Both the position numbers and the translations under genes were made by a program. The notes beneath the pieces were generated by a model. The model worked only from the letters and a program-made list of their open reading frames with translations. It ran no database searches and was not told the DNA's origin. A DNA stretch of 64,000 bases, taken from contig JAITKM010000007.1 of assembly GCA_031278395.1 (NCBI GenBank), positions 139,805 through 203,804 of the forward strand. Reading direction: 5' to 3'. Shown piece by piece: positions 1-64,000 of this stretch (the first letter of the stretch is position 1; every line of letters starts with the position of its first letter). The stretch comes from Deltaproteobacteria bacterium (GTDB lineage: Bacteria; Bdellovibrionota_C; UBA2361; SZUA-149; JAITKM01).

Positions 1-810
<810 letters not shown>

Positions 811-883
811 TTAATTTAATAGTTAATAAAATTGTAACCGTTCAACCTCTTGTAAATTAATATCTAACACCCCGCATTTTTTG

Positions 884-1339
884 CTACCGGTGTTGTAATA
901 TCCCTTTTAGTGTATCTACAAACTCGCTCACATCAGAAAATTCACGATAAACCGAAGCAAAACGCACATATGCAACTTGGTCGAGCTGTTGCAATTTTTT
1001 AATTAGCATTTCACCAATTACCTTACTGGTAACTTCTTTATCGCCGTTTTCTAATAAAGCCGCTTCAATCGACTTAACCAGCTCTTCCATATCAACTACC
1101 TTGACTGGTCTTTTTTCACAGGCCTTCTTTAGTCCACTTAAAATTTTATACCGGTCAAATTCTTCGCGCTGTCCGCCTTTTTTAACTACCATTGGCAAAC
1201 TATCCTCAATCCGTTCAAAAGTCGTGTACCTGAACTTACAGCTTTCACATTCCCTGCGTCGACGCACAGAACGTCCATCCACCCCTTCGCGAGAATCTAC
1301 AACTTTCGTTTCTGTGCTATCACATTTTGGACAACGCAT
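884..1339 (-). CDS. nrdR: Transcriptional repressor NrdR (zinc ribbon plus ATP-cone)
   Basis: Starts MRCPKCDSTETKVVDSREG with CxxC...CxxC, followed by an ATP-cone domain; length is ~150 aa. Confidence 0.9.
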   Translation of the reverse strand: MRCPKCDSTETKVVDSREGVDGRSVRRRRECESCKFRYTTFERIEDSLPMVVKKGGQREEFDRYKILSGLKKACEKRPVKVVDMEELVKSIEAALLENGDKEVTSKVIGEMLIKKLQQLDQVAYVRFASVYREFSDVSEFVDTLKGILQHR

Positions 1340-1348
1340 AAGCTAACT

Positions 1349-2593
1349 TTACTTAAATAGCGGGCGCTTTTGACACAACTCAATCACACGACCACGCACT
1401 TTCTCCAGCTCCTGAGACTTGCTAAAATTTTTAACTACCATCTCAATACAATTTGCTACTTCGCGAATATCTGTAGAGTCAAACCCACGCGAAGTTATTG
1501 CGGGCGTGCCAATCCGAATACCACTAGTTACTTTTGGTGGTTGCGGGTCATCCGGCACAGTATTTTTATTAACTGTAATTCCAACCTGATCTAGGGCTAC
1601 TTCAGCTTGCGCTCCAGTAACTCCTAAACCTCGTAAATCCAAAAGCAATAGGTGTGAATCCGTGCCGCCGCTGACAATTTTAAAACCTTTTTTTAGCAAC
1701 TCTTCAGCTAACAATTGTGCGTTTTTTACAACTTGCCGTGCATACTTTTTAAACTCTGGGCTTTGCGCTTCTAAAAAAGCCACTGCTTTACCAGCAACTT
1801 GGTGCATATGTGGTCCGCCCTGAATCCCAGGAAAAATCATTTTGTCCAGTGCGGACGCAAAAACTTTTTTAGCCAGAATAAGCCCGCCGCGTGGTCCGCG
1901 TAAGGTTTTATGGGTCGTGCTGGTTACCACATCAGCAAACGGAAATGGATTCTGATATGCTCCGCCAGCAATTAATCCGGCATAATGAGCAATATCAGCC
2001 ATAAAAATTGCACCCACTTCATCTGCAGCTATCCGAAAAGCTTCCCAGTCCAATTGCCGTGAATACGCCGACGCGCCAGCAATAATCATTTTGGGTTTAT
2101 GTTCACGCGCTAGTCGAATTATTTCGTCTCGTTCGTAACGCTGTGTTTGGGGATCAAGTCCGTAAGCCACAATTCGAAAATATTTACCAGAAAAATTGAC
2201 TGGACTGCCATGTGTTAAATGCCCACCATGATCAAGACGCGGTCCTAAAACTGTATCACCTGGTTTAAGTAGGCTGTAATATACAGCCATATTTGCGGTC
2301 GAACCGCTGTGTGGTTGCACATTAGCAGTTTCAGCACTGAACAAAGTTTTGGCGCGCTCAACTGCTAAGCGTTCTACTTCGTCATAATTGACACAACCGC
2401 CGTAATATCTCGCGCCGGGATAACCTTCGCAATATTTATCAGTCAGAATTGACCCTACAGCCTCGCGCGTCGCCGCGCTGACGCAATTTTCAGATGGAAT
2501 TAGCTCTAAAGATAACTCTTTTCTTTGGGCTTCTTTCTGAATTAGTTCAAAGATAGCTGGGTCTGTTTGACTTAAGGACGTTTGTAAAACCAT
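1349..2593 (-). CDS. glyA: Serine hydroxymethyltransferase
   Basis: 414 aa with the PLP-lysine motif [12 protein letters not shown] and SHMT-wide similarity. Confidence 0.95.
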
Positions 2594-2667
2594 GGGATTT
2601 TTAATCGTAATTCGTAATCTTCGCCACTACTAGAGTTTTCTAGCAGGGGAAAACTACAAATCAAAAG

Positions 2668-2907
2668 TTACTCGGAGACATGTTGTTTGATATAATTGAT
2701 GGCGTCGCCAACGGTTCGTATTTTTTCTGCTGCTTCGTCAGAAATTTCTATATCGTATTCCTCTTCAAGAGCCATAACTAGCTCTACAATATCTAAAGAG
2801 TCTGCACCGAGATCATCAATAAAACTAGCTTCTGGAGTAACCTCATCAGCTGCAACATTCAACTGCTCAACAACTATCGCTTTTACTCTCTCTTCTGTAT
2901 TAGACAT
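2668..2907 (-). CDS. acpP: Acyl carrier protein
   Basis: 79 aa with the [26 protein letters not shown] phosphopantetheine-attachment motif. Confidence 0.9.
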
Positions 2908-3353
2908 TTAGCCTCCATAAATAATATTTCTAAAATCTTTTGGGCTTAAATTAAAATTCAATTTAAGAAATCCGTAGCCCAAACAGGTATCCACCTATGT
3001 CTCCATAGCAACTTCGCTGCCATAGAAAACAGTGTCGCACTGCTTGCCAAAAATTAATAAAAAATACAATAGATTATTTTTAGATATAAAAAACAATAAT
3101 ATTAAGCGGTTAGAAATTTATTTATGATTATAATCAATCGTTATTGTATTAAGAAACTATTTAATTGATAAATTGTTTATTGCAAAAACATCTTGCCAAA
3201 CCCTAATTTTTTACCTATAGGCTACGCGCTTAGCATGCCGATCTATAAATATTAACTTGAAAAATTCCCTCAAAATAGAGAGAATTCACACTAATTCTCT
3301 CTACTTTGAGGGAATTTGCCTAGCCCCCACTAATTCGCAAAAAACAAATACAA

Positions 3354-5042
3354 ATGAAAAAATATATCGCTTCAATTATAAAAGAAAAGCTTAAACATCT
3401 CGTCGTGGATATCAGCGAAGAAGAAATTTTGTATAAGATAGAAATACCATCTAATAAAAAATTTGGTGATTTCGCATTCCCTTGTTTTATAATTTCTAAA
3501 AAAATATCTGTTAATCCAAATTCTGCGGCACTTCAATTAGAAGAATTATTAATTAACAATGAAGAATTTGAAAAAATAGAAGTAGTAGGAGGATACATAA
3601 ATTTTACTATTAATAAAGTTAATTTTGCTAAGAAAAAATTGGCAGATATTTTAAATCCAAACTTTAAAAAAGTTATAAATTCCCAAAAAAAAATATTAAT
3701 TGAATTTCCTTCTCCTAATACTAATAAACCTTTACATCTTGGACACTTAAGAAACATAACAATTGGAGAATCAATTGCCAGAATATTAGAAAGCGTTGGT
3801 AATGAAGTTGTTAGAGTTAATTTATATAACGACCGTGGGATTCACATTTGTAAATCCATGTTAGCTTATCAAAAATTTGGCGAGGACAAAGAACCAGATA
3901 AAAAATCAGATCACTTTGTCGGCGATTATTATGTCCTCTTTGGCAAATTAGCTAAGGAAGACGATAGCTATAACCAGAAAGCGCAAGAAATGCTTGTGCA
4001 ATGGGAAAATGGTAATCCGGAAATAATTTCACTATGGGAAAAAATGAATCACTGGGCATTTAAAGGTTTTGAACAAACCTTCGCAATGCTTGGTATTAAA
4101 TACGACAAATATTATTATGAAAGCAAAATATATAAAGATGGCAAAAATATTGTATTAGACGGTTTAAAGTCTGGCATCTTTTCAAAAAGAAACGATGGCG
4201 CTGTAATAATAGATTTAACCAACGAAGGGCTTGATAAAAAAGTCTTGCTAAGACCAGACGGCACAACAGTTTATATGACTCAAGATTTATATTTGGCAAA
4301 ATTAAAGGACGAAGATTTTAACGCTGATAATTCAATATACATTGTCGGCAATGAACAAGATTATCATTTTAACGCGCTGTTTATTATCTTAAAAAAAATA
4401 GGATTCCAAAAACAGTTAATGCATTTATCATATGGAATGGTAGAGCTGCCAGAAGGACGGATGAAGTCTCGTGAGGGAACAGTCGTCGATGCTGATGATT
4501 TTATAGAAATGGTTAAGCAATTAGCCAAAGCTGAAATAGTTAAGCGCTATAACAACATTTCCGAAGATGAGCTAGAAAACAAAAGTTTAACAATAACCCT
4601 AGCGGCAATTAAATACAGTTTATTAAAGACAGGTATATTTAAAAACATGATTTTTAACCCAAAAGAAGCGCTTAGTTTTGACGGTGATACCGGCTCTTAC
4701 CTTCTTTATTCTTATGCGCGTGCTTTTTCCATATTAGGCAAAATTAACGCTGAGTTAGAAAAAGACGGAGAGGTTAAAGAAATAAATGAGTTTGAATATG
4801 AATTAATAAAACAACTTAGTAATTATCAAGATGTATTAAAAAAATCAGCCGACGAATTAAACCCTTCTATTATTGCCCATTATGCATATGACTTAGCCAG
4901 CGCATTTAATGAGTTTTATCATACTTGCCCTGTCCTTAAGACAGAACAAGCGTTTGTTAGAATTTCGCTTGTAAAAGCATATGTGAATATTTTCAAACAT
5001 ATCCTAAGTTTATTAGGGATAGACGTGTTAGAAAAAATGTAG
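3354..5042 (+). CDS. argS: Arginine--tRNA ligase
   Basis: 562 aa class I aaRS with the HIGH-like motif PLHLGHLRN, a KMSKS-like MKSREG, and a DALR anticodon-binding C-terminus. Confidence 0.9.
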   Translation: MKKYIASIIKEKLKHLVVDISEEEILYKIEIPSNKKFGDFAFPCFIISKKISVNPNSAALQLEELLINNEEFEKIEVVGGYINFTINKVNFAKKKLADILNPNFKKVINSQKKILIEFPSPNTNKPLHLGHLRNITIGESIARILESVGNEVVRVNLYNDRGIHICKSMLAYQKFGEDKEPDKKSDHFVGDYYVLFGKLAKEDDSYNQKAQEMLVQWENGNPEIISLWEKMNHWAFKGFEQTFAMLGIKYDKYYYESKIYKDGKNIVLDGLKSGIFSKRNDGAVIIDLTNEGLDKKVLLRPDGTTVYMTQDLYLAKLKDEDFNADNSIYIVGNEQDYHFNALFIILKKIGFQKQLMHLSYGMVELPEGRMKSREGTVVDADDFIEMVKQLAKAEIVKRYNNISEDELENKSLTITLAAIKYSLLKTGIFKNMIFNPKEALSFDGDTGSYLLYSYARAFSILGKINAELEKDGEVKEINEFEYELIKQLSNYQDVLKKSADELNPSIIAHYAYDLASAFNEFYHTCPVLKTEQAFVRISLVKAYVNIFKHILSLLGIDVLEKM

Positions 5043-5310
5043 AAAATTTAGAGTATCAGATAAGGGAGATTTGCATACGTCTTTTTAAAAAAATAACACT
5101 CTTCAGTTCTTGACGGATTATTATTTCATATTGTAGTAGTCCAGAACTGGCAATTGAACGAATTAACAATCACAGAGTTGATTGCCAAAAAGAGTTAAAC
5201 GTGTATTTGGCGCAGCATATTGTTGCTCCATGGCACGAAAATCTTTAAAAATACAAGGATACTTACGCACTCATCATCCCCCCATTAGATGCTTTGAAAA
5301 ATTAAAAAGA

Positions 5311-6081
5311 ATGCGGCAAATACCATTAAAACACTTCACTGAACGTAGCGCAAAAATTGAGCTACTGGTTTTACATTCAACAGCTTATAATTTACAGCAA
5401 GCCTTAAAAATATATGACGAGCAGGCAGTCGCGCCACATTATATAATTGACTTCAATGGCGAGATAATTCAGTGTGTTGCAGAACAATATCGAGCTAAGC
5501 ATGCGGGGCGACCTGATGCGCCGCAGTTTTGGCGGGGCATTGACACTGACCTTAATTCACACTCTATCGGGATTGAAATTCTCAATCCAACGCTTGGGCA
5601 AAGTGAATTTGAGGAAGCTCAAATTTTGGCAACCATCAGTCTTTGCCAAAAAATCATTGCTAAATACGAGATTCAACCCCAAAATGTAATTGGACATTCA
5701 GATCTAACACCAACATGCAAGCCTGATCCGGGTCATTGTTTTCCCTGGCAACGGCTTGCCCAAAATAACATCGGTTTATGGTTTGAGATTAATCAGCGTT
5801 TAGACGGAGGCAGTAGCTTTTCTGAAATAAAACGTTTTTTAAAATTGATAGGTTATGACACCAGAAGCGCTGAAATTATTAAAGCTTCAAGTTATGCTTT
5901 TTGTCGTCATTTTTTACCTCAATTTGTTACCCAAGTTCAGGATATAGAACAGCTACTCACCAAAGTTTATCCTGATAACTGTAGTTTTATGCAAGATGAA
6001 GTATTTATTAAAACCTTACAAGCTGTGGCGTGGAGTAGCCTCAATCATTGTAATAGCACCTCTACTTTGACATCCCCCTAG
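5311..6081 (+). CDS. N-acetylmuramoyl-L-alanine amidase (Amidase_2/AmpD-like) with a C-terminal extension
   Basis: The amidase_2/PGRP core reads LVLHSTAY...YIIDFNGEIIQCV...AKHAG...GIEI...GHSDL...KPDPG. The ORF track opens at 5182, but the ATG at 5311 (MRQIPLKHF) fits AmpD-family N-termini better, so the start is uncertain. Confidence 0.65.
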   Translation: MRQIPLKHFTERSAKIELLVLHSTAYNLQQALKIYDEQAVAPHYIIDFNGEIIQCVAEQYRAKHAGRPDAPQFWRGIDTDLNSHSIGIEILNPTLGQSEFEEAQILATISLCQKIIAKYEIQPQNVIGHSDLTPTCKPDPGHCFPWQRLAQNNIGLWFEINQRLDGGSSFSEIKRFLKLIGYDTRSAEIIKASSYAFCRHFLPQFVTQVQDIEQLLTKVYPDNCSFMQDEVFIKTLQAVAWSSLNHCNSTSTLTSP

Positions 6082-6150
6082 AAACCCAATATAGGGAGGT
6101 AAACTTGCGCTCCACCTATTAACAACAATTTATATTAAAAAATAAATTCT

Positions 6151-8211
6151 ATGAATCCAGAGCTTAAACAATTAACCCTCGTTTCTAATACCATTGCGAT
6201 ACTTGCAGCTGATATGGTTGAAAAAGCTAATTCTGGTCATCCTGGTATGCCAATGGGCATGGCTGATATTGCAGCTGTGTTGTGGCTAAAACATCTCAAC
6301 TTTAACCCTAAACAGCCCAGCTGGATTAATCGCGATCGCTTTGTTTTATCCAACGGTCATGGCTCAGCTCTACTTTACTCCATGTTGCACCTCTCTGGCT
6401 ATGAGATGTCCATTGAGGACCTAAAATGTTTCAGACAACTTGGCAGTAAAACTCCAGGACATCCAGAAATCAGCACAGTTGGCGTTGAAGCTACCACTGG
6501 TCCTCTGGGGCAAGGACTGGCAAATGCTGTGGGTCTAGCCTTGGGACAAAAAATTATGGCTGAACGCTATGATTGCAGGACAAGCCAAAACAATGCAGCA
6601 GGTAGTATTTTTAACCATAAAGTTTTTTGTGTTGTTGGAGATGGTTGCCTTATGGAAGGTATTACTTCTGAAGCAAGTTCTTTAGCCGGGCATTTAAAAC
6701 TAAATAATTTAATTGTCTTATATGATGATAATCACATTAGTATAGCGGGCGATACCAAACTGACTTTTACAGAAGATGTTTGCCAACGTTATGCGGCTTA
6801 CGGGTGGTCTGTGCAAACTTGCGACGGGCATAATTTTGCTGAAATTGATCAAGCCTTGAGTCGAGCTAAAGAGGAAAAATCGTGCCCCACATTAATTGCG
6901 TTTAAAACCACCATTGGCAAAGGTAGCCCTAACAAAGCTAATAACGCACAAGTTCATGGCTCACCACTGGGCAAAGACGAATTAGAAAAAACCAAAAAAG
7001 CTTTATGCCTGCCCGACGATTTAAGTTTTTATGTTCCACCACAGGTGCATGAGCTTTTTGCTAAACGCCAAGAGGAATTACTAAAAAATTATCAAGCTTG
7101 GGAAAAACTTTACACCGAGTGGCAAGACAATAATCCAGATTTGGCAGCAGGTTTAAAGGCACAATTAGAGCTTGCAGAAGACGGCAACCTAGAAAAAAAT
7201 TTAGTAGAACAAGCTCAAAAGTTTAACCAGGCAGAGTCGAGCAGAAAAATTTCTGAAGCTATGTTACAAATTATTGCGGAACACTTGCCAGCTTTGATTG
7301 GTGGTTCAGCTGATCTTGATCCTTCTACTTTGACTTATTTAAAAAATTATCCTGATATTCAGGCCGGTCAATATAATGGTAAAAATATTCGCTATGGTGT
7401 GCGCGAACACGCTATGGGAGCCATAGTTAATGGGCTTAGTTATTATGGCGGTTTTTTACCTTACGGTTCAACCTTTTTAGCCTTTGCGGATTATCTACGT
7501 CCTGCAATTCGGGTAGCCGCCTTGTCTGACTTAGCGTCGTTATTTATTTTCACTCACGATAGCGTTTTACTGGGCGAAGACGGACCAACGCATCAGCCAA
7601 TTGAACAGCTAGCGTCGTTGCGCATTATTCCTAATCTGCAGGTTTTTAGACCAGCAGACGCATTGGAAACAGCAATTTGTTACAGCTTAGCAGTGCAAAA
7701 CCATAACTCACCAAGTGTGATGATTTTAAGTCGGCAGGCTTTACCTGTAATTAGCCGTTCTGAAAATTTTAATCCAGAGGAAATAAAAAAAGGCGCTTAT
7801 ATTGTAAGCCAATTCAAAGAGGGGGGACATCGTTGCGCAGCTACAACAAGTCAACTGACAGAGGAAATAATTTTAGTAGCTACAGGTTCTGAGGTAGCGT
7901 TAGCGCTAGAAGTTGCTCAAAAAATAAATAATAAAAATGTGCGCGTAGTTTCTATGCCTTGTTATGAAATTTACAAACAACAGTCAGAAATTTTTAAGTC
8001 AGAGTTACTGCCCAAAACAGCTAAAATTGTAACTTTGGAAGCTGGCGTAACATTGGGATGGGCAGAGATGGTTGGAGGCGGCGCAAAAGATAGAATTTTG
8101 AATATTGGTATTAATACTTTTGGGGCGTCAGCGCCGCAAGCTATCTTAGCCCGAAAATTTGGTTTTACGGCTGACGCAGTCTTAGCTAAAATTAACAACT
8201 GGTTGCAGTAA
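6151..8211 (+). CDS. tkt: Transketolase
   Basis: 686 aa with the TPP-binding motifs GHPG and GDGCLMEG and a transketolase C-terminal domain. Confidence 0.95.
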   Translation: MNPELKQLTLVSNTIAILAADMVEKANSGHPGMPMGMADIAAVLWLKHLNFNPKQPSWINRDRFVLSNGHGSALLYSMLHLSGYEMSIEDLKCFRQLGSKTPGHPEISTVGVEATTGPLGQGLANAVGLALGQKIMAERYDCRTSQNNAAGSIFNHKVFCVVGDGCLMEGITSEASSLAGHLKLNNLIVLYDDNHISIAGDTKLTFTEDVCQRYAAYGWSVQTCDGHNFAEIDQALSRAKEEKSCPTLIAFKTTIGKGSPNKANNAQVHGSPLGKDELEKTKKALCLPDDLSFYVPPQVHELFAKRQEELLKNYQAWEKLYTEWQDNNPDLAAGLKAQLELAEDGNLEKNLVEQAQKFNQAESSRKISEAMLQIIAEHLPALIGGSADLDPSTLTYLKNYPDIQAGQYNGKNIRYGVREHAMGAIVNGLSYYGGFLPYGSTFLAFADYLRPAIRVAALSDLASLFIFTHDSVLLGEDGPTHQPIEQLASLRIIPNLQVFRPADALETAICYSLAVQNHNSPSVMILSRQALPVISRSENFNPEEIKKGAYIVSQFKEGGHRCAATTSQLTEEIILVATGSEVALALEVAQKINNKNVRVVSMPCYEIYKQQSEIFKSELLPKTAKIVTLEAGVTLGWAEMVGGGAKDRILNIGINTFGASAPQAILARKFGFTADAVLAKINNWLQ

Positions 8212-8364
8212 CTATTTAATAGCTATAAAATCTCGTATCCTGCGACTTCCCTTGCGGCAATATGATAACCAGAAATTTTTTAGATGTTGAGCGGTTGGCT
8301 GGAAAATTCTAATTAGGATTTGCCTATTTAGAATCGTCAAATTGTAGCAAACTAAATAGTTACA

Positions 8365-9126
8365 TTGGTTATTGTAAAACTAACATTATTATTTATGTTT
8401 TTATTTTTTGAAAAAATTCTAAACTTGCAAAACAGTAAATGTCCTAAATTTTTGGCACTAGCAGTAATTCAGATCACGTGGGGCGTAATTTTAACGGCAA
8501 AACGTCTGCAAAATTCTTGGGCAGCTAAAAAACTTCAGCCGCCGTTTCATAATTCTGAAATTGCCACACTCTGTCAGGCAATTACTAGTAACTATCCGTT
8601 TGTTAAGGTTTTAGAATTGGGCGTAAATTTGTATCCAACCTTTGATACGTTGAGTTCTTTATTACCTCAAGTGAAATTTGTTGCAGTAACTAACCAATTA
8701 GAAAAACTTGTAATATTTCAAAGTTTATATCAAACCAGAACAAACGTAACAGTCTTAAGTTTAGAACTAAACCAGCTGACTGAATGTCAAGACTTAGACT
8801 TTGATATTGTCTATACTAGTAATGTTTTATCTTATTGCAATAAACAGTTAACAGTAGAAATAATTCGTGAATTGTTACGTGTTAGTAGAAGAAAAATATT
8901 TTTGTTAGAATTACAAACGCCCAATCAATATAATGCAGAAACAAATTTTTATGATGTTGAAGGATCTGCTGCGCTTTTTGTGCGAGACTATGTTCAGCTG
9001 ACAAAAAATGTCGCTACCCTCATGAATATCCAAATTGACGTTACTTATTCAAAAATCAAACACCCACTCTGGACTAACAAATACTGGAAAAATTACGGCA
9101 GCCTGATTGAAATTGAGAAAAAGTAA
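8365..9126 (+). CDS. Hypothetical protein with weak class I SAM-methyltransferase-like motifs
   Basis: VLELGVNLYP resembles the glycine-rich motif I and DIVYTSNVLSY resembles motif IV; no confident family assignment. Confidence 0.35.
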   Translation: MVIVKLTLLFMFLFFEKILNLQNSKCPKFLALAVIQITWGVILTAKRLQNSWAAKKLQPPFHNSEIATLCQAITSNYPFVKVLELGVNLYPTFDTLSSLLPQVKFVAVTNQLEKLVIFQSLYQTRTNVTVLSLELNQLTECQDLDFDIVYTSNVLSYCNKQLTVEIIRELLRVSRRKIFLLELQTPNQYNAETNFYDVEGSAALFVRDYVQLTKNVATLMNIQIDVTYSKIKHPLWTNKYWKNYGSLIEIEKK

Positions 9127-9356
9127 TTGAACAAATTATCTATAGAAAGCGCCGTGGAGGAATATAACAAAAAACTCTCTGTGTCCTCGTGGTTTTATTT
9201 CCCAAGGTTGGGTTAGGGCTGTGGGCTATTAAATTCCAAGCAGGTGATAACTTGCAAATAGTGGTAGGAGATGGCTTTTACCTTCCCGCAAAAAATATTT
9301 GGGTTATCCTGAAATTCCGTAAAATCCATTAAATAAAAAAAGTTGTGGATGTTTTT

Positions 9357-9417
9357 TTAAAAAAAACCTAAAAGCAAAACCATTATTTAAAACAAAGTAA
9401 TAAATAATGGTTTGCTT
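9357..9417 (-). terminator. Rho-independent terminator downstream of the acidic-protein gene
   Basis: An ~17 bp inverted repeat (aagcaaaaccattattta ... taaataatggtttgctt) is followed on the minus strand by a T-run. Confidence 0.5.
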
Positions 9418-9446
9418 AAAGTTTCCCTGAATCTTACGTGCCGCCT

Positions 9447-9890
9447 TTAATACGTAACCGCGTAAAACTCTTCTTCCTCTCGAAGAAAGGCGTTTAATGA
9501 CATAGACCTTATTTCCTCTTCGATTGTTAGCTCTTGCAATTCTGGTAGATCTAAACATTCATCAAAATTGTCATCAAAATCCTTACCAAGATAAAAAATT
9601 TCCTCTACTACTTCCTCATAATTAAGTGATGAGGAAGTAACGTTTGAGTTACCTTCTTCTTGATCGCATTCTTCTCCTTCTTCCTTAGGCTTAGGTGACC
9701 CTAAACCTTTCCAAAGTTCTTCTTCTGGATCACAATCGTCATCAAAATCTTCATTGTTCCAGTTTTCCTCTTCTCTGCGAGTTATTTCAAACTCTATAAG
9801 AAGATTTCTAACAATATGGGAAGGCAAGGCCTCTAGTTCTTTTTGCCAATTATCTTTGGCAAAATTCACGACACTCTTTGTCGCAGTCAT
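9447..9890 (-). CDS. Hypothetical highly acidic protein (Glu/Asp-rich, 147 aa)
   Basis: Runs of E/D (EEENWNNEDFDDDCDPEEELW..., EEEEFY) give a very low predicted pI; there is no recognisable domain, and a terminator hairpin follows. Confidence 0.4.
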   Translation of the reverse strand: MTATKSVVNFAKDNWQKELEALPSHIVRNLLIEFEITRREEENWNNEDFDDDCDPEEELWKGLGSPKPKEEGEECDQEEGNSNVTSSSLNYEEVVEEIFYLGKDFDDNFDECLDLPELQELTIEEEIRSMSLNAFLREEEEFYAVTY

Positions 9891-10244
9891 TACGTACTCC
9901 TTTGGATTTTAATCCGTTTGGGGGTTGAAAAAAATTAACGCTAAACCTAGTGCTTAGCGTTTAAACCGTGGTAAAAACATCCACAATTCATTTTTACTTG
10001 TCATAAAGACTTTTTTTAATAAAAATCAATTTTAGACATTTTCACAAAATTAAAAAATGGAAAAGCAAGCGCTACAAAAACCTTCTTCAAAAAAATTCAA
10101 CTGTATGGAGAGATCGGAAAATAGAAAAAAAAAACAGAGAATAGTCTTCTTAGATTTTAGCTCTTCAAAAACTATTCCCTGAATTAATTATTGGGGAATT
10201 TTACATCCTTGTGAGTCTTATAAACTAAGACCCTACAGTGGTGG

Positions 10245-10550
10245 TTATAAGACTTCTAGGGGGGGAGGATTAACTGAAATATAAGAGTTTTCTTTCTCTC
10301 TTTTTTTCCGTCTTTTTTCGATATGAACCTTTAATGATTCGTAGCGTTTTTTTCTCTCCTTCTCAAACTTTTGAAAGGTAATAAACTTTATTTTTTCAGC
10401 AATTACCTTTTTTCGACTTTTTATTCGTTGATTACGACGCTTAAAGTCTCTGGTTCTCCCTTGTTTGGTCATCATCCCATCACTAACCATTAACATCATG
10501 GTTAAATCCTCTACTCTCACATTGTTACTCTTTAAAATCTCGGAAAGCAC
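10245..10550 (-). CDS. Hypothetical highly basic Lys/Arg-rich protein (101 aa)
   Basis: KRRNQRIKSRKK...EKRRKKREKE; a 10-bp inverted repeat follows the stop. Confidence 0.3.
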   Translation of the reverse strand: MLSEILKSNNVRVEDLTMMLMVSDGMMTKQGRTRDFKRRNQRIKSRKKVIAEKIKFITFQKFEKERKKRYESLKVHIEKRRKKREKENSYISVNPPPLEVL

Positions 10551-10867
10551 TGTGCTTTTCCAAAAAAGAGCGTCGGTTGTACTATATACATCTCACTAAG
10601 TCAATCAATTTTTATCATTTTTTGAAAAAAAATTTGAAATAAAAAACAAAACATAATAGTTGACGCTTGCCCATTTTTGAGACCTACAATTTGAAGCGTA
10701 GCTTTTTGGGTACGACTTTTAAAATGAATAGTATATGTTTAGACGTTACGCCTATAGTAGATCTTGAGTTATAAGGGAATTAAGGGAACTTAACACTCCA
10801 AAAAATTTAGGTTAATTCGTAAAAATTCGTGGACAAAAAAATACTAATTTCTGTTTATCTTTGGTTT

Positions 10868-20515: not shown

Positions 20516-22083
20516 AGAATAAATTGAACCTTCTGGCAGCTAGTGGCTGCGTCTGTATTGTTTTTGGGTTAATCTGTTTGACGTGGGTTGTGGTCTCAAA
20601 AGTTGATTCTAGCTTGACTTATCTTGAGTTGGGAGTTGGTTTTTTAATGCTGATAGTTTGGTTATTTTTGGGCGGAATTAAAAACAGAAAAACCGAAAGT
20701 AATCGGCAATTAAGCCAATATAGTTGGCATATTTTGTATAGTGTTCTTTTTATTTTAGTTTTGGTTGCTCTAAATTATATTGCGCAGCGTGAGACTTTAT
20801 TTAGCTACGACTCAACTGAACAAAAGATTTATACTTTAGCGCCGCAGACTGTTGGGATTTGTTCAGGTTTAGAAAATCCTGTAACCATTTCAGCTTTTTT
20901 TTTAGGCGGCAAAATTGATGATTTCAAACTTTTGGATTTACTGCAAAGAATTAGCAAACTTTCGAACAAACTAACTTGGCGCGTGGTAGATCCGGAGAAA
21001 GAGCCGGTATTAGTTGAAAAATATAGAATTAAGGAAAACAAAACCTTGCATTTTTTGTTACAAACGCCGCAAGGCAATCGTGAATTACAAATCAGCCAAA
21101 TTTTGACAGAACAAGAAATAGTGAATGCATTGCTAAAACTTAGCAATGCGTCGCAGAAGAAAGTCTATTATATTTTTGGGCATGGCGAGACAGCTTTAGA
21201 TGATCATACTGAAACTGGTTATGCAGCAATTACTAAAGCAATATTGGGTGAGGGAGTGCAGCTAGAGCTTTTAAATCTTTTGGAGGCAAAAAATATTCCA
21301 GAAGATGCGGATGCTATTATTTTAGCTGCTCCTAAGCGTGAATTGTTGAATTATGAAGTTCAAGCTGTGACGGATTATCTAACACAGGGTGGTTCTGGAA
21401 TTTTTCTCGCAGAGCCACGCGGTGCGTCTAGTGTGGCAAAGATTGTTAAAGATTTTGGTATTCTGGTAGGTAATAATTTAGTGGTGGAGCAACAGTTGTT
21501 AAAGGAGCAAGGTGGATTGACGCTGAGTGTGATGCCAGTCATTACGATTTATATGCCGCATGCAGTAACCCAAAATTTTCGGGAAGGTATAGTGTTTAAT
21601 CTGGCGAGTTCAGTGCAGCAGGATACGGAGTTTGTTAAGAAGTATAAAGGCGTTGAGGTAGTGGAGTTAGCGCTAAGTTCAAAGCGTTCTTGGGCAGAGA
21701 CAAAGCTAGATTTGATTTTTGGTGAGAACCCAACTGCAGCTTTTGAGCCAAGTGAGGATTTAAAGGGACCAGTGCCGGTAATTGTTGGGTATGAAAAGCG
21801 GGACGCAAAGTTTAAGGCGCCAAGTCGTATTGTGGTATTTGGGGATGAGCATTTTATTAATAATGTCAATGTGCGCCAGTTATATAATCGGGATTTTTTC
21901 TTAAACGCTTTAAATTGGGTGCTATCTAATGAGCGGGGCATTACTATTCGTTCGGGAACAATGCGGGCAAGCCGGGCAAAAATTACGCCAGAGCAGTTTT
22001 ATTATATGTTTGTGTTAGGTGTAATTTTAATTCCTCAGTTACTGATTATGCTTGGCGTGTATATTTGGTTAAGCCGTGATTAG
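20512..22083 (+). CDS. GldG-like auxiliary component of an ABC-type transport system
   Basis: 523 aa with TM anchors at both ends and a large periplasmic domain; the 4-bp overlap with the permease and the ATPase-permease-GldG order match GldA/GldF/GldG-type systems. Confidence 0.55.
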   Translation: MKNKLNLLAASGCVCIVFGLICLTWVVVSKVDSSLTYLELGVGFLMLIVWLFLGGIKNRKTESNRQLSQYSWHILYSVLFILVLVALNYIAQRETLFSYDSTEQKIYTLAPQTVGICSGLENPVTISAFFLGGKIDDFKLLDLLQRISKLSNKLTWRVVDPEKEPVLVEKYRIKENKTLHFLLQTPQGNRELQISQILTEQEIVNALLKLSNASQKKVYYIFGHGETALDDHTETGYAAITKAILGEGVQLELLNLLEAKNIPEDADAIILAAPKRELLNYEVQAVTDYLTQGGSGIFLAEPRGASSVAKIVKDFGILVGNNLVVEQQLLKEQGGLTLSVMPVITIYMPHAVTQNFREGIVFNLASSVQQDTEFVKKYKGVEVVELALSSKRSWAETKLDLIFGENPTAAFEPSEDLKGPVPVIVGYEKRDAKFKAPSRIVVFGDEHFINNVNVRQLYNRDFFLNALNWVLSNERGITIRSGTMRASRAKITPEQFYYMFVLGVILIPQLLIMLGVYIWLSRD

Positions 22084-22403
22084 CCTCACCCTCTTGAGAT
22101 AATATCGCGCCGCGACAGTTCTTTGGCTTTTTCTTGTAACTCTTCTCTCTTTCTTTCTTTTTTAGTCATGGCTATTAAGAGTCAAAGGAGCAATTCAAAT
22201 TTTAGGGATTAACGGGATCTTTGGAGTTTGGTTTTGCTTAAAAAGTAAAGAGGTAACTTTTTGTAAATTAAATATAAAAAATTATCTGGTTATAACTCGT
22301 TAGTTATATTAGTCCTAACAAACTTTGAATACACCTAGAACAAAAGGGTTTTTCTCCGAGTGTTCGGAGACCACTTTTTTTTACAAGCAAGAAGGAGGAG
22401 ATA

Positions 22404-22970
22404 ATGTCTCTAACTACTAAAAAGTCGCTTTTTCCGGGAAAAAAATTACTGCAACTAGAAAAAGGTAGAATTTTCTTTCCGAATAAGCCTAAAAATCAGC
22501 CTTATCAAAAACATACAGCAATGAAGCCGAAGCCAGCAACTAAATTGTTTTTTCAATGGTTGCAACCCTCTTATGCTAACGATGAGATTGAATTTGAGTG
22601 GAAAAGTTCGAAAATTTGTCCTTCTCCGCTTAGTGTTAAAATGTTTGTTTTCAATGATGTGGCAACTGGAGATAATTATCAATATCGCAAAAAAATTGTA
22701 GAACTTGTTATGAAGAACCCAAACAAGTTTTTTCTAGACAAGGAGACAAATGGTAACACTATTGTTTTTCCAGACCAATATTATATTGGTCAAGGTCCGG
22801 TGCGAGTAATTGATGATTTCTGTTTAGAAATTGAGGGAATTACTCACAGGCAGAAAGAACTTAGAGAGTTTATTCCTCCTAAACCAGTTTGGCCTAAAAC
22901 ATATGTAATTAATTTCGAAATCTTTGAATCAGATGAAGATCCAATGCTTAAGCAACTTAGTTTAAGATGA
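22404..22970 (+). CDS. Hypothetical protein
   Basis: ORF with an upstream AGGAGG-type RBS (aaggaggagataatg). Confidence 0.4.
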   Translation: MSLTTKKSLFPGKKLLQLEKGRIFFPNKPKNQPYQKHTAMKPKPATKLFFQWLQPSYANDEIEFEWKSSKICPSPLSVKMFVFNDVATGDNYQYRKKIVELVMKNPNKFFLDKETNGNTIVFPDQYYIGQGPVRVIDDFCLEIEGITHRQKELREFIPPKPVWPKTYVINFEIFESDEDPMLKQLSLR

Positions 22971-22982
22971 GTTCAAAGATGA

Positions 22983-23050
22983 TATCCAGGCGTAGATAAT
23001 TGTCGTTTAATAGCGGCTTTTATCTACGCTGGATAATCGTTTTGGTTTTT
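22983..23050. terminator. Bidirectional rho-independent terminator
   Basis: An ~15-bp stem (atccaggcgtagataa / ttatctacgctggat) is followed by ttttggtttttt; it sits between convergent genes. Confidence 0.55.
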
Positions 23051-23138
23051 TGTGTTCTGGTGTAATTTTCAAAGTTTATTTTAATTGGTTAGTCTAAGTA
23101 TCTACACCTTGTATACTTAGGTAGCTCGACAGAGGGAA

Positions 23139-24473
23139 TTATGAACTAACTGCAAGGTTACGAAGCTGGGACAATAACTTAGCGTTGTCGGAATGCCCGG
23201 TCTTGACAGCCCGGATACGACCCTGAAGTGGACGACCTAATAAAAAGAAATCTCCAATTAAATCCAAAATCTTATGACGCGCCAGCTCTTCTGAGAACCT
23301 TAACTCTGTATTAATTACCCCATCATTGCCAATCAAAATAAAATTATTCAAACGCCCACCAGCAGCTAACCCAGCTTTTTGCAAATACTCAACCTCTTTC
23401 ATAAAACCAAAAGTCCGAGCTGGAGCAATATTTTCTTTAAAAGCCTGCGGCGAATTTAAATTAAACTCAAAATACTGCTTGCCTATCGGCGCTGGATAAT
23501 TCAGTTCATAACTAATTGTTAAACCTGCTGTCTCGCAAGGCTCAATCATAATATACTCGTCTTCGGGCGATCGCCCTAGATCATCCTTATTTTTCGTGCG
23601 ATATTCAAACGGCTGATCAATCTTTATTTCATACCACTCTCCACCCTGCTCCTCTATGCCAATACTCTCCAAGGCTTTACAAATTTCTACGGCTGAACCA
23701 TCAAAAATTGGCACTTCGTCATTACACTTAATCAGTAGGTTAGTGATTTTATAGGCATGCAAAGTCGCCATTAAATGCTCAATTGTTGAAACAGAACTCC
23801 GCTCCGAAGTAATGGTTGTCGCAAAACTTGTCGAATTTACATAATCTATAAAAACTGGAATTGTCTTAGGTTCGCCTATTTTCGCAAAATGTAGACCAGA
23901 ATTTAAAGGCAACGGTTCCAGCACTAAGCCACTTTTTTGTCCTGAATGTAGACACTGTCCATACATAATCAGGCTTTTAGCCAGCGTGCGCTGTCCAAGA
24001 TTTTTGCCTTTTAAGCCAGTTGATAAAACTCCAACATTTTTTAACACATCAATATTTAAATCATTTCCACTAAAATTTTTATTAGTCTTAGTTAGCGCAC
24101 GGTTAACCGAGAGTAAAATGCTATCTATATTAAAAGGTTTTTCTATAATATCAAAAGCACCGCGCCGTGTTGCCTCTAACGCATTGGAAATAGTCGCATG
24201 CCCGGAAATCATAATGACTTCTGTATCCGGTGAGATTTTTTTTATACACTCTAAAGTTTTAATCCCATCCCAACCAGACATCCAAATATCAAGAAAAATT
24301 AGGTCTGGATGATATTGCTTAACTTTTTCTAATGCTTCTTGCCCACTATTAGCGGTAATTGTTGCGTAATGTTCGTCCTCCAGCACGTTACATAATGCTG
24401 AACAAATACTAGTTTCATCATCAACTACCATGATTAAAATTTGAGTATTAGCTTTTAACTTTAAATTAGACAT
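23139..24473 (-). CDS. lpxC: Fusion protein: N-terminal CheY-like receiver domain plus UDP-3-O-acyl-N-acetylglucosamine deacetylase (LpxC)
   Basis: Residues 10-125 form a REC domain (VVDDE, phospho-acceptor D in LIFLDIWM, S in MISGH, K in EKPF). The rest is full-length LpxC (QRTLAKSL..GLH, STIEHLMATL, ARTFGFMKEVEYL, HKILDLIGD, TGHSDNAKLL) with the zinc-ligand and catalytic His/Asp/Glu positions conserved. Confidence 0.85.
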   Translation of the reverse strand: MSNLKLKANTQILIMVVDDETSICSALCNVLEDEHYATITANSGQEALEKVKQYHPDLIFLDIWMSGWDGIKTLECIKKISPDTEVIMISGHATISNALEATRRGAFDIIEKPFNIDSILLSVNRALTKTNKNFSGNDLNIDVLKNVGVLSTGLKGKNLGQRTLAKSLIMYGQCLHSGQKSGLVLEPLPLNSGLHFAKIGEPKTIPVFIDYVNSTSFATTITSERSSVSTIEHLMATLHAYKITNLLIKCNDEVPIFDGSAVEICKALESIGIEEQGGEWYEIKIDQPFEYRTKNKDDLGRSPEDEYIMIEPCETAGLTISYELNYPAPIGKQYFEFNLNSPQAFKENIAPARTFGFMKEVEYLQKAGLAAGGRLNNFILIGNDGVINTELRFSEELARHKILDLIGDFFLLGRPLQGRIRAVKTGHSDNAKLLSQLRNLAVSS

Positions 24474-24482
24474 AAAAATTTT

Positions 24483-24815
24483 TTATTTCCCAGTTGCGTG
24501 ATGTTTTTCTAAATCTTCTTTGGAATAACTATTGGCAATTTTTTCAGCCAGTTGGATATAATCAGACCACTCAACTGGCACACTACTATCTTCATAAATC
24601 GCCTCAACTGGACATTCTGGCTGACAGGCTCCGCAGTGTAAGCATTCATTGGGATTGATAAATAACATTCCATAATCGTCATCTTTGGGGGCTGGACGAC
24701 CAACTTTTTCATTTAAAGATTTGTCTGGATTATTGTAAAAGGCATCTGCTGGACAAACTTCACAACATGCTCTGTCTTTTTTTCCAATACAAGGTTCAGT
24801 AACGACGTAAGGCAT
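24483..24815 (-). CDS. Two-cluster ferredoxin (FdxA-like)
   Basis: Two Cys clusters (C..C..C...CP); it lies 9 bp upstream of the REC-lpxC gene and is probably co-transcribed with it. Confidence 0.75.
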   Translation of the reverse strand: MPYVVTEPCIGKKDRACCEVCPADAFYNNPDKSLNEKVGRPAPKDDDYGMLFINPNECLHCGACQPECPVEAIYEDSSVPVEWSDYIQLAEKIANSYSKEDLEKHHATGK

Positions 24816-25079
24816 ATAAATTTCTCCTTAATTAAATTTAAGTATTAAAAACATATTAAATTAGCGGCGAACCCTAACACAGTTTAAATATTATTTCAAT
24901 TAATAATCTATTTAAAAATATAAATATTTATGGCATGTTAGCCACATTTTTTTTTAAAATGTTAGGGTAATCGTTTATTTCTTGTAATCAGTTATGTTTT
25001 AAATGTTCTTTTCTAGTAGATGCTGATTCACAAGTGACAGAATGGTTACAAGTTAGTAACTACTAAACATAAATAATTC

Positions 25080-26081
25080 ATGAAAAATAAGGGCTCAAAA
25101 ATATTATATAATCTAATTAAGATCTTGATTTTTCTAATTAGATTAATCCCGTCAAGACTTGCCTTAAGGTTGTCAGCTGCTAGTGGAAGAATTGTCGGTA
25201 AATTTTGTAAAGAAGAAATAGCAATTGCCAAAGCTCAACTGCAATTATTGTGTAACGTAAAGAAAACTAAAGTAGAGATTGCGCCAATCATCTCTGCCAA
25301 TTTTGCCCATATTGGTAAGACTGTCTACGAGTCACTAATTATTGACCGCCTGACAGAATTTAAAGACGGCATACAGGTTGCAAAATCCTTTTCTGAACAA
25401 CCCTACAAATACATTGAATTTTTAAATGACACCAAGGTCCTAGACCAAATCTTAGAAAATGATTCGTCGTGTATTATCCTGAGCGCCCATTTGGGTTGTT
25501 TTGAATTACTGGCAGCTTGCGCCGCCAAATTTGAAGTTAATCAAACTAAACGTAAGCTAATTGCCATTGGAAGAAATCCTAATTTTAGCGTGGCAGATTT
25601 AATCCTTAAAGATATCAGAGAGACATATGGCATGCAAACTATCTGGCGTAATGACCCACACGTTGGGGTGAAGTTGGCGCAACTTATAAAACAAAGAAAC
25701 TGGCTTGCAGTTTTAATTGACCAAGATATTAATTTAAAAAATCAGTTTTATCCGTTTTTGGGTCTGCCTGCAGCCTATCCAGTTGTGCCAATACGTTTGG
25801 CAGTCAAATATTCAATTCCTACTGTTTCGGCTTTTATTGTTAGACAAGATGCTTTTAAGTATTTGGTGTCAGTCAAACCGATTAAGTATGATTCCCAAAA
25901 AGAAACAGCTGTAACTCAGATTTTGTCAGCCTACACCCAACATTTAGAAAGTCTTTTGCTGGAATACCCGGAACAATGGGTGTGGTGGCATCGACGCTGG
26001 CGCAGACGCCCTGAAGGAGGAAAAATACGAACGACAGCTGAGTATTTGAAATGGTTAAAAACTATACAAGATAATTTATAA
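25080..26081 (+). CDS. Lipid A biosynthesis acyltransferase (LpxL/HtrB family)
   Basis: LPLAT/Lip_A_acyltrans architecture with an N-terminal membrane anchor and the HLGCFE region; divergent from the lpxC operon. Confidence 0.65.
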   Translation: MKNKGSKILYNLIKILIFLIRLIPSRLALRLSAASGRIVGKFCKEEIAIAKAQLQLLCNVKKTKVEIAPIISANFAHIGKTVYESLIIDRLTEFKDGIQVAKSFSEQPYKYIEFLNDTKVLDQILENDSSCIILSAHLGCFELLAACAAKFEVNQTKRKLIAIGRNPNFSVADLILKDIRETYGMQTIWRNDPHVGVKLAQLIKQRNWLAVLIDQDINLKNQFYPFLGLPAAYPVVPIRLAVKYSIPTVSAFIVRQDAFKYLVSVKPIKYDSQKETAVTQILSAYTQHLESLLLEYPEQWVWWHRRWRRRPEGGKIRTTAEYLKWLKTIQDNL

Positions 26082-26521
26082 TGAAGCTACTTAATCTTAT
26101 GCCGTTACTGGTTTTACTGGCAATTTTTACTAACGCTTGTGCGCCAGCTCCTTCACCGTTGAGGCTGGCTAAAAGTTATGAGCAGAAAGAAGAATATCAA
26201 AAAGCCATTGAGGTATATCAACAAATTATAAAAAATAAATCACAAATTTATATCTACTACTTACTCATTGGAGATAATTATTTAAAATTAAAAAATCCAG
26301 ATTTAGCAGAAGATAATTATATTTTGGCTATTGAAAACAATGCTGAGAATGAATTTATTATTGATCGCATTCGCTTACTTGCCCGTTATTTTGCAGAACA
26401 AAACGATTTTGAGCAGGCAATCGAAATTCTAAGAAAATACCGCTATCTCAATCCTGACAGCATAGATTTTAGTATTGATGGTCTACACAAAGATTCTATT
26501 AAAATTGAGGATGAGAAATAA
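26081..26521 (+). CDS. TPR-like lipoprotein
   Basis: Lipobox LAIFTNAC; helical TPR-like repeats. Confidence 0.4.
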   Translation: MKLLNLMPLLVLLAIFTNACAPAPSPLRLAKSYEQKEEYQKAIEVYQQIIKNKSQIYIYYLLIGDNYLKLKNPDLAEDNYILAIENNAENEFIIDRIRLLARYFAEQNDFEQAIEILRKYRYLNPDSIDFSIDGLHKDSIKIEDEK

Positions 26522-26593
26522 ATAATCGTTCTGGTTTTATATCTAGCGCCTGCCATTTGACATTTTTACAGACATATAATATCTGCCAGCGCA

Positions 26594-27553
26594 ATGAAAA
26601 TTATAGTTACTGGTTCAGCTGGGTTTATTGGCTCAAATCTCTGTGAAGAGCTTTTGCGCCAAAATGAAGAAGTTATCGGCATTGATAATTTTGACGACTA
26701 TTACTCTCCAGCTCAAAAAGAAAAAAATCTTGTCGAGTGCTTAAAAAATTCAAACTTCACTTTATATAGAAATTCAGTAACTGATCGCGAAGTAATAGCC
26801 CAAATCGTTGCTCAACATAAACCCAAAGTTATTGTACATCTGGGAGGATTAGCTAGCGTGCGTTTCTCAATTGGCAAAGCTAAACTCTATAACGAAGTAA
26901 ATGTCCTTGGCTCAATTAACCTGCTAGATGCCGCTATTGAAAATAACGTCCAAAATTTTATTTATGCTGGGACTTCATCCATCTATGGCAACACCCAGAC
27001 AATTCCATTTATTGAGAGCGATCCCTGTAACTCCCCGCTAGCCCCATATGCAGCTAGCCGCAAAGCAGTTGAAACCCTAGGCTATAGCTACCACAACTTA
27101 TACCAACTTAATTTTACAGTTTTACGCTTTTTTAGCGTCTATGGTCCTAGAGGGCGTCCGGATATGATGCCCTATATAGCAATAGACAAAATATCTAATA
27201 ACGAAAAAATTGTTTTGTTCGATAGTGGACAAATGTGGCGCGATTGGACCTATATTAATGACGTTATTAATGGTGTTATTGCTGCAATTAAAACACCATT
27301 AGGTTATGAAATTATTAATTTAGGACGTGGTAAACCAATCTTAATGGCAGACTTCATTAAGATTTTAGAGGAGTTAATAGGTAAGAAAGCATTTTTAGAA
27401 TGTTCACCTGCGCCAGCTAGTGAAATAAAAATAAATTATGCCAACATTGACAAGGCCAAAAGATTATTGGGATATATACCCTCTACTGATCTCCGGTCTG
27501 GACTAGAAAAAATGTGGGAATGGTATCAATGTAGTATTAAAAACGAATGTTAA
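26594..27553 (+). CDS. NAD-dependent epimerase/dehydratase (UDP-sugar 4-epimerase-like)
   Basis: Rossmann motif TGSAGFIGS; extended SDR family with a YxxxK active site. Confidence 0.8.
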   Translation: MKIIVTGSAGFIGSNLCEELLRQNEEVIGIDNFDDYYSPAQKEKNLVECLKNSNFTLYRNSVTDREVIAQIVAQHKPKVIVHLGGLASVRFSIGKAKLYNEVNVLGSINLLDAAIENNVQNFIYAGTSSIYGNTQTIPFIESDPCNSPLAPYAASRKAVETLGYSYHNLYQLNFTVLRFFSVYGPRGRPDMMPYIAIDKISNNEKIVLFDSGQMWRDWTYINDVINGVIAAIKTPLGYEIINLGRGKPILMADFIKILEELIGKKAFLECSPAPASEIKINYANIDKAKRLLGYIPSTDLRSGLEKMWEWYQCSIKNEC

Positions 27554-27634
27554 TAATGGGGTGGGGGTGGAAGTGTAGAGATTATATATTACTAATTTAA
27601 TTAATAACAAACAATAAAAGGAGTTAAAACTATT

Positions 27635-28213
27635 ATGGATAAAAGTATTAAAGGTAGCCAAACCGAAAAAAACCTTTTAAAGGCGTTTGCTGGTGAATCG
27701 CAAGCTAGAAATCGTTACACATTTTTTGCCAAAGCCGCACGTAATGAAGGTTATCAAAAAATAGCGCTATTCTTTGAAGAAACAGCTCGCAATGAAGAGG
27801 AGCATTCTAAATTATTTTTTAAGCAACTTGAAGGCGGAAGTGTAGAAATTACTGCTAGTTATCCAGCGGGTATTATTAGTAATACACTGGATAATTTAAA
27901 AGAAGCTGAAATGGGTGAAGAAGAAGAGTGGAAAGTATTATATCCTGCCTTTGCTAAGGTAGCTAAAGAAGAGGGTTATATAAAGCCGGCTTCTCTTTTT
28001 ACTTTAATTTCTGAAGTCGAAAACCAACATCGAGATCGTTTTGCTAAACTTTGGGAAGAAGTTAAAAATAGTGCGATCTTCACTAAACCTAATAAAACAG
28101 TCTGGCGTTGTCTAAAATGCGGACACCAACATAGTGGAACTTTGGCTCCACAGGTTTGTCCAATTTGTGGTCATCCACAGGCTTACTTTGAAGTGGTAGC
28201 TGATGTATTTTAA
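27635..28213 (+). CDS. Rubrerythrin
   Basis: Ferritin-like diiron domain (E..H pairs) plus a C-terminal rubredoxin-like CxxC...CxxC (CLKCGH...CPICGH). Confidence 0.85.
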   Translation: MDKSIKGSQTEKNLLKAFAGESQARNRYTFFAKAARNEGYQKIALFFEETARNEEEHSKLFFKQLEGGSVEITASYPAGIISNTLDNLKEAEMGEEEEWKVLYPAFAKVAKEEGYIKPASLFTLISEVENQHRDRFAKLWEEVKNSAIFTKPNKTVWRCLKCGHQHSGTLAPQVCPICGHPQAYFEVVADVF

Positions 28214-28229
28214 GTAAGTGTTGAGCGCT

Positions 28230-28286
28230 AACAATCTACTGCCGGCATTTTTGTTTAAAATGCCGGCAGTAGATTGTTAGGATTTT
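28230..28286 (+). terminator. Strong rho-independent terminator after rubrerythrin
   Basis: Perfect 22-bp stem (aacaatctactgccggcatttt / aaaatgccggcagtagattgtt) with a 5-nt loop, followed by aggatttt. Confidence 0.8.
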
Positions 28287-28350
28287 AGCTCTTGTTTTTC
28301 CTTTTCTCTTGAACAATCTCTAAATTTCTGCTTAAAGTCTGCCCGTTTCT

Positions 28351-28424
28351 GGCGATGTAGCTCAGGTGGCTAGAGCGCGGAACTCATAATTCCGAAGTCA
28401 GTGGTTCGAGTCCACTCATCGCCA
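28351..28424 (+). tRNA. tRNA with a CAU anticodon (elongator tRNA-Met, or tRNA-Ile2 if lysidinylated)
   Basis: 74-nt cloverleaf: acceptor ggcgatg/catcgcc, anticodon stem cggaa/ttccg, loop ctCATaa, T-loop ttcgagt. G1-C72 is paired, so this is not an initiator; CCA is not encoded. Confidence 0.85.
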
Positions 28425-28456
28425 TTTTTAAGATTACATATCAATTATATTATTCC

Positions 28457-29710
28457 ATGGATAAAAAAACTATCGCCGTATTTTTTGGCGGACAATCAAC
28501 TGAACATGATATTAGTATTCTGGCGGGGTTAGCGGTTATGCAGGCTATTGACAGGACTAAATTCAATGTTGAGCCTATATATATAGATTTCGATGGTAAC
28601 TGGTATAATGGCGAAGCTTTAAAGTTTCCAAATACTTTTCATCTTTCTAAAGCTATTAAAAAAACTTTAAACCGGGTGGAGTTTCCGATTGGGCGCAATT
28701 TTGAAAATGATCGTCCGCATTGCGATGTGATTTCGCGAGCAACTTTTTTTGGGGATAAAAAGATTTATTTTGACGTGGCGTTTTTAGCTTTTTTGGGTGC
28801 CGTAGGTGAGGATGGGGTTATCCAAGGCGTGTTTAGTACTGCTCGTGTGCCGTTTGTTAATTCAGATGTTCAAGCCGCGTCGATATATATGAATAAAGTT
28901 TTAACTAAAATGATTTTGCGTAGTGCTGGGGTGCCGGTTTTGCCAGAAATTACTTTGCGTCGTCCGGAGGTAGGCATGTTAGATATTAGTGAAATAATTA
29001 AAGGTCATAATTTCACGTATCCAGCTTGTGTTAAACCTGTGAACTTAGGCAGTAGTGTTGGAGTACGTAAGGTTGAGAATGAGGAAGAATTAAAAACGGC
29101 ATTGGTTGATGTGTTTAGGTTGGATTTTGAAGCTATGGTTGAGCCGTTTGTAGAAAATTTAGTTGAATATAATGTAGCGGTTTGTAAAGCTTTTGATGGT
29201 GAAATAGTTTGTTCGGCAATTGAAAAGCCAACTCGTGAAGACGCTCTTTTAAGTTTTGAAGACAAATATTGTCGTGGGGCAAGTAAGGGTAAGTTAGGCG
29301 AGAAATTTGGATCTAAATTTGGGAGCAAACTAGGGACTATTATTTCTGGTGAGAATAGAATGAATCAAGGTATGGCGGCAATGGGACGCGAGATGAACCC
29401 GGCTGAATTAACTGCGGCTCAAAAAGAGTTAATTTTGAATAGTGCTAAAATAGCTATGCAAGTTATTGGTGGAGCTGGAACGCCCAGAGTTGATTTTGTT
29501 TGTAACTCTGTAACTGGTGAAATATGGCTTAATGAGATTAATACAATTCCGGGCATGTTGGCTTATTATTTATGGGAAGCTAGCGAACCAAGAGTTCCGT
29601 TTACCAAGTTGATTGACGCATTAATTGAGGAAGCTTATCGCTCGGCAGATAAACTACGTCGTAACGTTGATTTAAAATCTGCTAAAGCCGCTTTGTTCCC
29701 TGATAGGTAA
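28457..29710 (+). CDS. ddl: D-alanine--D-alanine ligase with a Gly/Lys-rich insertion
   Basis: Ddl N-terminus (IAVFFGGQSTEHDISI) and ATP-grasp C-terminus; 417 aa because of an insertion containing KFGSKFGSKLG repeats. Confidence 0.85.
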   Translation: MDKKTIAVFFGGQSTEHDISILAGLAVMQAIDRTKFNVEPIYIDFDGNWYNGEALKFPNTFHLSKAIKKTLNRVEFPIGRNFENDRPHCDVISRATFFGDKKIYFDVAFLAFLGAVGEDGVIQGVFSTARVPFVNSDVQAASIYMNKVLTKMILRSAGVPVLPEITLRRPEVGMLDISEIIKGHNFTYPACVKPVNLGSSVGVRKVENEEELKTALVDVFRLDFEAMVEPFVENLVEYNVAVCKAFDGEIVCSAIEKPTREDALLSFEDKYCRGASKGKLGEKFGSKFGSKLGTIISGENRMNQGMAAMGREMNPAELTAAQKELILNSAKIAMQVIGGAGTPRVDFVCNSVTGEIWLNEINTIPGMLAYYLWEASEPRVPFTKLIDALIEEAYRSADKLRRNVDLKSAKAALFPDR

Positions 29711-29862
29711 ACTAAATTTAATTAGCGAAATAACTAGAAGTAATCTAGTTAGCTTTTTGAATTTTTTGGTAATATTAAGTTGACTATTGATTGACCTTAT
29801 TGTAGGGAACAAACCCAAATTTATCGCAACTTACGTTACTAATAATTTTTATTAATTAATTG

Positions 29863-29901
29863 GGTCCCATAGCTCAGTTGGATAGAGCAATTGCCTTCTA
29901 A
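29863..29901 (+). pseudogene. tRNA 5'-half fragment (acceptor, D arm, anticodon loop TCT) duplicating tRNA-Arg(UCU); no T arm
   Basis: ggtcccaTAGCTCAGTTGGATAGAGCAattgcCTTCTAA is a near copy of the first 39 nt of the intact tRNA-Arg 170 bp downstream, and diverges immediately 3' of the anticodon loop. Confidence 0.5.
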
Positions 29902-30033
29902 TCGGAGGTAGACGCGCCGGATGAAGATATAATAAACACGATTAAGCTATATTTTTAGCGAGGTTGTGAAAAGTTTAAAGATGTAAGGAACTGGATAGAA
30001 AAAGATTGAAAACCGTTGAGATATAAGTAAAAT

Positions 30034-30068
30034 GCTACATATATGCTACACGGAATGCTACATATTAC
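30034..30068 (+). repeat. Three direct copies of ATGCTACA immediately upstream of tRNA-Arg
   Basis: atgctacatat atgctacacgga atgctacatattac. Confidence 0.4.
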
Positions 30069-30145
30069 GGTCCCGTAGCTCAGTTGGATAGAGCAACAGC
30101 CTTCTAAGCTGTGGGTCAGAGGTTCGAATCCTCTCGGGATCACCA
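30069..30145 (+). tRNA. tRNA-Arg (anticodon UCU), with CCA encoded
   Basis: Cloverleaf: acceptor ggtcccg/cgggatc, anticodon stem acagc/gctgt, loop ctTCTaa, T-loop ttcgaat, 3' a-cca. Confidence 0.9.
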
Positions 30146-30209
30146 GCTTTTTTTATTATTTACATCCCGTTTATCAACCGTTGACTTCACCCATATTCAT
30201 CTCCAGCTC

Positions 30210-30253
30210 AACAGATTATTAGTCTGTTGCTCTACCAACTGAGCTAATCGCCC
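30210..30253 (-). pseudogene. Second tRNA 5'-half fragment (minus strand); no T arm
   Basis: Minus strand reads gggcgattagctcagttggtagagca-acaga-ctaataa-tctgt, giving acceptor 5' strand, D arm and anticodon arm only. It is in inverted orientation relative to the intact tRNA-Arg. Confidence 0.4.
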
Positions 30254-30372
30254 ATAAAGATTTCCGAGTTTTTTTCTGAATCCATTTCAAAAACTTTTAT
30301 AAAAAGTTAAAAATTACTCGCAATATAAAAATTTATAAGCTAGTATGATAAGGAGTAAAAACGAGAGGAAGC

Positions 30373-31302
30373 ATGAACGCAAATCCGTCATATAAAGAAG
30401 AACTTTTAGTCTCTAGGCCCGTCTTAAAATGGGCGGGGGGTAAAGGTCAATTGCTGGAACAAATCACAGCTCGGTTGCCAAATAAACTTAAAGCTGGTGC
30501 TATTAAAAGATATATTGAACCATTTATTGGTGGTGGAGCTGTTTTTTTTGAAATAGCCAATACTTATTTTTTTAAAGAGGCCTTTTTATTTGATATCAAT
30601 CCGGAACTCGTTATTCTTTACAATGTTATCAAAAACGATGTCAAAAAATTGATTGATGAATTAGAGAATATTCAAGCGGCATATTATAGCTCCCAAGATA
30701 GAAACCTATACTACTATGACCGCCGGGATGAATATAACAAAAACAACAAATTTATTGATGCAAATAAGTATACTTCTGATTTTGTAAGGCGGGCGGCTTT
30801 AACCATTTTTTTAAATCGAACCTGTTTTAATGGACTTTTCAGAGTAAACAAAAAAGGGTTATTTAACGTTCCAGTGGGTCAGTATAAAAATCCAAAAATA
30901 TTAGATGCGGAAAACTTGTTGAATGTATCTGCCGTATTGCAAAATGCAATAATACACCAAGCTGATTTTGCTGTCGCACAAGAATACGCCAACAAAGATA
31001 CTTTTATTTATTATGATCCGCCATATCGGCCAGTTAGGGAAACGTCCAGTTTTAATTCGTATGCCGCCATTGATTTTGATGATGCGGAACAAGAGCGTTT
31101 ACATGATTTGTTTGTTGCGGTTGGGAATAAGAGTGCATTACAAATGCTTTCTAATTCTGACCCGACAAATTACATCTCCGATCCATTTTTTGATGATTTA
31201 TACAAAGGTTTTAAAATAAATCGGGTTATGGCAAAACGTCTTATCAATGCCAATGCTGATGGTCGTAACGAAATCCGCGAATTATTGATTACAAATTATT
31301 AA
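30373..31302 (+). CDS. Dam-like (alpha-class, D12) N6-adenine DNA methyltransferase; M1 of a DpnII/MboI-type R-M system
   Basis: PVLKWAGGKGQLL, motif I YIEPFIGGGAVFF, motif IV IYYDPPY. Confidence 0.85.
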   Translation: MNANPSYKEELLVSRPVLKWAGGKGQLLEQITARLPNKLKAGAIKRYIEPFIGGGAVFFEIANTYFFKEAFLFDINPELVILYNVIKNDVKKLIDELENIQAAYYSSQDRNLYYYDRRDEYNKNNKFIDANKYTSDFVRRAALTIFLNRTCFNGLFRVNKKGLFNVPVGQYKNPKILDAENLLNVSAVLQNAIIHQADFAVAQEYANKDTFIYYDPPYRPVRETSSFNSYAAIDFDDAEQERLHDLFVAVGNKSALQMLSNSDPTNYISDPFFDDLYKGFKINRVMAKRLINANADGRNEIRELLITNY

Positions 31303-31361
31303 AATTTTGTGTTGATTGTTATGTCTGGTTGAAGTATTATTTCTACAAACAGGAATAAAAA

Positions 31362-31703
31362 ATGAATAAATCTGAGTTATTAAAAGATATGACTGACAGC
31401 AAATTTACTATTATTGATGCTGTTGAGGTCGGTCACAAATATCGATTAGCGATATACAAAGGCACTAAAACCGAAAGCATATTTGATTTTGTTGTCAGAT
31501 ATCGTGAAAATTTTAATACTGGTTGGTCTCGTATCCGAACACCTAAGCATGTACACTGGATTGTGGATATTCTGATAAAACGTTCTCATGACCGTGAAGA
31601 AACCTTGCTTTTTGTAAGAGAGTTTGAAAAATTATGGAACTCCATAAAGCCAATAACAATTCAGGGGGAGCTGGATACCTTATTAAGCAGGTTATCGATT
31701 TAA
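31362..31703 (+). CDS. Hypothetical 113-aa protein inserted between the two methyltransferase genes
   Basis: ORF with an RBS (aggaataaaaaatg). It has no HTH-like controller-protein features and no recognisable domain. Confidence 0.4.
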   Translation: MNKSELLKDMTDSKFTIIDAVEVGHKYRLAIYKGTKTESIFDFVVRYRENFNTGWSRIRTPKHVHWIVDILIKRSHDREETLLFVREFEKLWNSIKPITIQGELDTLLSRLSI

Positions 31704-31869
31704 AGATTTCTCCCCACAGCATCAATGAAATCTGACCTCCATGATACAGAATTCTTGTTTAAAATGATGTATCTGATAATGGTTCAAGAAAAAACGAACG
31801 ACCCCACAGGAACTTTAACTAGTGGCATTATTTATAAGTTAAAACATCAAGAAGATTGGTTTGGTTTAT

Positions 31870-32653
31870 TATGAGCGTAAAACCATACAGACTTTATTGT
31901 GCTGACTGTCTGGAACAATTAAAAGAAATTCCAGAAAATACTTTTGATATGATATTCGCAGATCCGCCATATATGCTTTCAAACGGAGGCATAAGCTGTC
32001 AGAGTGGCAAAGTTGTTTCGGTTAACAAAGGTGGCTGGGATAAAAGCCAAGGCTTTGAAAAAGACTTTGAGTTTCACAAACAATGGCTTGAACTTTGCAA
32101 AAGAGTCTTAAAACCTCATGGAACGTTATGGGTTTCTGGAACCTATCACAGCATTTACTCTTGTGGCTTTGCGCTGCAATTGCTCGGATATCATATTTTG
32201 AATGATATTTCTTGGTTCAAACCGAATGCCAGCCCCAATATGTCCTGTCGGTATTTTACCGCCAGCCATGAAACTTTAATTTGGGTTAGAAAAGATAAAG
32301 ATAGCAAACATATCTTCAATTATGAAGCAATGAAGAATGGCAGTTTCCCAAAGGATTTTTTGAAAAAGGCGGATACTCAAATGCGCAGCGTATGGGCGAT
32401 TGGAACGCCAGCCATGTCCGAAAAATCTCATGGAAAACATCCCACACAAAAACCGATAGATTTATTGGAACGCATTATTTTAGCATCTACTAATCCCGGA
32501 GCTTTAATTTTAGATCCATTCATGGGGAGTGGCACGACCGGTGTCGCGGCCATAAAATTAGGCCGGAAATTTGTAGGCATTGAAAAAGAACAACTATTCA
32601 TTGAATTGGCAGAAAAAAGATTGTACGATGCAACTATAAGCGCTGGAGAATAA
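31870..32653 (+). CDS. Beta-class N6-adenine/N4-cytosine DNA methyltransferase (DpnA/M2-like)
   Basis: Motif IV DMIFADPPY lies near the N-terminus and motif I ILDPFMGSGTTGVAA near the C-terminus (beta permutation). The ORF track opens at a TTG (31856); the ATG at ~31870 (MSVKPY) is more likely. Confidence 0.8.
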
Positions 32654-32654
32654 T

Positions 32655-33566
32655 ATGAAGCAAAACCCATCTTTCCAAAAAATATTAAATTGCAAAACCA
32701 GTGATGACGTTTTTGAATGTTTGGTTTCTAACTTGAAGCAAACCATTAAATCTTGGGATTACTTTGTTAATTGGAGCAAGGTTATTAAAAATTACAGGGA
32801 TATTGAAACAAGGCTAAATATCCTCAATACGTTGATTGGCAAGTCTGATATCAAAAAAGAAGCTAAAGAGTTATTGAATAAATATCCAGAAATCATGCCT
32901 ATTGTTCCAGATCTTCTAGCTTATAGAGATAGACAGGTTAATATTCTTTCCGACTTTAAAACTTTTGGTTTTGAAAGCTATGATTTTTCAAAACCTATCA
33001 ATGTTGATAAAGCTGTAAAATTTTTGGATAAAAGCGGATTCCTTAAATTACTTTCGGATAGAAATATCAAATCCATACCGGATTATTTCATTGGTATAGG
33101 GGTTGGATTAGACAGTAATGGTCGCAAAAATCGTAGCGGAACAGCTATGGAGGACATTATCGAATTTTTTGTTAAAGATCTTTGTGATAGAAATGGGTTT
33201 GAATATATTACCCAAGCAACTGCGGATAAAATAAAATCAAAATGGGACAAGACTATTACTGTTAATAAATCCTCAAAGCGAATTGATTTTGCAATTAACA
33301 CTCCGGGAAAACTTTACCTAATTGAAACTAATTTTTATGACGGTGGTGGCTCTAAATTAAAATCGACAGCTGGAGAATATATTGATTCTTACAACCAATG
33401 GACAAACGATGGACATCAATTTATTTGGATTACAGATGGATCTGGCTGGAAATCCACAAGGGGACCGTTAAGAGATACTTTCGATGTGATTGATTACATT
33501 TTGAATATCGATATGGTTCAAAAAGGCATTTTGGAAAATCTAATTATAGAAAAGGATAAGGTGTGA
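32655..33566 (+). CDS. Type II restriction endonuclease, DpnII/MboI (GATC) family-like
   Basis: 303 aa; overlaps the stop of M2. Segments GIGVGLDSNGRKNRSGTAMEDI, YLIETNFYDGGGSKLKSTAGEY and WITDGSGW resemble the DpnII endonuclease family as I recall it; the M1-M2-R gene order matches DpnII/LlaDCHI. Confidence 0.55.
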   Translation: MKQNPSFQKILNCKTSDDVFECLVSNLKQTIKSWDYFVNWSKVIKNYRDIETRLNILNTLIGKSDIKKEAKELLNKYPEIMPIVPDLLAYRDRQVNILSDFKTFGFESYDFSKPINVDKAVKFLDKSGFLKLLSDRNIKSIPDYFIGIGVGLDSNGRKNRSGTAMEDIIEFFVKDLCDRNGFEYITQATADKIKSKWDKTITVNKSSKRIDFAINTPGKLYLIETNFYDGGGSKLKSTAGEYIDSYNQWTNDGHQFIWITDGSGWKSTRGPLRDTFDVIDYILNIDMVQKGILENLIIEKDKV

Positions 33567-34392
33567 GAAAAAATATTGATATCACAGAGCAAGAATATAA
33601 AACCACCATACAAAAATTCTATGAATATTTTGAAAATGGATATCTTTTTGAAAACTTCTTAAAATCGTTTTTAGACAAAATAGGACTTGATGAAATATCT
33701 GTTACTCAACGTTCTCGCGATGGAGGTTTTGATTTAAAAGCATCTCGCTTTGGTGTTGGAGGCTTTAGTGAAGCCGATGCAGTAAATTACTATGTACAAG
33801 CGAAGAAATGTTCTCCAGAACAACGTATATCTGTCAAAGCAATCAGAGAATTAAAGGGCCTTATTCCCTTCGGGCATAAGGGAATTTTTATTACAACTGC
33901 AAAATTTTCCGCTGATGCAGAAAAGGAATCGAATAACGATCCATCAAACCAGTTGTACTTATTGATGGAAAATCTCTTGTTAGCAGCTGTATAGATCATG
34001 AAATAGGTTTTACTTTTAAACCCATATTCAACAAAGCTGCTATGGATGAATTAAAGCAAATTCATTATCCCGAAACATCGGAAGCAGAAGCAAATGAGAA
34101 TGAAAATACACTCGTTGTGGAACGACAAATAACGCTAAACGACATGAGATCTAGAATATTTCCTATTCCCCGCCTAATAAAAGATAATATGCCAGAGGGT
34201 TTATCTAAAATGGATGTATATTTAGAGGATGGGTCAAAAATAACATTGTCTGTCGATAAAGCAGGCCGTTATTTAGCCGGCATAACTAAGCTCTATAAGA
34301 AAGAGGGCTTGATCTTAGAAGACGGAAGCTTTAATCCCAAAAAATCTATCTGGACGTTATCTTCTGGTGTATTAAAGATATCTTTTTCATAA
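33563..34392 (+). pseudogene. Mrr-like (Mrr_cat) restriction endonuclease gene interrupted by a frameshift
   Basis: ORF 33563..33994 carries the Mrr catalytic core (RDGGFDLKAS...YVQAKK...GIFITTAKFSADAE). The continuation (KPVVLIDGKSLVSSCIDHEIGF, the typical Mrr C-terminal block) lies in another frame running into ORF 34042..34392. The shift maps to an A-run near 33945. The start overlaps the REase stop (ATGA), suggesting translational coupling. Confidence 0.5.
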
Positions 34393-34620
34393 AATGGGCT
34401 TTATGCCAACAGATCTAAAAAACAATGTATGAGTTTTTCTAAACGCGCAATGAGTAAAAAAATGTGAAAATTTGCTTGTCGGGATAGCCACGACAAGTCA
34501 GATACATAAGGGAATATGTAAAATAAAAAATCCGTGCGAATTTATTGTTTTTATTGTTTTTCTAGCAAAAGTTGAATAGACTTCCTTAAACTGGATTTAG
34601 TGTAAAAAAAGGAAGAAGAA

Positions 34621-35526
34621 ATGCGGATAGCAGAGATTAAAATACGAAATTTTAGAAAACTTAAAGAAGTGGTGATAGATTTTCATTCTAAAAAAACCGT
34701 ATTTATTGGTGCAAACAATAGTGGAAAAACAAGCGCTATAACTGCTATGTGTTTATTTTTAGAAGATAACCAAAAATTCTCAACCTATGATTTTCCGTTA
34801 TCAAATCATCTAAAAGTCAATGAACTTTTTGAAAAAGAGGTCGAACCATCAAAACAAGAAGTGGATGGTGTTTTTCCCGCTCTTGATTTATGGTTTTATG
34901 TCGAAGACAAAGATATTCATCATGTAAGCCAGCTATTGCCTACATTAGATTGGACGGGTGGCGACTTAGGAGTTCGTTTGCGATATGAAATAAAAGATAT
35001 TGCTAAATTGTTTAGCGACTATAAAAGCGCTCGAGATAAAATCAAAGGTAAAAATGGCCTATTTCCAAAAGATATGATGGATTACCTTTCAAAAAATCTT
35101 TCCGACCATTTTGAAATTCGTCGTTATGTCCTCGACCCTGCCCAAAAGGCTAAAATCCAAACTCAAGAAACTTTGGGAGAAAAATTAGAAATTAACCCAC
35201 TAGATAACATTCTACGAATAAATACAATTAACGCGCAACGTGGTATGAGTGATGAAGTCGCAGACGCAAAACAATCAGAAAAACAAAAATTAACAGCGTT
35301 AATGACAAAGTATTACACTTCTCATCTTGATCCCAATACAGGAGAAATGACCGAAAAAGATATAAAGGCACTTGAAACATTAAACACGGCAACAGAAGAT
35401 TTTACTAAAAATATGAGAGCCAACTTCAAGCCAGCCTTGGAAGAAATTGCAAAAATTGGATACCCACCTTTTGGAGCACCGGATATTACTATCAACCTTA
35501 TTATATCTACCTTATCAAACAGATAA
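34621..35526 (+). CDS. AAA/ABC-type ATPase N-terminal fragment (OLD/AAA_15-like); probable remnant of a defence gene
   Basis: MRIAEIKIRNFRKL...VFIGANNSGKTSAI (Walker A); 301 aa with no signature motif, Walker B or nuclease domain before the stop. Confidence 0.45.
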   Translation: MRIAEIKIRNFRKLKEVVIDFHSKKTVFIGANNSGKTSAITAMCLFLEDNQKFSTYDFPLSNHLKVNELFEKEVEPSKQEVDGVFPALDLWFYVEDKDIHHVSQLLPTLDWTGGDLGVRLRYEIKDIAKLFSDYKSARDKIKGKNGLFPKDMMDYLSKNLSDHFEIRRYVLDPAQKAKIQTQETLGEKLEINPLDNILRINTINAQRGMSDEVADAKQSEKQKLTALMTKYYTSHLDPNTGEMTEKDIKALETLNTATEDFTKNMRANFKPALEEIAKIGYPPFGAPDITINLIISTLSNR

Positions 35527-35625
35527 GGTGTTCCATGATATAAAGTTAATACACTATCCGACAAATTACTCTTTTTGTTGGCGTTGTTGTATAAAAAGTA
35601 TTTTGATTTAGTTTAATTTAGACAA

Positions 35626-35784
35626 TTATGAAATTTTGCTTTCTTTATAAACTACGTGTTTGCGAACAACTGGATCATATTTTTTAAGTTCTAATTTTTC
35701 TGTTTTGCCTTTTTTATTTTTGGCAGTTGTATAAAAATGTCCAGTTTTTGCAGAAGATACTAATTTGATTAAATCTCTTGGCAT
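35626..35784 (-). CDS. rpmG: 50S ribosomal protein L33
   Basis: The minus-strand ORF translates to [52 protein letters not shown] (52 aa), a close match to bacterial L33. It is below the ORF-track length cutoff. Confidence 0.8.
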
Positions 35785-35878
35785 AATAATTTACCTTTAG
35801 AATAAAATTAAATAAAAAATGAAAGCGCTTTGATAGCAACTTACTGATATTATTGCAAACCTGTTTGTAAAAATATTA

Positions 35879-36097
35879 CTAATTAGTATATTTCTTTAAT
35901 TCTTTGTCTAAATCATCAAAACTTTTTCCAGAGATAGTATCTAGTTCATCAACTATATTGTCTTCGGCGAAGAACCAATTATAATAAGAAATGGCAATGA
36001 CAATTATTATAAAAGCCACGACTAATATTATAGCTCTACTAGCTATCTGAGAATTAGAAGGATATTTAATGCCTAAATCATTTGTTTTGTTTTCCAT
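35879..36097 (-). CDS. Hypothetical small membrane protein (72 aa, one TM helix)
   Basis: ORF with a hydrophobic core AIILVVAFIIIVIAISYY. Confidence 0.3.
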   Translation of the reverse strand: MENKTNDLGIKYPSNSQIASRAIILVVAFIIIVIAISYYNWFFAEDNIVDELDTISGKSFDDLDKELKKYTN

Positions 36098-36550
36098 ATT
36101 AATTACTTAAAATAAACAGAAAAGTTTATATTTTTAGCCTAACAACAGCCGGGAGGCAAATAATATAAATTAACTTTGATTACAAGATGCTTTTAAAAAA
36201 TTGAATGTTTTCGAGTTTTCGATAAATAAAATAGTTATAGCCTGCGTTGTTGGATTTATAATCTAATTTAAAATATAGACTTGTGCTTTTAGGGTCGCAA
36301 ACATATCTCTCCGTCATTTAACTTAACCTCAAGTTGTTTGACGTTAACCCGTTAGCTAATAACTCCTATAACTATTGTGTTATATTTGCCATTTGACTAA
36401 AAATATTTGCCTATTATTTTAATAGCTTATTTATTGTTTTTTATAACTACCTAATTTTATTAGTTTTTAAAAAAATAATACATGGTCACAAAAAAATATA
36501 ATTCATGTATAAGAGTTTTGAAGTTTATTGATAACTTGAATAGGTATTTT

Positions 36551-37180
36551 ATGAAAAATTTATTACTTTTTGCAATATTAACAGTTTTTATTAGTTTTCC
36601 GAGCCATTCAAGTGCATATGTTTATAGCTATAATAAAAACTATAATACTAATAATAGTGCGATTTATTCAAAAAAGACAACGGCTTATAATAATATTTAT
36701 AACCCTCTTAGAAAACATTCAAACATTCCAAGTTTAAGATCTGTTAATCCATATGAAGCAAGGCGAATTGATTATGTGCTGAAACAAGAAAAATATTTTA
36801 GGGATTTAGCTTTGGCTGAAGCTAGAGCCGACGCTAATTATGCAAAAAGGAGATTAATTAGGCAGGAAAAAGAACGTAGAGTAGAAGAACAAGCTAAAAG
36901 ACGTTTAGTTAGAAATCAGCAACTAGCCGCTAAAAATAATAAAAACAAGGTGAAAACTGACCAATTATTATTGGCTGACAAAAAATTGCTTTTGGACAAA
37001 AAGGATAAAAAGAACTTAGAAGTTGTCAAGAGTTCTGATTTTAATATGATTTCTGACTCATTAGAACAAAATGCAGATTATAAATATATTCCCAAAAAAC
37101 AGGAAAAAGTCGTTTTGGCAACAACCGAACAGCCTTCATTTTTTCAACGTTTAAGATGGGCGTTATTTGGTAGAAATTAA
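36551..37180 (+). CDS. Hypothetical secreted, highly charged protein
   Basis: Signal peptide MKNLLLFAILTVFISFPSHSSA, then a K/R/E-rich coiled region. The ORF track opens at 36482; the ATG at 36551 gives a canonical signal peptide. Confidence 0.4.
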   Translation: MKNLLLFAILTVFISFPSHSSAYVYSYNKNYNTNNSAIYSKKTTAYNNIYNPLRKHSNIPSLRSVNPYEARRIDYVLKQEKYFRDLALAEARADANYAKRRLIRQEKERRVEEQAKRRLVRNQQLAAKNNKNKVKTDQLLLADKKLLLDKKDKKNLEVVKSSDFNMISDSLEQNADYKYIPKKQEKVVLATTEQPSFFQRLRWALFGRN

Positions 37181-37269
37181 AAACATTTTTCGTAAAAAAT
37201 ATAAAACCTATTAAAATTCCAAATAGCAGAGTTCAATAAGACCTCTGCTATTTTTTTTGTGTAAAATCA

Positions 37270-37947
37270 ATGGCAATTCCTAAAAATATTTGCTTTTTTG
37301 TAATTTTTTATTTTTTTCTAGCTCCCCCCCTATCAGCGGCAGAAAATAAAGGGGTTTATAAATATATTCGTGAGGACGGCGAGGTAATTTATACTACAAC
37401 GCCACAGAACAAAGGTGACCTTCCTGAACAATTACCTGAAATAAAAAAGGAGAATTTAACTTCCAAAGTTGAGAACCTGAAGCAAAATACTCCACGGACT
37501 TGTGAAGATCATGGAGGTATTAATTGCCAAGCTGGAGCTGGAGTTGAGAAAAACGTAATTTGTCATGATGGCTGGACTCAAGCAGAAATCCCTTATCGTT
37601 TAGCTTGTGTTAATGTTGTGTTAAAAATTATTAACACTAGTTTGGTTGGGCAAGATGGACAAATTATGGATTATGATAAAAAAAAGAATATCCTAGATGA
37701 AATTAAGCTAAAACGCGCTACAGCTGTGCAATTTACGGTTAGAAACAATAATACAGTTAAGGCTAAAGATGTCTTGCTCGCGCTGCAAATTTCACGGAAT
37801 GAAAAGATTACCGCGCTAGGTAGCAACTATATTGAGCCATATGCTGTCGAAGATTATATTTTTCCTATTGCTGAGTTTCTTAAACAACCTAAACTCAAAT
37901 ATTTTAACACTGGCTTAATTAAATTAGAGTGTTCAAATTGTATGTAG
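37270..37947 (+). CDS. Secreted protein with a DUF4124-like N-terminal domain
   Basis: Signal peptide, then VYKYIREDGEVIYTTTPQ, which resembles the DUF4124 motif. Confidence 0.4.
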   Translation: MAIPKNICFFVIFYFFLAPPLSAAENKGVYKYIREDGEVIYTTTPQNKGDLPEQLPEIKKENLTSKVENLKQNTPRTCEDHGGINCQAGAGVEKNVICHDGWTQAEIPYRLACVNVVLKIINTSLVGQDGQIMDYDKKKNILDEIKLKRATAVQFTVRNNNTVKAKDVLLALQISRNEKITALGSNYIEPYAVEDYIFPIAEFLKQPKLKYFNTGLIKLECSNCM

Positions 37948-38088
37948 GTACATAGATGAGATAAAAGAGATGTATGCGGCAAAGTAAAATGCCGAGAAAA
38001 TTCTCAGGTATACACGCCGCCGTCGCAGGAAGAACTCGAAAATTACACAGGGATAACCCTATTACTTCATTTCAGCAGTCCAGACATC

Positions 38089-38340
38089 CGCCAGATTCTC
38101 CGCCTGCTTTATAACAAGCTCTATTGCGGCGGGCTGTTTGTCCGGCGGATAGCCATATTTATTAAGTATCCTTTGGACGCTGACCATAATGCGGGCGCGG
38201 AGCTGTCTCTTTGATGGCAAAGTCAATGGTCGCGTTTTTTCTGACCTTGTCCGCTATCTTGCGGACGATTTCCCGAGGCTGCCCTTATTCCATAAAGTCG
38301 AGTGGTTGCCCGTTCAGCGTTGACTTTACCTCTCTCCACA
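38089..38340 (-). pseudogene. hsdR: hsdR (Type I restriction subunit) C-terminal remnant with frameshifts
   Basis: Minus-strand frames give ...LNKYGYPPDKQPAAIELVIKQAENLADVWTAEMK* and, after a shift, REIVRKIADKVRKNATIDFAIKETA, matching the HsdR C-terminal domain; the N-terminal ~90% is missing. Confidence 0.5.
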
Positions 38341-38375
38341 TTGGCATATATTTATCCATTAAAGCGACAAACTTT

Positions 38376-38831
38376 TTATTGTGCTTTTTTCTCAACAAGG
38401 TGAACTAATTCGTGGATAACGACGTATTCGAGGCTTTCCGGCGTTTTCTTGGCAAGCTGTGTGTTCAGCCTATTTTTCCTGTGTTTGTGTTGCTCGTTCC
38501 CCAACGGGTGGTCATGTATTTGGTTTGCCACGTTGAAGTGCGCGTTATCTATAATCCCTCGGAGGTTGTTCGCCTCGGCAAGGCGGGCGATGACTTTATC
38601 CATTTCTTCGCCGATGTTCTTATTGCCGATAAGCGCAAGCATATCATCAAAACTCCCGCCTTCGGGAACGTCGATGTCGCCGTATGCCACGCCTTTGAAC
38701 TTGTCCGACACATACTTCACGAACAAAAGCGTCAGTATGTAATCTTTGTATTGTGAACTGTCCATGCCGCCGCGCAAGCTGTCGCAGCTTACCCAAAGGC
38801 TTGAATAGAGTTCACTTTTCTTGACCGCCAT
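38376..38831 (-). pseudogene. hsdM: In-frame chimera of an HsdM N-terminal domain (~100 aa) and a DUF45/YgjP-like metallohydrolase C-terminus
   Basis: N-terminus MAVKKSELYSSLWVSCDSLRGGMDSSQYKDYILTLLFVKYVSDKF matches HsdM_N; C-terminus PESLEYVVIHELVHLVEKK matches the DUF45 HExxH region; the methyltransferase catalytic domain is absent. Confidence 0.55.
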
Positions 38832-39108
38832 TAGCTATCCCTCCGAGTTGTGCATCTATATAAGAATTAGTGCGCTGTTAGTTTTCTTCAGCGCTCTCGC
38901 CGGAAATTAAGTAACTGCCCAGTTCAGGCGTGTATATGTTAAATGCTCGGGGTGAGGGGGGCGTTTGTTGAACCATCCCCTCGGAAAACAGTCAGCATTA
39001 ATCTCGCGAGGCACGAATGTATAACCTCCTAACCGAATAAGTGATCGATTGGTCGAGTCGCAATAATGACACGCGGCGCTTGATACACTAAGAGTGTAAT
39101 TCTGTAAA

Positions 39109-39516
39109 TTAATTTACTGTTTGCAGCGAAACATTACTGCCGCCGGATTGGTTGATGACTTCCATAACTGAAACAAGTTGTTGTGTAGTAGAGCTCCGCT
39201 CCGCTTGTAACAGGATAGCTTGTTGCGGGTCTGTGTTTAATTGTCTAGTTAACTGCTTTTTTAATTCGGCTAAGTTAATCGGGGATTTATTGAAAAAAAT
39301 ACTACCATCCTTAGTAACGGAAATAACTAAGACACTTTTTTTATTCATCTCAATTGTATTCTGTGATTCTGTTTGGGGTAAATCAAGCTTAAGCCCCTGT
39401 AGATCAATAAATGAACTGGTAACCGAAAAAAACAACAGCAATAAAAACACTACGTCAATTAGTGGCGCCATGGTAATTTCTGGTTTTATTTTATGAGGAT
39501 TGGTAAACTTCAACAT
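39109..39516 (-). CDS. ExbD/TolR-family protein
   Basis: 135 aa with an N-terminal TM (PLIDVVFLLLLFF) and a periplasmic domain. Confidence 0.75.
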   Translation of the reverse strand: MLKFTNPHKIKPEITMAPLIDVVFLLLLFFSVTSSFIDLQGLKLDLPQTESQNTIEMNKKSVLVISVTKDGSIFFNKSPINLAELKKQLTRQLNTDPQQAILLQAERSSTTQQLVSVMEVINQSGGSNVSLQTVN

Positions 39517-40133
39517 GACTTAAAGTATATAATAATTCTGGTAACATTATTTTTCATCAGTGCTTTGCATTTTTCAATCTCAGTATCCAAATAGTAATAA
39601 ACTACCGTGTAAGGAATAGCGATAATTAAACCAAACGCTGTAGTTAAAAGCGCTTTCCAAATGCCTCCACCCAACAAAGCCGGATTAATTTGATTGCCCG
39701 CTATCTCAATTCCACGAAAAACGTCAATCATACCTAATACCGTGCCTAACAAACCAAGCAAAGGACTAAGTGTAATAATAGTAGCTAACAACCGCAGCCA
39801 CGAATTAAGCGCGCCCACAAGATTAGCGCCGACACGTTCAAGCTCAATTTCTATATCTGGAGCTGATAATTTATTAGCGGAACAAAGCTTTGTCGCAACT
39901 TCCATAATACTTGCCACTGGTGAAGGAGTTAATTTTAAATTGTTTAAGGCAAGCGCCAGGTCCTTATTTTCTAAAGCGTTAAAAAATAAATCAGCAAAGT
40001 GCGTATCACTCAATTTTAATTTTTTAAACTCAAAAAGCTTGTAAAGAGTAAGCGCCAGCGCCACGATTGAGCAAAGCAACAGCGGATACATGACCCATCC
40101 GCCTCTAGTTAAATATTCAATTAAAAGTGCCAT
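39510..40133 (-). CDS. MotA/TolQ/ExbB-family proton channel
   Basis: Three TM helices and the conserved C-terminal block GLLGTVLGMI. The ATG at 40133 (MALLIEYL) is preferred over the ORF-track start at 40211. Confidence 0.75.
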   Translation of the reverse strand: MALLIEYLTRGGWVMYPLLLCSIVALALTLYKLFEFKKLKLSDTHFADLFFNALENKDLALALNNLKLTPSPVASIMEVATKLCSANKLSAPDIEIELERVGANLVGALNSWLRLLATIITLSPLLGLLGTVLGMIDVFRGIEIAGNQINPALLGGGIWKALLTTAFGLIIAIPYTVVYYYLDTEIEKCKALMKNNVTRIIIYFKSC

Positions 40134-40498
40134 AAAGTTAGATTTTTTAAGCGGACAAAATCGCGCGAGGTTTTCCGAGAGTGTGAAATGAACCGCTGCG
40201 AATTTTGGCACGCTCCTATAAATTTTGCTAAGAACTACGCGACAGGCGGGGAGTTAGCACATTAGTTTAATTTTGGCACTGCTTTTGCTTATTAGAGTCG
40301 AGGTAGAAAATTAAGAAATAAAAAATAAATAATATTATGAAGAATTAATCTAATATTAATAGCTAATTATGGAAGAAAAAAAGGTTTTAAATTGGAATTT
40401 TTGATTTTTAATAAAATAAGTTTTTGCCTTTTAGTGTCGGTTTTTTGACAAAATTATTTCGACTCTAGGTTTAAAATGACATTTTTTGGAACTTTAAT

Positions 40499-41260
40499 AT
40501 GATAAAGACAATGATAAATATTACTTTTTTTGGACTGCTAGCAATCTCGGCTGTGTCTCTAATTTTAAGTGTTAAAGACAAGTTCAAAAAACACAAAGAA
40601 CTAGATGCTAAAGCGGAAATGCAAAAACTTCAGGACTATCTTAAGGAGTTAATAGATTCTGCGGAACGTGCCAGCGCTAACCTCAATGAGCAATTAATGA
40701 TCCGTAGAAATGAGTTAGAGGAATTGCTACTGAAAATTTCAGCAGCAGAAAAAAGTATCCTTGAAAAGGAACAAGAACTATCTAGTAAAAAATTTGTTTT
40801 AAAAGAAAACCCATTAGATACAGTTTCATCCTTATCAGATAGTATTGAACTTACAGTAACGAATGCAATTGAAACCAAGAAAAAACGTTCAACCAAAAAG
40901 AAAGACTTCACGCTCGGTGCTTTATTTGGCTCTAATAGAACAGAAGTGGCAGATCCTTATTTAGTTAGCGCCGCAGATTTAGAAAGCAATTTGCTTAATG
41001 CTCCAGCAGCTGAATTAGATGAAATAACGCTTGCAGCAGCTCCACAAGACAAAAGTTCTGAGCTAGTCAATGAAATAGTCGCGTTAGAGAGTGGTAGCGA
41101 TAATTTAGAATTTGTTAGGTATCTTGATCCAATAACTTTGAAAATTGCCAGACGTTTGTTTGGTCAGGGATATTCTGAGCAGATAATTTCAAAGAAGTTA
41201 GATATTTCTGTCTCTCAAGTAAGAGTTTTAGAACGATATTTAGCCACACAAAATATTTAA
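40499..41260 (+). CDS. Hypothetical N-terminally anchored coiled-coil protein upstream of the flagellar rod genes
   Basis: TM helix plus a long coiled coil; 10 bp upstream of flgF, so possibly a flagellar accessory protein. Confidence 0.4.
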   Translation: MIKTMINITFFGLLAISAVSLILSVKDKFKKHKELDAKAEMQKLQDYLKELIDSAERASANLNEQLMIRRNELEELLLKISAAEKSILEKEQELSSKKFVLKENPLDTVSSLSDSIELTVTNAIETKKKRSTKKKDFTLGALFGSNRTEVADPYLVSAADLESNLLNAPAAELDEITLAAAPQDKSSELVNEIVALESGSDNLEFVRYLDPITLKIARRLFGQGYSEQIISKKLDISVSQVRVLERYLATQNI

Positions 41261-41269
41261 AATTAATTT

Positions 41270-42028
41270 ATGGATAGAGGTATATATACATCAACATCTG
41301 GTGGCATGGTTGCAGAAAGACGCATTGAGATTGTGAGTAACAATCTCGCCAACGTCAATACAGCTGGTTTTAAAGGTCAACGAATTGTTTCCAGACAACA
41401 AGAATTTGCCGATACTTTAGCTAGCGTAATTGCTACAACTCCAAACTATGCGCAATCAGAACACGCTTATACGCCTGGCGTGGTTGATATCACAGCCGAA
41501 ACAGATTTTTCCAGCGGACCTATTAATCATACTGGTAACCCCTTAAATGTAGCCTTAGGTGAAGCGGATGGTTTTTTTGTAGTGCAAGTTGGCGATGAAG
41601 AACGTTACACGCGGGCAGGAAGTTTTACGCTCAATGCTAATCGTGAGCTGGTAACTGCCGATGGTCAACATGTTTTAGGTGCTGACGGTATTATAACTTT
41701 GCCAGCCACAGGTAAAGCTTCCATTTCCGAAAATGGAACAGTTCTTGCGGGAGAACAGGTTGTTAGCAAACTCCGAGTAGTTAAAGTTACGGATAAAGCG
41801 CTGCTAGAAAGAATAGACGGCACAAGATTTAAGTTTAGCGGGGACGGAGAAACTACAGAAATGCCAGAATATCGGTTAGCTACTGAATCTTTGGAAATGC
41901 CTAATGTTTCAACAGTTAGCTCAATGGTTGAGCTAATTAGCGCGTCGCGAACCTTTGAGGCGTATACCAAAACAGTCAAAACTATTGATGAAATAAATGA
42001 ACGAGTTACTAAATTAGTCAGAGGCTGA
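41270..42028 (+). CDS. flgF: Flagellar basal-body rod protein FlgF
   Basis: N-terminal rod motif SGGMVAERRIEIVSNNLANVNTAGFK and a C-terminal rod domain. Confidence 0.7.
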   Translation: MDRGIYTSTSGGMVAERRIEIVSNNLANVNTAGFKGQRIVSRQQEFADTLASVIATTPNYAQSEHAYTPGVVDITAETDFSSGPINHTGNPLNVALGEADGFFVVQVGDEERYTRAGSFTLNANRELVTADGQHVLGADGIITLPATGKASISENGTVLAGEQVVSKLRVVKVTDKALLERIDGTRFKFSGDGETTEMPEYRLATESLEMPNVSTVSSMVELISASRTFEAYTKTVKTIDEINERVTKLVRG

Positions 42029-42056
42029 GGTAATTATAAATAAGGAATAAAAAATT

Positions 42057-42848
42057 ATGCTTAGATCATTATATATTGGCGCAACTGGGATGATAGCTCA
42101 ACAACTTAGTTTGGACGTTGTTGCTAATAACTTAGCTAATGCTAATACCACTGGATACAAGAAAGGACGCGCAGATTTTCAAGACTTAATGTATCAAATT
42201 GTGCAAGAGCCGGGAACTACTGCTAATCAAGCCGGCACAGGTCCAACAGGTATTCAAGTTGGTCTGGGTGTGCGTCCAGCCGCAGTAGGAAAAATTTTTA
42301 CCCAGGGCGATTTTCAATCAACTAATAATCCTCTGGATGTCGCTATTGAAGGTGACGGATTTTTCCAGATAACACTGCCGAATGGCGAATCTGCTTATAC
42401 TAGATCAGGAGCTTTTAAAATTAACGAAGATGGTTATTTAACAACTGCGGAAGGCTATTTAGTTGAACCAAATATTGCCCTGCCCGCAGATACTTTAGAA
42501 ATTACAATTTCTGCAGCTGGGACTGTCGCGGTTAGTCAGCCTAATGCTAGCGCTTTAAATACGGTTGGAGAATTGCAGGTTGCAAGATTCCAAAATCCCG
42601 CGGGCTTACGGGCTATAGGCAAAAATTTATTTCAAGAAACTGAATCTTCAGGAGCGCCAACACTGGCTGTGCCTGGTGAAGATGGTAGCGGAACTTTAGC
42701 GCAAAGGTTTTTGGAAGGTTCAAATGTAAGTGTTGTAGAAGAAGTTGTGCAAATGGTTACTAGTCAACGAGCATATGAAGCTAATTCAAAAGTGATTCAA
42801 ACCGCCGATCAAATTTTGCAATTAGCGCTTAATTTAAAGAGGTCTTAA
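42057..42848 (+). CDS. flgG: Flagellar distal rod protein FlgG
   Basis: MLRSLYIGATGMIAQQLSLDVVANNLANANTTGYKK and the C-terminal QRAYEANSKVIQTADQIL. Confidence 0.85.
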   Translation: MLRSLYIGATGMIAQQLSLDVVANNLANANTTGYKKGRADFQDLMYQIVQEPGTTANQAGTGPTGIQVGLGVRPAAVGKIFTQGDFQSTNNPLDVAIEGDGFFQITLPNGESAYTRSGAFKINEDGYLTTAEGYLVEPNIALPADTLEITISAAGTVAVSQPNASALNTVGELQVARFQNPAGLRAIGKNLFQETESSGAPTLAVPGEDGSGTLAQRFLEGSNVSVVEEVVQMVTSQRAYEANSKVIQTADQILQLALNLKRS

Positions 42849-42852
42849 TTAT

Positions 42853-43476
42853 ATGGATTATTTAACTAATTATTTAATGAAATGGTTTTTATTTGGAATT
42901 ATTTTGTTAATTCCAGCTTTAGTTTTGGCTGAAGAAGATCGACGTCTAATTGTCTCTATTCCGCAACAGGTGGAAGTCGGCTGTGAACAGGTTACGTTAG
43001 GAGAAATTGCTGAGATAATTTATAAAACTGACGCGCAAATTGATTTAGCTTCTAGGCTGGCAGAATTAAATCTTGGCATTGCACCGCAGCCCCAAATTAC
43101 TAAGCAGCTTGCCGGTGAGGAAATTTTAAAGAGCATTGAGGCAATTGGAATTTCACGCAATGCTATTGGTTATAGTATTCCGCAACAAGTTAGTATCAAG
43201 AGAGTTAATAAAAAATTAGACTTTGAAGTTGCTAAGCCTAGTAACAATCAAGCTAATAAGCTTAACCCCAAAGCCGATAAAGTTGCGCCTTTAATTGTTA
43301 AAGGTAAGCCAATTAACGTGTTGTATAAGGATGGGTTGCTTTCGGTTATGTTAAGCGGCACTGCCTTGGGGGCAGCTGATAAAAATGAAGTTTTAATGGT
43401 TAAAAATACTAAATCTCATAAGGTGATTAAAACTAAAGTTATTAATTCAGAGTTAGCAGAGGCGCTAGTTGAGTAG
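42853..43476 (+). CDS. flgA: Flagellar P-ring assembly chaperone FlgA
   Basis: Signal peptide, SAF-like C-terminal domain, and position between flgG and flgH. Confidence 0.7.
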   Translation: MDYLTNYLMKWFLFGIILLIPALVLAEEDRRLIVSIPQQVEVGCEQVTLGEIAEIIYKTDAQIDLASRLAELNLGIAPQPQITKQLAGEEILKSIEAIGISRNAIGYSIPQQVSIKRVNKKLDFEVAKPSNNQANKLNPKADKVAPLIVKGKPINVLYKDGLLSVMLSGTALGAADKNEVLMVKNTKSHKVIKTKVINSELAEALVE

Positions 43477-43519
43477 ACTGTGTAGCATAGCTAATTGTGG
43501 CTATGTTCAAAGGAAAGAT

Positions 43520-44392
43520 ATGAAAAGCATAAATTTAATTTTAGTGTTGTTGCTAGGTTCCGCCTGTTCGCTAGGCAATACAGATGATAAATTCCATTAT
43601 GGCGCTGTCCCAGCCCGATCTTTTGCAAAATCAGTTCATGCTGGGCAGAATAAAGATTTTTCTGTGTATTTAGCTTTAAATGAAAATTCTGGATTGAATA
43701 CCGCAGAGCAGCCCAGCCAAGATACTAAAAGTTTAATGAATATTGCTATGCCGCTAGCAAACTATGTTGGTCAGCAATATGCTGGTGACCCATATGCTGA
43801 CCCGCTAGCAGATCCAAGGCAGGTTAAAAATCCATCTTTGTGGACGGATGATGGTAATACATATGGAATGTTTCGAGATTTAAGAGCCTATCAACCGATG
43901 GATGTAGTAACGGTGTTAATTCGTGAAAATAATTTTGGTAAGAAAAAAGCCGATACTAAAACAGATAGCAAGTTTAGTATTTCAGCTGGAATTGCCGCTT
44001 TATTTGGATTGGAGAAAAAGGTTGAAAGCGTGATGCCGTCTGATTTTAATGCCAATTCAATGGTGGACGCTACGACCAATAGTAAATTAGACGCTAAGGG
44101 CGAGACTAAGCGTGAAGGTTCGCTGACGGGGACGATTTCAGCGGTTATTATGGAGGTTCTGCCAAACGGTCTGATGCGCATTGAAGGTTCAAAAATTATC
44201 AGCATGAATGCAGAAGAAGAGATTATGGTGATTAGTGGGTTAGTTAGGCAGCGCGATATTAATGCTGAGAATAGTATTGATTCGAGTAGAATCGCTAATA
44301 TGCGGATAGATTTTTATGGTAAAGGCACACTGGGAGAGATTCAGGAACCGGGCTGGTTGTATGGGTTTTTAAAGAAAATAATGCCATTTTAA
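43520..44392 (+). CDS. flgH: Flagellar L-ring lipoprotein FlgH
   Basis: Lipobox LLGSAC and the FlgH motif DVVTVLIREN. The ATG at 43520 with aaggaaag is preferred over the ORF-track start at 43469. Confidence 0.85.
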   Translation: MKSINLILVLLLGSACSLGNTDDKFHYGAVPARSFAKSVHAGQNKDFSVYLALNENSGLNTAEQPSQDTKSLMNIAMPLANYVGQQYAGDPYADPLADPRQVKNPSLWTDDGNTYGMFRDLRAYQPMDVVTVLIRENNFGKKKADTKTDSKFSISAGIAALFGLEKKVESVMPSDFNANSMVDATTNSKLDAKGETKREGSLTGTISAVIMEVLPNGLMRIEGSKIISMNAEEEIMVISGLVRQRDINAENSIDSSRIANMRIDFYGKGTLGEIQEPGWLYGFLKKIMPF

Positions 44393-44404
44393 AGACAGAT
44401 TAAG

Positions 44405-45511
44405 ATGAAAAAAGTAATTTTGCTGATAGTATTTTTGTTGCAATTGCAGGTGTTAAATACTGCTCAGGCTATTCGCTTGAAAGACATTGCGGATGTTGAA
44501 GGTGTGCGAGGTAATGACTTGATTGGTTATGGATTGGTGATTGGCTTAAAAGGCACTGGTGATAAAGGGGGGATGGCATTTACTAACCAGAGTATGGCGA
44601 ACATGCTGGAGCGGATGGGGATTCGAGTTAATAGTAAAGATTTAAAATTGCAAAATGTGGCTGCGGTTATGGTAACGGCAAAATTGCCAGCTTTTGCCAG
44701 ACCTGGCATGAACATTGATGTTAATATTTCATCGATTGGTGATGCCCAGACTTTGCAAGGGGGAGTATTGACTTTGACTGCACTCAAAGGTCCTGATGGT
44801 CAAGTTTATGCTGTAGCTCAAGGACCGCTAGCAGTTGGCGGTTTTAGTATGGATACGCCAACTGGTGATACAATTATGAAAAATCACCCGACAGTTGGAT
44901 TTATTTCTAAAGGGGCAACTGTAGAAAAGGCAGTGCCTTTTGATTTATTTGCGTCAGGGCAGGTGCGGATTATGTTAAAGCATCCAGATTTTGTTACAGC
45001 TATTCGGATTCAGGATGCAATTAATGCTAATTTAGGTAAAAAGATAGCCAAAGCCATGGATAATGTAAGTGTAGTTATTCCTTTAGAGATGTTAAATGTT
45101 AGTGAGCCAGTTAAATTTATTTCTGCTATTTCGCAGGTGGAAGTCATTCCAGATACAGAGGCGCGAGTTGTAATTAATGAAAAGACTGGCACGATTATCA
45201 TGGGCGAGAATGTACGAATTTCAACGGTAGCAATTGCACATGGAAACCTCAATATCAATGTGCAGAAAGAAGTTGATGTTGTACAACCTGCGCCTTTCTC
45301 GGATGGAGAAACTGTAGTTGTGGAAAATCAGAGAGTTTCAGCTGAAGAAGAGGCGGGGCAGTTGATGTTAATGAAAATGAATAAAAGTGTGCAACTTGCA
45401 GACGTGGTTAAAGCGCTTAATGCACTTGGAGCTACGCCGCGGGATTTAATGGCAATACTTGAGGCGTTAAAAAAGTCTGGAGCAATGCACGCTGAGTTAG
45501 TAGTGATGTAA
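44405..45511 (+). CDS. flgI: Flagellar P-ring protein FlgI
   Basis: 368 aa with a signal peptide and IRLKDIADVEGVRGNDLIGYGLVIGLKGTGD. Confidence 0.9.
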   Translation: MKKVILLIVFLLQLQVLNTAQAIRLKDIADVEGVRGNDLIGYGLVIGLKGTGDKGGMAFTNQSMANMLERMGIRVNSKDLKLQNVAAVMVTAKLPAFARPGMNIDVNISSIGDAQTLQGGVLTLTALKGPDGQVYAVAQGPLAVGGFSMDTPTGDTIMKNHPTVGFISKGATVEKAVPFDLFASGQVRIMLKHPDFVTAIRIQDAINANLGKKIAKAMDNVSVVIPLEMLNVSEPVKFISAISQVEVIPDTEARVVINEKTGTIIMGENVRISTVAIAHGNLNINVQKEVDVVQPAPFSDGETVVVENQRVSAEEEAGQLMLMKMNKSVQLADVVKALNALGATPRDLMAILEALKKSGAMHAELVVM

Positions 45512-45652
45512 GTAGCATAGGCAATCTTGCCTGTGCGTGGTGAGCTAAAATTAGCTGCGATTAATTTCGCAAAATCGTTCAACGTCGTGTGAATTTTGTT
45601 CGTTCGCATAAATGTATATTGAGGTTGAACTCTTAAAGGTTAAACTAAGAAG

Positions 45653-46000
45653 ATGACACGTATAGGAAATAATTTCATAGCTGAGTATGCAAAAAGTTCA
45701 GACTTGACCTTAGTCAATAATAGTCTTGAAAAGGTAAAAAATTTGTCAAAACAAGAAGTTAACAACGAAAAAAAAATAAAAGAAGCTACTAACGGTTTTG
45801 AGGCATTATTATTGCAAGAAATGTTTAAATCTTTATGGTCAACGGTTGAAACCAAGGGGTGGATGGGAGAGACAGAGTCAAATGAAGCTAAGATTTATAG
45901 AGATATGTTAAATCAAGCATTGGCAGATTCTATTGCGTCAGGTAAAGGCATTGGGATTAAAGATGTTGTGAAGAAGGAATTTAGTAAAGGTAGTTTGTAG
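45653..46000 (+). CDS. flgJ: FlgJ-like rod-binding protein (rod-binding domain only; no muramidase domain)
   Basis: FEALLLQEMFKSLW matches the Rod-binding domain family; 115 aa. Confidence 0.65.
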   Translation: MTRIGNNFIAEYAKSSDLTLVNNSLEKVKNLSKQEVNNEKKIKEATNGFEALLLQEMFKSLWSTVETKGWMGETESNEAKIYRDMLNQALADSIASGKGIGIKDVVKKEFSKGSL

Positions 46001-46062
46001 TTTCTATGGTGTATTGTATAGCGATATTTTGCAATAAAGATTAAGGATATGAGGATAACATT

Positions 46063-46386
46063 ATGAATATTTCAGAGATTTTAAAAAACACTTTAGGTCA
46101 GAACACAATAAATGAAAGTTCAAAATCAGTAAAAGCTAATCCGATACAGGATAATGAAGAGAGCAGTAATTTGCAGGAAGACAATAAAGTTTTTGCTGAA
46201 GACACGGTTTCGTTATCTCCTACTTCCAGACAGTTGGCTCAAATTTCTAAGATAATTGCGGATGATAATGTAGCGCGAGCTGAGAAAGTTGCCACTTTAA
46301 AACGCCAAATTTCAAATGGTGAATACAATATTTCGTCTTACGAAGTTGGTAAAGCTTTATTAGATTATATTGAAGCTGATCTTTGA
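46063..46386 (+). CDS. flgM: Anti-sigma-28 factor FlgM
   Basis: C-terminal EKVATLKRQISNGEYNISSYEVGKALLDYI matches the FlgM family; 107 aa. Confidence 0.65.
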   Translation: MNISEILKNTLGQNTINESSKSVKANPIQDNEESSNLQEDNKVFAEDTVSLSPTSRQLAQISKIIADDNVARAEKVATLKRQISNGEYNISSYEVGKALLDYIEADL

Positions 46387-46437
46387 GCAGTTGATGTATG
46401 GCTCAGTGAAATGTAAAAATCGGAACCAAAGTTCAAT

Positions 46438-47334
46438 TTAAATACTATTTGAGTCAGCGTTAAACCACTGAGCTAGCGATTTATCTAAAGCTAGACTAAA
46501 CTCCTCTAAAGTAATTCCAAAAGCAGACTTGAAAGCTAATTCTTCGTTAGTATTGTTTTTTAAGCTTTTGAGAAAAATTAGCACCTTAGCCATACCATGT
46601 TTTGCAACTAAATATTTGGTGGCATATAAGGATTTGGCATATGCTATTGAAGCCGTTTGTTGATCAATATTAATAAATCCTGTGGATAATTTTTGAATTG
46701 ATAAGTTGCTAGAATTAGTGGCTAGCCAGTTTTTTAAGGCTGGGGCTAATAAATTATTTTGTTTGGATTCCAGCATTTGAGCTAAGCCTTCGTCGAGCCA
46801 CGCCGGACATTTTTCGCCTGCTATTTCGCTAATTAAGGCATGTGTATATTCGTGGCGCAAAGTGTTTTGTAGGGTGGTGTTATTTTTAACAATATTTTTT
46901 GAGCCGTTATCAAGTGGAATTATAATTTCGTGATTGTGATATAAGGCGTTTGCCCAGCGTGGAGCTTTTAAGTCACGTACAAATTTATAGCGTGGCATAA
47001 GTCGCAAAACAATTTTTTGTTTTGGCGAATATTTGAATATTTGTTCAACTTCGTTGGCAGATACTTCAAGATTATTGAGATAAACTTGGGCTACGTCTTG
47101 AATGTTTGCACCTTTGATAACGCTAAGCGCTTGATTAGTGTCGTGAAAAAGTATAAATTTTGCAGTGGAGATTATATTTAGGTTGTTAGAATCTGTTGAC
47201 TTGGCTAAGGATTTTGCCAGATAGGGGGTAGTATTTAGAGAGTATTTGTGTCCGGTTGTTGGGGGTTGGGCTAAGACCAAAACCGGAAAAGAGAAAACAA
47301 CAAAAACAGCAAGCAAATTTAATTTTAAATTCAT
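46438..47334 (-). CDS. Secreted protein with an HExxH...E (gluzincin-like) motif
   Basis: Signal peptide, then LRHEYTHALISEIAGEKCPAWLDEGLAQ. Confidence 0.4.
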   Translation of the reverse strand: MNLKLNLLAVFVVFSFPVLVLAQPPTTGHKYSLNTTPYLAKSLAKSTDSNNLNIISTAKFILFHDTNQALSVIKGANIQDVAQVYLNNLEVSANEVEQIFKYSPKQKIVLRLMPRYKFVRDLKAPRWANALYHNHEIIIPLDNGSKNIVKNNTTLQNTLRHEYTHALISEIAGEKCPAWLDEGLAQMLESKQNNLLAPALKNWLATNSSNLSIQKLSTGFINIDQQTASIAYAKSLYATKYLVAKHGMAKVLIFLKSLKNNTNEELAFKSAFGITLEEFSLALDKSLAQWFNADSNSI

Positions 47335-47536
47335 ATTACTACCGAAAGTTTTTTTTACAGGCTATCATCTGTTGTTTAATAGTCTATAAATATGGCATTT
47401 GTTTTTTAATTTATTTTAATCTATTCGTCATCTTTGAAGAAAAAAATAAATTGATATTTTAGTTTTTATAACATATTAATTTTATTAATATTATTTCGAT
47501 AGGTTTTAGATGTTACACACTACTAGTAAGGAAGGG

Positions 47537-48724
47537 CTAATAATTCTCCCTTATCACCTGAGTTTTAAAATCTTTTAAAACATTCATATAATAAATAAAG
47601 GCGTCGAAAGGGCTGTCAAAAGGTGAAAAATAAGCATGCACATCACCATCGGCTTTAAACTTATTGCTCATATAATAGAAGTGATCTGAAGTTTGAAGCT
47701 TTTTGTAAGTTTCAATTATCCAGTGGTTTTGCGTAGCATAAACTTGATTTTTTAAACTATAAATTGCCTTTAAAGCTTTTTTCTGCATTCGATTGCCTTG
47801 CCAAGCGCTTAAATCACGTTCTGCATCCGCCCAAGAAGTTGTGTGCTTGAAAGATATTTCAGCCACTGCGTTATAATCTCGAATTGTTTCTGACGGAGTT
47901 TTAAATTGCCACGCCGGATGACTTAAAACCTTTTCCGGCAATTCTCTTAAAAAGTTGAAAATTCCTGTTTCTGCCCACTGATGCTCGCCAAAAGTTTCAT
48001 AATCCATAAAGAGATTGATCGTTTGGACTTCATTTGTATAGCGCTGTAGCCAACTTGCAAACTTTTCTGGAGTTAGCGGAAAATCTTTCCATTTGTGATT
48101 GGAAAATCGAAAAGCAATGTCGTCTGAATAACCATAGTTTTTAAGAAGTAGCTTAACGCAAGACGCCGGAGCCTGATAAATATAATTCGGACTTGCTCCA
48201 CCTAGAACTTGCTCCACGCCTTCAGCTAAAATTGCCGTGTAGCCCAAACCAGCAATTAAATACCCAATGCGGTCGTCATAGATTAGTTCAGTGTTACGAA
48301 AAACTTGCGGTGTTTGATTAAACTCACTTTGAATTAATAGCCGATGTCTGAGAACTTGATTAATAAATTCCTCTTCATCATAAAGCACAGCTAACGAGTG
48401 GTAGTAAGTTTCACCTAAAAATTCTACACAACCTGTTTGGGCTAAGGCTTTAAAACTCTCAATGACTTCTGGAGCAAACTGCGCAAATTGTTCAAAGGCT
48501 ACACCAGTAATTGAATAGGCAACTTTAAATTTTCCTTGGTACTTATCAATTAAATTCAGGATTAAATTATTGGTTGGTAGATAACATTTTTCTGCGACTT
48601 TTTTAATAATCGAGCTGTTTTTATAGCCGTCAAAATAATATAAATCTGGCGATATTTCAAAAAAAGAAAACTTCTTAATGCGGTAAGGCTGATGAACTTG
48701 AAAATAAAAACAGATACTAGGCAT
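47537..48724 (-). CDS. Glycoside hydrolase family 57 protein
   Basis: N-terminal ICFYFQVHQPYR (the GH57 hallmark). The ATG at ~48724 lies 4 bp after the upstream gene's stop; the ORF-track start at 48811 overlaps the upstream gene. Confidence 0.75.
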   Translation of the reverse strand: MPSICFYFQVHQPYRIKKFSFFEISPDLYYFDGYKNSSIIKKVAEKCYLPTNNLILNLIDKYQGKFKVAYSITGVAFEQFAQFAPEVIESFKALAQTGCVEFLGETYYHSLAVLYDEEEFINQVLRHRLLIQSEFNQTPQVFRNTELIYDDRIGYLIAGLGYTAILAEGVEQVLGGASPNYIYQAPASCVKLLLKNYGYSDDIAFRFSNHKWKDFPLTPEKFASWLQRYTNEVQTINLFMDYETFGEHQWAETGIFNFLRELPEKVLSHPAWQFKTPSETIRDYNAVAEISFKHTTSWADAERDLSAWQGNRMQKKALKAIYSLKNQVYATQNHWIIETYKKLQTSDHFYYMSNKFKADGDVHAYFSPFDSPFDAFIYYMNVLKDFKTQVIRENY

Positions 48725-50057
48725 GTTGCACCCCACATACATGCTGATAGATTTTAAGAACTTTTTTTGCCGCAGCTTGCCAAGTGAGTTTTTTAAGTTC
48801 CAGTTTTGCACCGTCTATCATATCTTGGCACATCTCTGGGTGTAGTAAGCCGTTAATGATATAGTCTGCCAGTGTTTGTATTTTCCAATAATCAAATTTT
48901 AAAGCATGGTTTAAAACTTCTCCGACGCCAGATTGTTTAGAGATTAACGCCGGAGTCTCAAAATCAACAGCTTCTAAAGCAGACAACCCAAAAGGTTCAG
49001 AAATTGAGGGCATAACATACAAGTTTGCAATCGATAAGATTTCTTCTAAGGCGCGACCTTTAACAAAGCCAGGAAAGATAAGATTTGAACTAATTCCTAA
49101 ATCTTTAGCTAGCTGTTTCATGCTTGGCAATAAATCGCCTGTGCCAGCCATGACAAAAATTGTATCTGGCAGATATGCAATAACTTTTTGCGCAGCGTAC
49201 AAAAAAGTAGCTGGACCTTTTTGCAGGGTTACACGTCCTAAAAAAAGCACTACCGGACCAGTCCATTTAGCTTTGTCTTTATGAAATTTAGTAACTTTTT
49301 TAGATAAATTCCCATTATGCACTGTAAAAATTTTGCTCAGTGGTAAACAATGTTGTTTTTGCACAACTTGCCTAGTGTGTTCACTAACTGCACAAATTGC
49401 TGTTGCAAAGCCTGTGCCTGCTTTCTCAATTGCGTCAATTCTTGGGTTTATTCCGGGTCCACTTCTATCATACTCAAGGCTATGCACGTGAGTAATTAAC
49501 GGCACGCCCGCAGCTTGGGCTACAGCAATACCAGCTGGAAAAGTCATCCAGTCATGAGCATGCACAATATCGAACTCTTCTTCTTTAGCAATTTCAAAAA
49601 CTAGATCAGCAAACAGAGCAACTTGCTCATAAACTTGAGCGTTATAGCCGGCGCCTAATAAAATTTGCGCCCGTTTAGCTAGAGTAAGACTAGCTAGAAA
49701 TTTATCTAATTCGCTGCGAGTGAATTTAGGAAAAAAATTTTTATTCAGCAAACGGCGAGTCTCAGGCAAATCAAGCTCGCCGACTAAATCGTCAAAGCTT
49801 TCTTCAGTTAAATAAGGTGCAAGCGCAACAGGAATTTCAAAGGTTTTAATACGTTTTTGGCGACGGCGCTTGTATTTCTTACCGCAAGCGTCTCGCAAAT
49901 TCATATGTGGGGCGTTTTCGTCACCCATCAGTTTAGGCACGACAAAGGTAATTTCAACGCCAAGTTGGGCTAAAGCTTTGGTTAGCCCTTCACAGGCTAC
50001 ACCTAGTCCCCCAGCAATATGCGGAGGATATTCCCACCCTAACATTAAAACTTTCAT
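48717..50057 (-). CDS. Glycosyltransferase, glycogen/alpha-glucan-synthase-like (GT4/GT5)
   Basis: N-terminal MKVLMLGWEYPPHIAGGLGV, C-terminal GT-B domain with an E..E motif; operonic with GH57. Confidence 0.65.
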   Translation of the reverse strand: MKVLMLGWEYPPHIAGGLGVACEGLTKALAQLGVEITFVVPKLMGDENAPHMNLRDACGKKYKRRRQKRIKTFEIPVALAPYLTEESFDDLVGELDLPETRRLLNKNFFPKFTRSELDKFLASLTLAKRAQILLGAGYNAQVYEQVALFADLVFEIAKEEEFDIVHAHDWMTFPAGIAVAQAAGVPLITHVHSLEYDRSGPGINPRIDAIEKAGTGFATAICAVSEHTRQVVQKQHCLPLSKIFTVHNGNLSKKVTKFHKDKAKWTGPVVLFLGRVTLQKGPATFLYAAQKVIAYLPDTIFVMAGTGDLLPSMKQLAKDLGISSNLIFPGFVKGRALEEILSIANLYVMPSISEPFGLSALEAVDFETPALISKQSGVGEVLNHALKFDYWKIQTLADYIINGLLHPEMCQDMIDGAKLELKKLTWQAAAKKVLKIYQHVCGVQHA

Positions 50058-50409
50058 TGTATTAAGAGTTATTGAAAAAATAAAATATAAAAATATATTG
50101 ATAAAAACTACTTAAACAACAAAAACTAGGATTTAGGATTTCTGAATCTACCGTCTCGCATTTTTACTCTGCAAAAAAACTTCGGGCAGTAGATTTATTA
50201 TTCTCTAAACTTCTTCCCACTTAAAAGTTCGCTACTATGGAGAAAAGCTTCACGAAAAGCAAGCTAAAATAAAAATTGTAATAATTATCTTGAAATTTAG
50301 TATTGTTTATGATAGGCGCGTAAACAGTTTTTTGAGGATTTTTTTTCGTAGTGTTACGAAAACTCAAAAAACAAAGGTTGAACTCTGTTTTTTAGAAGGA
50401 GTTTGGTGA

Positions 50410-50778
50410 ATGGAGAAGTTGTTTAATAATGTCGAATCAATCAAAAATTTGGTTCGTAAATTTCTAAAAGATAACAAGTTGGATAAAATCAACTTAAGTT
50501 ATCTTGAGAAAAAGGGAGTTTACACGGTTTTTTCATGGACTGAAAGTCGTGTTCCTGAAAATTTCAAACTCTTGGTTCGTATTCTAATAGAATGCGCCAA
50601 AGGGGTAAGATTAAACTTAAGAGAATTTTTGAGAATTCTCTTTCAGGGTTACGGTTACTTGTTAGCCCGAAAAATACATTGGAGGATGGGGGAAAGCCCA
50701 GAATTTAAATGTGTTAAAAAAGCTTTACGCTGTGCAATTCGCAAATTTAAGTTGCAGCACAGTATAAAAGTTAGTTAA
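50410..50778 (+). CDS. Hypothetical protein
   Basis: ORF only. Confidence 0.3.
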   Translation: MEKLFNNVESIKNLVRKFLKDNKLDKINLSYLEKKGVYTVFSWTESRVPENFKLLVRILIECAKGVRLNLREFLRILFQGYGYLLARKIHWRMGESPEFKCVKKALRCAIRKFKLQHSIKVS

Positions 50779-50911
50779 GGGGCTGGCAAGTTGGTTAGTA
50801 AGTTAAACGATTTTTAATGTCACCAGGGAAGGTGATTGAGGATATGCTTTTGGAGGAAGATGAAAATCTTCCTCTTTTTTTTGTTTAAATTTAAAGGAAA
50901 ACATATATATT

Positions 50912-52534
50912 ATGGCTGCTGCAAAACTTTGGAAAAGATATTGCGAAAATTTTAAATATTATCCTGAACTTGGTTTAAGCCTGGATATTAGTCGGATGAA
51001 TTTTAATGATGGCTACTGGGCAAAGATTTTCACTAAATGTAAGCAAGCTTTTCTTGAAATGGATGAGCTTGAAAAAGGAAATATTGCCAACCCTGATGAA
51101 AATAGAATGGTCGGACATTATTGGCTTAGAAATTCAGAGCTAGCTCCGAATTGCGAACTAAAAAACGAAATTGATCAGGCGCTTGTAGAAGTTAAAACTT
51201 TTGCGGCAAATATTCTATCTGGAGCAATTAAGTCGCCGACTGGAGAGAAATTTAAAAATGTTATTTATTTAGGTATTGGTGGCTCAGCACTTGGCCCGCA
51301 GTTTATTGCTGAATCTTTAAGACCGCAAAAACCAGAGTTACGTTTCTTTTTTATTGATAACACTGACCCGGACGGTATTGCCTTGACGCTTAACGATTTG
51401 GAGCAGGAATTAGCTCGAACTCTGGTGGTGGTTGTCTCCAAATCTGGCGGAACGGTAGAAACTCGAAATGGCATGATTGAAGTGGCTATGGCTTATCAAA
51501 GGCGGAACTTAGATTTTTCAAAACATGCGGTAGCTATTACTAGTTTGAGTAGTAAGCTATGCAAAATTGCCGAGGCTGGCGGCTGGATAAAAATTTTACC
51601 AATGTGGGATTGGGTTGGCGGCAGAACTTCAGTGATGTCGCCAGTAGGGACTTTAGTGGTGGCTTTGCTGGGGATTAAGCTAGATGAGTTTCTAGCAGGT
51701 GCCAAGGCGGTCGATATTGTAACCCGTGAACATAATATGCGCACGAATCCAGCTATGGTGTTGGCGACTATGTGGTATTACGCAGGTAATGGAAAGGGCG
51801 AAAAGGATTTGGTGGTTTTGCCTTATAAAGATCGCTTACTTTTGTTAAGTCGTTATTTGCAGCAGCTAATTATGGAATCGCTAGGCAAAGAGTTTAATAA
51901 AGAGGGTAAGGTTGTAAATCAAGGATTGGCAGTTTATGGCAATAAAGGTTCGACTGATCAGCATGCATATGTGCAACAGTTACGAGAAGGAGTAAAAAAT
52001 TTCTTTGTGTTATTTGTTGAAGTTTTAGAGGACAAAGTTGAACTAACAAATAATACTGAAAAAGCTGTTGAAGTTGAAGCGCATGTTACTTCTGGGGATT
52101 ATTTACAAGGGTTTATGTTAGGAACTCGTTTAGCATTGTTTGAAAAGGGGCGCGAATCAATAATTTTAACGCTTGACAAGTTAAATGAGTTTTCGGTTGG
52201 CGGTTTAATTGCGTTGTTTGAGCGAGCAGTTGGTTTTTATGCGTCGCTAGTGAATATTAATGCGTATCATCAGCCCGGCGTTGAGGCAGGTAAAAAAGCA
52301 GCTGGCATGGTAGTTGAAATGGAAAAGATATTGCTTAAATTTTTTGATAATTATGACGTTAGCAGTAAAGCCTTATCTGTGGAACAAATTGCCAGCGAAA
52401 TTAATTGCCAAAAAGAGGATGATTTTGAGACGCTTTATAAAGTTTTAGAACATTTAGTCGCCAATGGTCGTGGTATTGAGCGCGAAAGAGACGAAAGAAA
52501 GCCGGATTTAGTAAAATATAAAAGAAGTCGGTAA
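50912..52534 (+). CDS. pgi: Glucose-6-phosphate isomerase
   Basis: 540 aa with YLGIGGSALGPQ and other SIS-domain PGI signatures. Confidence 0.9.
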   Translation: MAAAKLWKRYCENFKYYPELGLSLDISRMNFNDGYWAKIFTKCKQAFLEMDELEKGNIANPDENRMVGHYWLRNSELAPNCELKNEIDQALVEVKTFAANILSGAIKSPTGEKFKNVIYLGIGGSALGPQFIAESLRPQKPELRFFFIDNTDPDGIALTLNDLEQELARTLVVVVSKSGGTVETRNGMIEVAMAYQRRNLDFSKHAVAITSLSSKLCKIAEAGGWIKILPMWDWVGGRTSVMSPVGTLVVALLGIKLDEFLAGAKAVDIVTREHNMRTNPAMVLATMWYYAGNGKGEKDLVVLPYKDRLLLLSRYLQQLIMESLGKEFNKEGKVVNQGLAVYGNKGSTDQHAYVQQLREGVKNFFVLFVEVLEDKVELTNNTEKAVEVEAHVTSGDYLQGFMLGTRLALFEKGRESIILTLDKLNEFSVGGLIALFERAVGFYASLVNINAYHQPGVEAGKKAAGMVVEMEKILLKFFDNYDVSSKALSVEQIASEINCQKEDDFETLYKVLEHLVANGRGIERERDERKPDLVKYKRSR

Positions 52535-52563
52535 CCTCTTAAAACCTTGTAAAGAGGTTTTTA
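52533..52563 (+). terminator. Rho-independent terminator after pgi
   Basis: aacctcttaaaaccttgtaaagaggtttttag: a 7-8 bp stem followed by a T-run. Confidence 0.6.
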
Positions 52564-53015
52564 GCAAGAAATAGGATAGGGAGAGAGAGAGAAAACTAGC
52601 CTATTATAGAATTGCTAAAAAACAAGATTCTAAATTTAGATTACCGAACTTCTCTTTCACCCCCCAGAGTGAAAAAATTTTTATTATAATTTTTTTTCTT
52701 TCTTTTTTTTATCCTTCGACGATAATTTGCTATTATCTTCGGAGTATATTCTTTTTTTTAGAGTTTGATCTTTTTCGCTTCTCTCTATATGAGAAGCGAA
52801 ATGTGTTTTGCCTCTAAAAGAGGATAAGGTAACTACTCTTACCACTTGTGTATCCTTTCTTGTTGAAACCAAAAAAAAAATAAAACCCTTTAGGTCACCG
52901 AGGGCAAGGCTTATATATTGGCGTTATAAATTAGTCAATATTTTAGTAAAAAATAAATTATTTAATAAAAATAACCTATTGGACGATAGCAAGACGATAA
53001 TGATATAAAATCAAT

Positions 53016-53636
53016 ATGGATAAATCGGAAATCGACAAATTAATTTTAGACCACTTTGATAAAGCTGTTGCGATGGCTTACAAGTTGTTGCGTTCTTGGC
53101 GGGTGCGAATGCAGGTTGACGAGTTGAAAAGCATAGTTGGTTTGGCGTTGACTGAAGCGGCACAGCGTTTTGATTCGTCAAAGCAGGTAGCTTTTTCAAC
53201 TTTTCTTTTTTATTACCTGCGTGGAATGTTGCTTAAAGAAATTGCTCGCTTAGTCAAGAAGAGCAAAGAATCGTTTAAACTAGGAATTACAGGTTACACT
53301 TTAGATAAAGATTCGTCTAATGACGAAATTGTAGAAACCTACACTAATGAAGCCTTTTCCGAAGAAGATAAGAATCCAGAAAATATACTTTATCGAACTC
53401 AGTTAGAAGTTTTTTTTAAGGAGATTTGTTTAGAGTTGACTAATGTGGAAAAGGACGTAATTTTTTTGAATTTAATTGAAGACAAGGCTTTAATAGATGT
53501 TGCCGCAGAATTAAAATTCACTCGTTCATATGTTTCTAGAGTAAAACGTCATGCCATTGAAAAATTACAAAAAATCATGCTCGCCAATCCACTGTTAATG
53601 GATTTATTGTTTGATAAAGGGAAAAAAATAATTTGA
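53016..53636 (+). CDS. RNA polymerase sigma factor, sigma-70 family (FliA/sigma-28-like, group 3)
   Basis: Region 2 (VGLALTEAAQRFD...FSTFLFYYLRG) and region 4 HTH (DVAAELKFTRSYVSRVKRHAIEKL); 206 aa; flagellar gene neighbourhood. Confidence 0.6.
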   Translation: MDKSEIDKLILDHFDKAVAMAYKLLRSWRVRMQVDELKSIVGLALTEAAQRFDSSKQVAFSTFLFYYLRGMLLKEIARLVKKSKESFKLGITGYTLDKDSSNDEIVETYTNEAFSEEDKNPENILYRTQLEVFFKEICLELTNVEKDVIFLNLIEDKALIDVAAELKFTRSYVSRVKRHAIEKLQKIMLANPLLMDLLFDKGKKII

Positions 53637-53735
53637 AACCTTTTAAGCTATTTCAATATCTAAGTAATAAAGCTCCATGAAATTAGGCGTTTTTTTTTGT
53701 TTTTTAAACTTCTTTTTAAGGGGAAAATTTTTTTT

Positions 53736-54233
53736 ATGGATTATCGTTCATTAATTGTTAATTTAGAAATTGAGATAAATTTACAAACTAAATTATTAGA
53801 AGCTGTGCGTGAGGAAAAAATAGCTTTAGCGATGTTGGACGAAGAAAAAATTAATAAAGTTGTTGAGAGTAAACAACAACTCATCGAAAAAATTCAAGCT
53901 AATCAAGAAAAACGTAATAAAATTTTTATTAAAGATACATTAGCGCCTTTAGAATCATTAAAACTAGAAGACTTAATTGCTAACTGTTCATCCGCTATCT
54001 ATCGCCAACAGTTAGAAAAATTACAGAGTGAGTTAAAAGAAATTGTTGTTGAAATGCGCGAATTAAATAACCACAATGCAAAATTGACCAAACAAAGCTT
54101 AGGATTAATTGCTACTACATTGGCAATTCTCAAATCTGCTAATCATGACACTAACATTCCAAGCTATTCTCCTAAAACTAGCTTAGAGCCAGTATTTTCC
54201 ACACAAAATTTGAACTTGGCAAAAACAATATAA
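53736..54233 (+). CDS. Hypothetical coiled-coil protein (possible FlgN-like chaperone or anti-sigma factor)
   Basis: Helical, heptad-rich 165 aa immediately after the sigma-factor gene. The ATG at 53736 with aagggg is preferred over the ORF-track start. Confidence 0.35.
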   Translation: MDYRSLIVNLEIEINLQTKLLEAVREEKIALAMLDEEKINKVVESKQQLIEKIQANQEKRNKIFIKDTLAPLESLKLEDLIANCSSAIYRQQLEKLQSELKEIVVEMRELNNHNAKLTKQSLGLIATTLAILKSANHDTNIPSYSPKTSLEPVFSTQNLNLAKTI

Positions 54234-54341
54234 TTTACTATGAAAGATCGTTTGTGGTTTTGAGCACTGTTTGGCAAAAACTTCAAACTGTGTTTTTTTA
54301 TGTTGTAAATTTGTCGGTTAAAACTTTGATTGTAAATTATT

Positions 54342-55223
54342 ATGATTCCAACACTTGTCATACTTGCCGCAGGACTAGGTAGCCGTTACGGCAGTCTTAA
54401 ACAAATCGATAAACTCGGTCCAAATGGTGAAACTATTCTGGATTATTCCATCAACTACGCTATTCAGGCAGGAGTAAAAAAAATAGTTTTTGTGATTAGG
54501 AAAAATATAGAAAGTCAGCTACAAGAAGTATTTTTTGATAAATATTCTAAGCTAGTCGAGCTGGATTATGTTTTTCAGGAGCTAGATTCTCTGCCACAGG
54601 GCATTCTACCCAACCCAGAGCGTAGCAAACCTTGGGGAACAGGACATGCAATTCTGATGGTGCAGGATAAGGTCAAAGAGCCATTTATCGTAATTGGTTG
54701 TGATGATTTTTATGGGCGTGAGGCATTTATTAAAAGCTTTGAGTTTTTAAAAACTTTATCTGCCACGGATGTTAAGGGTTGTTTAATTGGATACTACCTC
54801 AAAAATACTCTTTCTGAGTATGGTTTTGTCTCAAGAGGAATTTGCCAAATTGACGAACAGCAGAATTTAATTCACTTAGGTGATAAATTAAAAATAAAAG
54901 AGGTGAACGGACAAATTATCTCTTTTGAAGATGAAACAAAACCACTAATTTTTGCGTCAGATACTATCGCTAGCATGTCGTTTTATGGATTCACTCCGCA
55001 ATTTTTGAATGATTTAGAACAAGAATTTCTTTTGTTTATTAAAGAATATTCAAATGACCTAAAAAAGGAATTTTATATAACTAACGCGATGAGCAATTTA
55101 ATTCAGAAAGGTAAGTTACAGATTAGAGTTTATAATAGTTCGGCAAAGTGGTTTGGAATAACTAATCCAGAGGATAAAACATTTGTAATGCAAAGTTTAA
55201 GTGAATTGAATGAAGTATTTTAA
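54342..55223 (+). CDS. Sugar-phosphate nucleotidyltransferase
   Basis: N-terminal LAAGLGSRYGSLKQ (G-x-G-x-R-x pyrophosphorylase motif) within an NTP_transferase fold. Confidence 0.7.
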   Translation: MIPTLVILAAGLGSRYGSLKQIDKLGPNGETILDYSINYAIQAGVKKIVFVIRKNIESQLQEVFFDKYSKLVELDYVFQELDSLPQGILPNPERSKPWGTGHAILMVQDKVKEPFIVIGCDDFYGREAFIKSFEFLKTLSATDVKGCLIGYYLKNTLSEYGFVSRGICQIDEQQNLIHLGDKLKIKEVNGQIISFEDETKPLIFASDTIASMSFYGFTPQFLNDLEQEFLLFIKEYSNDLKKEFYITNAMSNLIQKGKLQIRVYNSSAKWFGITNPEDKTFVMQSLSELNEVF

Positions 55224-55244
55224 CAAAATGATTTACTGACTAAG

Positions 55245-55661
55245 ATGAGAAAGATTTTGGCACGATCCTGCGAAAAAATATCGATAAGACTTTTATTTTG
55301 TATTTATTTTTTGATAGTCAATTTTTCCTTTGCAGAAGAAGGAGACGAATCAAGTTATCCAAGTTCAGATATTGCAAGTTCTATTAGTTCTGCCTTAGAT
55401 GGTTCGTCATTAGGGCAGAGTTCGTCAGAAACATCAGCTGCTTCAAACAGTCCAAGTTCAGAAACATCAGCTGGCTCGTCAATGAAGTTTTGTCCAGATT
55501 TTTCAGTTACAGTCCCTGACACAGAGGAATGTCCGAATTGTTTCAAAGAATGTGATAATGGACTATTTATTCCTTGTGGTGATGATTGTGGTGGAATGTC
55601 ATCTTTTAGTTCTGTGTTTAAAAAAAGTTGCCCTGACAAATGTTGCGTGAAGCGACGATAA
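55245..55661 (+). CDS. Small secreted Ser-rich, Cys-rich protein
   Basis: Signal peptide, a Ser-rich spacer (SSETSAASNSPSSETSAGSS), then 10 Cys in the last 55 aa. Confidence 0.35.
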   Translation: MRKILARSCEKISIRLLFCIYFLIVNFSFAEEGDESSYPSSDIASSISSALDGSSLGQSSSETSAASNSPSSETSAGSSMKFCPDFSVTVPDTEECPNCFKECDNGLFIPCGDDCGGMSSFSSVFKKSCPDKCCVKRR

Positions 55662-55715
55662 TCTTGGAATTTTGAGGTAATGTCTTCTTCTTGTAAGATG
55701 CAATCTTACAAGATT

Positions 55716-57494
55716 TTATGATTTTTTTTCGCTAAGAGTTTGCGCTTGTTCTGGCAGCGGAGATTTTTTTAAACGAGAAACCCGTTGCTCCTTTTGACGA
55801 TTGAAACGCGTTTCTCGTCTATTGGTCTTTTTTTCTTTAACAGGGCTATGCGGGTTAGCAGGAGGCTTGCTTGCAGAAGTATCAGTTACCTCTGCGTTAC
55901 TATCAGCGGATTTAGTTTTTTTATACTTACTGTCGTTTTCTGGATGAACGTTAGTTTTTTTTACTCGTTCATGGCGTTGCTCTGTTTCCTCTGCCTTTTC
56001 TAAATCAATTTCTAATTCATATTGATCTGGTTTGATTCTGCCATCAGCTAAAATTAAAATTTGCACACCAGTTGATTTTTCCAAAGAACAAAGAATATCT
56101 TTTTTATTATTTAACAAAAATAAAGCTGGAGCATGTGGCATCCTAATCTTGACTGTGTTAATTCCGCCAGTCGAAACTGTCGATTGAATCTTGCGCAAAG
56201 CTTCCAGAGCCACGACTTCTGTATTTTTTATTTTACCCCGACCATCACAGTACGGACAATTAATGTGACTTTGACTAAGCAGGGAACTTTTTAAACGCTG
56301 CCGCGAAAGCTCCAACAAGCCAAATTTAGAAATTTTACCAACTTCAATTTTAGCTTTGTCGTTTTTAGTAACTTCTTTCATAATACGCTCAACAATTTGC
56401 TTGTGGCGTCGATTGAACATATCAATAAAGTCAATCACTACTAATCCGCCTAAGTCACGAAGTTTTAACTGTCTGGCAATTTCAGATGCAGCTTCTTTGT
56501 TTGTCGCAAAAGCTGTTTCTTCAACATCCGTCTGTCCAGTTGAGCGCCCAGAATTAACGTCAACTGCAACCACAGCTTCAGTTGGAGTAATTACAATTGA
56601 ACCGCCAGACGGTAATTGCACTTCAGGACGGCTAATCTCTTCAATCTGTTCGTCAATATTATATTTGCCAAATAGTGGCTGATTTTCTTTGTAGTGTTTG
56701 ATACGGTTTAAAAATTTAGGGGCAGTCTTAGACATAAAGTCAGATGCTTTATCAAAAGCCTCTTTATCGTCAATCAACACTTCGTCAATATCCGATGTTA
56801 AATAGTCGCGCAAAGCACGAATCGCGATGTCAGACTCTTTATAAAGCGGACAAGGACTTTTTTGTTCCATGCTTTTTTGAATAATCGAAACCCAGAGGTC
56901 CAGCAAATTATCAACGTCTTTTTGTAACTCAAGCGTGGACTTGTTAATACCAGCAGTGCGCACGATTACGCCCATACCCGATGGAATACGGAGTTTTTGC
57001 ACGGCTTGGCGAATCTGTCTGCGCTGCGAAGAGTCAGAAATTTTTCGAGAAACTCCGCCGCGCTGATTACCTATGATTAAAACGCAATATCTGCCCGGAA
57101 TAGATAAATTAGTAGTAAGCGTTGCGCCCTTAGTATCTCGTTCATCTTTGACCACCTGCACAATAAGCTCTTGTCCAGTTTTGAGAACATCTTGAACAAC
57201 AAAACGGCGATAATGCTGCCCCTGTTCAGCAGACTCAGAATTTCCATTAGAATGGACATTAAAATAAGCCGGGTGAATATCATTGGTTTGCAAAAAACCA
57301 TTTCTACTAGAACCAATATCTAAAAAAGCTGCCTGCAAACTCGGCTCAAGTCTGGTAATACTAGCTTTGTAAATGTTGCCTTTGAGTTGAACTTGGTCAG
57401 ACCAAACAATGTCTAAAGCAATGAGCTTTTCATCCTCAATGATAGCAACTCTTTTTTCTTCCGAATGAATAGTATTAATTAATAGCCTACGCAT
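55716..57494 (-). CDS. rng: Ribonuclease E/G family (Rng/CafA-like) with a basic C-terminal tail
   Basis: S1 domain at the N-terminus followed by the RNase E/G catalytic core; 592 aa. Confidence 0.85.
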   Translation of the reverse strand: MRRLLINTIHSEEKRVAIIEDEKLIALDIVWSDQVQLKGNIYKASITRLEPSLQAAFLDIGSSRNGFLQTNDIHPAYFNVHSNGNSESAEQGQHYRRFVVQDVLKTGQELIVQVVKDERDTKGATLTTNLSIPGRYCVLIIGNQRGGVSRKISDSSQRRQIRQAVQKLRIPSGMGVIVRTAGINKSTLELQKDVDNLLDLWVSIIQKSMEQKSPCPLYKESDIAIRALRDYLTSDIDEVLIDDKEAFDKASDFMSKTAPKFLNRIKHYKENQPLFGKYNIDEQIEEISRPEVQLPSGGSIVITPTEAVVAVDVNSGRSTGQTDVEETAFATNKEAASEIARQLKLRDLGGLVVIDFIDMFNRRHKQIVERIMKEVTKNDKAKIEVGKISKFGLLELSRQRLKSSLLSQSHINCPYCDGRGKIKNTEVVALEALRKIQSTVSTGGINTVKIRMPHAPALFLLNNKKDILCSLEKSTGVQILILADGRIKPDQYELEIDLEKAEETEQRHERVKKTNVHPENDSKYKKTKSADSNAEVTDTSASKPPANPHSPVKEKKTNRRETRFNRQKEQRVSRLKKSPLPEQAQTLSEKKS

Positions 57495-58233
57495 CGATTT
57501 ACCTATATTAAAATCAAATGCGACCCATTATATTTTAGATAAAGATTAAATTTTTATGAAAAAACATATAAAGATTACGCGAAGTTACACTCCTAGGGAT
57601 TGGTCATATAAGCAACCATCTATAGACAAACTTTTTCCCGAAATCATCCACACAAACCTTAGATAAGTTAAGTTAAATTAATACTTTTTATTTTAAAATC
57701 TTTATTTATTAAATTTATTAATGTGTCGCTAAATGTATATTTATAAAATTTACCACATTAGTTGTGCCTGCTCAGTAGTTTCTAAAATTATTCCAAACCA
57801 ACAAAGCAATAAAATATTTAAAAATCTGAATTTTTGACCTGCGGATTATACATAAAGAGCAGGTAACTTTCAATTGTTATTTTGTTTAGATGAAAAAATT
57901 AATATTTAGGTTTTATTAAAAAAATAATAGTTGTTTTAGATAGTTATAATTTAAAATTTATTTTCGTCCTTAAAGCTGCAAAAAAAAATGCTTTTCAATG
58001 AGCCTTGTTTTTTTTCCTACCTGCCTTGTGCCATATTGTAATTTTTTTAGTATTTAAGACAGAATCAATGATATTTTTTTATTTTTTAATTATATCAATA
58101 TGTTATTTGTAAATTCTTTTAAGGTTATTCTTAGCGCCGTTTTGTAATAATTCAAAATAAACACCTAAAATAATCAAAAAATTAACAAAAACGTGCAGGT
58201 ATGGTTTAAAAATGGTGGTAGTGGGGCTAAAAA

Positions 58234-60075
58234 TTAATCTTCTATTATTTTACCTGTCTGTCGTGACCACAATTTGTGATACTCGCCGCGTCTTATTATA
58301 AGTTCATTATGCGAACCTTCCTCAACGATTTTACCTTCTTTTAAGACAACAATCCTATCCAGTTCGCAGACCGTAGAAAGCCTGTGTGCAATGACTAAAG
58401 ACGTTCTGTCGTGCATTAAAGTCCGCAATGCATCCTGAATTAATTTCTCACTTTCAGAGTCAAGCGCAGACGTTGCCTCGTCAAGAACCAAAATTGGTGC
58501 GTTCTTTAAAATTGCTCGCGCAATAATTACACGCTGTCTCTGCCCGCCAGAAAGTTTTACACCGCGTTCGCCAGTAAGCGTGTCCAACCCGTGCGGTAAA
58601 TTTTCGATAAACTCCCAGGCATTTGCCAATTTTGCAGCAGTAATAATTTCTTTTTCACTTGCGTTTGGCTTGCCATAGCCAATATTTTGGCGCAGCGTGC
58701 GGTGAAACAACTCCGACTCCTGCGGCACGTAAGCAATATTTTCACGTAGACTATTTTGCGTAACATCGGAAATATTTTGTCCGTCAATTAAAATCATGCC
58801 ACTTGAAACATCTGCAAAGCGCAGTAGAAGTTTGGTCAGTGTTGTTTTTCCAGAACCAGACACGCCAACCAACCCCACGCGCTCGCCAGAGCGAATATGT
58901 AGGTTAAACCCCTTAAAAATCGCTCTTCTTGCACCGTTATGCTGAAATGTGATGTTGTTAAAATTTATTTCTCCCAAAAGACGCTTGCCTCCGTCCGCTG
59001 GTGCAATCGCTCGCGCGTGAGGTTTATCTACTACGTTATTTGGTGTGTCTAAAATTTTAACCATCTCATAAGCGTCGCCGAAATTTCTGTTTAATTCACG
59101 AAGAATATTATTTACGTTCCACAAGTTATCGATGATTTGCTGCCCATAGCTAATAATTAAAAGCATCGTGCCAACACTCAGCTCAAACTTAATGCCGCCA
59201 ACAATAACCGAGACAAGTAGCACGCCGTTAATCAAAACAGACACTGTGCTAAGTGCAATGTTACGCCCAATAAAAACCGACATTGTATTCATGCCAGAGT
59301 TAAACACCGAGCGGCTTACAGTGGCAAAAAGTTTTTTCTCGTAATTTTCGCGTCCGTGACTTTTTACAGACAAAACATTTGACACGCTATCTGCAAGTCG
59401 CCCGCTTTGGCGACTCCTGGTTTTTGCCCAAATTTCGTTTAAACGTGACGTTTTGCTGAAGAAAAAATAGGCTCCCAGTGAGTAAGTCGTAATCAAAGCA
59501 AACAAAATCATCGACACAACTGGCGCTTTTGTCCAGAGTAGCGCGCAAGCAAAAATGTTAATTGCAATTTGCGGCACAATCATAAAAATAAGATTGTCGT
59601 AGAAACGCTCAAACGCGCCAACAAATTTTGTCGTCTGACTAACCAGCGCGCCGCTAAATTTGTCGCTGTGAAAACGCATTGACTGCTTGATTAGAGTTTC
59701 AAAACATTTGCGTGCAAGATTGCGTTCTGTAATTAACTCAAACTTCCAAACAAAATATGTGCGCAGCCCGTTTAGGAGTGTAGTGTTTAAAATACCTGCA
59801 GCGACAATTAGCCCAATATAAGGTAACAGTTCCGAGATAAGCTCTTGTCGTGGGATTGTTTCTGTAGCAAGTTTGTCAACAACAATTGCCGCAACAAACG
59901 GCGTTAAAAATCTTCCGAGAAAAATTTGAATTGGCGCAAGCAGTATTGTAATGCAAAAGCCAAGTTTATTTTTGGCAACTTCCGCAAAATAGTAGTGTAA
60001 TACGCGTTTTATAACAGCGCGCCGCTTTTCTTTTCGTTTCTGAATTTTCTTTTTTAAGGTGGAATTTATTTTTTT
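58234..60075 (-). CDS. ABC exporter (MsbA-like; TMD-NBD fusion) whose TM1-TM2 region lies upstream of the first ATG
   Basis: NBD motifs GVSGSGKTT, LSGGQRQR, LVLDEATSALD. The ORF track opens at the ATG at 59679, but the same frame stays open to ~60081 and encodes two more TM helices (VLHYYFAEVAKNKLGFCITILLAPIQIFLG..., IGLIVAAGILNTTLLNGL) with no in-frame ATG/GTG/TTG. Confidence 0.75.
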   Translation of the reverse strand, partial: KKINSTLKKKIQKRKEKRRAVIKRVLHYYFAEVAKNKLGFCITILLAPIQIFLGRFLTPFVAAIVVDKLATETIPRQELISELLPYIGLIVAAGILNTTLLNGLRTYFVWKFELITERNLARKCFETLIKQSMRFHSDKFSGALVSQTTKFVGAFERFYDNLIFMIVPQIAINIFACALLWTKAPVVSMILFALITTYSLGAYFFFSKTSRLNEIWAKTRSRQSGRLADSVSNVLSVKSHGRENYEKKLFATVSRSVFNSGMNTMSVFIGRNIALSTVSVLINGVLLVSVIVGGIKFELSVGTMLLIISYGQQIIDNLWNVNNILRELNRNFGDAYEMVKILDTPNNVVDKPHARAIAPADGGKRLLGEINFNNITFQHNGARRAIFKGFNLHIRSGERVGLVGVSGSGKTTLTKLLLRFADVSSGMILIDGQNISDVTQNSLRENIAYVPQESELFHRTLRQNIGYGKPNASEKEIITAAKLANAWEFIENLPHGLDTLTGERGVKLSGGQRQRVIIARAILKNAPILVLDEATSALDSESEKLIQDALRTLMHDRTSLVIAHRLSTVCELDRIVVLKEGKIVEEGSHNELIIRRGEYHKLWSRQTGKIIED

Positions 60076-60264
60076 ATCTCCTTATTTTAGTTTTGTTTTA
60101 AAGCTTTCTGTCAGGCTAAAAATAATAATTAGTCACAATTCGCAATAAAAACGACGAATATTACTTCGCAATTTCTCAGCAAAATTACTAAAACATACCC
60201 TTTGAGGCAGTTTTAACACCTTCTGCGGTGTTATCCTGGATTTTGTGGATATTACACGTTGTGT

Positions 60265-60345
60265 TTAAATCAGCACGGAAAGTAAGACTACAACCATCAA
60301 GACCAACATTACACTGCCGATGATAAAGGCAGTTTTTTCAGTCAT
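60265..60345 (-). CDS. Possible 26-aa hydrophobic micropeptide (MTEKTAFIIGSVMLVLMVVVLLSVLI)
   Basis: ATG...TAA ORF encoding one TM helix, ~180 bp upstream of the ABC exporter; below the ORF-track cutoff. Confidence 0.2.
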   Translation of the reverse strand: MTEKTAFIIGSVMLVLMVVVLLSVLI

Positions 60346-60447
60346 TTTTCTTTGTTCTATTTCATGTGCTGAAACAGCGCTTACTTTATGGGAAAGACCA
60401 ATGCTTAAATTATTTCTAGTGTTCTCATTAATTGCCATAAAATTACT

Positions 60448-61644
60448 TTAAAAGAATAACAAAGTTATCAAAATAATAATTGCTACTGCTATTACTCCAC
60501 CACCAGCTAACAAAGCTGTTTCTTCTGATATAAAACTTTTTTCCATCTCACGTTTAGAAATAATATTTAATTTGTGAGACATGCCAGCTCCAAAACGTTC
60601 TTGCTCTCTGGCAAATTCTTTAGCGTTGTCATTGATTTGTTTTTCATCAAACACAAGCTCACTGCGGATAAATTTATTGACCTTACTAGCTGTTTCTCCA
60701 GTTGAATTTACTTTTACTTCTGATGTGTCTTGTAAAGTCTTAAACCTTTCTGAATCCTCATGAAAAGCCTTTACTGGATTGGTAGTTGTTGAACTATCAC
60801 CATTAACATCATTTTCGTCTAATCTTTTGCCGGTATAGTTCTCATAATCTTCGTCGCTAGTATTTTTGCTTTGTATTGGCGGAACGCTAAAAATGGCGGT
60901 AACAGAATTGATTCTACCAGATGAATCTGGCTGATCTAAATCGTAGTCTTGTGAGAAACAATGTTTTACACCATTGGCTGATAAAGGATGTGTCGTTCTA
61001 GTGTTCACAGAAGGTGAAACTATTGTGCGTTGAGAATTGACTAAAATTGTGAACTCATCAACTAATATTTCATCCATATCATTAAGATTAGCAAAATTAT
61101 TAATTTGTTGCCCGTTAACTAAAATTGGCACAAAAATTTGAAATAATTGAATGGAAAACACATCTTGCCTAAATTGAATAGAAAACTGTGTAACATGTGG
61201 GTCTTCTCCTTCAATTCTTATATTTTGAAACTCTCCGCCAGCGTAAAATACATCTTCTCTATGTTGCGGAATATATTCAGATAAAAAGCGGTCGCGATAG
61301 AAGATTAACAATGAATTTACACAATCTGCAGGTTTGCTTTCTAAGTAACTGACAGAAATATGAAAATTAGAAAGGCAAACAATGCTGTTATCTTTGATAA
61401 GTTTTAATTGCCCAGCTGGAGCTGGTTTATCATTGATAAAAGAACCGTTAGTGCTACCTAAATCACGAAAAACCCAATGACTACCTGCACAAATTAATTC
61501 TCCATGATTCCTAGAAACAGAACTGCTATCGACAATAATGGTATTATTTTGATGACGACCAATAGTGATAATACCATGGTCAACAGTGGCAATTTCAGTT
61601 GAACCACCTTCATAAACTGATTCTAATTTGATTGGCAAAGTCAT
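60448..61644 (-). CDS. FHA-domain protein with a C-terminal membrane anchor
   Basis: N-terminal FHA (ITIGRHQNNTIIVDSSSVSRNHGEL...FRDLGSTNGSFIN), a possible second degenerate FHA, and a C-terminal TM (LLAGGGVIAVAIIILITLLFF). Confidence 0.7.
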   Translation of the reverse strand: MTLPIKLESVYEGGSTEIATVDHGIITIGRHQNNTIIVDSSSVSRNHGELICAGSHWVFRDLGSTNGSFINDKPAPAGQLKLIKDNSIVCLSNFHISVSYLESKPADCVNSLLIFYRDRFLSEYIPQHREDVFYAGGEFQNIRIEGEDPHVTQFSIQFRQDVFSIQLFQIFVPILVNGQQINNFANLNDMDEILVDEFTILVNSQRTIVSPSVNTRTTHPLSANGVKHCFSQDYDLDQPDSSGRINSVTAIFSVPPIQSKNTSDEDYENYTGKRLDENDVNGDSSTTTNPVKAFHEDSERFKTLQDTSEVKVNSTGETASKVNKFIRSELVFDEKQINDNAKEFAREQERFGAGMSHKLNIISKREMEKSFISEETALLAGGGVIAVAIIILITLLFF

Positions 61645-61938
61645 AGTAAATCAAAAACAAAGTTTTATACTTAAAATAAATGCTATATTATAACGGATTA
61701 TAACGGCAACTAGTTAAAAAAGCATAACCTAAAAAACACAGAAATGTAACATTTATAACAGAAAATTTATAGAGATTTTTTATAAAAAATATTTAGGAAA
61801 TAAAAAATATAGGTATTACAGCATGATAGCGTTGAGAATCCTTGTAGCTAACTATAGCGCTGGCATATATTGTTTTTATGTAAAAACAATATAATGCAGA
61901 AGAAGCGGTTTAAAGCTACTCCGGATTTGTTTGGATAA

Positions 61939-62610
61939 TCAATGCAATGCCACAATTCTTGCGAATAAAAACCATAAGACAGAAAAGAATATTGCGCCCA
62001 GTATTAATGCAAAAATTGATTTAGGTTGTAATTTAGGTTCTGTTCCAGAGAATAGCCGTTTGATATTTTCAAGATGTCGAATCCAGATAAATAATGCGAA
62101 GACAGTCAGTAAATAAACTAGGAGCATATTATGTGTAAATATCCAGGCCCAGATAGGTGCGCTTAGTGAAGCAAACAAATTACTAAGGGAAGATATGCGC
62201 GTAATAGCAACAATCAAAATATATATACCTAATGCCGCTACAGAAATTTGTGGCTCGAATAAAAATATCGCGCCAAATGCCGTTGCTATTCCCTTACCGC
62301 CTTTAAATCTAAGATATGGAGAATAGCAATGCCCTAAAACGCCGGCGCCTGCGATAATCATTTTTTCAAAATCATCAACAAAGATAAAAGATGATATTGT
62401 CCAATACGCTATTAAAACTTTCAGTGCATCTAAAATTACACCAACGATTGCCAGTAGTTTTGATACACGAGAAAGATTTGCAGCCCCTGTATTTCCTGAC
62501 CCCACTTGGCGTAAGTCCTGATGTGCAAATACTTTTGCCAATATAAATCCAAATGGAATTGCGCCAATTAAAAATGAAATTAAAAATATTACGAAATATT
62601 CGACATTCAT
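61939..62610 (-). CDS. plsY: Glycerol-3-phosphate acyltransferase PlsY
   Basis: GSGNTGAAN motif. The ATG at 62610 (MNVEYFVIFL) sits 1 nt after the upstream gene's stop and is preferred over the ORF-track start at 62643. Confidence 0.85.
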   Translation of the reverse strand: MNVEYFVIFLISFLIGAIPFGFILAKVFAHQDLRQVGSGNTGAANLSRVSKLLAIVGVILDALKVLIAYWTISSFIFVDDFEKMIIAGAGVLGHCYSPYLRFKGGKGIATAFGAIFLFEPQISVAALGIYILIVAITRISSLSNLFASLSAPIWAWIFTHNMLLVYLLTVFALFIWIRHLENIKRLFSGTEPKLQPKSIFALILGAIFFSVLWFLFARIVALH

Positions 62611-62611
62611 T

Positions 62612-63394
62612 TTATTCTCCTTTAGCCGATGGTCGACGTTCAAATCTCAATGCAAGACGTGCCAGAAATGTTATGGGAACAATACGGGCGAGTAAGGCTT
62701 TGATTTTCCAACTATGACGCATTATTGCGATTTCTTTACCTTTATCTAATTCTCTTAAACAATGCTCTACGACTTCATTAGGGCTTGCGCCATGTGGAAC
62801 ATTTTTTCTAATGCCATTAGAAGCGATATTGCTGAATTCTGTATCAACCGGACCTGGACAAAGTGCAATTACGCGGATTTTCTTGGGAGATAATTCTGCT
62901 GCTAATCCTAATGAAAAATTTAATACAAACGCTTTTGAAGCGGCATATAAAGCAAACGCTCCCATTGGAGAAAAAGCAGCCAAACTGGCGACATTAATAA
63001 TCCTTGATCCTTCGGTGAGAAACGGCAATGCAGAATAGCAGGTAGTAACAACTGATTTAATATTTACATCAAGCATTTCAGAATAACGCTCAAGGGATTC
63101 ATCTCCAAATAAACCATAAATCCCAAAACCTGCATTGTTTATTAAAGTATCAATAACAGCATTTGGTTCAATAATTTTCTTTATAATATCTTTACCTTTT
63201 AGTCCTGAAATATCTGCAACGACTGGCACAACTTGCATTTTAGTTTTTGCAGATAACTCTTTAGTCAATGCTTCTAAGCGATCTGCTCTGCGAGCAATTA
63301 AAAACATTTTATCTGCATTACGTTTAATTAATCTGCGTGCAAATGATTCGCCAATTCCAGAACTTGCACCTGTAATAATAATAATGCGGCTCAT
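62612..63394 (-). CDS. Short-chain dehydrogenase/reductase
   Basis: TGASSGIG Rossmann motif and a YxxxK active site. Confidence 0.8.
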   Translation of the reverse strand: MSRIIIITGASSGIGESFARRLIKRNADKMFLIARRADRLEALTKELSAKTKMQVVPVVADISGLKGKDIIKKIIEPNAVIDTLINNAGFGIYGLFGDESLERYSEMLDVNIKSVVTTCYSALPFLTEGSRIINVASLAAFSPMGAFALYAASKAFVLNFSLGLAAELSPKKIRVIALCPGPVDTEFSNIASNGIRKNVPHGASPNEVVEHCLRELDKGKEIAIMRHSWKIKALLARIVPITFLARLALRFERRPSAKGE

Positions 63395-63421
63395 AATAAA
63401 TTAATTCTTGGTAAGGTAAAT

Positions 63422-63985
63422 TTACGCCCCTATTTCAGCACTAAGTAATTTACGTAATTTAATAAAATATTGTGTTGCGCTTACTAATGATAAAATTAAA
63501 GCAATCCAAATAATAAAATTTCCGACTTCTTTAAAATTAACTTGTATTCCAAATGCAGAATAAGTTCCGCCAACCAGAAGAAAAGTAATTCCCAGCATTG
63601 TAGTGGCTGTTTTATATTTTGCGAGCATAATTGCAGAAACAATTTCTCCTTTGAAAGCAGCCAGCGAACGCAGACCAGTAATTATGACGTCGCGCGAAAT
63701 CAATATAACAGTGATCCACGCAGGAACACGTGGATCAGGTCCAGCGCTCAACATAATTAAAGCCGCGAGAACTAAAACTTTATCCGCAAGAGGATCCATC
63801 ATTTTACCGATAACGCTTTCTGCTTTAAAAGCGCGTGCTAGATAACCATCAAGCCAATCAGTAAATGAAGCAATGATAAAAATACTAACTGCAATAATAT
63901 TTCCGAATTGGCTGGTTGGCGGAATTAAAATAAACACAAAAAAAGGTACCATTAAAATGCGAAGAATAGTTAGAAAATTTGGCAA
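63422..63985 (-). CDS. pgsA: CDP-diacylglycerol--glycerol-3-phosphate 3-phosphatidyltransferase
   Basis: CDP-alcohol phosphatidyltransferase motif DWLDGYLAR...G...DPLADK. Confidence 0.85.
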   Translation of the reverse strand: MPNFLTILRILMVPFFVFILIPPTSQFGNIIAVSIFIIASFTDWLDGYLARAFKAESVIGKMMDPLADKVLVLAALIMLSAGPDPRVPAWITVILISRDVIITGLRSLAAFKGEIVSAIMLAKYKTATTMLGITFLLVGGTYSAFGIQVNFKEVGNFIIWIALILSLVSATQYFIKLRKLLSAEIGA

Positions 63986-64000
63986 ATATTTTTTACTTTT

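Follow-up and report, generated by a model that had tools for sequence, protein, structure and literature searches.

A receiver domain and LpxC in one reading frame

The window (the whole 64-kb stretch of DNA analysed) carries on its minus strand, at 23139..24473, a gene whose single uninterrupted ORF encodes a 444-residue protein in which a receiver (REC) domain precedes LpxC. LpxC is the essential, flux-controlling enzyme of lipopolysaccharide (LPS) synthesis, which commits the cell to lipid A, and is a major antibiotic target. The REC domain (24108..24434, minus strand) spans residues 14-122, a linker of 38 residues follows (123-160; 23994..24107, minus strand), and the LpxC deacetylase domain (23163..23993, minus strand) takes up residues 161-437. 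Upstream on the same strand, ending 9 bp away, an ORF at 24483..24815 encodes an FdxA-like dicluster ferredoxin of 110 residues, which matches Pfam Fer4 families and falls below the cut-offs of the NCBIfam FdxA models. Divergent from these two genes, across a 264-bp spacer, lies an LpxL-like lipid A late acyltransferase (25080..26081, plus strand; PF03279, 101 bits). The initial annotation had described just this arrangement, with the two-domain fusion, the ferredoxin 9 bp ahead of it and the divergent acyltransferase, and the profile matches and coordinates bear it out.

The same annotation proposed that the fusion be checked with the Response_reg and LpxC models and by a survey of relatives, and held that a stop or frameshift in the linker, separating two genes, would refute it. 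Both Pfam models score above their curated thresholds within the one ORF. The linker hides no frameshift or stop, because a separate Logan assembly yields a protein identical to that of the NCBI assembly. At least 77 other species have this ORF unbroken as well, so REC-LpxC is no artefact of assembly; the architecture is seen in 120 of 120 top clusters, and full-length matches are found in 80 GTDB species representatives. An assembly or gene-calling error that joined two genes, with virtually no probability left to it, is already refuted by these findings.

The REC match (PF00072, residues 14-122) scores 99.1 bits (E = 2e-28) against a cut-off of 30.2. The domain is intact, as the initial annotation had judged it to be, with the acidic pair D18/D19 (24417-24422), the phospho-acceptor position D62 (24288-24290), the conserved Ser S90 (24204-24206) and the conserved Lys K112 (24138-24140), all on the minus strand; the regulatory reading had been tied to the presence of that Asp and Lys on alignment, and both are in place. 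These five residues are unchanged in 77 of 77 distinct orthologues (45-73% identity), and among representatives of all fusion architectures D62 is kept in 36 of 37 and K112 in 38 of 39. At the aromatic switch position, 109, 73 of the 77 orthologues have Phe and the window protein, as the sole such case, has Ile, which could weaken coupling there. An AF2 model (pTM 0.72 for the whole, with the individual domains confident) gives the (beta-alpha)5 fold of a receiver over residues 13-130, five strands alternating with five helices, mostly at pLDDT > 90. The best curated match of the domain is NtrX, and its PDB matches include Aquifex aeolicus NtrC4 and the receiver entries 4d6x and 5m7n. The linker begins with the end of the alpha5 helix, passes through a disordered stretch (133-142, pLDDT < 50) and ends in a clade-conserved motif of a short helix (147-150) and a beta-strand (155-158), the strand packing onto the first strand of LpxC in the model. 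The spacing from K112 to Q161 is 49 residues, the minimum among the 77 orthologues (range 49-89).

The LpxC match (PF03331) covers profile positions 1-266 of 268 at 262.2 bits (E = 7e-78, cut-off 27), and with 229.3 bits the protein also clears the curated cut-off (187.25) of the NCBIfam equivalog TIGR00325. Residues E232/H233, T354/F355, H400/K401/D404/D408 and H427 correspond to E. coli E78/H79, T191/F192, H238/K239/D242/D246 and H265, so that the predicted zinc ligands are H233, H400 and D404 (E. coli H79, H238 and D242) and the predicted catalytic residues E232, H427, T354, K401 and D408. All are unchanged in 77 of 77 distinct orthologues, in keeping with the earlier description of a full-length LpxC with its metal-binding and catalytic residues. 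Foldseek places the AF2 model with the LpxC of P. aeruginosa, E. coli and A. aeolicus (target TM 0.83-0.92, rmsd 1.7-2.4 A over about 285 columns), with the two-lobed beta-alpha-alpha-beta fold present. Fold, zinc ligands and catalytic residues are thus shared with these stand-alone enzymes, whereas the window protein has an N-terminal REC and linker of 160 residues, belongs to a distinct subclade and has no C-terminal tail of the degron type: only seven residues follow the LpxC domain, and the TIGR00325 match stops at model position 270 of 297. The described LpxC fusion, LpxC-FabZ (NCBIfam NF009667), likewise joins LpxC covalently to another domain, but there the partner is C-terminal and metabolic (a dehydratase), while here it is a signalling domain. 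The window protein reaches 179.4 bits to NF009667, through the LpxC part only, against a cut-off of 465, and it has no FabZ domain.

Two alignment columns, G182 and K249 (usually Glu), tell fused from stand-alone LpxC, and could point to a paralogue that has another substrate or role, with a separate canonical lpxC doing the housekeeping. We give this a slim chance at best. The protein scores above the equivalog cut-off with a full catalytic set, the gene is vertically inherited beside housekeeping genes (purA, infB-rbfA-truB, mreB), and profile and tblastn searches of the 64-kb window find neither a second LpxC nor a second REC.

Neighbouring genes and candidate kinases

The ferredoxin and the acyltransferase led the initial annotation to suggest a redox or two-component input into LPS biogenesis. 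The redox idea is not supported, because the adjacency of neither gene is conserved. The conserved order in the window's own clade is fdx-purA-REC-lpxC: purA lies between fdx and REC-lpxC in 20 of 22 related loci, fdx is directly adjacent in only 2 of the 22, and fdx is absent from the REC-lpxC loci of other clades. We read the adjacent ferredoxin as a relic of synteny, and reject it as a functional or redox partner. The lpxL adjacency, found in no related locus and unique to the window genome, is likewise rejected as a conserved LPS cluster. A redox input is conceivable only indirectly, via NtrY (see below), since the title of a reference in PMC12444477 reports NtrY of Brucella to be a redox sensor. 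Promoter-like sites around the gene are no commoner than in shuffled sequence (13 vs 10.4 +/- 3.4), and an Rfam scan of the window yields only two tRNAs, with no regulatory RNA near the gene.

Profile searches find no HisKA/HATPase_c protein in the 64-kb window, and tblastn finds no NtrY, in agreement with the earlier remark that no cognate histidine kinase is visible there. Relatives resemble the window in this respect: around REC-lpxC no kinase is found in about 25 loci of its own clade, nor in about 22 of the infB-truB-purA clade. A word-index-limited NtrY profile search also finds none on contigs carrying Bdellovibrionota short forms. The lack of a linked kinase in these two clades, together with the predicted disorder of the linker, counts against phospho-control. 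A monophyletic sister clade of 18 Bdellovibrionota species does carry a kinase beside REC-lpxC, in a divergent HDOD + PAS-HisKA-HATPase_c pair; a reading of this PAS kinase as a truncated NtrY was rejected at only 24% identity over the kinase core. An operon of REC-lpxC, a binding-protein gene and a kinase gene in Deferrimicrobium was set aside as general evidence, being confined to two closely related species.

The NtrX::LpxC family

The position of the linker is occupied in relatives by an AAA+ and/or a Fis-type HTH module. An exhaustive search of representatives finds REC-AAA+-LpxC (650-736 residues) and REC-HTH-LpxC forms, and the deeper members run REC-AAA+ (no GAFTGA)-Fis-HTH-LpxC, that is, a complete NtrX-like regulator followed by LpxC. 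Relatives P0124, P0126, P0130, P0141 and P0136 carry Sigma54_activat, AAA_lid and HTH_8 modules, none of which has a match in the window protein. The AAA+ modules of the long forms lack both GAFTGA and the Walker B Glu, and IMG annotates these long forms as NtrX. All four long or intermediate forms that were sampled have DUF4390 and a kinase of the NtrY_N-HAMP-PAS-HisKA-HATPase_c type directly upstream, which puts the fusion in the ntrX slot; the ancestral partner kinase of the family is NtrY. A place directly downstream of ntrY is seen only in such long or intermediate members, and not at the window gene.

Domain order, an AAA+ without GAFTGA and the site downstream of DUF4390 and NtrY are what the deeper fusion members share with NtrY/NtrX systems. 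The window protein differs from those systems, having neither AAA+ nor HTH and no adjacent ntrY, and scoring 115.6 bits to the NtrX equivalog NF051870, over the REC part only, against a cut-off of 600. Fused LpxC domains group together, apart from stand-alone LpxC. For none of 44 is the nearest neighbour a stand-alone form, and identities of 63-83% link REC-only forms to particular REC-AAA+ forms, against a mean of 56% among the REC-AAA+ forms themselves; these two observations argue for one origin followed by repeated loss of the middle module. The LpxC of the window has a mean identity of 0.38 to stand-alone forms vs 0.49 to NtrX-fused forms. Domain architecture, conserved residues, ancestry and operon setting, all documented here, show that the window gene is no one-off. 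It is a minimal REC-LpxC remnant, one of the reduced members of an NtrX::LpxC family that spans multiple phyla. The family, widespread and apparently undescribed, belongs to a known kind, the response regulators with enzymatic output.

The family started with the in-frame fusion to LpxC of a whole NtrX-like regulator (REC, degenerate AAA+ without GAFTGA, Fis-type HTH) within a DUF4390-ntrY-ntrX operon. The AAA+/HTH module later decayed and was lost by deletion several times, to leave REC-LpxC as in the window. A different idea was that the conserved motif ahead of LpxC represents the end of a Fis-type HTH, joined at an "RxTL" microhomology; it was dropped because in the long forms the HTH is complete and a further spacer of some 15 residues separates it from LpxC. 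The family documents a stepwise reduction from transcription factor to pure enzyme regulator.

Such a history might suggest that the REC is itself an evolutionary leftover without a regulatory role, or a purely structural appendage: the adjoining AAA+ and HTH modules have clearly decayed, the window clade has no linked kinase, and the switch position holds Ile. This deserves very little credence. A decaying domain would not keep an invariant pocket, and the five pocket residues are invariant in 77 of 77 sequences that have diverged at roughly half of all positions; moreover, the REC is kept wherever the middle module is lost. The long forms raise another reading, in which signalling runs in reverse, LpxC sensing its substrate or lipid A precursors and modulating REC phosphorylation, so that the protein would serve an NtrY-type pathway as phosphate sink or feedback element and, in those long forms, tune DNA binding. 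The ntrX slot fits such a scheme, as does the Fis-type HTH kept there between regulator and LpxC, giving a transcriptional output alongside the enzyme. It is an unlikely scheme all the same: with HTH and AAA+ both missing, the window protein has no possible output other than LpxC, and the invariance of every catalytic residue favours catalysis over ligand sensing alone.

Proposed phosphorylation and control of LpxC

LpxC is known to be controlled by regulated proteolysis (FtsH/LapB/YejM, possibly Lon), by MurA activation and by transcription through NtrYX and ChvGI. A REC built into the enzyme would add a fourth, direct phospho-switch, in several little-studied phyla. Full-text literature searches return no description of a REC-LpxC fusion and nothing on direct phospho-control of LpxC, which the initial annotation had also not known to be described; a 2025 JBC review of lipid A regulation mentions no fusion, receiver or response regulator.

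Post-translational control of LpxC through phosphorylation of Asp62 is the most likely role of the REC, since the pocket has stayed invariant through the module losses and after separation from ntrY. In its full form, in which the NtrX-derived REC is phosphorylated at D62 by an unlinked histidine kinase and so sets LpxC output post-translationally, we hold this reading with somewhat better than even confidence. The kinase acting on D62 could be NtrY-like, or a PAS kinase resembling that of the sister clade. We infer that phosphorylation occurs, which way it acts and through what structural mechanism. Regulators of the CheB type are laid out in the same way, with REC at the N-terminus and, beyond a flexible linker, a hydrolase at the C-terminus that acts as a monomer; in CheB the catalytic site is blocked by the unphosphorylated REC until phosphorylation lifts this autoinhibition. 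Because the layouts match, a CheB-like mechanism is preferred here, in which the unphosphorylated REC would restrain the catalytic domain and phosphorylation would alter access to the active site, possibly via REC dimerisation on the alpha4-beta5-alpha5 face. The output domains of the two proteins are not homologous, and packing of the REC over the active site can be proposed for the window protein only by analogy.

The REC could instead set the abundance of LpxC and not its activity, acting as a phosphorylation-dependent degron, or as a dock for a protease or adaptor, in place of the routes through FtsH/LapB or Lon that serve elsewhere. Among the known controls of LpxC, regulated proteolysis predominates (FtsH/LapB in E. 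coli, with Lon proposed in alphaproteobacteria; PMC12444477), the window LpxC has no extended C-terminal tail, and in a Spirochaetota genome a gene with a LON_substr_bdg domain lies immediately upstream of REC-lpxC. That Lon-domain neighbour is a single observation, however, and none of the three neighbourhood types has a protease or adaptor gene conserved beside the fusion. Abundance control is possible, on the improbable side, and sequence alone does not tell it apart from control of activity.

The family suggests direct control of outer-membrane synthesis by a two-component kinase, exerted on the protein itself. A switch of outer-membrane biogenesis independent of both transcription and proteolysis, spread across Bdellovibrionota, Nitrospinota, Entotheonellia and several former deltaproteobacterial lineages, has in our estimate a little under an even chance of being correct. 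The ancestry supplies a concrete testable pair, because the long forms encode NtrY right beside NtrX::LpxC. It also bears on the puzzle of why alphaproteobacteria that lose NtrYX express more lpxC and have more LPS: in R. sphaeroides, an ntrYX deletion raises lpxC mRNA 8.8-fold, and LPS with it (PMC7240162; PMC12444477). Known NtrX acts on lpxC transcription, and indirectly, whereas in the window the receiver is covalently joined to the enzyme. If the proposed control is real, the fusion would serve as a "Rosetta stone", and the poorly explained effect of NtrYX on lpxC and LPS in alphaproteobacteria would reflect an old, direct functional partnership.

A comparable arrangement is found in exopolysaccharide synthesis, where a single-domain response regulator is reported to activate the initiating phosphoglycosyl transferase (PMC12802240). 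There too the target of the receiver, reached directly and not through transcription, is the first committed enzyme in a pathway that makes an envelope glycoconjugate; there the partners are separate proteins of an exopolysaccharide pathway, while in the window they are fused and the pathway is that of lipid A.

Receiver-LpxC proteins and their occurrence

The gene at 23139-24473 (minus strand) encodes, in a single uninterrupted reading frame, a 444-residue protein in which a receiver domain (REC; Pfam Response_reg, residues 14-122, 99.1 bits) precedes LpxC (Pfam LpxC, residues 161-437, 262.2 bits, profile positions 1-266 of 268). The match to TIGR00325, the NCBIfam equivalog model for lpxC, reaches 229.3 bits, above the curated cut-off of 187.25. 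The receiver pocket is made up of D18/D19, D62, S90 and K112. Judged by motif positions and by alignment to the P. aeruginosa LpxC structure, the zinc ligands and catalytic residues are all present: E232/H233, T354/F355, H400/K401/D404/D408 and H427 (E78/H79, T191/F192, H238/K239/D242/D246 and H265 in E. coli). The initial annotation, which described a two-domain fusion with an intact receiver and a full-length, catalytically complete LpxC, is thus confirmed in all details of the observation. In an AlphaFold2 model from a 26-sequence alignment (mean pLDDT 83.9, pTM 0.72), the receiver folds as (beta-alpha)5, confidence is low at 133-142, and the LpxC half matches LpxC of P. aeruginosa, E. coli and A. 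aeolicus at ~2 A (target-normalised TM 0.83-0.92).

The fusion is neither an artefact nor a one-off. A stop or frameshift in the linker, which would split it, is not found: an identical protein occurs in an NCBI MAG ("Deltaproteobacteria bacterium", 301,962-bp contig) and in a separate Logan assembly, and relatives share the architecture. A search of 5.8 billion proteins finds both Pfam domains in all 120 of the best 90%-identity clusters (53-73% identity, 430-500 aa). The survey of related genomes that the initial annotation proposed finds a relative in 147 GTDB species representatives, the best 80 of which match over residues ~14-440; carriers are labeled Bdellovibrionota, Bdellovibrionales, Oligoflexia, "Deltaproteobacteria", Ca. 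Deferrimicrobium/Deferrimicrobiaceae, Syntrophorhabdaceae and Ca. Dadabacteria. Across 77 distinct proteins extracted from these loci, not one differs at any of the five pocket positions of the receiver or at any of the nine catalytic positions of LpxC. The window protein has the shortest REC-to-LpxC spacing of these 77 (49 residues from K112 to Q161; range 49-89), and at position 109, the aromatic "switch", it carries Ile (Phe in 73/77).

Probable descent from an NtrX-like regulator

An exhaustive phmmer search over 1.84 billion 50%-identity representatives yields more distant REC-LpxC proteins (38-60% identity) and also proteins of 650-736 aa that align to the window protein in two stretches. 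By Pfam, these long forms contain Response_reg, Sigma54_activat, AAA_lid_14 and LpxC, and a Fis-type helix-turn-helix (HTH) can be seen in their sequences between the AAA+ lid and LpxC, so that the complete domain order of NtrC/NtrX-type regulators is reproduced with LpxC appended. One 491-aa form is intermediate (Response_reg, HTH_8, LpxC). The AAA+ modules of the long forms lack the GAFTGA loop, the Walker B Glu is substituted in nearly all, and several show erosion of Walker A or of the HTH; these regulators are therefore NtrX-like and degenerating. IMG annotates the long forms as NtrX, and NtrX is also the best curated-family match of the window receiver (115.6 bits). By name, long forms come from Nitrospinota and "Deltaproteobacteria" MAGs, and REC-HTH-LpxC from Nitrospinota and Ca. 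Entotheonellia; a short form, REC-LpxC only, is present in a complete Spirochaetota genome.

In a neighbor-joining tree of 106 LpxC domains, the fused LpxCs group together, separate from the 62 stand-alone enzymes, with REC-only forms nested repeatedly among REC-AAA+ forms. A stand-alone LpxC is the nearest neighbor for none of the 44 fused domains. Pairs of REC-only and REC-AAA+ forms reach 83%, 75%, 70% and 63% identity, whereas REC-AAA+ forms average 56% with one another, and the window LpxC domain averages 49% identity to long forms versus 38% (maximum 43%) to stand-alone LpxCs. These comparisons support well, but do not prove, a history in which a whole NtrX-like gene fused to lpxC once, in an ancestor, and AAA+ and HTH were later deleted several times independently; the tree is a simple one without bootstrap. 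This parsimonious reading would make the window gene a minimal derivative of that ancestor. Its product very probably combines a receiver derived from NtrX with a genuine LpxC. Two alignment columns set fused apart from stand-alone LpxC: residue 182 (nt 23928-23930), with Gly182 kept in 43/44 fused forms, and residue 249 (nt 23727-23729), Lys in 42/44 fused forms and mostly Glu in stand-alone enzymes.

REC was kept each time the remainder of the regulator was discarded. Across representatives of all the architectures, D62 is retained in 36/37 and K112 in 38/39, and the phospho-acceptor pocket of the fused receivers is under strict purifying selection.

Kinase partners and proposed control of LpxC

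As the initial annotation stated, the window holds no histidine kinase; Pfam matches on its 48 ORFs of at least 150 aa include neither a kinase nor a second receiver, and tblastn of the window with kinases and with the fusion itself adds nothing further. Long and intermediate forms have a candidate partner beside them. In 4/4 sampled loci (one Nitrospinota contig, one Entotheonellia-type contig, two "delta" MAGs), a DUF4390 gene and a 730-777-aa kinase lie directly upstream of the fusion, with domains NtrY_N-HAMP-PAS-HisKA-HATPase_c in 3/4 and HAMP-PAS-HisKA-HATPase_c without an NtrY_N match in 1/4. From this position the fusion fills the ntrX slot of an ntrYX operon, and the kinase to which it was ancestrally linked in the genome is a true sensor kinase. 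Adjacency to the NtrY-type kinase is lost in short forms. Relatives retrieved by a profile search with four NtrY sequences belong mainly to Nitrospinota and "delta" MAGs, the 3.9-Mb genome of Ca. Nitronauta litoralis among them. None of those retrieved lies on a contig with a Bdellovibrionota short form, although this search is word-index-limited and cannot prove absence. In two ntrY-ntrX::lpxC loci from different lineages (L087 9594-10881, L088 10126-11483), a Formyl_trans_N gene and lolA follow the fusion. LolA is an outer-membrane lipoprotein carrier, and the arrangement hints at a conserved envelope-related operon.

Clustering of neighbor genes across 77 loci gives three neighborhood types that track the fusion-protein phylogeny. 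Type A, the window's clade, reads [glycosyltransferase]-fdx-purA-REC-lpxC (fdx being an FdxA-like ferredoxin gene), after which come two small genes of unknown nature and a regulator of the Crp family; Type B reads infB-rbfA-nrnA-truB-purA-REC-lpxC, with (hbd) and mreB following. Type C, whose 18 species form a monophyletic clade with fusions 57-99% identical, has an HDOD gene and a TM-PAS-HisKA-HATPase_c kinase, both confirmed by Pfam, divergent and directly beside REC-lpxC. The pair, a candidate dedicated signaling module for the fused LpxC, lies ~1-2.5 kb upstream, usually with genes for an FHA-domain protein and a cardiolipin synthase of the PLD type close by (L034, L037-L039, L046, L052, L054, L055, L057, L064, L070, L071, L075, L076, L078, L083-L085). 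Over the kinase core, the PAS kinase of Type C shares just 24% identity with NtrY, and is therefore a different partner rather than NtrY itself. In two closely related Ca. Deferrimicrobium species (L080 2224-5971; L073 650-3163), REC-lpxC is followed after 35 bp by a periplasmic-binding-like gene with a signal peptide, and a TM-PAS histidine kinase gene begins before that gene ends; the spacing and overlap make the trio look like one operon.

The interpretation in the initial annotation, a redox or two-component input into LPS biogenesis, is partly supported. The ferredoxin gene does end 9 bp upstream of the fusion, and the lpxL-like gene is divergent across a 264-bp spacer. However, purA lies directly upstream of REC-lpxC in 39/77 loci, and the ferredoxin sits at position -2 in 20; apart from the window, a single locus has it immediately next to REC-lpxC. 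The adjacency therefore reflects loss or relocation of purA, and we reject it as evidence of functional coupling or redox input. The lpxL adjacency is seen in this genome only among the 77 loci, and the part of the interpretation that draws on it does not hold either. Convergent with REC-lpxC is a 188-aa ORF (22404-22970), predicted as a gene in the Logan assembly too, with no match in Pfam or NCBIfam.

A 2025 JBC review of lipid A regulation (PMC12444477) describes proteolysis through FtsH/LapB/YejM (Lon in some alphaproteobacteria), regulation of lpxC transcription by NtrYX and ChvGI, Ght in Neisseria and, in P. aeruginosa, activation by MurA; "fusion", "fused", "receiver" and "response regulator" occur nowhere in its text. 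Deletion of ntrYX in R. sphaeroides raises lpxC mRNA 8.8-fold and increases LPS, with an NtrX binding site absent at lpxC (PMC7240162). In D. vulgaris, lpxC is the single target of an NtrC-type regulator, and in S. fumaroxidans it adjoins the operon of the orthologous regulator (PMC3333781). A link from NtrX/NtrC-type signaling to lpxC is therefore already known at the transcriptional level; its covalent form is new here. The novelty suggested by the initial annotation stands within the full-text literature searched, outside which most subscription journals fall, and where no description of a REC-LpxC or NtrX-LpxC protein was found. Pfam pairs of REC and LpxC are visible in database annotations, so the architecture is uncharacterised, not unseen.

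The fusion is a response regulator with an enzymatic output, that output being the committed enzyme of lipid A synthesis, and its origin in NtrX is clear. Asp62 may be phosphorylated, and we lean toward phosphorylation setting LpxC output post-translationally. Because the hydrolase LpxC works as a monomer and the linker is flexible, we favor a CheB-like mechanism in which REC would hold back the catalytic domain until phosphorylated, perhaps by way of REC dimerisation on the highly conserved alpha4-beta5-alpha5 segment, "SGHATISNALEATRRGAFD(F/I)IEKP", with either direction of effect possible. The main rival, phosphorylation-dependent proteolysis of the fused LpxC, is plausible and on sequence not separable from activity control: proteolysis is the classical mode of LpxC control (PMC12444477), and the window LpxC is without a C-terminal tail. 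A single observation touches on it, a LON_substr_bdg-domain gene directly upstream of the short REC-lpxC in Spirochaetota genome AP019861.1 (L089 7015-9284). Widespread and unstudied, the fusion is mechanistically suggestive and directly testable, its function being read from sequence and gene context only.

Other features of the window

A replication initiator of plasmid type, RepA/TrfA-like (10868-12364, minus strand), and parA/parB (13148-14934) face each other, and the AT-rich spacer between them has four iteron-like copies of TTATTYCAAAACACG (12609-13109). The contig also bears housekeeping genes (argS, tkt, glyA, ddl and the fused lpxC); the module at 10868-14934 could mark a chromid or secondary replicon, or be an integrated plasmid module. 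The region 30069-38831 looks like an island integrated at tRNA-Arg (30069-30145): a DpnII-type restriction-modification cassette (30373-33566; D12 Dam-like methylase, N6_N4 methylase, DpnII endonuclease) is followed by an AAA_15 ATPase (34621-35526), unannotated ORFs and a 151-aa HsdM_N/YgjP-like fragment (38376-38831). A flagellar rod/ring cluster (flgF/G-like, flgA, flgH L-ring, flgI P-ring; 41270-45511) and a MotA/ExbB-family gene (39510-40211) fit a flagellated diderm with an LPS-containing outer membrane. At 47537-50057, ORFs for a GH57 glycoside hydrolase and a glycogen-synthase-like glycosyltransferase overlap by 95 bp as listed, probably from a GTG start placed too early in the downstream gene.

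Follow-up and report, generated by a model that had tools for sequence, protein, structure and literature searches.

Two orphan tRNA 5′ parts around a complete tRNA-Arg(UCU) gene beside truncated defense genes

A tRNA-Arg gene and its two incomplete neighbors

The window, the entire 64-kb stretch of DNA that we analyzed, comes from a poorly sampled, Bdellovibrionota-like lineage of the termite gut. ARAGORN and Rfam agree on two complete tRNA genes within it, a tRNA-Met (28350–28425) and a tRNA-Arg with the anticodon TCT. Around the latter lie two shorter tRNA-like pieces, fragment A upstream on the same strand and fragment E downstream on the opposite strand (Table 1). The central tRNA-Arg(UCU) alone of these three is a complete gene; both A and E fall short of one, and no tRNA product is predicted from either. 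Corroborating a first-pass annotation made from the letters alone, which had described an intact tRNA-Arg bracketed by two 5′ halves, ARAGORN calls one intact tRNA-Arg, leaves A and E uncalled, and reveals no complete tRNA that had been overlooked.

Table 1. Features of the locus, in window coordinates.
Feature	Position	Strand	Basis or remark
Fragment A, orphan tRNA-Arg(UCU) 5′ part	29863–29901	+	36/39 identical to 30069–30107
Unique spacer after the A breakpoint	29902–30005		opens with the locally GC-rich stretch GGAGGTAGACGCGCCGGATGAAG
Promoter-like site TTGAAA-16 nt-TAAAAT	30006–30033	+	10/12 consensus positions
Three ATGCTACA octamers	30032–30062	+	starts 30032, 30043, 30055
tRNA-Arg, anticodon TCT	30069–30145	+	ARAGORN; Rfam tRNA 71.9 bits; intact
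T7 run	30149–30155	+	just 3′ of tRNA-Arg
Fragment E, orphan non-Arg tRNA 5′ part	30211–30253	−	Rfam tRNA 27.2 bits
DpnII-type R-M module, apparently intact	30373–33994	+	Pfam, PADLOC
Dam-like methyltransferase	30373–31302	+	Pfam MethyltransfD12, E 7e-58
N4/N6 methyltransferase	31856–32653	+	Pfam N6_N4_Mtase, E 9e-61
DpnII endonuclease	32655–33566	+	Pfam DpnII, E 3e-94
Mrr-like nuclease	33563–33994	+	Pfam, PADLOC
GajA (Gabija), truncated, ATPase half only	34621–35526	+	PADLOC profile
rpmG, ribosomal protein L33	35626–35784	−	Pfam Ribosomal_L33 on identical Logan contig
Collapsed type I R-M operon	38062–38831	−	Pfam, PADLOC; GC 0.47–0.49
HsdM, first 105 aa fused to YgjP-like tail	38376–38831	−	Pfam, PADLOC
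HsdR, last ~42 aa	38062–38226	−	Pfam, PADLOC

Fragment A is 39 nt long and matches nucleotides 1–39 of the tRNA-Arg gene (BLAST E-value 2e-9) with three differences in the alignment, G7→A, C28→T, and A29→T. It comprises the acceptor 5′ strand, the D arm, the 5′ strand of the anticodon stem, and the anticodon loop CUUCUAA, and lacks the 3′ strand of that stem, the T arm, and the acceptor 3′ strand. The similarity begins exactly at tRNA position +1 and runs to the final anticodon-loop base; over the 25 nt that follow, identity is roughly 32%, a random level, bearing out the claim of a near-exact copy that diverges right after the loop. The distance to the intact gene, put at about 170 bp, measures 167 bp. 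Neither ARAGORN nor Rfam, serving as a cloverleaf test for complete tRNAs, calls fragment A, a consensus scan of 29600–30450 finds no promoter-like site upstream of it, and together with its flank it folds no better than shuffled sequences (z = −0.06). Paired with the 3′ half of the present tRNA-Arg, it gives an A7×C66 mismatch and U29×U41. Its ATTGC stem variant also occurs, with a GCAAT partner, in functional viral tRNA-Arg genes (4 of the 120 IMG/VR matches listed).

Fragment E, reported at first reading as an opposite-strand tRNA 5′ half without a T arm and found as such by Rfam, is 43 nt long and scores below the Rfam gathering score of 29. It holds the acceptor 5′ strand GGGCGAU, a D arm, and a complete anticodon arm with the loop CUAAUAA; the T arm and acceptor 3′ strand are missing, and a 25-nt unaligned insert takes the place of the T arm in the Rfam alignment. 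Its 34 specified bases (D arm plus anticodon stem) match exactly 50 real tRNAs in IMG/VR, whose anticodons are TTT (35), GTT (14), and CTT (1), never AAT; at the point where these tRNAs go on with GGGTC, E reads TGAGC. Among annotated phage matches, a tRNA-Asn is the best (85%, 5′ half only). With tRNA-Arg, E has only the generic D arm and stem in common (24 nt with a gap), and its fold with flank is no better than that of shuffles (z = −1.25). Judged by its bases, E is not a tRNA-Arg fragment; its frame is of the Lys/Asn type and its AAU anticodon is unnatural. Because it is inverted and of a different isotype, it cannot be an att partner of tRNA-Arg, a role that we considered and ruled out.

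In 3.8 Mb of fetched DNA that contains 905 intact tRNAs, a 5′-half profile recovered no other internal 5′ half without a T arm, so that two within 400 bp lie far above background. Partners that might complete A or E, sought with Rfam, folding, and T-arm searches, are absent: a T-arm motif search found no orphan T arm in the 64-kb window, and a 3′-half profile, which is insensitive, matched no orphan 3′ half there. Nor did Rfam match a group I or II intron in 29600–30500 at E ≤ 10; a hit to HPnc0260 at a relaxed threshold is an artefact of antisense tRNA. A split, permuted, or intron-containing tRNA was rejected on these results. They weigh equally on the idea that the pieces still function, whether as split-tRNA halves, as an intron-containing tRNA, or as expressed tRNA-half decoys linked to defense. 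The breakpoints do coincide with the anticodon arm, the target of anticodon nucleases, and defense genes are near, but besides the missing partners and intron this idea faces folds no better than shuffles, the lack of a promoter-like site before A, and the unnatural anticodon of E, and we give it next to no credence.

The spacer that follows fragment A resembles nothing else in the window and has no meaningful match in phage and plasmid collections (BLAST), and exact searches of IMG/VR for the A junction and the E junction returned 0 matches each. The promoter-like site beyond it sits between A and the tRNA-Arg gene, positioned to drive the latter, and is the sole plus-strand site of its kind in 29600–30450; it is a consensus match only, and the two promoter-like sites of the region are not above the shuffle mean of 2.5. 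The three octamers noted earlier at the tRNA 5′ end are indeed there, spaced by 11 and 12 nt, or about one helical turn. The first ATGCTACA shares bases with the end of the −10 hexamer; the last one stops 6 nt short of the tRNA. They form the sole triple 8-mer cluster in the window; of 200 simulations of all 64 kb under a first-order Markov model, 5 produced any such cluster. In IMG/VR the triple-octamer pattern has 54 matches, many on giant-virus contigs and none beside a tRNA. The octamers could have arisen as duplications by slippage, or could serve as protein-binding sites.

On the 3′ side of the gene, the GCUGU of the anticodon-stem 3′ strand can pair with a CAGC that follows the CCA, and this pairing with the T7 run makes a possible terminator that re-uses tRNA sequence; a simple terminator scan called none behind the tRNA-Arg. 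The only candidate for a target-site duplication around the tRNA, the 9-nt repeat AACCGTTGA, was dismissed, since it is of chance-expected length and there are no terminal inverted repeats.

Downstream genes, relatives, and assembly

The first-pass annotation had further described a block of R-M and defense genes and remnants of about 9 kb, ending in a foreign high-GC patch. As to gene content this stands. A Dam-class and an N4/N6 methyltransferase and a DpnII-family endonuclease lie in one operon, as in DpnII-type R-M systems, together with a 113-aa ORF of no assigned family. The GajA homolog matches positions 1–317 of the 736 in the PADLOC profile (E-value 1e-87) and has no TOPRIM part, and PADLOC finds no GajB, which leaves the locus short of a full Gabija system. 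GC content is high in the type I R-M remnant at 38.0–39.0 kb and native, like the flanks, in the rest of the block. The block also encloses rpmG and two signal-peptide ORFs. It is thus a patchwork of one DpnII-type system and truncated Gabija and type I R-M genes, not one island, and A and E do not bound it. Defense loci in this genome are eroding by deletion, and the block was probably shaped by the same decay.

In the original reading, A and E were att scars of repeated integration and excision of this block at the tRNA-Arg gene. The block does occupy the 3′ side of the tRNA, the classical side for an island, and contains foreign-looking remnants; moreover, in other termite-gut assemblies tRNA-Phe and tRNA-Val have related Dam/DpnII cassettes on their 3′ side. 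The polarity is wrong, however: the distal end of a downstream island is marked by a 3′ fragment, and no match of 12 nt or more to 30103–30145 exists anywhere in the window, nor any partial tRNA in 33–41 kb. Fragment E is non-cognate and inverted, and rpmG, a core gene, breaks up what should be contiguous foreign DNA. A recombinase is missing as well. None of the ORFs in 25–42 kb, searched with Pfam, PADLOC, PHROGs, and NCBIfam, is an integrase or a remnant of one, and a crude, low-sensitivity screen of the whole 64 kb (tblastn with an approximate XerD query plus a six-frame motif regex) found none either, consistent with the earlier statement that no integrase survives in the window. For the fragments, the link to the downstream block is largely refuted, and we consider it quite improbable that this block's traffic left them.

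Relatives were sought by Ddl-anchored scans of genome and metagenome contigs and by a search of 5.8 billion proteins, and only two proved useful. In one (Ddl 67%), ddl is followed by rplK and rplA with no tRNA. The other, L149 (Ddl 77% identical), alone has a tRNA-Arg after ddl; this gene is intact, with no fragments, no R-M genes, and different neighbors. From these two, no empty site can be defined. The L149 and window tRNA-Arg genes are identical at positions 8–49 and have the G2·U71 wobble in common, and their 3:70 and 7:66 pairs co-vary.

Exact copies of the Ddl and Dam proteins are confined to this MAG contig and two Logan contigs of SRR14710901. Both Logan contigs are identical to the window and break within the tRNA-Arg gene: the first stops at 30102, the second begins at 30088. 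The simplest reason is that several genomes have tRNA k-mers in common. The L149 tRNA has 42 identical nt, so the assembly graph branches here, and the two breaks could be taken as a sign that the metagenome assembler fused different genomes through such k-mers. A fusion of this kind would yield a full-length hybrid tRNA rather than truncated halves. Moreover, A and E each lie well within one Logan contig identical to the window, and the acceptor stem is perfectly paired across the break, its 5′ strand lying to the left and its 3′ strand to the right, including the co-varying 3:70 and 7:66 pairs. A chimera is accordingly a very remote prospect.

The cassettes of the nearest Dam homologs (71–76%) contain no E-like piece; E as a passenger of the R-M cassette was discarded for this reason. 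The 5′ segment of the tRNA-Arg gene occurs on at least 120 IMG/VR contigs. Those listed carry the whole tRNA, one being cut by the contig end, and no 5′-only attP copy is among the matches listed.

Origin of the fragments

The locus is an ordinary kind of feature, the wreckage of past DNA rearrangement, and the question is which rearrangement. The anticodon loop is a favored crossover site of tRNA-targeting tyrosine integrases, and 2083 of the 3919 islands catalogued by Islander are anticodon-centered (PMC4383910). In the much rarer 5′-fragment class (159 of 3919, or about 4%), the fragment lies upstream of the intact gene and the island between the two (PMC4383910). For Klebsiella, elements have been described that insert on the upstream side of a tRNA-Arg gene (bioRxiv 10.1101/2020.11.02.365908). 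Fragment A and the tRNA-Arg gene have the geometry of these rare 5′-fragment integrase scars: the fragment is cognate, lies upstream in the same orientation, and reaches the 5′ end of the gene. This geometry places the inserted DNA between them, that is, in the 167 bp and not in the downstream R-M block. The anticodon-loop breakpoint proposed in the first-pass annotation therefore holds for A, at a favored crossover site; repeated events at one tRNA do not follow, as E is non-cognate.

We tentatively favor, while holding it short of an even chance, a nearly erased integration scar of the upstream type next to a tRNA pseudogene unrelated to it, in a region that deletions are wearing away. Fragment A would be the displaced 5′ part of the tRNA-Arg(UCU) gene, left by an upstream-inserting element with a tyrosine integrase. 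Such an element would cross over in the anticodon loop, bringing its own promoter and a copy of the tRNA 5′ part; the gene would be rebuilt at the far end of the element and the old 5′ part stranded upstream. Nearly the whole element, integrase and cargo included, would have been deleted later, leaving some 167 bp with the promoter-like site and three phased octamers. The spacer would be residual element DNA, and the octamers could be former arm-type sites of the recombinase, a term for short direct repeats within the att arms to which an element's integrase binds. Fragment E would be a separate casualty: a tRNA gene of Lys/Asn/Ile-like type, belonging to the host or carried by an element, that a deletion truncated just beyond the anticodon stem and that later mutated in its anticodon.

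Several observations argue for this scar. The position of A upstream of its cognate gene in the same orientation is exactly the 5′-fragment configuration that Islander accepts. The edges are sharp, at +1 and at the last loop base, and a random deletion would end at this base only by luck. An upstream-type element must bring a promoter, and the sole good plus-strand site lies between A and the gene. The unique phased 8-mer triple adjoins what would be the rebuilt gene, and the three mismatches all lie 5′ of the identical loop, as expected with heterology outside the crossover segment. Fragment E is tRNA-derived but dead, its AAU anticodon occurring in 0 of 50 same-frame tRNAs, and orphan 5′ halves are rare in the 3.8 Mb of comparison DNA. 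Local decay is evident in GajA cut at about 317 of 736 positions and in the 105 aa of HsdM and ~42 aa of HsdR that persist.

Other observations argue against it. The 167-bp interval lies far below any known element size, Islander's range of 2–200 kb included, and a later deletion that spared both att ends is therefore needed; it holds no ORF and thus no integrase, and neither an integrase nor a remnant came to light in the ORF searches and crude screen described above. Integration of the 5′ type is rare, the A side is devoid of ATGCTACA-like sites, the IMG/VR matches listed include no 5′-only attP, and no relative is near enough to show an empty site. If A is the host's original 5′ part, its A7×C66 and U29×U41 oppositions oblige us to assume mutations after the event; given its occurrence in functional viral tRNA-Arg genes, the ATTGC variant means that A could instead be foreign, not a copy of the host gene. 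Finally, E requires a separate explanation.

A competing account, which we rate as possible though on balance doubtful, needs no lost integrase. Several complete tRNAs, a second tRNA-Arg(UCU) and one of Lys/Asn/Ile type, would once have stood here as host duplicates or as prophage- or island-borne cargo, and their 3′ parts would have been lost by ordinary deletion with no site-specific recombination at either breakpoint. At least three protein genes within 9 kb are demonstrably truncated by deletion; viral contigs commonly carry tRNA-Arg(UCU), tRNA-Lys, and tRNA-Asn genes of exactly these frames, and the stem variant of A is found in functional viral tRNAs; and two of the three differences in A are GC→AT, as for a neutral relic in a genome of 35% GC. 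Set against this, both relics are 5′ parts, and each break falls no more than 6 nt from the 3′ side of the anticodon arm, a coincidence to which we give a chance of about 1–2% under independent random deletion (a rough estimate, not computed). The onset of similarity exactly at +1 excludes a recent segmental duplication, and A has no promoter-like site. Tandem tRNA genes are also usually close and co-transcribed, whereas a separate promoter and no less than 167 bp stand between A and the gene.

A single event could account for both fragments if a convergent pair, tRNA-Arg on the plus strand and another tRNA on the minus strand, had lost their 3′ halves together. A break, deletion, or exchange would have installed the 303-bp segment 29902–30204, a tRNA-Arg cassette complete in itself, with its promoter, repeats, and T-run, and the restored tRNA-Arg(UCU) would have been needed for survival. 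The two 5′ parts do face each other across this segment, which is a complete transcription unit without similarity to anything else. L149 has no convergent tRNA after its tRNA-Arg, however, and neither a donor nor a mechanism was identified; terminal repeats or a target duplication are not evident, and AACCGTTGA at 9 nt is of chance length. We regard such a replacement as unlikely. More specifically still, the ~300-bp self-expressing tRNA-Arg cassette could be a mobile payload that recombined at the anticodon arms of two convergent tRNAs. This would be a natural recombinase-mediated cassette exchange that left the host 5′ halves pointing toward the insert, with the octamers as putative binding sites of the recombinase; we think it decidedly improbable. 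Were either this exchange or the upstream-integrase scar true, mobile DNA would be supplying an essential tRNA with both its promoter and its front half.

The upstream-type scar that we prefer can be compared with known systems. Like Islander 5′-fragment islands and the Klebsiella arg2 elements, the locus has a cognate 5′ fragment upstream in the same orientation, similarity that ends in the anticodon loop, and a promoter-like site on the element side. It differs from Islander's islands in being 167 bp only, with no integrase and no cargo, and from arg2, where the D-loop is reported as the site, in its anticodon-loop break. Among integrase-less elements, the CIMEs (cis-mobilizable elements) of streptococcal ICEs are kilobase-sized, and the recognizable att repeats at their flanks are common to a resident ICE. 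The locus resembles them in having two att-like ends without a recombinase gene; it differs in that no partner element is visible here. TRNA-adjacent defense islands are similar in their downstream content, here DpnII-type R-M, an Mrr-like nuclease, and Gabija and type I R-M remnants. They differ in that the present block has no delimiting repeats, consists mostly of truncated systems, and is interrupted by rpmG and native-looking secreted-protein ORFs. TRNA fragments beside defense genes alone do not fix the borders of an island; polarity and cognacy come first.

The locus is a local curiosity, a clean case of the rarer 5′-fragment tRNA relic. Partial tRNAs have been interpreted as attR-type remnants and pseudo-tRNAs, which mostly bracket integrated elements of 9–23 kb (van der Gulik et al., 2023, RNA Biol; PMC9897764). 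The present pieces differ in that A brackets almost nothing and E has no cognate at all. They are alike in being non-canonical pieces near canonical genes with near-threshold scores, and at 27.2 bits E belongs to the partial tRNAs that are open to mis-annotation.

A tRNA-Arg gene between two tRNA 5' halves

The window belongs to a low-GC Gram-negative metagenome-assembled genome whose closest counterpart in the species collection, judged by Ddl (locus tag LBE20_01445), is a Bdellovibrionota MAG at 67% identity. One of the two intact tRNA genes in the 64 kb lies in a 662-bp gap between ddl and a Dam-class methyltransferase gene. ARAGORN, Rfam and BLAST uphold the first-pass annotation in placing this single intact tRNA-Arg between two tRNA 5'-half fragments, here called A (upstream) and E (downstream).

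Features of the tRNA-Arg locus and of the genes that follow it
Feature	Position	Strand	Remarks
Hairpin	28229-28278		long, perfect (CTACTGCCGGCATTTT...AAAATGCCGGCAGTAG)
tRNA-Met	28350-28425		intact; ARAGORN and Rfam
ddl	28457-29710		
Fragment A	29863-29901	+	
Promoter-like site	30006-30033	+	TTGAAA-16-TAAAAT; 10/12 positions matched; only good plus-strand site in 29600-30450
Three ATGCTACA octamers	starts 30032, 30043, 30055		
tRNA-Arg(TCT)	30069-30145	+	intact; ARAGORN and Rfam, 71.9 bits
Fragment E	30253->30211	-	
Dam-class methyltransferase gene	30373-31302		
DpnII-type module	from 30373	+	apparently intact; Dam-like methyltransferase, 113-aa ORF, N4/N6 methyltransferase, DpnII endonuclease, Mrr-like nuclease
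113-aa ORF	31362-31703	+	no family match; between both methyltransferase genes of the DpnII-type cassette
Gabija GajA, N-terminal 40%	34621-35526	+	ATPase part; covers positions 1-317 of the 736 in the PADLOC profile, E 1e-87
rpmG (ribosomal protein L33) and 72-aa membrane ORF	35626-36097	-	opposite strand to R-M genes, mid-block
Two adjacent ORFs, about 230 aa	36482-37180, 37270-37947	+	hydrophobic signal-peptide-like N termini; not similar mutually; no match in Pfam, PADLOC, PHROGs or NCBIfam
GC-rich patch	37990-39090		GC 0.47-0.49 vs about 0.35; collapsed type I R-M operon inside
HsdR, last ~42 aa	38062-38226	-	
HsdM, first 105 aa	38376-38831	-	in-frame fusion to YgjP-like metallopeptidase tail

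Fragment A is the 5' part of a tRNA-Arg(UCU). As first reported, it is a near-exact copy of the first 39 nt of tRNA-Arg (36/39 identical, E 2e-9, BLAST); the alignment runs from tRNA position +1 to the last anticodon-loop base, past which A reads TCGGAGGTAGACG and the intact gene GCTGTGGGTCAGA. A departs from the gene at three bases (G7->A, C28->T, A29->T), and joined to the present 3' half it would mismatch at A7xC66 and U29xU41. Its ATTGC stem strand is not just damage, because ATTGC occurs in 4 viral tRNA-Arg(UCU) genes among the 120 matches listed, partnered by a compensating GCAAT in three and by GCAAC in one. A is thus one of two things: a copy of the resident gene with slight decay, two of its three changes being GC->AT, or the leading part of some foreign tRNA-Arg.

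Fragment E, on the opposite strand 3' of tRNA-Arg, likewise bears out its first description as a tRNA 5' half: it retains the acceptor 5' strand, D arm and whole anticodon arm, lacks the T arm, and scores 27.2 bits on the Rfam tRNA model (gathering score 29). Across the 34 specified bases of its D arm and anticodon stem, E is identical to 50 tRNAs on IMG/VR contigs, whose anticodons are UUU (35), GUU (14), CUU (1) and AAU (0); past the stem these same-frame tRNAs read GGGTC, and E reads TGAGC. The top annotated phage match is a tRNA-Asn (85%, 5' half only). Together, the frame, the anticodon counts and the phage match identify E as a Lys/Asn-type (possibly Ile-type) tRNA gene severed at position 43/44, and thus a pseudogene. 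To our knowledge, its anticodon, AAU, is used by no bacterial tRNA. An origin of E from tRNA-Arg was ruled out by the UUU/GUU/CUU frame of its D arm and anticodon stem and by the tRNA-Asn match.

A profile built on about 500 distinct tRNA 5' halves found both A and E in a scan of 3.8 Mb of fetched DNA containing 905 intact tRNAs. Besides contig-end hits and identical Logan copies of the locus, it left two other orphans, both with T loops; with no further T-loop-less orphan in the 3.8 Mb, two true tRNA 5' halves within 400 bp are far from background. Nor are A and E complete genes in disguise, that is, overlooked tRNAs with downstream partners: with their flanks they fold no better than shuffled sequence (z = -0.06 and -1.25, respectively), no orphan T arm lies anywhere in the window, no intron family matches the region at E <= 10, and a relaxed Rfam scan of the whole window added nothing. 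A function for the tRNA halves seems to us very improbable.

Downstream of the anticodon of tRNA-Arg (30108-30155, +), the stem 3' strand GCUGU can pair with CAGC just past the CCA, with a U7 run next; this could be an intrinsic terminator reusing the tRNA's own 3' half, although it went uncalled in a simple scan for terminators. The perfect hairpin just upstream of tRNA-Met follows a rubrerythrin gene and is probably its terminator.

Relation to the downstream defence genes

The first-pass annotation had taken A and E for attachment scars of the restriction-modification (R-M) and defence block downstream, a reading that we now consider highly unlikely. Between A and tRNA-Arg lie 167 bp (29902-30068), and the R-M block is outside this bracket. 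For an island 3' of a tRNA gene, the expected terminus is a direct repeat of the tRNA 3' part; BLAST at word size 7, with the full intergenic region as query, gave no such copy of >= 12 nt in the window, and Rfam found no partial tRNA in 33-41 kb. Moreover, E is inverted and non-cognate to tRNA-Arg, an arrangement that Islander, a survey of genomic islands in tRNA genes, treats as noise (PMC4383910). The statement that no integrase survives agrees with our searches, which detected no integrase domain among the ORFs of the 25-42 kb stretch and none in a crude, low-sensitivity whole-window screen with an approximate query; the degraded tyrosine-recombinase gene suggested for the flanks did not emerge from these screens.

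The R-M and defence genes, remnants and high-GC patch are present as described, but the "9 kb island" is a patchwork rather than one island, with rpmG and native-type ORFs inside. GajA ends 100 bp from the rpmG stop, and its locus lacks the TOPRIM domain and GajB. These truncated genes record repeated deletional truncation, a relevant background for the truncated tRNAs. We know of no counterpart of the 113-aa ORF in the classical dpnM-dpnA-dpnB arrangement.

Relatives and assembly

Only one relative found through Ddl (L149, 77% identical) has tRNA-Arg after ddl. There, ddl is followed by a coiled-coil-like ORF of 125 aa in opposite orientation, then by an intact tRNA-Arg(UCU) and last by an unrelated membrane ORF, with neither tRNA fragments nor R-M genes. 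The two tRNA-Arg genes are identical at positions 8-49 and have the G2.U71 wobble in common; their differences, at 3:70, at 7:66 and in the T stem, are paired changes. This comparison shows the order ddl, tRNA-Arg to be ancestral and the sequence beyond the tRNA to be variable.

In other assemblies, Dam/DpnII cassettes 71-76% identical to the window's lie directly 3' of tRNA-Phe and tRNA-Val (L150 7491-7566, L152 9056-9130; ENA ERZ272572xx-273xx, JGI 3300010167), so that placement beside tRNAs is common for such cassettes. None of these tRNA-adjacent cassettes carries an E-like piece. The cassettes of L152-L154 have a DUF2924 gene and a truncated HsdR as neighbours.

The window sequence recurs unchanged in two Logan contigs from SRR14710901, both of which break inside tRNA-Arg, just 5' of the anticodon (L081 ends at 30102, L155 starts at 30088). 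An assembly chimera is very unlikely: A and E are each contained in a single contig, well away from its ends, and the acceptor strands flanking the break pair perfectly, via lineage-specific pairs. The assembly graph likely branched here because co-resident relatives have 42 identical nt of tRNA-Arg in common.

Origin of the two fragments

Under the Islander rule, a terminal piece is displaced to one flank on integration, and a downstream 5' fragment or an upstream 3' fragment disqualifies a candidate; the piece left behind is a 3' fragment for 3760 islands and a 5' fragment for 159 (PMC4383910). Integration of islands on the upstream side of a tRNA-Arg gene is described in a Klebsiella preprint (10.1101/2020.11.02.365908). 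A and the intact tRNA-Arg conform to the rule. A promoter-like site stands just upstream of the octamers and tRNA-Arg, and A has none of its own in the 29600-30450 scan. An element replacing the front of a tRNA gene must supply a promoter, and the placement therefore fits upstream integration. The spacer between A and tRNA-Arg has no match in phage, plasmid or viral collections.

The reading toward which we lean, tentatively, is a nearly erased upstream-type integration scar (A) beside a separate, deletion-truncated pseudogene (E). An element would have replaced the front of tRNA-Arg from the upstream side, bringing the promoter, and almost all of it would later have been lost; E would be a separate tRNA gene cut by deletion. 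Such a site-specific event explains the sharp edges of A, its orientation and the promoter placement. Against it, the event calls for a rare integrase class and for the loss of almost the whole element, and it leaves E unaccounted for. Simple decay of surplus tRNA genes is somewhat less likely than this reading. By our own rough estimate, not a computed value, the chance that two independent random deletions would each spare a 5' part and end within a few bases of the anticodon-arm 3' side is about 1-2%. That convergent tRNA genes underwent one replacement event, as the opposed strands of A and E might suggest, is improbable. Mobile elements are well known to leave tRNA gene fragments behind (PMC9897764; PMC4383910), and on the integration history that we infer, this locus would add one more case, with the rarer 5' polarity and from an unsampled lineage.

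The triple octamer repeat reported at the 5' side of tRNA-Arg is present. The first copy shares the last bases of the -10 hexamer and the other two would fall in a ~28-nt leader. It is the only non-overlapping triple 8-mer cluster of the window, and such a cluster appeared in 5/200 Markov simulations of the whole 64 kb. Elsewhere in IMG/VR the triple is found in unrelated tandem repeat DNA, with many matches on giant-virus contigs. Integrase arm-type sites look like phased direct repeats beside the core site, and the octamers resemble them in appearance; any role would be putative.

On one IMG/VR contig (L295), a tRNA-Arg(UCU)-like sequence at 4658-4711, not called by ARAGORN, lies 25 nt from an intact tRNA. 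Its acceptor strands are unpaired (GGCCCTT vs ACGGTGT); possibly it is a pseudo or chimeric tRNA belonging to a viral tRNA cluster.

Follow-up and report, generated by a model that had tools for sequence, protein, structure and literature searches.

The closest described relatives of the restriction-modification (R-M) operon analyzed here are LlaDCHI, from L. lactis pSRQ700, and DpnII, from S. pneumoniae, which share with it three co-directional, tightly packed genes, M1, M2 and R. In pSRQ700, M1-M2-R stand alone, whereas the operon at positions 30373-34392 of the window (the whole 64-kb stretch of DNA that was analyzed) had two further components, namely a small gene, denoted orfX, located between M1 and M2, and a gene that is coupled to the end of R and encodes a second nuclease.

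Judging from the sequence, the core of this operon is likely to be a GATC-specific Type II R-M system of the DpnII/LlaDCHI type. The apparently intact M1 gene (30373-31302, plus strand) encodes a predicted Dam-like alpha-class N6-adenine DNA methyltransferase that matches the Pfam family MethyltransfD12 (PF02086) at 6.8e-58, over profile positions 1-251 of 253, and the NCBIfam model TIGR00571 (dam) at 8.6e-81; the DPPY and FxGxG motifs are readable in its translation. M2 (31871-32653, plus strand), likewise apparently intact, is a predicted beta-class (DpnA-like) N6-adenine DNA methyltransferase with matches to Pfam N6_N4_Mtase (PF01555; 8.5e-61, profile 2-221 of 221) and to PADLOC MTase_II (1.4e-97). 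The third apparently intact gene, R (32655-33566, plus strand), encodes a Type II restriction endonuclease, the assignment of which to the DpnII family was borne out by the Pfam search (PF04556; 2.7e-94, profile 2-277 of 278), and which also matches PADLOC REase_II (9e-94). Over their full length, the three proteins are 39%, 52% and 40% identical, respectively, to the adenine methylase, the second methylase and the endonuclease of pSRQ700. These alignments confirm the DpnII/LlaDCHI-type layout proposed in the first-pass annotation; its family assignments hold as well, with MethyltransfD12, N6_N4_Mtase, DpnII and, for the second nuclease, Mrr_cat all matched by HMM, and all the genes that it named lie on the plus strand where it had placed them. 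The overlap that it described between the start of R and the stop of M2 is incorrect: the TAA of M2 occupies 32651-32653 and the ATG of R begins at 32655, with 1 nt in between. In the predicted system, M1 and M2 would methylate the adenine of GATC, and R would cleave unmethylated GATC in incoming DNA; we infer the GATC specificity of every component from homology and context. The M1-M2-R trio is probably still active in this genome. GATC is under-represented across the 64-kb window, with an observed/expected ratio of 0.60.

As previously described, an ORF without a recognized domain lies between the two methylase genes, but the supposedly complete 113-aa gene is only the N-terminal piece of a gene of approximately 170 aa that is split by a TAA. 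This piece (31362-31703, plus strand; family HMM 8.3e-35) stops at a premature in-frame TAA at 31701-31703 and is followed in the same frame by the C-terminal piece (31704-31874, plus strand; family HMM 5.7e-12), so that each half separately matches the family HMM. The C-terminal piece, for which a 49-aa ORF was predicted with its ATG at 31725 (31725-31874), contains the conserved MVQEKTN motif and ends in a TGA that overlaps the M2 ATG as ATGA. Homologs 169-187 aa in length align with 88-100% of the 170-aa protein obtained by reading through the stop, and in L098, the intact relative that is closest, GAA stands in place of the TAA. By its reading frame, orfX is a pseudogene, a point overlooked in the first-pass annotation, and it is a nonsense codon of the GAA-to-TAA type that disrupts the ancestral orfX of the operon. 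An alternative genetic code behind the in-frame TAA was considered and rejected: other genes in the window stop normally at TAA or TGA, M2 at the former and R at the latter, for instance.

The orfX family comprises 320 unannotated clusters and is restricted almost wholly to GATC R-M operons, where its members are found beside adenine methylases. In 76 of the 80 metagenomic loci, orfX occurs with M1 or M2 plus an endonuclease that is either of the DpnII family or MutH-like, in at least 6 gene orders; a locus first counted as 'alone' has an N6_N4 methylase directly upstream. An accessory role for orfX, one of the possibilities raised earlier, is supported by this conserved partnership. Searches of Pfam, NCBIfam, PADLOC and PHROGs yielded no match for orfX, comparison with PDB sequences gave none at E<=10, and a scan of IMG/VR for phage-borne orfX found no relative. 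The AF2 model of orfX is confident (pLDDT 87) and has no convincing match among PDB or viral folds. Some family members are fused to other domains, P0282 to a D12 methylase and P0321 to a TIR domain. Our best guess is that orfX might be a DNA-binding accessory or regulatory module working with the methylase side.

A different possibility is that orfX controls transcription in the manner of a C protein and so sets the timing of endonuclease expression. Small size and conservation as an additional ORF within R-M operons are features that orfX shares with the controller (C) proteins of Type II systems; furthermore, operons containing it have no separate HTH controller gene, and an orfX-methylase fusion exists, some methylases being known to carry regulator domains. 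Nevertheless, we consider such a role unlikely. Pfam and NCBIfam searches detected no Xre-type helix-turn-helix in orfX or its homologs, nor was any other DNA-binding family found in orfX; its fold search returned no regulator, and fusion to a TIR effector would be odd for an operon-specific repressor. Unlike C proteins, orfX has no HTH, varies in its position in the operon and is mostly translationally coupled, with no promoter/operator of its own. It mostly overlaps or abuts its neighbors and usually has no upstream intergenic region of its own, which argues against a classical controller of the C-protein type.

The gene for the second nuclease is also disrupted. It starts with GTG at 33563 and overlaps the stop of R as GTGA, not as ATGA as originally reported. 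Its N-terminal part (33563-33946, plus strand) encodes an Mrr/MspJI-type PD-(D/E)xK domain (D...QxK), and the previously proposed Mrr_cat nuclease domain was recovered by Pfam (1.5e-16); the called ORF (33563-33994) runs out of frame past 33946. The C-terminal part (33946-34392, plus strand), which encodes the remainder of the nuclease domain followed by a linker and a B3-like DNA-binding pseudobarrel, lies in the -1 frame and was called as a 116-aa ORF from 34042 (34042-34392). In tblastn searches, frame 1 over 33563-33946 shows 65-75% identity to homologs, and full-length homologs follow frame 1 to 33946 (...NDPS) and then frame 3 from 33946 (KPVVLIDG...), a switch that verifies the frameshift noted earlier. 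More than 365 homologs of approximately 280 aa span 96-100% of the reconstruction, and the two Mrr-like ORFs are indeed halves of one gene. The frameshift site (33944-33948, plus strand) reads tcaAAAcca where homologs need S-K-P, and the family consensus at this site is NDPSKPIILIDGK. Most parsimoniously, a run of four A has been shortened by one (A4 to A3) at approximately 33945-33947, a 1-nt deletion that disrupts the second nuclease gene of the ancestral operon.

Intact relatives of the second nuclease, about 277-280 aa long, consist of an MspJI/Mrr-type nuclease domain at the N terminus and a B3-like domain for DNA binding at the C terminus. The AF2 model of a homolog with 58% identity (pLDDT 85.5) contains two domains, of which the C-terminal one is, in this model, B3-like, as in EcoRII-N and BfiI-C. 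PDB profile matches of the nuclease domain include MspJI (9.3e-09) and AspBHI, and the PADLOC models mREase_II and mREase_IV match it as well. The Mrr_N winged helix is absent from the second nuclease in Pfam searches, as is an SRA-like modified-base reader N-terminal to the nuclease. The possibility that this protein is a GATC enzyme of the MboI family was rejected: no PADLOC REase_II model matches it, and a review (PMC4081073) places MboI elsewhere, in the SsoII/NgoMIV/EcoRII-C structural framework.

In 60 of the 80 GTDB species loci, the second nuclease is encoded within 3.5 kb of a Dam-like M1, M2 and/or a DpnII-family R, in several gene orders and mostly inside DpnII-type operons. Intact copies often lie between M and R, with the genes overlapping or nearly abutting, and are also present in Pasteurellaceae, which are Dam+. 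Fourteen GTDB loci combine the second nuclease with a methylase and have no DpnII-family R in the sequence covered; one of these has the arrangement HTH - nuclease - D12 methylase - AlwI-family (GGATC) endonuclease. The sequence covered contains no methylase in 20 of the 80 loci, and one solitary nuclease gene adjoins a toxin-antitoxin pair.

Judging from its fold and its operon partners, the second nuclease is most likely a second, methylation-blocked restriction endonuclease, which would read an unmethylated GATC-containing site via its B3 domain and would be prevented from cutting by the operon's own m6A. The B3-like pseudobarrel is the fold by which EcoRII, BfiI, NgoAVII and UbaLAI read unmodified sites, and B3-like domains of characterized restriction enzymes read unmodified sequence (PMC12065111; PMC3973309). 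That intact copies belong to the same operons as Dam-like methylases argues against cutting of G6mATC by the second nuclease, and a methylation-dependent enzyme of Type IV is probably the wrong description of the protein. Points that weigh against the methylation-blocked reading are the closeness of the nuclease domain to modification-dependent enzymes (MspJI, AspBHI and the mREase models), the lack of a PADLOC REase_II match and the 20 loci with no methylase in the sequence covered. Alternatively, it could depend on a modification other than G6mATC, such as modified cytosines in phage DNA, and complement the GATC R-M defense without sharing its specificity. Such a role would fit the proximity of the nuclease domain to MspJI and AspBHI, the loci in which the gene is solitary, and the general tendency of defense genes to cluster, with a GajA remnant next door in the window. 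We find it improbable, however, given that the association is intra-operonic and specific to Dam-like/GATC-type modules, and that the B3-like domains of characterized restriction enzymes read unmodified sequence.

Taken as a whole, we interpret the region, with a probability of roughly 0.6, as a small decaying defense island downstream of tRNA-Arg(TCT) that has a GATC-specific R-M operon at its core, two accessory genes of which, orfX and that of the probably methylation-blocked second nuclease, have become pseudogenes. The tRNA gene (30069-30145, plus strand), identified by ARAGORN and scoring 71.9 bits with the Rfam tRNA model, marks the island's left edge. Downstream of the operon lies a truncated gene for a GajA-like ATPase of the Gabija system (34621-35526, plus strand), of which only the N-terminal 301 aa are present; the ORF matches Pfam AAA_15 (profile 1-291 of 374) and PADLOC GajA (1.1e-87, profile 1-317 of 736). 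It resembles the N-terminal ATPase half of Gabija GajA and differs from the known system in that neither the TOPRIM half nor a GajB gene is present and the next gene, within 100 nt, is rpmG (minus strand, from 35626). This gene is a remnant of a neighboring defense gene outside the R-M operon. An Rfam scan of 28-40 kb revealed two tRNAs only, and a promoter/terminator scan of the island gave counts not above those in shuffled controls. The search for direct repeats at the island ends detected a 46-nt partial copy of tRNA-Arg upstream and, at the right end, nothing that convincingly resembled an att repeat. For this genome itself, the biology is modest, an eroding defense island.

Considering that the source is a metagenome-assembled genome and that the frameshift falls in a short run of A, the nonsense codon and the frameshift might both be sequencing or assembly errors, with all five genes functional in the living organism. 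This appears quite improbable. An independently built Logan assembly (SRR14710901), which differs by 2 SNPs in 9,907 nt, repeats the 113/49/143/116/301-aa gene calls and hence both lesions, with the proviso that both assemblies may derive from one sample or from closely related ones, in which case a systematic read error would be conceivable; the independent contig (L099) terminates within tRNA-Arg(TCT). Moreover, the GAA/TAA lesion is a base substitution, which is atypical of assembly error, the A3/A4 run is too short for common homopolymer miscalls, and the adjoining GajA gene is likewise truncated, by deletion. Least probable of all, and unsupported, is the initial suggestion that the Mrr-like gene encodes a Type IV-like methylation-dependent nuclease inactivated by selection through conflict with the GATC methylases: the Mrr_cat match, the modification-dependent MspJI and AspBHI as nearest solved nuclease domains, the mREase_II and mREase_IV matches and the broken gene could be cited in its favor, but the protein has no Mrr_N or SRA-type reader and its non-catalytic domain is B3-like, intact copies accompany Dam-like methylases in 60 of the 80 species, being flanked by genes for Dam-like methylases and DpnII in dozens of species and occurring also in Pasteurellaceae, and, since orfX and GajA are broken as well, general decay accounts for the lesion with no need to invoke a conflict.

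Beyond this locus, we tentatively propose, as a possibility rather than the expected outcome, that both the orfX and the Mrr+B3 nuclease families are dedicated parts of GATC adenine-methylation R-M systems. Under this proposal, the combination of an Mrr-type nuclease with a B3 domain would represent a new class of methylation-blocked endonucleases, giving rise to 'two-nuclease' GATC systems and serving, in some genomes, as the only nuclease that partners a Dam-like methylase, whereas orfX would be a module with a new fold, acting as a sensor or binder of GATC DNA, perhaps of its methylation state, and adjusting the balance between methylation and restriction. If so, the window would be the only locus examined that once had both orfX and the Mrr+B3 nuclease, and many gut Firmicutes, Fusobacterium and others would deploy two unrelated nucleases against a single methylation mark, with a bearing on phage and plasmid host range and on the genetic tractability of the hosts. 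A Pfam Mrr_cat match alone does not make a protein a Type IV methylation-dependent enzyme, and a tempting mis-annotation is thereby corrected. The orfX family, in turn, is a well-defined target in the search for a novel accessory role in a restriction system that is among the best studied.

Searches of the searchable literature returned nothing specific on an Mrr+B3 GATC enzyme or on two-nuclease DpnII operons. With Mrr (Type IV) and with MspJI and AspBHI (Type IIM), the second nuclease shares the Mrr_cat PD-(D/E)xK nuclease domain; it differs from them in having neither the Mrr_N winged helix nor an SRA-like reader, in its reversed domain order, and in the context of its own Dam-like methylase, which argues against dependence on G6mATC. 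With the B3-domain enzymes (EcoRII N-domain, BfiI C-domain, R.NgoAVII, UbaLAI and LlaJI.R1), it has in common the B3-like recognition pseudobarrel. In these enzymes, the accompanying module is PLD (BfiI, NgoAVII), an EcoRII-C-type PD-ExK domain or an McrBC-like GTPase partner, whereas the second nuclease has an N-terminal Mrr/MspJI-type PD-(D/E)xK cleavage module and a Dam-like GATC methylase as its genomic partner. Finally, the SsuDAT1I system of Streptococcus suis, the subject of work by Sekizaki et al. in 2001, is said to consist of two methylases and two GATC endonucleases and thus, like the operon in the window, to have two endonuclease genes in one GATC cassette; both of its endonucleases are reportedly DpnII/LlaDCHI-like, whereas the second nuclease in the window is unrelated to R and combines an Mrr-type domain with a B3 domain.

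The genes noted in the first-pass annotation were all found on the plus strand between 30373 and 34392, and the endonuclease among them belongs, as proposed there, to the DpnII family. Three of these genes form the core of the operon, namely M1 (30373-31302), a D12-class Dam-like methylase (Pfam, 6.8e-58; TIGR00571 dam, 8.6e-81), M2, a beta-class N6_N4 methylase (Pfam, 8.5e-61) that extends from its real start, the ATG at 31871, to 32653, and R (32655-33566), a full-length DpnII-family endonuclease (Pfam, 2.7e-94, profile positions 2-277 of 278; PADLOC REase_II, 9e-94). M1 and M2 would methylate GATC and R would cut unmethylated GATC; underrepresentation of GATC in the 64,000-nt window (observed/expected 0.60) is consistent with GATC restriction, past or present. 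GTAC is far more depleted than GATC over positions 1-64000 (24 observed vs 84.6 expected, ratio 0.28), which hints at a GTAC-specific restriction system somewhere in this genome. The core is accompanied by a small gene between the methylases (orfX, or X) and a second nuclease gene (N) after R, both broken in the window. R begins 1 nt past the M2 stop, not overlapping it as initially thought; the overlaps in this operon are those of X with M2 (ATGA) and of R with N, the latter recognized earlier but reading GTGA, with a GTG start, rather than ATGA.

The ORF called after R (33563-33994, plus strand) encodes the anticipated Mrr catalytic domain (Mrr_cat in Pfam, 1.5e-16). Homologs of this protein align in frame 1 over 33563-33946 (...ESNNDPS) and then in frame 3 from 33946 (KPVVLIDGKSL...), which confirms the suspected frameshift and places it at 33946; the family consensus at this site, NDPSKPIILIDGK, indicates that one A was lost from tcaAAAAcca. 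The two Mrr-like ORFs are indeed one split gene, given that the listed homologs of ~280 aa, from more than 365 proteins found in all, cover 96-100% of the ~277-aa reconstruction. P0058, the nearest homolog at 58% identity, was modelled with AlphaFold as two well-predicted domains and a disordered linker, and matches were obtained to the B3-like recognition domains of LlaJI.R1 (7.8), BfiI (7.2), EcoRII (7.1 and 6.7), NgoAVII (6.9) and UbaLAI (5.7). Another intact homolog is the Roseburia hominis An869 copy in L027. The B3-like domains of restriction enzymes have been described as reading unmodified sequence (PMC12065111; see also PMC3973309 and PMC5766183).

P0058 itself is encoded within a DpnII-type operon, in the order M1-nuclease-R-M2. 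A scan of GTDB, with one genome per species, yielded 95 confirmed relatives of the second nuclease, and the neighbors of N in the best 80 of these 95 loci were assigned by tblastn with the window proteins. A Dam-like M1, an M2 and/or a DpnII-family R was detected within 3.5 kb of N in 60 of the 80. The arrangements in this set include M1-N-R (16 loci), M1-M2-N-R (12 loci, and 4 more with an extra upstream M2-like match), M2-N-R (5) and M1-R-N (4); 14 loci have a methylase without a DpnII-family R beside N. N is solitary in the other 20 of the 80, several of which lie at contig ends. In one of the methylase-only loci, a cluster of four genes (L084, 4464-8754), N is located between an HTH_3 protein and a 372-aa D12 methylase that is followed by an endonuclease of the AlwI family, the AlwI site being GGATC. 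The solitary copies include those from Haemophilus, Actinobacillus and Gallibacterium, which are Dam-positive lineages. In another comparison locus (L015, 4105-8193), N has a DUF7004 protein on one side; on the other come a D12 methylase and then a DUF6996/DUF6997/DUF7226 protein, which may be another uncharacterised nuclease partner.

Judging from these sequence comparisons, the simplest reading is that the second nuclease would be a second, GATC-linked endonuclease that is blocked by methylation. Some weight remains with the alternative that it targets another modification, distinct from G6mATC: modification-dependent enzymes are the nearest relatives of the nuclease domain, and the protein is matched by none of the PADLOC REase_II models. 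The proposal in the first-pass annotation, that a methylation-dependent nuclease was in conflict with the methylases of its own operon and hence was inactivated, fares worse. N resides beside Dam-like methylases and in Dam-positive lineages, where an enzyme requiring G6mATC could not persist, so the self-conflict idea is not supported. If the second nuclease was a GATC-linked endonuclease sensitive to methylation, the ancestral enzyme would have bound an unmethylated GATC-containing site via the B3 domain and cut with the Mrr-type domain. Cleavage may have occurred away from the site, as it does with MspJI-type domains.

The 113-aa ORF originally noted between the methylases as lacking a recognisable domain is correctly positioned, and the family has no match in Pfam, NCBIfam, PADLOC, PHROG or PDB sequences, but this ORF is only part of a gene. 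The N-terminal piece (31362-31703, plus strand) ends at a TAA and is followed after 21 nt, in the same frame, by a 49-aa C-terminal piece (31725-31874, plus strand) whose TGA overlaps the M2 start. Using the 170-aa read-through as the query, we identified 57 matching proteins; apart from the 113-aa fragment from the window, these are mostly 160-187 aa long with 86-100% query coverage, the closest being P0002 (169 aa, 59% identical) and P0003 (175 aa, 49% identical). Two blocks of the alignment are invariant, WSRIRTPKHxHW and LLMVQEKTN; the latter falls within the 49-aa piece, and the family HMM matches the two pieces separately (8.3e-35 and 5.7e-12, respectively). Residues R59, K62, H63, H65, D69, E142 and K143 are among those conserved in X. 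Aligning the DNA to L098, the nearest locus with an intact X, places the TAA opposite GAA, so a single substitution suffices for the stop. By sequence, the orfX of the window is accordingly classified as a pseudogene. The premature stop would end translation 170 nt ahead of the M2 start and may weaken the translational coupling of M2.

A profile search against 1.84 billion representative proteins retrieved 320 clusters at E<=0.001, and no relatives were found in a scan of IMG/VR. X occurs in GATC-type restriction-modification operons with many gene orders: M1-X-M2-R (the window and L098, the latter being M1-X-M2 in the DNA alignment), M1-R-X-M2 (L001-L004, L094-L095, with L001 and L094 exemplifying the intact four-gene operon), M1-M2-X-R (L005), M1-X-R (L097) and X-M2-MutH-like (L096). 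A metagenome scan added 80 loci, and in 76 of them X adjoins an endonuclease and/or a methylase of the Dam-like or beta class, with at least 37 in the order M1-R-X-M2 and at least 11 pairing X with a MutH-family nuclease; in one locus first scored as containing X alone, a divergent N6_N4 methylase abuts it. X also occurs in fusion proteins: P0282 (462 aa) carries it at the C-terminus of a D12 Dam-like methylase, P0321 (388 aa) combines it with a TIR domain, and in P0186 it follows a Cys-rich N-terminal extension. In the MutH-type operons (L096, 3580-4197; L113, 3287-3922; about 11 loci among L128-L181), a MutH-family nuclease of ~205 aa replaces the DpnII-family one, along with an N6_N4 or D12 methylase. 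In the DpnII-type operon L005 (7481-9817), the endonuclease gene shares its end with an overlapping gene for a 778-aa AAA_13 ATPase, a further accessory coupled to R.

These contexts tie X to adenine-methylase/GATC modules, whatever the nuclease fold, and suggest the regulatory or accessory role that had been considered earlier; X might be a DNA-binding protein that assisted or regulated the methylase side, which of all parts of the explanation is the weakest. X is unlikely to be a classical C-protein because it contains no HTH and usually overlaps its neighbors, without a promoter region of its own.

The window derives from a MAG (locus tags LBE20_), and assembly artefacts appear an unlikely source of either lesion, since an independent Logan assembly of the locus (L099, run SRR14710901; 99.98% identical over 9,907 nt, 2 SNPs) yields the same gene calls (309/113/49/260/303/143/116/301 aa). 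The operon begins 228 nt past tRNA-Arg(TCT), and a partial copy of this tRNA (29863-29908; 46 nt, 87% identical to the 5' half, located upstream of the intact gene at a distance of 206 nt) together with an inverted tRNA-like fragment just downstream (30211-30257) probably represent scars from integration or excision at this tRNA. After the operon, a gene for a Gabija GajA-like ATPase (34621-35526; PADLOC 1.1e-87, profile positions 1-317 of 736; Pfam AAA_15, 1-291 of 374) retains only its N-terminal 301 aa and is broken off about 100 nt before rpmG, with no GajB beside it; this remnant is another decayed defence gene of the same island. Damage to 3 of the 6 defence genes shows an island in the course of erosion, which accounts for the frameshift without any conflict. 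A GC-rich patch at 38000-39000 (0.47-0.49 vs about 0.33 around), in which Rfam detected no RNA, contains a 151-aa ORF (38376-38831, minus strand; HsdM_N and YgjP-like hits in the L099 gene table), possibly the remnant of a Type I restriction-modification gene.

The window once had both X and the second nuclease, a combination present in none of the other loci L001-L098. The five-gene form and both accessory families are undescribed in the profile libraries (Pfam, NCBIfam and PADLOC) and the literature searched, and the interest lies in these two families rather than in the broken window copy. The core system is of an already known kind: end-to-end identity to the corresponding M1, M2 and R proteins of pSRQ700, the Lactococcus lactis plasmid that encodes the characterised GATC system LlaDCHI, is 39%, 52% and 40%, respectively.

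Follow-up and report, generated by a model that had tools for sequence, protein, structure and literature searches.

Fragments apparently derived from two different Type I restriction-modification systems in a short GC-rich patch of a Deltaproteobacteria genome

Results

Between two host genes that converge with their 3' ends, ORF225 on the plus strand (ending at 37,947) and exbD on the minus strand (ending at 39,109), lies a short GC-rich patch that carries pieces of three genes, hsdM, ygjP and hsdR. The features of the patch are listed in Table 1; the window is the whole 64-kb stretch of DNA that was analysed.

Table 1. Features of the GC-rich patch (positions in the window)
Feature	Position	Strand	Description
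GC-rich patch	37985..39085	.	boundaries approximate, read from 100-nt GC windows
GC-rich (0.46) non-coding leader 5' of hsdM fragment	38832..39085	-	no match to a protein family
151-aa ORF	38376..38831	-	HsdM aa 1-100 + frame-shifted ygjP + short true YgjP
hsdM 5' fragment, system A	38532..38831	-	codons 1-100 of ~810-aa large-type HsdM; ends ...IIDNAHFN
Junction 1, microhomology ACTTCAA (7 nt)	38533..38539	-	overlapping alignments q662-670, three-way nucleotide comparison
ygjP (DUF45 / M48-like metallopeptidase) 3' fragment, system A	38285..38539	-	last 85 codons (255 nt)
hsdR 3' fragment, system B	38062..38282	-	last ~73 codons (~220 nt), T1RH-like_C / DUF3387
Two terminator-like hairpins after hsdR stop (38,062-38,047 and 38,007-37,992)	37992..38062	-	consensus matches only

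To characterise the patch, we compared its composition with that of the rest of the window. The GC content of the patch is 0.47 (0.473) against 0.36 (0.360) for the window as a whole, no other 1,146-nt stretch within the 64 kb is as rich in GC, and in sliding 300-nt windows a step from 0.33-0.38 to 0.45-0.50 was seen between approximately 37,950 and 39,150. The codon usage differed as well: GC3 was 0.64 in the hsdM piece, 0.56 in the hsdR piece and 0.49-0.56 in the ygjP piece, compared with a mean of 0.295 in 54 host ORFs (standard deviation 0.046, maximum 0.419). In addition, the tetranucleotide distance of the patch was the second largest among about 210 windows. Both composition and codon usage thus deviate from the host, as is expected of acquired DNA or a genomic islet, and the view of an earlier note on this DNA that the patch is foreign in composition was confirmed by the GC step, by GC3 and by the tetranucleotides. 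The sole other stretch of comparable GC, at 1,349-2,593, was considered as a part of the same foreign DNA and rejected, since it is glyA, a conserved housekeeping gene, with nrdR adjacent. Host DNA outside the ORFs has a GC content of only 0.314; an old pseudogene would have drifted in that direction, which also speaks for a foreign origin. The nearest relatives of each piece were found in organisms that are unrelated, among them Spirochaetes and Ruminococcaceae MAGs, and the host FlgG is closest to that of Bdellovibrionota MAGs (73-74%). We infer that the patch DNA came by horizontal transfer.

Direct and inverted repeats were searched for at the borders of the patch, but no convincing mark of mobility (integrase, tRNA, flanking repeats) was found there, and no integrase-like ORF adjoins it. 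The tRNA genes of the window, which were all that a search of Rfam returned, are located at 28.3 and 30.1 kb only, the nearest being an Arg tRNA (30,069-30,145) at a distance of 7.8 kb. A scan of genome contigs for relatives of the host with ExbB gave none; a scan with FlgG gave the Bdellovibrionota MAGs, which share only the ORF253-flgFGAHI synteny. This synteny stops at ORF253, and the exbBD/ORF225 neighbourhood is absent from these nearest genomes. Neither scan thus gave a syntenic relative of the host in which an empty site could be seen, and the boundaries of the patch are approximate. When the patch was compared by blastn with PLSDB plasmids and 5,426 E. coli genomes, no near-identical donor was detected; only the 5' end of hsdM was matched, with an identity of 68-76%. 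A truncated Gabija gajA is also present in this genome region.

Read along the minus strand, the first piece is the beginning of hsdM. The Pfam profile HsdM_N (PF12161) matched residues 10-106 of the 151-aa ORF with an E-value of 1.9e-14 (54.8 bits, above the gathering threshold of 24.5; profile positions 3-120 of 135), and the PADLOC profile MTase_I (PDLC03027) matched with 2.4e-50 over positions 1-105 of 810. The encoded protein is 92-95% identical to many metagenomic HsdM proteins and the DNA is 80-81% identical to loci L004 (a metagenome locus, JGI 3300042616) and L005; the hsdM gene of L004 is matched by the patch over its first 301 nt only. The 100 codons contain neither a stop nor a frameshift. 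HsdM_N was the only HsdM domain detected, and the N6-adenine methyltransferase domain (N6_Mtase, PF02384) was not found in the patch.

The hsdM piece is followed directly by ygjP. The microhomology at junction 1 occurs in both the hsdM and the ygjP gene of the intact relative L004, and the junction is equivalent to a deletion of about 7.6 kb (L004 10,310 to 17,898), by which the remainder of hsdM, the complete hsdS and hsdR genes and ygjP up to about codon 147 were lost. The ygjP piece is joined to hsdM +1 out of frame and runs to its natural stop at 38,287-38,285. It carries a -1 deletion between 38,471 and 38,470 (TGG to TAG-G) and a +1 insertion at or in the A-run 38,385-38,391, and in a gapped alignment with the ygjP gene of L004 (76% identity) each sequence has one gap. 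The YgjP-like profile (PF01863) matched residues 118-148 of the ORF as encoded with 3.4e-8 (34.2 bits, profile positions 150-180), and after correction of the two indels the match improved to 2.1e-29 (103.5 bits, positions 133-205 of 207). A complete YgjP-like domain in one frame (about 207 positions, with HExxH) was not found, its N-terminal two thirds being absent.

The 151-aa ORF reads across the junction (…NAHFNVANQIHDHPLGNEQ…). Its HsdM part is followed by about 21 residues of out-of-frame ygjP (VANQIHDHPLGNEQHKHRKNR), then by 28 residues of true YgjP (LNTQLAKKTPESLEYVVIHELVHLVEKK), including HELVH, and finally by AQ and a stop. It was the secondary -1 deletion that brought the 28 YgjP codons into the hsdM frame, and the +1 insertion in the A-run that ended the ORF. 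In a collection of 15 billion proteins the chimera forms a singleton cluster. A Shine-Dalgarno sequence, GGAGGG (38,844-38,839), is intact 7 nt ahead of the ATG. No sigma-70-like site was found upstream of the ORF on the minus strand; overall the counts of such sites do not exceed those in shuffled sequences, and the promoters of the host may not follow this consensus. The ORF is situated directly downstream of exbBD on the same strand with no terminator-like site between them. With this Shine-Dalgarno sequence and this position, expression of the chimera, as the earlier note suggested, is possible, and read-through from exbB-exbD may lead to transcription of the remnant. Its 151-aa product is expected to be inert. 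The 277 nt upstream of the hsdM piece (38,832-39,108), to which the leader belongs, and the 114 nt downstream gave no Pfam match in six frames, and the only resemblance to a fetched locus seen by blastn and tblastx was a match of 15 nt of the leader to L005.

At junction 2 the hsdR piece starts 2-3 nt past the ygjP stop. It represents about 7% of a classical hsdR gene for a protein of ~1,000 aa, and it carries a +1 insertion at ~38,199. The ORF at 38,226..38,062 matched T1RH-like_C (PF11867) with 2.5e-13 as encoded; after frame correction the E-value was 3.1e-21 (profile positions 266-328 of 329). The PADLOC profile REase_I matched with 2.7e-12 over positions 963-1023 of 1029. A T1RH-like_C domain within a full-length HsdR was not found, as only the last 63 of its 329 positions are present, with no hsdR body upstream, and neither the HsdR nuclease (HSDR_N) nor the SF2 helicase/translocase (ResIII) domain was found in the patch. 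The two hairpins behind the hsdR stop (GC 0.43) are probably the original terminator region of this gene.

No ORF or Pfam match for HsdS (Methylase_S, PF01420) was found in 37,900-39,200. When the patch was compared by blastn and tblastx with loci that contain hsdS, the matches were confined to the 5' end of hsdM and the 3' ends of ygjP and hsdR. With no methylating, recognising, translocating or cutting part left, the locus is inactive as a restriction system. The domains that the earlier note had named, an HsdM N-terminus and a DUF45/YgjP C-terminus in the 151-aa ORF and a frameshifted HsdR C-terminus behind it, are present with significant matches, and its reading of a deletion footprint without hsdS and without any catalytic domain is supported, only non-catalytic scraps of the Type I genes being left. 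Its claim that HsdM is joined in frame to DUF45 is correct for the continuous ORF, but not for the junction itself, where the frames differ.

The same note had assigned all of the pieces to one Type I locus, which is not supported by their relatives. In the intact relatives of the hsdM and ygjP pieces (L002, L003 and L004) the order of genes is hsdM-hsdS-(cargo)-hsdR-ygjP, and the HsdR proteins of these loci gave no match to the hsdR piece of the window. Among 80 loci related to the hsdR piece, none had ygjP and none had an HsdM N-terminus at least 60% identical to that of the window; a ~500-aa HsdM of the L007 type was present in 30 of them, and 56 had an hsdR body directly upstream. Because the order HsdM N-terminus, YgjP C-terminus, HsdR C-terminus is unlike that of intact relatives and the HsdR belongs to another Type I family, sequence comparison assigns the pieces to two different Type I systems, A and B, whose remnants abut. 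Insertion of system A into the hsdR gene of system B was ruled out, the DNA upstream of hsdM having no similarity to hsdR.

Since protein database listings for short queries gave short proteins only, full-length relatives were reached through contig look-ups and a metagenome scan. System A resembles Type I loci in which HsdM is large (~800 aa) and a YgjP/DUF45 metallopeptidase gene of the M48 family stands at the end, as in L004 and in E. coli TUM1886 (L002, NZ_CP128970.1; hsdM-hsdS-darT-darG-hsdR-M48 peptidase). The first 300 nt of hsdM are 80% identical to L004 in nucleotide and 93-94% in amino acid sequence, and the last 255 nt of ygjP are 76% identical in nucleotide sequence, with the natural stop in common and HExxH in the same place. 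Unlike these loci, the window retains 100 of ~810 HsdM codons and 85 of 231 YgjP codons, has no hsdS, hsdR or methyltransferase domain of this system, and contains an out-of-frame fusion and two indels in ygjP. System B resembles classical operons (L010, L018, L023 and L028) of hsdM (~500 aa), hsdS and hsdR (~1,000 aa, ending in T1RH-like_C / DUF3387, PF11867). In L010-L029 the hsdR 3' ends are 78-84% identical to the piece in nucleotide and 84-90% in amino acid sequence over the last ~73 codons, the homology beginning at q919-926 and ending at the stop codon. In contrast to the classical operons, the window has neither that hsdM nor that hsdS, and its short, frameshifted hsdR piece abuts the ygjP gene of the other system.

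Solitary 3' remnants of hsdR are also found elsewhere, for example a 'DUF3387 domain-containing protein' of Ruminococcaceae bacterium OttesenSCG-928-D13 (P0131, L006; 84% identical) and a 98-aa ORF beside GmrSD in L007/L008; P0137 is 74% identical to the hsdR piece. Like the piece in the window, they consist of ~70-100 C-terminal HsdR codons that lack an hsdR body upstream and lie among or close to defence genes, but they are still open reading frames, whereas the copy in the window is frameshifted and stands directly behind the remnant of another system. An internal-deletion derivative of HsdM (P0040/P0047, L170-L172), seen on three contigs from three assemblies, breaks at the same codon after ...DNAHFN. 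Its N-terminal domain is 77-78% identical to that of the window and its length of 151 aa agrees by coincidence, but the N-terminal domain is fused in frame to the C-terminal tail of HsdM itself, an intact hsdS follows, and the junction nucleotides differ (CATTTTAAT/TAT against CACTTCAAC/GTG, the slash marking the junction). A literature search for DUF45/YgjP in combination with restriction-modification, or for SRR14710901, gave nothing useful.

Discussion

The patch is very likely a non-functional, recently decayed remnant of acquired defence DNA which was once two adjacent Type I systems. Decay of acquired restriction-modification genes is well known. In comparison with L004, pN/pS was 0.055/0.756 for the hsdM piece and 0.123/0.734 for the ygjP piece, so almost all of the divergence arose under purifying selection, which speaks for recent decay. 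The small indels, three only, point the same way, as does a C/T polymorphism at 38,277, where an ancestral Leu codon is changed to Pro in one of two assemblies. The ancestral arrangement is reconstructed from relatives that are distant: nucleotide identity reaches 76-84% at best, and the synonymous sites are saturated. System A would have had a large HsdM (~810 aa) and the order hsdM-hsdS-hsdR-ygjP, and beside it would have stood system B, a classical hsdM-hsdS-hsdR operon. A deletion of ~7.6 kb between two copies of ACTTCAA, which looks like slippage or illegitimate recombination, would have removed everything from hsdM codon 100 to ygjP codon ~147 and left an out-of-frame join, and of system B nothing but the final ~73 codons of hsdR would have been spared. 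Three 1-nt indels, -1 and +1 in ygjP and +1 in hsdR, presumably came later, and by chance they would have produced a 151-codon ORF behind the intact ribosome-binding site of hsdM. The decay could have taken place in this host or in the donor.

A single Type I system whose native gene order was unusual (hsdM ... ygjP-hsdR) and which was reduced by two deletions would also account for three pieces that share a strand and lie within 770 nt, and for an hsdR piece that begins right where ygjP ends, as neighbouring genes do; the gene order of Type I loci is in any case variable. We nevertheless consider it, and with it a donor with ygjP immediately before an hsdR of the DUF3387 type, unlikely, because ygjP follows hsdR in every intact relative of the hsdM and ygjP pieces examined, the HsdR of those relatives has no detectable match to the hsdR piece, and the 80 loci related to that piece have no ygjP or close HsdM N-terminus, while 30 of them have a different HsdM. 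Much less probable still is a chimera of metagenome assembly or binning, in which reads of an organism with higher GC would have been spliced into the contig. In favour of it are the short length of the patch, the likeness of its pieces to genes common in co-resident bacteria and the origin of the contig from a MAG; against it, the contig is 301,962 bp long with host genes to the left and right of the patch, and an independent Logan assembly of run SRR14710901 (L001, a 102-kb contig) has the same structure without gaps and with a single mismatch in 1,301 nt. Furthermore, microhomology junctions and compensating 1-nt indels are not normal for assembler chimeras.

It could likewise be argued that the 151-aa ORF encodes a functional small protein under selection, e.g. 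a free HsdM_N domain acting as a modulator or poison of Type I complexes, or a mini-metallopeptidase. The intact ATG and Shine-Dalgarno sequence, the position behind exbBD with no terminator-like site between, and 100 codons free of stops and frameshifts would fit; short ORFs with HsdM_N only also recur in databases, e.g. in a family of 254-aa proteins whose cluster has 175 members, and the independent 151-aa derivative of HsdM has the same breakpoint after AHFN. However, the protein is a singleton, about 21 of its residues are out of frame, 28 residues are left of a peptidase of ~230 aa, and the profile positions beyond about 180 fall past the frameshift. The flanking fragments are frameshifted as in neutral decay, and most short HsdM_N matches are cut by contig ends or frameshifts. 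A functional protein is thus highly improbable. Just as improbable is the combined reading that the ORF is transcribed by read-through from exbB-exbD, translated from its intact Shine-Dalgarno sequence and active, as free HsdM_N, as a modulator or decoy of Type I complexes; if this were so, it would belong to a broader class of HsdM_N proteins standing alone, so far undescribed, at which the 254-aa family and the independent derivative broken at the AHFN codon hint. The 151-codon 'fusion gene' is an accident of deletions and frameshifts, i.e. of ordinary gene decay.

With every catalytic part lost, the biological weight of the locus is small. It is a clean, small case of a microhomology-mediated deletion followed by decay through indels, with remnants of two different defence systems abutting, and it illustrates how compensating frameshifts can give rise to a domain fusion that seems to be in frame. 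The IMG label of the 151-aa ORF is 'type I restriction-modification system DNA methylase subunit', and 'R subunit' is the label of a 41-aa ORF; these two annotations are no grounds for crediting this MAG with a Type I system.

Composition of the patch

The GC-rich patch had been described in an earlier note as foreign DNA, and a step in GC content at its edges was present in 300-nt sliding windows: values were 0.45-0.50 between about 37,950 and 39,150 and dropped back after that, against 0.33-0.38 in the flanks. The interval reported at that time has a GC content of 0.473, compared with 0.360 for the whole window, and is the top 1,146-nt stretch for GC in the 64 kb. The sole other stretch of comparable GC (1,349-2,593) was rejected as belonging to the foreign DNA, since it contains glyA with the adjoining nrdR, which are conserved housekeeping genes. 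The GC3 of host genes was 0.295 ± 0.046 and did not exceed 0.419 (54 window ORFs of at least 120 aa), and that of the patch pieces was 0.64 for hsdM, 0.56 for hsdR and 0.49-0.56 for ygjP; host DNA outside the 54 ORFs has a GC content of 0.314. By tetranucleotide distance the patch ranked second among about 210 windows. The greatest tetranucleotide deviation in the 64 kb was found at 12,001-13,161. Two regions, 12,000-13,300 and 35,500-36,700, are strongly AT-rich (GC 0.22-0.27), the latter containing only rpmG and small ORFs.

Coordinates of the remnants in the patch and of features upstream of it
Feature	Position	Strand	Evidence or remark
tRNA-Arg (tct)	30,069-30,145		upstream of patch; defence gene run starts 228 nt after
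Dam-like methyltransferase	30,373-31,302		upstream of patch
N6_N4 methyltransferase	31,856-32,653		upstream of patch
DpnII-family endonuclease	32,655-33,566		upstream of patch
Mrr_cat (Mrr-like) nuclease	33,563-33,994		overlaps DpnII-family endonuclease gene
AAA_15 ORF, 301 aa	34,621-35,526	+	PADLOC GajA (Gabija) positions 1-317 of 736, 1.1e-87
151-aa ORF	38,831-38,376	-	Pfam HsdM_N and YgjP-like
hsdM codons 1-100	38,831-38,532	-	PADLOC, protein and DNA identity
ygjP/DUF45, last 255 nt	38,539-38,285	-	76% identity to L004 ygjP
hsdR, last ~73 codons	38,282-38,062	-	T1RH-like_C, PADLOC REase_I

Gene remnants and reading frames

The hsdM piece matched positions 1-105 of 810 of the PADLOC Type I methyltransferase model (2.4e-50). 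Its protein identity to many metagenomic HsdM sequences, Spirochaetes MAGs among them, was 92-95%, and its DNA identity to the metagenome loci L004, which carries an intact relative, and L005 was 80-81%. The Shine-Dalgarno sequence GGAGGG is intact (38,844-38,839). Homology ends past ...IIDNAHFN, where intact proteins go on D(E/D)xKLGKG..., and the ygjP piece, which shares its natural stop with L004 ygjP, takes over. The two alignments share the heptamer ACTTCAA, which is present at matching sites in both L004 genes; such an overlap is the mark left by a microhomology-mediated deletion. By the coordinates of L004, about 7.6 kb would have been lost at this junction: the remainder of hsdM, hsdS and hsdR in full, and two thirds of ygjP.

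The 151-aa ORF noticed earlier is present, with Pfam matches to HsdM_N (1.9e-14, aa 10-106) and YgjP-like (DUF45; 3.4e-8, aa 118-148). Its two parts, however, are not joined in frame, as had been proposed. Counting q along the reverse complement of window positions 39,200-37,900, codons start at q≡1 (mod 3) in the hsdM frame and at q≡2 in the ygjP frame at the junction, which puts the join out of frame. Compared with L004, the ygjP piece lacks one base at 38,471|38,470 (TGG to TAG-G) and carries an additional base at or within the A-run 38,385-38,391; solely between these indels does ygjP, by chance, lie in the hsdM frame. The ORF thus consists of HsdM residues 1-100, about 21 residues translated from ygjP out of frame and 28 true YgjP residues (LNTQLAKKTPESLEYVVIHELVHLVEKK), followed by AQ-stop. 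The small ORF next to it carries on the YgjP-like profile, and with both indels corrected the peptide matched profile positions 133-205 of 207 (2.1e-29). The fusion is accidental.

The frameshift reported in hsdR was also seen, as a +1 insertion at ~38,199. The ORF 38,226..38,062 matched the HsdR C-terminal domain T1RH-like_C as encoded (2.5e-13), a similarity that, like that to HsdM_N, is significant and upholds the remnant call; the frame-corrected peptide matched positions 266-328 of 329 (3.1e-21) and positions 963-1023 of 1029 of PADLOC REase_I. Nucleotide homology to intact hsdR begins at q919-926, 2-3 nt past the ygjP stop codon, and ends at the hsdR stop, downstream of which there are two terminator-like hairpins. 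The 277 nt from exbD to the hsdM ATG (GC 0.46) and the ~110 nt past the hsdR stop (GC 0.43) had no match in Pfam or among the fetched loci.

Number of Type I systems

Intact relatives of the hsdM and ygjP pieces, in E. coli TUM1886 (M-S-DarT-DarG-R-M48 peptidase), a Pseudomonas plasmid and L004, are ordered hsdM-hsdS-(cargo)-hsdR-ygjP. In this order an hsdR 3' end cannot find a place after the ygjP 3' end, and the HsdR genes of these three relatives did not match the hsdR piece in blastn or tblastx. We compared the latter with 80 metagenome loci encoding relatives at 62-90% identity. The hsdR body lay directly upstream in 56 of them, and 30 encoded an HsdM of a different type, of about 500 aa, whose N-terminus was 41-53% identical to that of the window HsdM (L007-L040, inspected one by one). 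An HsdM N-terminus at least 60% identical to the window's was found in none of the 80 loci, nor was ygjP.

The simplest reading of these sequences is that the patch brings together, end to end, what is left of two different Type I systems, system A of the large-HsdM, ygjP-terminated type and system B of the classical type, which has DUF3387 at the C-terminus. The two would have been cut down by at least two large deletions. Defence islands commonly hold tandem defence systems, and we infer that A and B were neighbours before the deletions. Of the decayed Type I locus proposed earlier, the Type I scraps were thus confirmed, but gene order and the 80 loci speak for two systems; overall, the observation stands and its interpretation, a single system with an in-frame fusion, is only partly supported. 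The patch adds one more case to a phenomenon that is well known.

Stranded HsdR C-terminal ORFs of about 97 aa, with T1RH-like_C only and no upstream hsdR body, were also seen elsewhere (L006 5057-5350, L007 10001-10297, L008 874-1170). One lies in a Ruminococcaceae genome beside DUF3788 and AraC-family genes, and another has GmrSD on one side and an AAA_15 fragment of 125 aa on the other, alongside a Type I system that is complete and lies on the opposite strand. It seems that the hsdR 3' end repeatedly outlasts deletion.

Possible function of the remnant

As had been noted, hsdS and the catalytic parts are missing: matches in Pfam, PADLOC and blastn/tblastx against the loci covered only the hsdM 5', ygjP 3' and hsdR 3' ends, and the methyltransferase catalytic domain, HsdS and the HsdR nuclease and helicase domains are all absent from the patch. 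The peptidase part of the 151-aa ORF amounts to 28 residues with HELVH, the remaining domain being deleted or past the frameshift, and among 15 billion proteins the ORF stands as a singleton. Read-through from exbB-exbD, which lie on the same strand with no terminator-like site in between, could bring about its transcription. That the free HsdM_N domain acts as a modulator we regard as very improbable, although short ORFs with HsdM_N only recur across databases and the breakpoint codon is shared with an independent deletion derivative of HsdM, likewise of 151 aa. We expect the product to be inert.

This derivative (P0040/P0047, same HsdM family; L170 4360-4815, L171 3102-3557, L172 602-1057) also breaks after ...DNAHFN. 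Unlike the window ORF, it continues in frame into the C-terminal tail of HsdM, and an intact hsdS comes next; the copies, found on three contigs that belong to three ENA assemblies, have Fic and GmrSD genes as neighbours. The same breakpoint codon with other junction nucleotides may reflect a domain boundary or a selected mini-HsdM. Recurrent HsdM_N-only proteins of 254 aa (P0084, P0088, P0098, P0100, P0105-P0108, P0117, P0120) depart from intact HsdM past ...FQKPELDFKNNKAE. One cluster of this family has 175 member sequences, some members come from contigs as long as 155 kb, and these may be genuine stand-alone HsdM_N proteins.

Independent assembly and age

The proteins encoded on either side of the patch match exactly those of the host MAG (locus tags LBE20_, a contig of 301,962 bp). 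The Logan assembly of SRR14710901 (L001, a 102-kb contig) contains the same patch without gaps and with one mismatch in 1,301 nt; therefore the junctions and 1-nt indels are not artefacts of one assembler. The mismatch lies at 38,277 in the hsdR piece: the window reads C (Pro), and Logan reads T, which gives the Leu of hsdR relatives. Either the population is polymorphic here or the consensus differs within a pseudogene; such a nonsynonymous change, seen between assemblies of one sample, fits neutral drift.

Against L004, pN/pS was 0.055/0.756 for hsdM_N and 0.123/0.734 for ygjP_C. Synonymous sites are saturated, and L004 is therefore not the donor; nearly all of this divergence accrued under purifying selection. 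The three small indels and the unameliorated GC, in a genome whose non-coding DNA has a GC of 0.31, suggest that inactivation was recent. ExbB and FlgG scans found no syntenic relative of the neighbourhood, and hence no empty site, in the collections searched; no mobility marks were found flanking the patch.

Genomic neighbourhood

ORF225 and exbD converge on the patch with their 3' ends, and a flagellar gene cluster adjoins it. Upstream, the segment 30,069-33,994 appears to hold an intact DpnII-type R-M cluster; no integrase was seen at this gene run. Its GC is host-like (0.33-0.37). The gajA-like ORF, which ends 100 nt short of rpmG (35,626-35,784, minus strand), looks like a truncated gajA without the Toprim half and without gajB, and so would be a second decayed defence gene near the patch. 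The neighbourhood thus amounts to a small defence island in which several systems have decayed.

Synteny with Bdellovibrionota MAGs is confined to ORF253-flgF-flgG-flgA-flgH-flgI, and the side with exbBD, ORF225 and ORF232 is specific to the lineage. Among the GTDB-representative genomes, host FlgG (42,057-42,848) was closest to Bdellovibrionota/Bdellovibrionales MAGs (L090, L091; 73-74% identity). The NCBI label of the host MAG is 'Deltaproteobacteria bacterium'.

Follow-up and report, generated by a model that had tools for sequence, protein, structure and literature searches.

The start-less frame of an ABC exporter gene

Where does translation of an ABC exporter gene begin if the frame encoding its first two transmembrane helices is devoid of canonical start codons? 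This question is raised by a minus-strand gene in the stretch of DNA analysed here (64,000 nucleotides, referred to as the window). Its frame opens behind a TAA stop codon (60084-60082) and continues through 134 open sense codons before the first ATG (59679-59677) is reached. The initial annotation had described about 134 further open codons without ATG, GTG or TTG; codon-by-codon reading gave the same picture, with none of the three codons in this extension, and located the near-cognate codons that had been listed as the only candidates (ATA 60069, ATT 60045 and CTG 59943) where they had been reported. The peptide KKKIQKRKEKRR is found in the translation of this minus-strand extension.

When the 52 open stretches of 150 or more codons in the window were compared, such a long start-less lead proved to be specific to the ABC exporter gene and not a habit of the genome. 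All other real genes in the window possess a canonical start at most 35 codons from the upstream stop (the distance is 47 codons in one shadow ORF), and a genome-wide use of non-canonical starts was rejected for the window on these grounds. In the rest of the exporter gene, 31 of 481 codons (6.4%) are of the canonical type (ATG/GTG/TTG), and the naive probability of their absence from the first 130 codons is about 2e-4. Nevertheless, this depletion is treated here as chance and is not claimed as a signal of selection, because the same 126-codon stretch of the closest orthologue (P0002, see below) contains just two canonical-type codons, both TTG, and because the finding was selected for that very feature.

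The frame encodes a six-helix half-transporter

With residues counted from ATA 60069, the hydropathy profile reveals six hydrophobic segments, two in the extension and four after Met131. The Pfam profile ABC_membrane (PF00664) matches residues 52-313 with 66.3 bits (cutoff 28) and is covered over positions 14-271 of 274; note that the six-helix membrane domain is complete only if translation starts upstream of TM1. ABC_tran (PF00005) matches residues 386-534 with 112.4 bits. Both defining domains of the ABCB-type (type IV) half-transporter family thus pass their cutoffs, and the protein is a member of this family. Besides the nucleotide-binding motifs listed in Table 1, the Q-loop (YVPQE) is present as well, likewise in invariant alignment columns.

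Sav1866 (residues 12-576) can be aligned with residues 34-604 of the exporter, and NaAtm1 (residues 44-338) with residues 47-339. In the latter alignment, the SLRFH sequence that follows TM2 of NaAtm1 corresponds to SMRFH at residues 130-134, and therefore the product started at ATG 59679 would be devoid of TM1 and TM2, i.e., of two of the six helices. The initial annotation had assigned two transmembrane helices and a basic N-terminal tail to the extension and only four helices to the product of the first ATG; hydropathy, Pfam coverage and these alignments bear out both statements. From the known fold of type IV exporters it follows that such a four-helix product would be incapable of forming a working transporter. 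The designation "MsbA-like" holds at the level of the fold only, as the protein misses the NCBIfam cutoffs for equivalogs of MsbA, the lipid A flippase (382.8 bits versus 602 for TIGR02203; 312.9 versus 867 for NF008381).

Table 1. Position of the ABC exporter gene and its features in the window, with the start codons proposed here and in public annotations.
Feature	Position	Strand	Basis or comment
Shine-Dalgarno sequence TAAGGAG	60078..60084	-	First three bases are the in-frame stop codon TAA that closes the frame upstream
A-rich 8-nt spacer ATAAAAAA between Shine-Dalgarno sequence and start	60070..60077	-	Sequence
Proposed start codon ATA	60067..60069	-	At the position of the ATG of orthologue P0002
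Full-length ABC exporter coding sequence	58234..60069	-	611 codons from ATA plus stop codon TAA (58234-58236); translation, Pfam, alignment with 13 homologues
Basic cytoplasmic N-terminal tail TLKKKIQKRKEKRRAVIKR, residues 4-22	60004..60060	-	Conserved in orthologue P0002
TM1, residues 36-64	59878..59964	-	Hydropathy, Pfam profile coverage, Sav1866 and NaAtm1 alignments
ATT 59925, NCBI start (MDR2337332.1, 563 aa)	59923..59925	-	Inside TM1; no Shine-Dalgarno sequence (energy +1.4)
TM2, residues 81-108	59746..59829	-	Hydropathy, NaAtm1 alignment
ATG 59679 (Met131), JGI/Prodigal start (481 aa)	59677..59679	-	After TM2; no Shine-Dalgarno sequence (energy -0.4)
Intact motifs of the nucleotide-binding domain	58375..58866	-	Pfam and alignment
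Walker A, GVSGSGKTT	58840-58866	-	Invariant alignment columns
Signature, LSGGQ	58540-58554	-	Invariant alignment columns
Walker B, ILVLDE	58477-58494	-	Invariant alignment columns
H-loop, IAHRLS	58375-58392	-	Invariant alignment columns

The extension is conserved in homologues

The initial annotation had considered that orthologues might uniformly start at the methionine of MRFHSDKF, with the upstream hydrophobic frame not being conserved. In fact, the N-terminal extension with TM1 and TM2 is present in 13 of 13 aligned homologues (592-635 aa); the other database matches, apart from the 481-aa call of the gene itself, are full length as well (592-635 aa), and neither the aligned homologues nor these further full-length matches start at that methionine. 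The closest orthologue, P0002 (610 aa, locus L001), shares 69% identity with the exporter. Over the first 130 codons the amino-acid identity of the two proteins is 54%, with pN of 0.28 versus a saturated pS of 0.74, and this ratio indicates that the extension has been kept under purifying selection and has evolved as a coding sequence.

The named relatives belong mostly to Saccharibacteria, with the exception of P0002, which comes from another low-GC metagenome-assembled genome (MAG). In a database of about 15 billion proteins, nothing was found between 69% and 100% identity to the exporter, and scans of genome and metagenome contigs yielded no relative above 45% identity. No matches were obtained when only the 130 N-terminal residues served as the query, and looking up the 481-aa and 563-aa products as exact sequences gave no contig on record. 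Horizontal transfer of the gene was considered as well. Most of the named matches are saccharibacterial and the gene has a higher GC content (about 0.42) than the window as a whole (about 0.35), which would fit a transfer; however, other conserved genes of the window reach 0.40-0.43, and P0002 sits in a genome of similarly low GC content. This question is without bearing on the start codon.

An opposite case was noticed among the homologues. P0003 (635 aa; L132, positions 3001-3093) is called from a TTG located 30 codons upstream of the ATG that lines up with the N-termini of the family, and this gene call is probably over-extended, an error in the direction contrary to that made for the gene in the window.

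ATA 60069 as the candidate initiation site

Alignment of orthologue N-termini, the check that the initial annotation had proposed, places ATA 60069 at the start codon of P0002. The start of P0002, ATG-MSSLTLSKKIQKRK, aligns with I-NSTLKKKIQKRK of the window (ATA-INSTLKKKIQKRK); at the nucleotide level P0002 reads ATG-MSSLTLSKKIQKRKNERRAATKRILHYFF and the window ATA-INSTLKKKIQKRKEKRRAVIKRVLHYYF, and in the MAFFT alignment the isoleucine of ATA stands under the methionine, followed by a one-codon indel. Furthermore, this ATA is preceded by the Shine-Dalgarno (SD) sequence given in Table 1. Its predicted duplex energy, calculated for an assumed canonical 16S 3' end CACCUCCUUA, as the 16S rRNA gene of the organism lies outside the window, is -9.3 kcal/mol and shares third place among the 59 gene starts of the window. 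Out of the 11,244 near-cognate triplets that the two strands of the window contain, only 0.5% follow an equally strong SD at that distance. Real genes of the window show AAGGAG followed by 6-11 nt and ATG, and about two thirds of the window genes have no SD. P0002 itself has GGAGG as its SD, 5 nt before the start codon.

Initiation at another near-cognate codon of the extension (e.g., ATT 60045, ATA 60012 or ATT 59925), or at ATG 59679 with a truncated four-helix protein as a result, appears highly improbable. Such starts have been annotated, by NCBI at ATT 59925 and by JGI at ATG 59679, and as most genes of the window begin without an SD, SD-independent initiation does occur in this organism. 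However, the SD energies of the other candidates (ATT 60045, ATA 60012, ATT 59952, ATA 59946, CTG 59943, ATT 59925 and ATG 59679) range only from -1.9 to +1.4, and SD-independent and leaderless initiation was reported to depend on AUG (PMC5622118). Moreover, a start at ATT 59925 or CTG 59943 would fall inside TM1 and one at ATG 59679 after TM2, at the cost of helices that 13 of 13 homologues keep; indeed, all of these codons except ATT 60045 and ATA 60012 would cut into or remove conserved helices. From ATT 60045 a complete transporter could still be made, but this codon is 32 nt away from the SD.

Other sources of a start around the site were tried and rejected. An upstream extension, a frameshift or coupling to an upstream ORF can be dismissed, as stop codons interrupt each of the three frames upstream of 60084; no ORF with a start terminates close to 60084, and the end of the next gene is at a distance of 181 nt. 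A reassignment of ATA to methionine was rejected, since the eight other ATA codons of the gene align to I, L, V, F or K in homologues. In a tRNA with anticodon CAU (28350-28425) the 1:72 end is paired; it is therefore not an initiator tRNA and is uninformative with regard to initiation. The gene infC, sought as an example of the organism's own near-cognate start, is not present among the window ORFs checked. Furthermore, no Rfam match with E <= 1 was obtained for positions 57300-60500, and the start region folds with -6.6 kcal/mol (z = 0.33 versus shuffled sequences), and a regulatory RNA in the leader or flanks was rejected accordingly. Finally, the known target context of TadA is UACG in a tRNA-Arg-like loop; it is absent from AAAAAUAAAUUCC, and A-to-I editing of AUA to AUI was rejected as well.

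ATA 60069-60067 is thus the best placed candidate for the initiation site, or for the remains of one, because it aligns with the ATG of P0002, is preceded by the SD and no other source of a start is found. The initial annotation had offered initiation at a non-canonical codon, a point mutation in the start, or an unusual mechanism. The first two describe the same event from different sides and are supported, with ATA 60069 picked as the codon concerned; nothing speaks for the third, as no ORF or frame feeds the gene, no Rfam family matches and ATA is not reassigned.

As expected for a functional non-canonical start, the complete protein has no canonical alternative and a strong SD lies at a functional distance. 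Conservation of the non-canonical codon among orthologues is not observed, as P0002 (69% identity) and P0004 both start with ATG. There is, on this comparison, no evolutionary evidence for maintenance of the ATA, the sole orthologue close enough to be compared having ATG. Nor can the strong SD be read as compensation for a weak codon, because the ATG-starting P0002 also has a strong SD.

We note in addition that codons 3-5 (TCC ACC TTA) in the region 60040-60084 (minus strand) read UCCACCUUA, which resembles the anti-SD of 16S rRNA. In the minimum-free-energy fold these codons pair with AAGGA of the SD, possibly as a weak SD-sequestering hairpin around the AUA; the anti-SD-like sequence is absent from the orthologue, and the fold is no stabler than that of shuffled sequences (see the z value above).

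Origin and possible function of the ATA start

The gene probably encodes a normal six-helix ABC exporter half-transporter of the homodimer type (611 residues), functional but weakly translated from the ATA. The ATA is the derived state, because ATG is the start codon both of the orthologue and of homologues further away. The ancestral ATG would have become ATA in the line leading to this genome when its third base underwent one G-to-A transition, the commonest substitution in AT-rich genomes. The strong and well-spaced SD (TAAGGAG and 8 nt) would still set the 30S subunit over the ATA, where the initiator tRNA would pair with AUA despite a mismatch at the third position. The full-length protein would then be made with an N-terminal methionine, at a lower rate and subject to discrimination by IF3. 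Judging from the bacteria tested, this rate may be expected to lie between a few percent and a few tens of percent of that of AUG: initiation at AUA in E. coli amounts to 1-2% of AUG (bioRxiv 10.1101/063800), whereas the AUA starts of infC, ccpN and the lineage-specific citZ in S. aureus, which have extended SDs, reach about 10-30% (PMC13009471).

The same change could have produced a young pseudogene or null allele, if the recent loss of ATG effectively abolished the exporter and the ORF is intact merely for lack of time to decay. The derived nature of the ATA, the commonness of G-to-A mutations in AT-rich genomes and the low value for AUA in E. coli fit this explanation, and the consensus of a MAG could carry a deleterious variant of the population. 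We nevertheless regard it as unlikely. The gene, with ~42% GC in a window of ~35% GC, has 611 of 611 codons open, its remainder is intact with all ATPase motifs present, and the NCBI pipeline did not flag a pseudogene. In addition, an SD of this strength 8 nt before a near-cognate codon led to measurable initiation in every system tested, and "no protein" is for this reason less likely than "less protein".

If the true codon were ATG and the ATA an error of sequencing, assembly or consensus, the gene would be an ordinary one. The codon is indeed a single base away from a canonical start at the exact homologous position, it is embedded in an A tract rich in homopolymers (AAAAAAATAAA), and the source is a metagenome-assembled contig. 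Against this, the 481-aa call, which implies that no ATG is present upstream, is on record from JGI/IMG and from Logan, and the NCBI record of the same contig, which is 301,962 bp long, has no ATG there either, although all these sources may share reads. Moreover, the 611-aa version is absent among about 15 billion proteins, substitution errors are rare in assembled consensus sequences, and the other genes of the window look intact. An error is, in our opinion, distinctly unlikely.

It is also conceivable, but improbable, that the AUA is a selectively maintained attenuator, which would hold a potentially toxic exporter at a low, IF3-sensitive (and hence growth-state-dependent) level; in that case the absence of start codons over the next 130 codons would reflect selection against internal starts giving truncated, dominant-negative half-transporters.

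Consequences for annotation

Homology supports a protein of 611 aa, and the two public versions, with 481 aa (JGI) and 563 aa (NCBI), both appear to be too short. Both of these annotations strip transmembrane helices from the exporter, and gene callers that are limited to ATG, GTG and TTG, or equipped with ad hoc rescue rules, will keep shortening such genes. The right start can be recovered by a simple check, i.e., alignment of orthologue N-termini combined with a search for the SD, and the main value of the present case is this practical one. The NCBI protein MDR2337332.1 is labelled "Deltaproteobacteria bacterium"; if the ATA is used, the short list of natural AUA starts would gain an entry from an uncultured low-GC bacterium with this label. 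The phenomenon itself is ordinary and already known, and this instance is single and non-conserved and opens no new question.

Other features of the window

Just upstream of the exporter gene, a 57-aa ORF (60265-60438, minus strand) is a paralogue of the last ~60 residues of the adjoining FHA-domain protein (398 aa, 60448-61644, minus strand; BLASTP E = 2e-6, 31% identity). Both sequences contain G(L/M)SHK...E(I/M)E...E(K/E)TA followed by a C-terminal hydrophobic helix, as though a tail-anchor module had been duplicated in tandem. Downstream, the stop codon of the exporter gene is separated from the start of an RNase E/G gene by a very AT-rich, ORF-free spacer of 740 bp (57495-58233), for which no Rfam match was found. 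On its minus strand, this spacer contains a promoter-like site close to the consensus (57873-57845; TTGAAA, 17 nt, TATAAT; 11 of 12 matches). It would provide RNase E with a leader of ~350 nt, reminiscent of the autoregulatory 5' UTR of rne.

Two further genes may have been started too far upstream in the mechanical ORF list, which begins PlsY (61939-62643, minus strand) at TTG 62643 and a 333-aa ORF (13933-14934, plus strand) at TTG 13933. In both, AAGGAG is located 6-11 nt before an internal ATG (~62610 and ~14044, respectively), and these ATGs are the likelier true starts; for PlsY, the overlap with the SDR gene is thereby removed. A 444-aa fusion protein (23139-24473, minus strand) consists of a response-regulator receiver domain (residues 14-122) and a complete LpxC deacetylase (residues 161-437). 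This protein also shows that the organism makes lipid A, and through the fusion a phosphorelay would control the committed step in the synthesis of this lipid. Finally, a 498-aa protein (10868-12364, minus strand) matches Pfam RPA, the plasmid-type replication initiator protein A (E = 9e-20), and may mark an integrated element; its surroundings look otherwise chromosomal, with housekeeping and flagellar genes.

Comparison with known systems

As a protein, the exporter resembles Sav1866, MsbA and NaAtm1, homodimeric type IV (ABCB) exporters that combine a six-helix ABC_membrane domain with a C-terminal ABC ATPase carrying all motifs. With Sav1866 and NaAtm1 it can be aligned end to end, whereas from MsbA it differs in falling below the NCBIfam equivalog cutoff.

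With regard to the start codon, E. coli infC (as well as pcnB) starts with AUU and is discriminated by IF3, a case discussed in both bioRxiv 10.1101/063800 and PMC13009471. Similar to the exporter gene, infC has a near-cognate AUN start with lower initiation and sensitivity to IF3 (the latter two being predictions for the exporter gene). However, the infC codon belongs to an autoregulatory loop that is conserved, whereas the exporter gene bears no sign of a tie to IF3 or of selection on the codon.

The closest likeness as a start-codon case is the AUA of citZ in NCTC 8325-derived strains of S. aureus (PMC13009471). In citZ, infC and ccpN of this species, the AUA occupies the normal start position behind an extended SD with proper spacing, as in the exporter gene, and the full-length protein is produced at reduced yield, as proposed here for the exporter (PMC13009471). 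The AUA starts of S. aureus infC and ccpN are conserved across species, whereas the one orthologue that can be compared does not share the ATA of the exporter gene; in this respect the gene resembles citZ, in which ATG was changed to ATA in a derived, non-conserved manner (PMC13009471). Retapamulin ribosome profiling served to map the S. aureus sites, and their activity was measured with reporters (PMC13009471), whereas the start of the exporter gene is predicted from its sequence.
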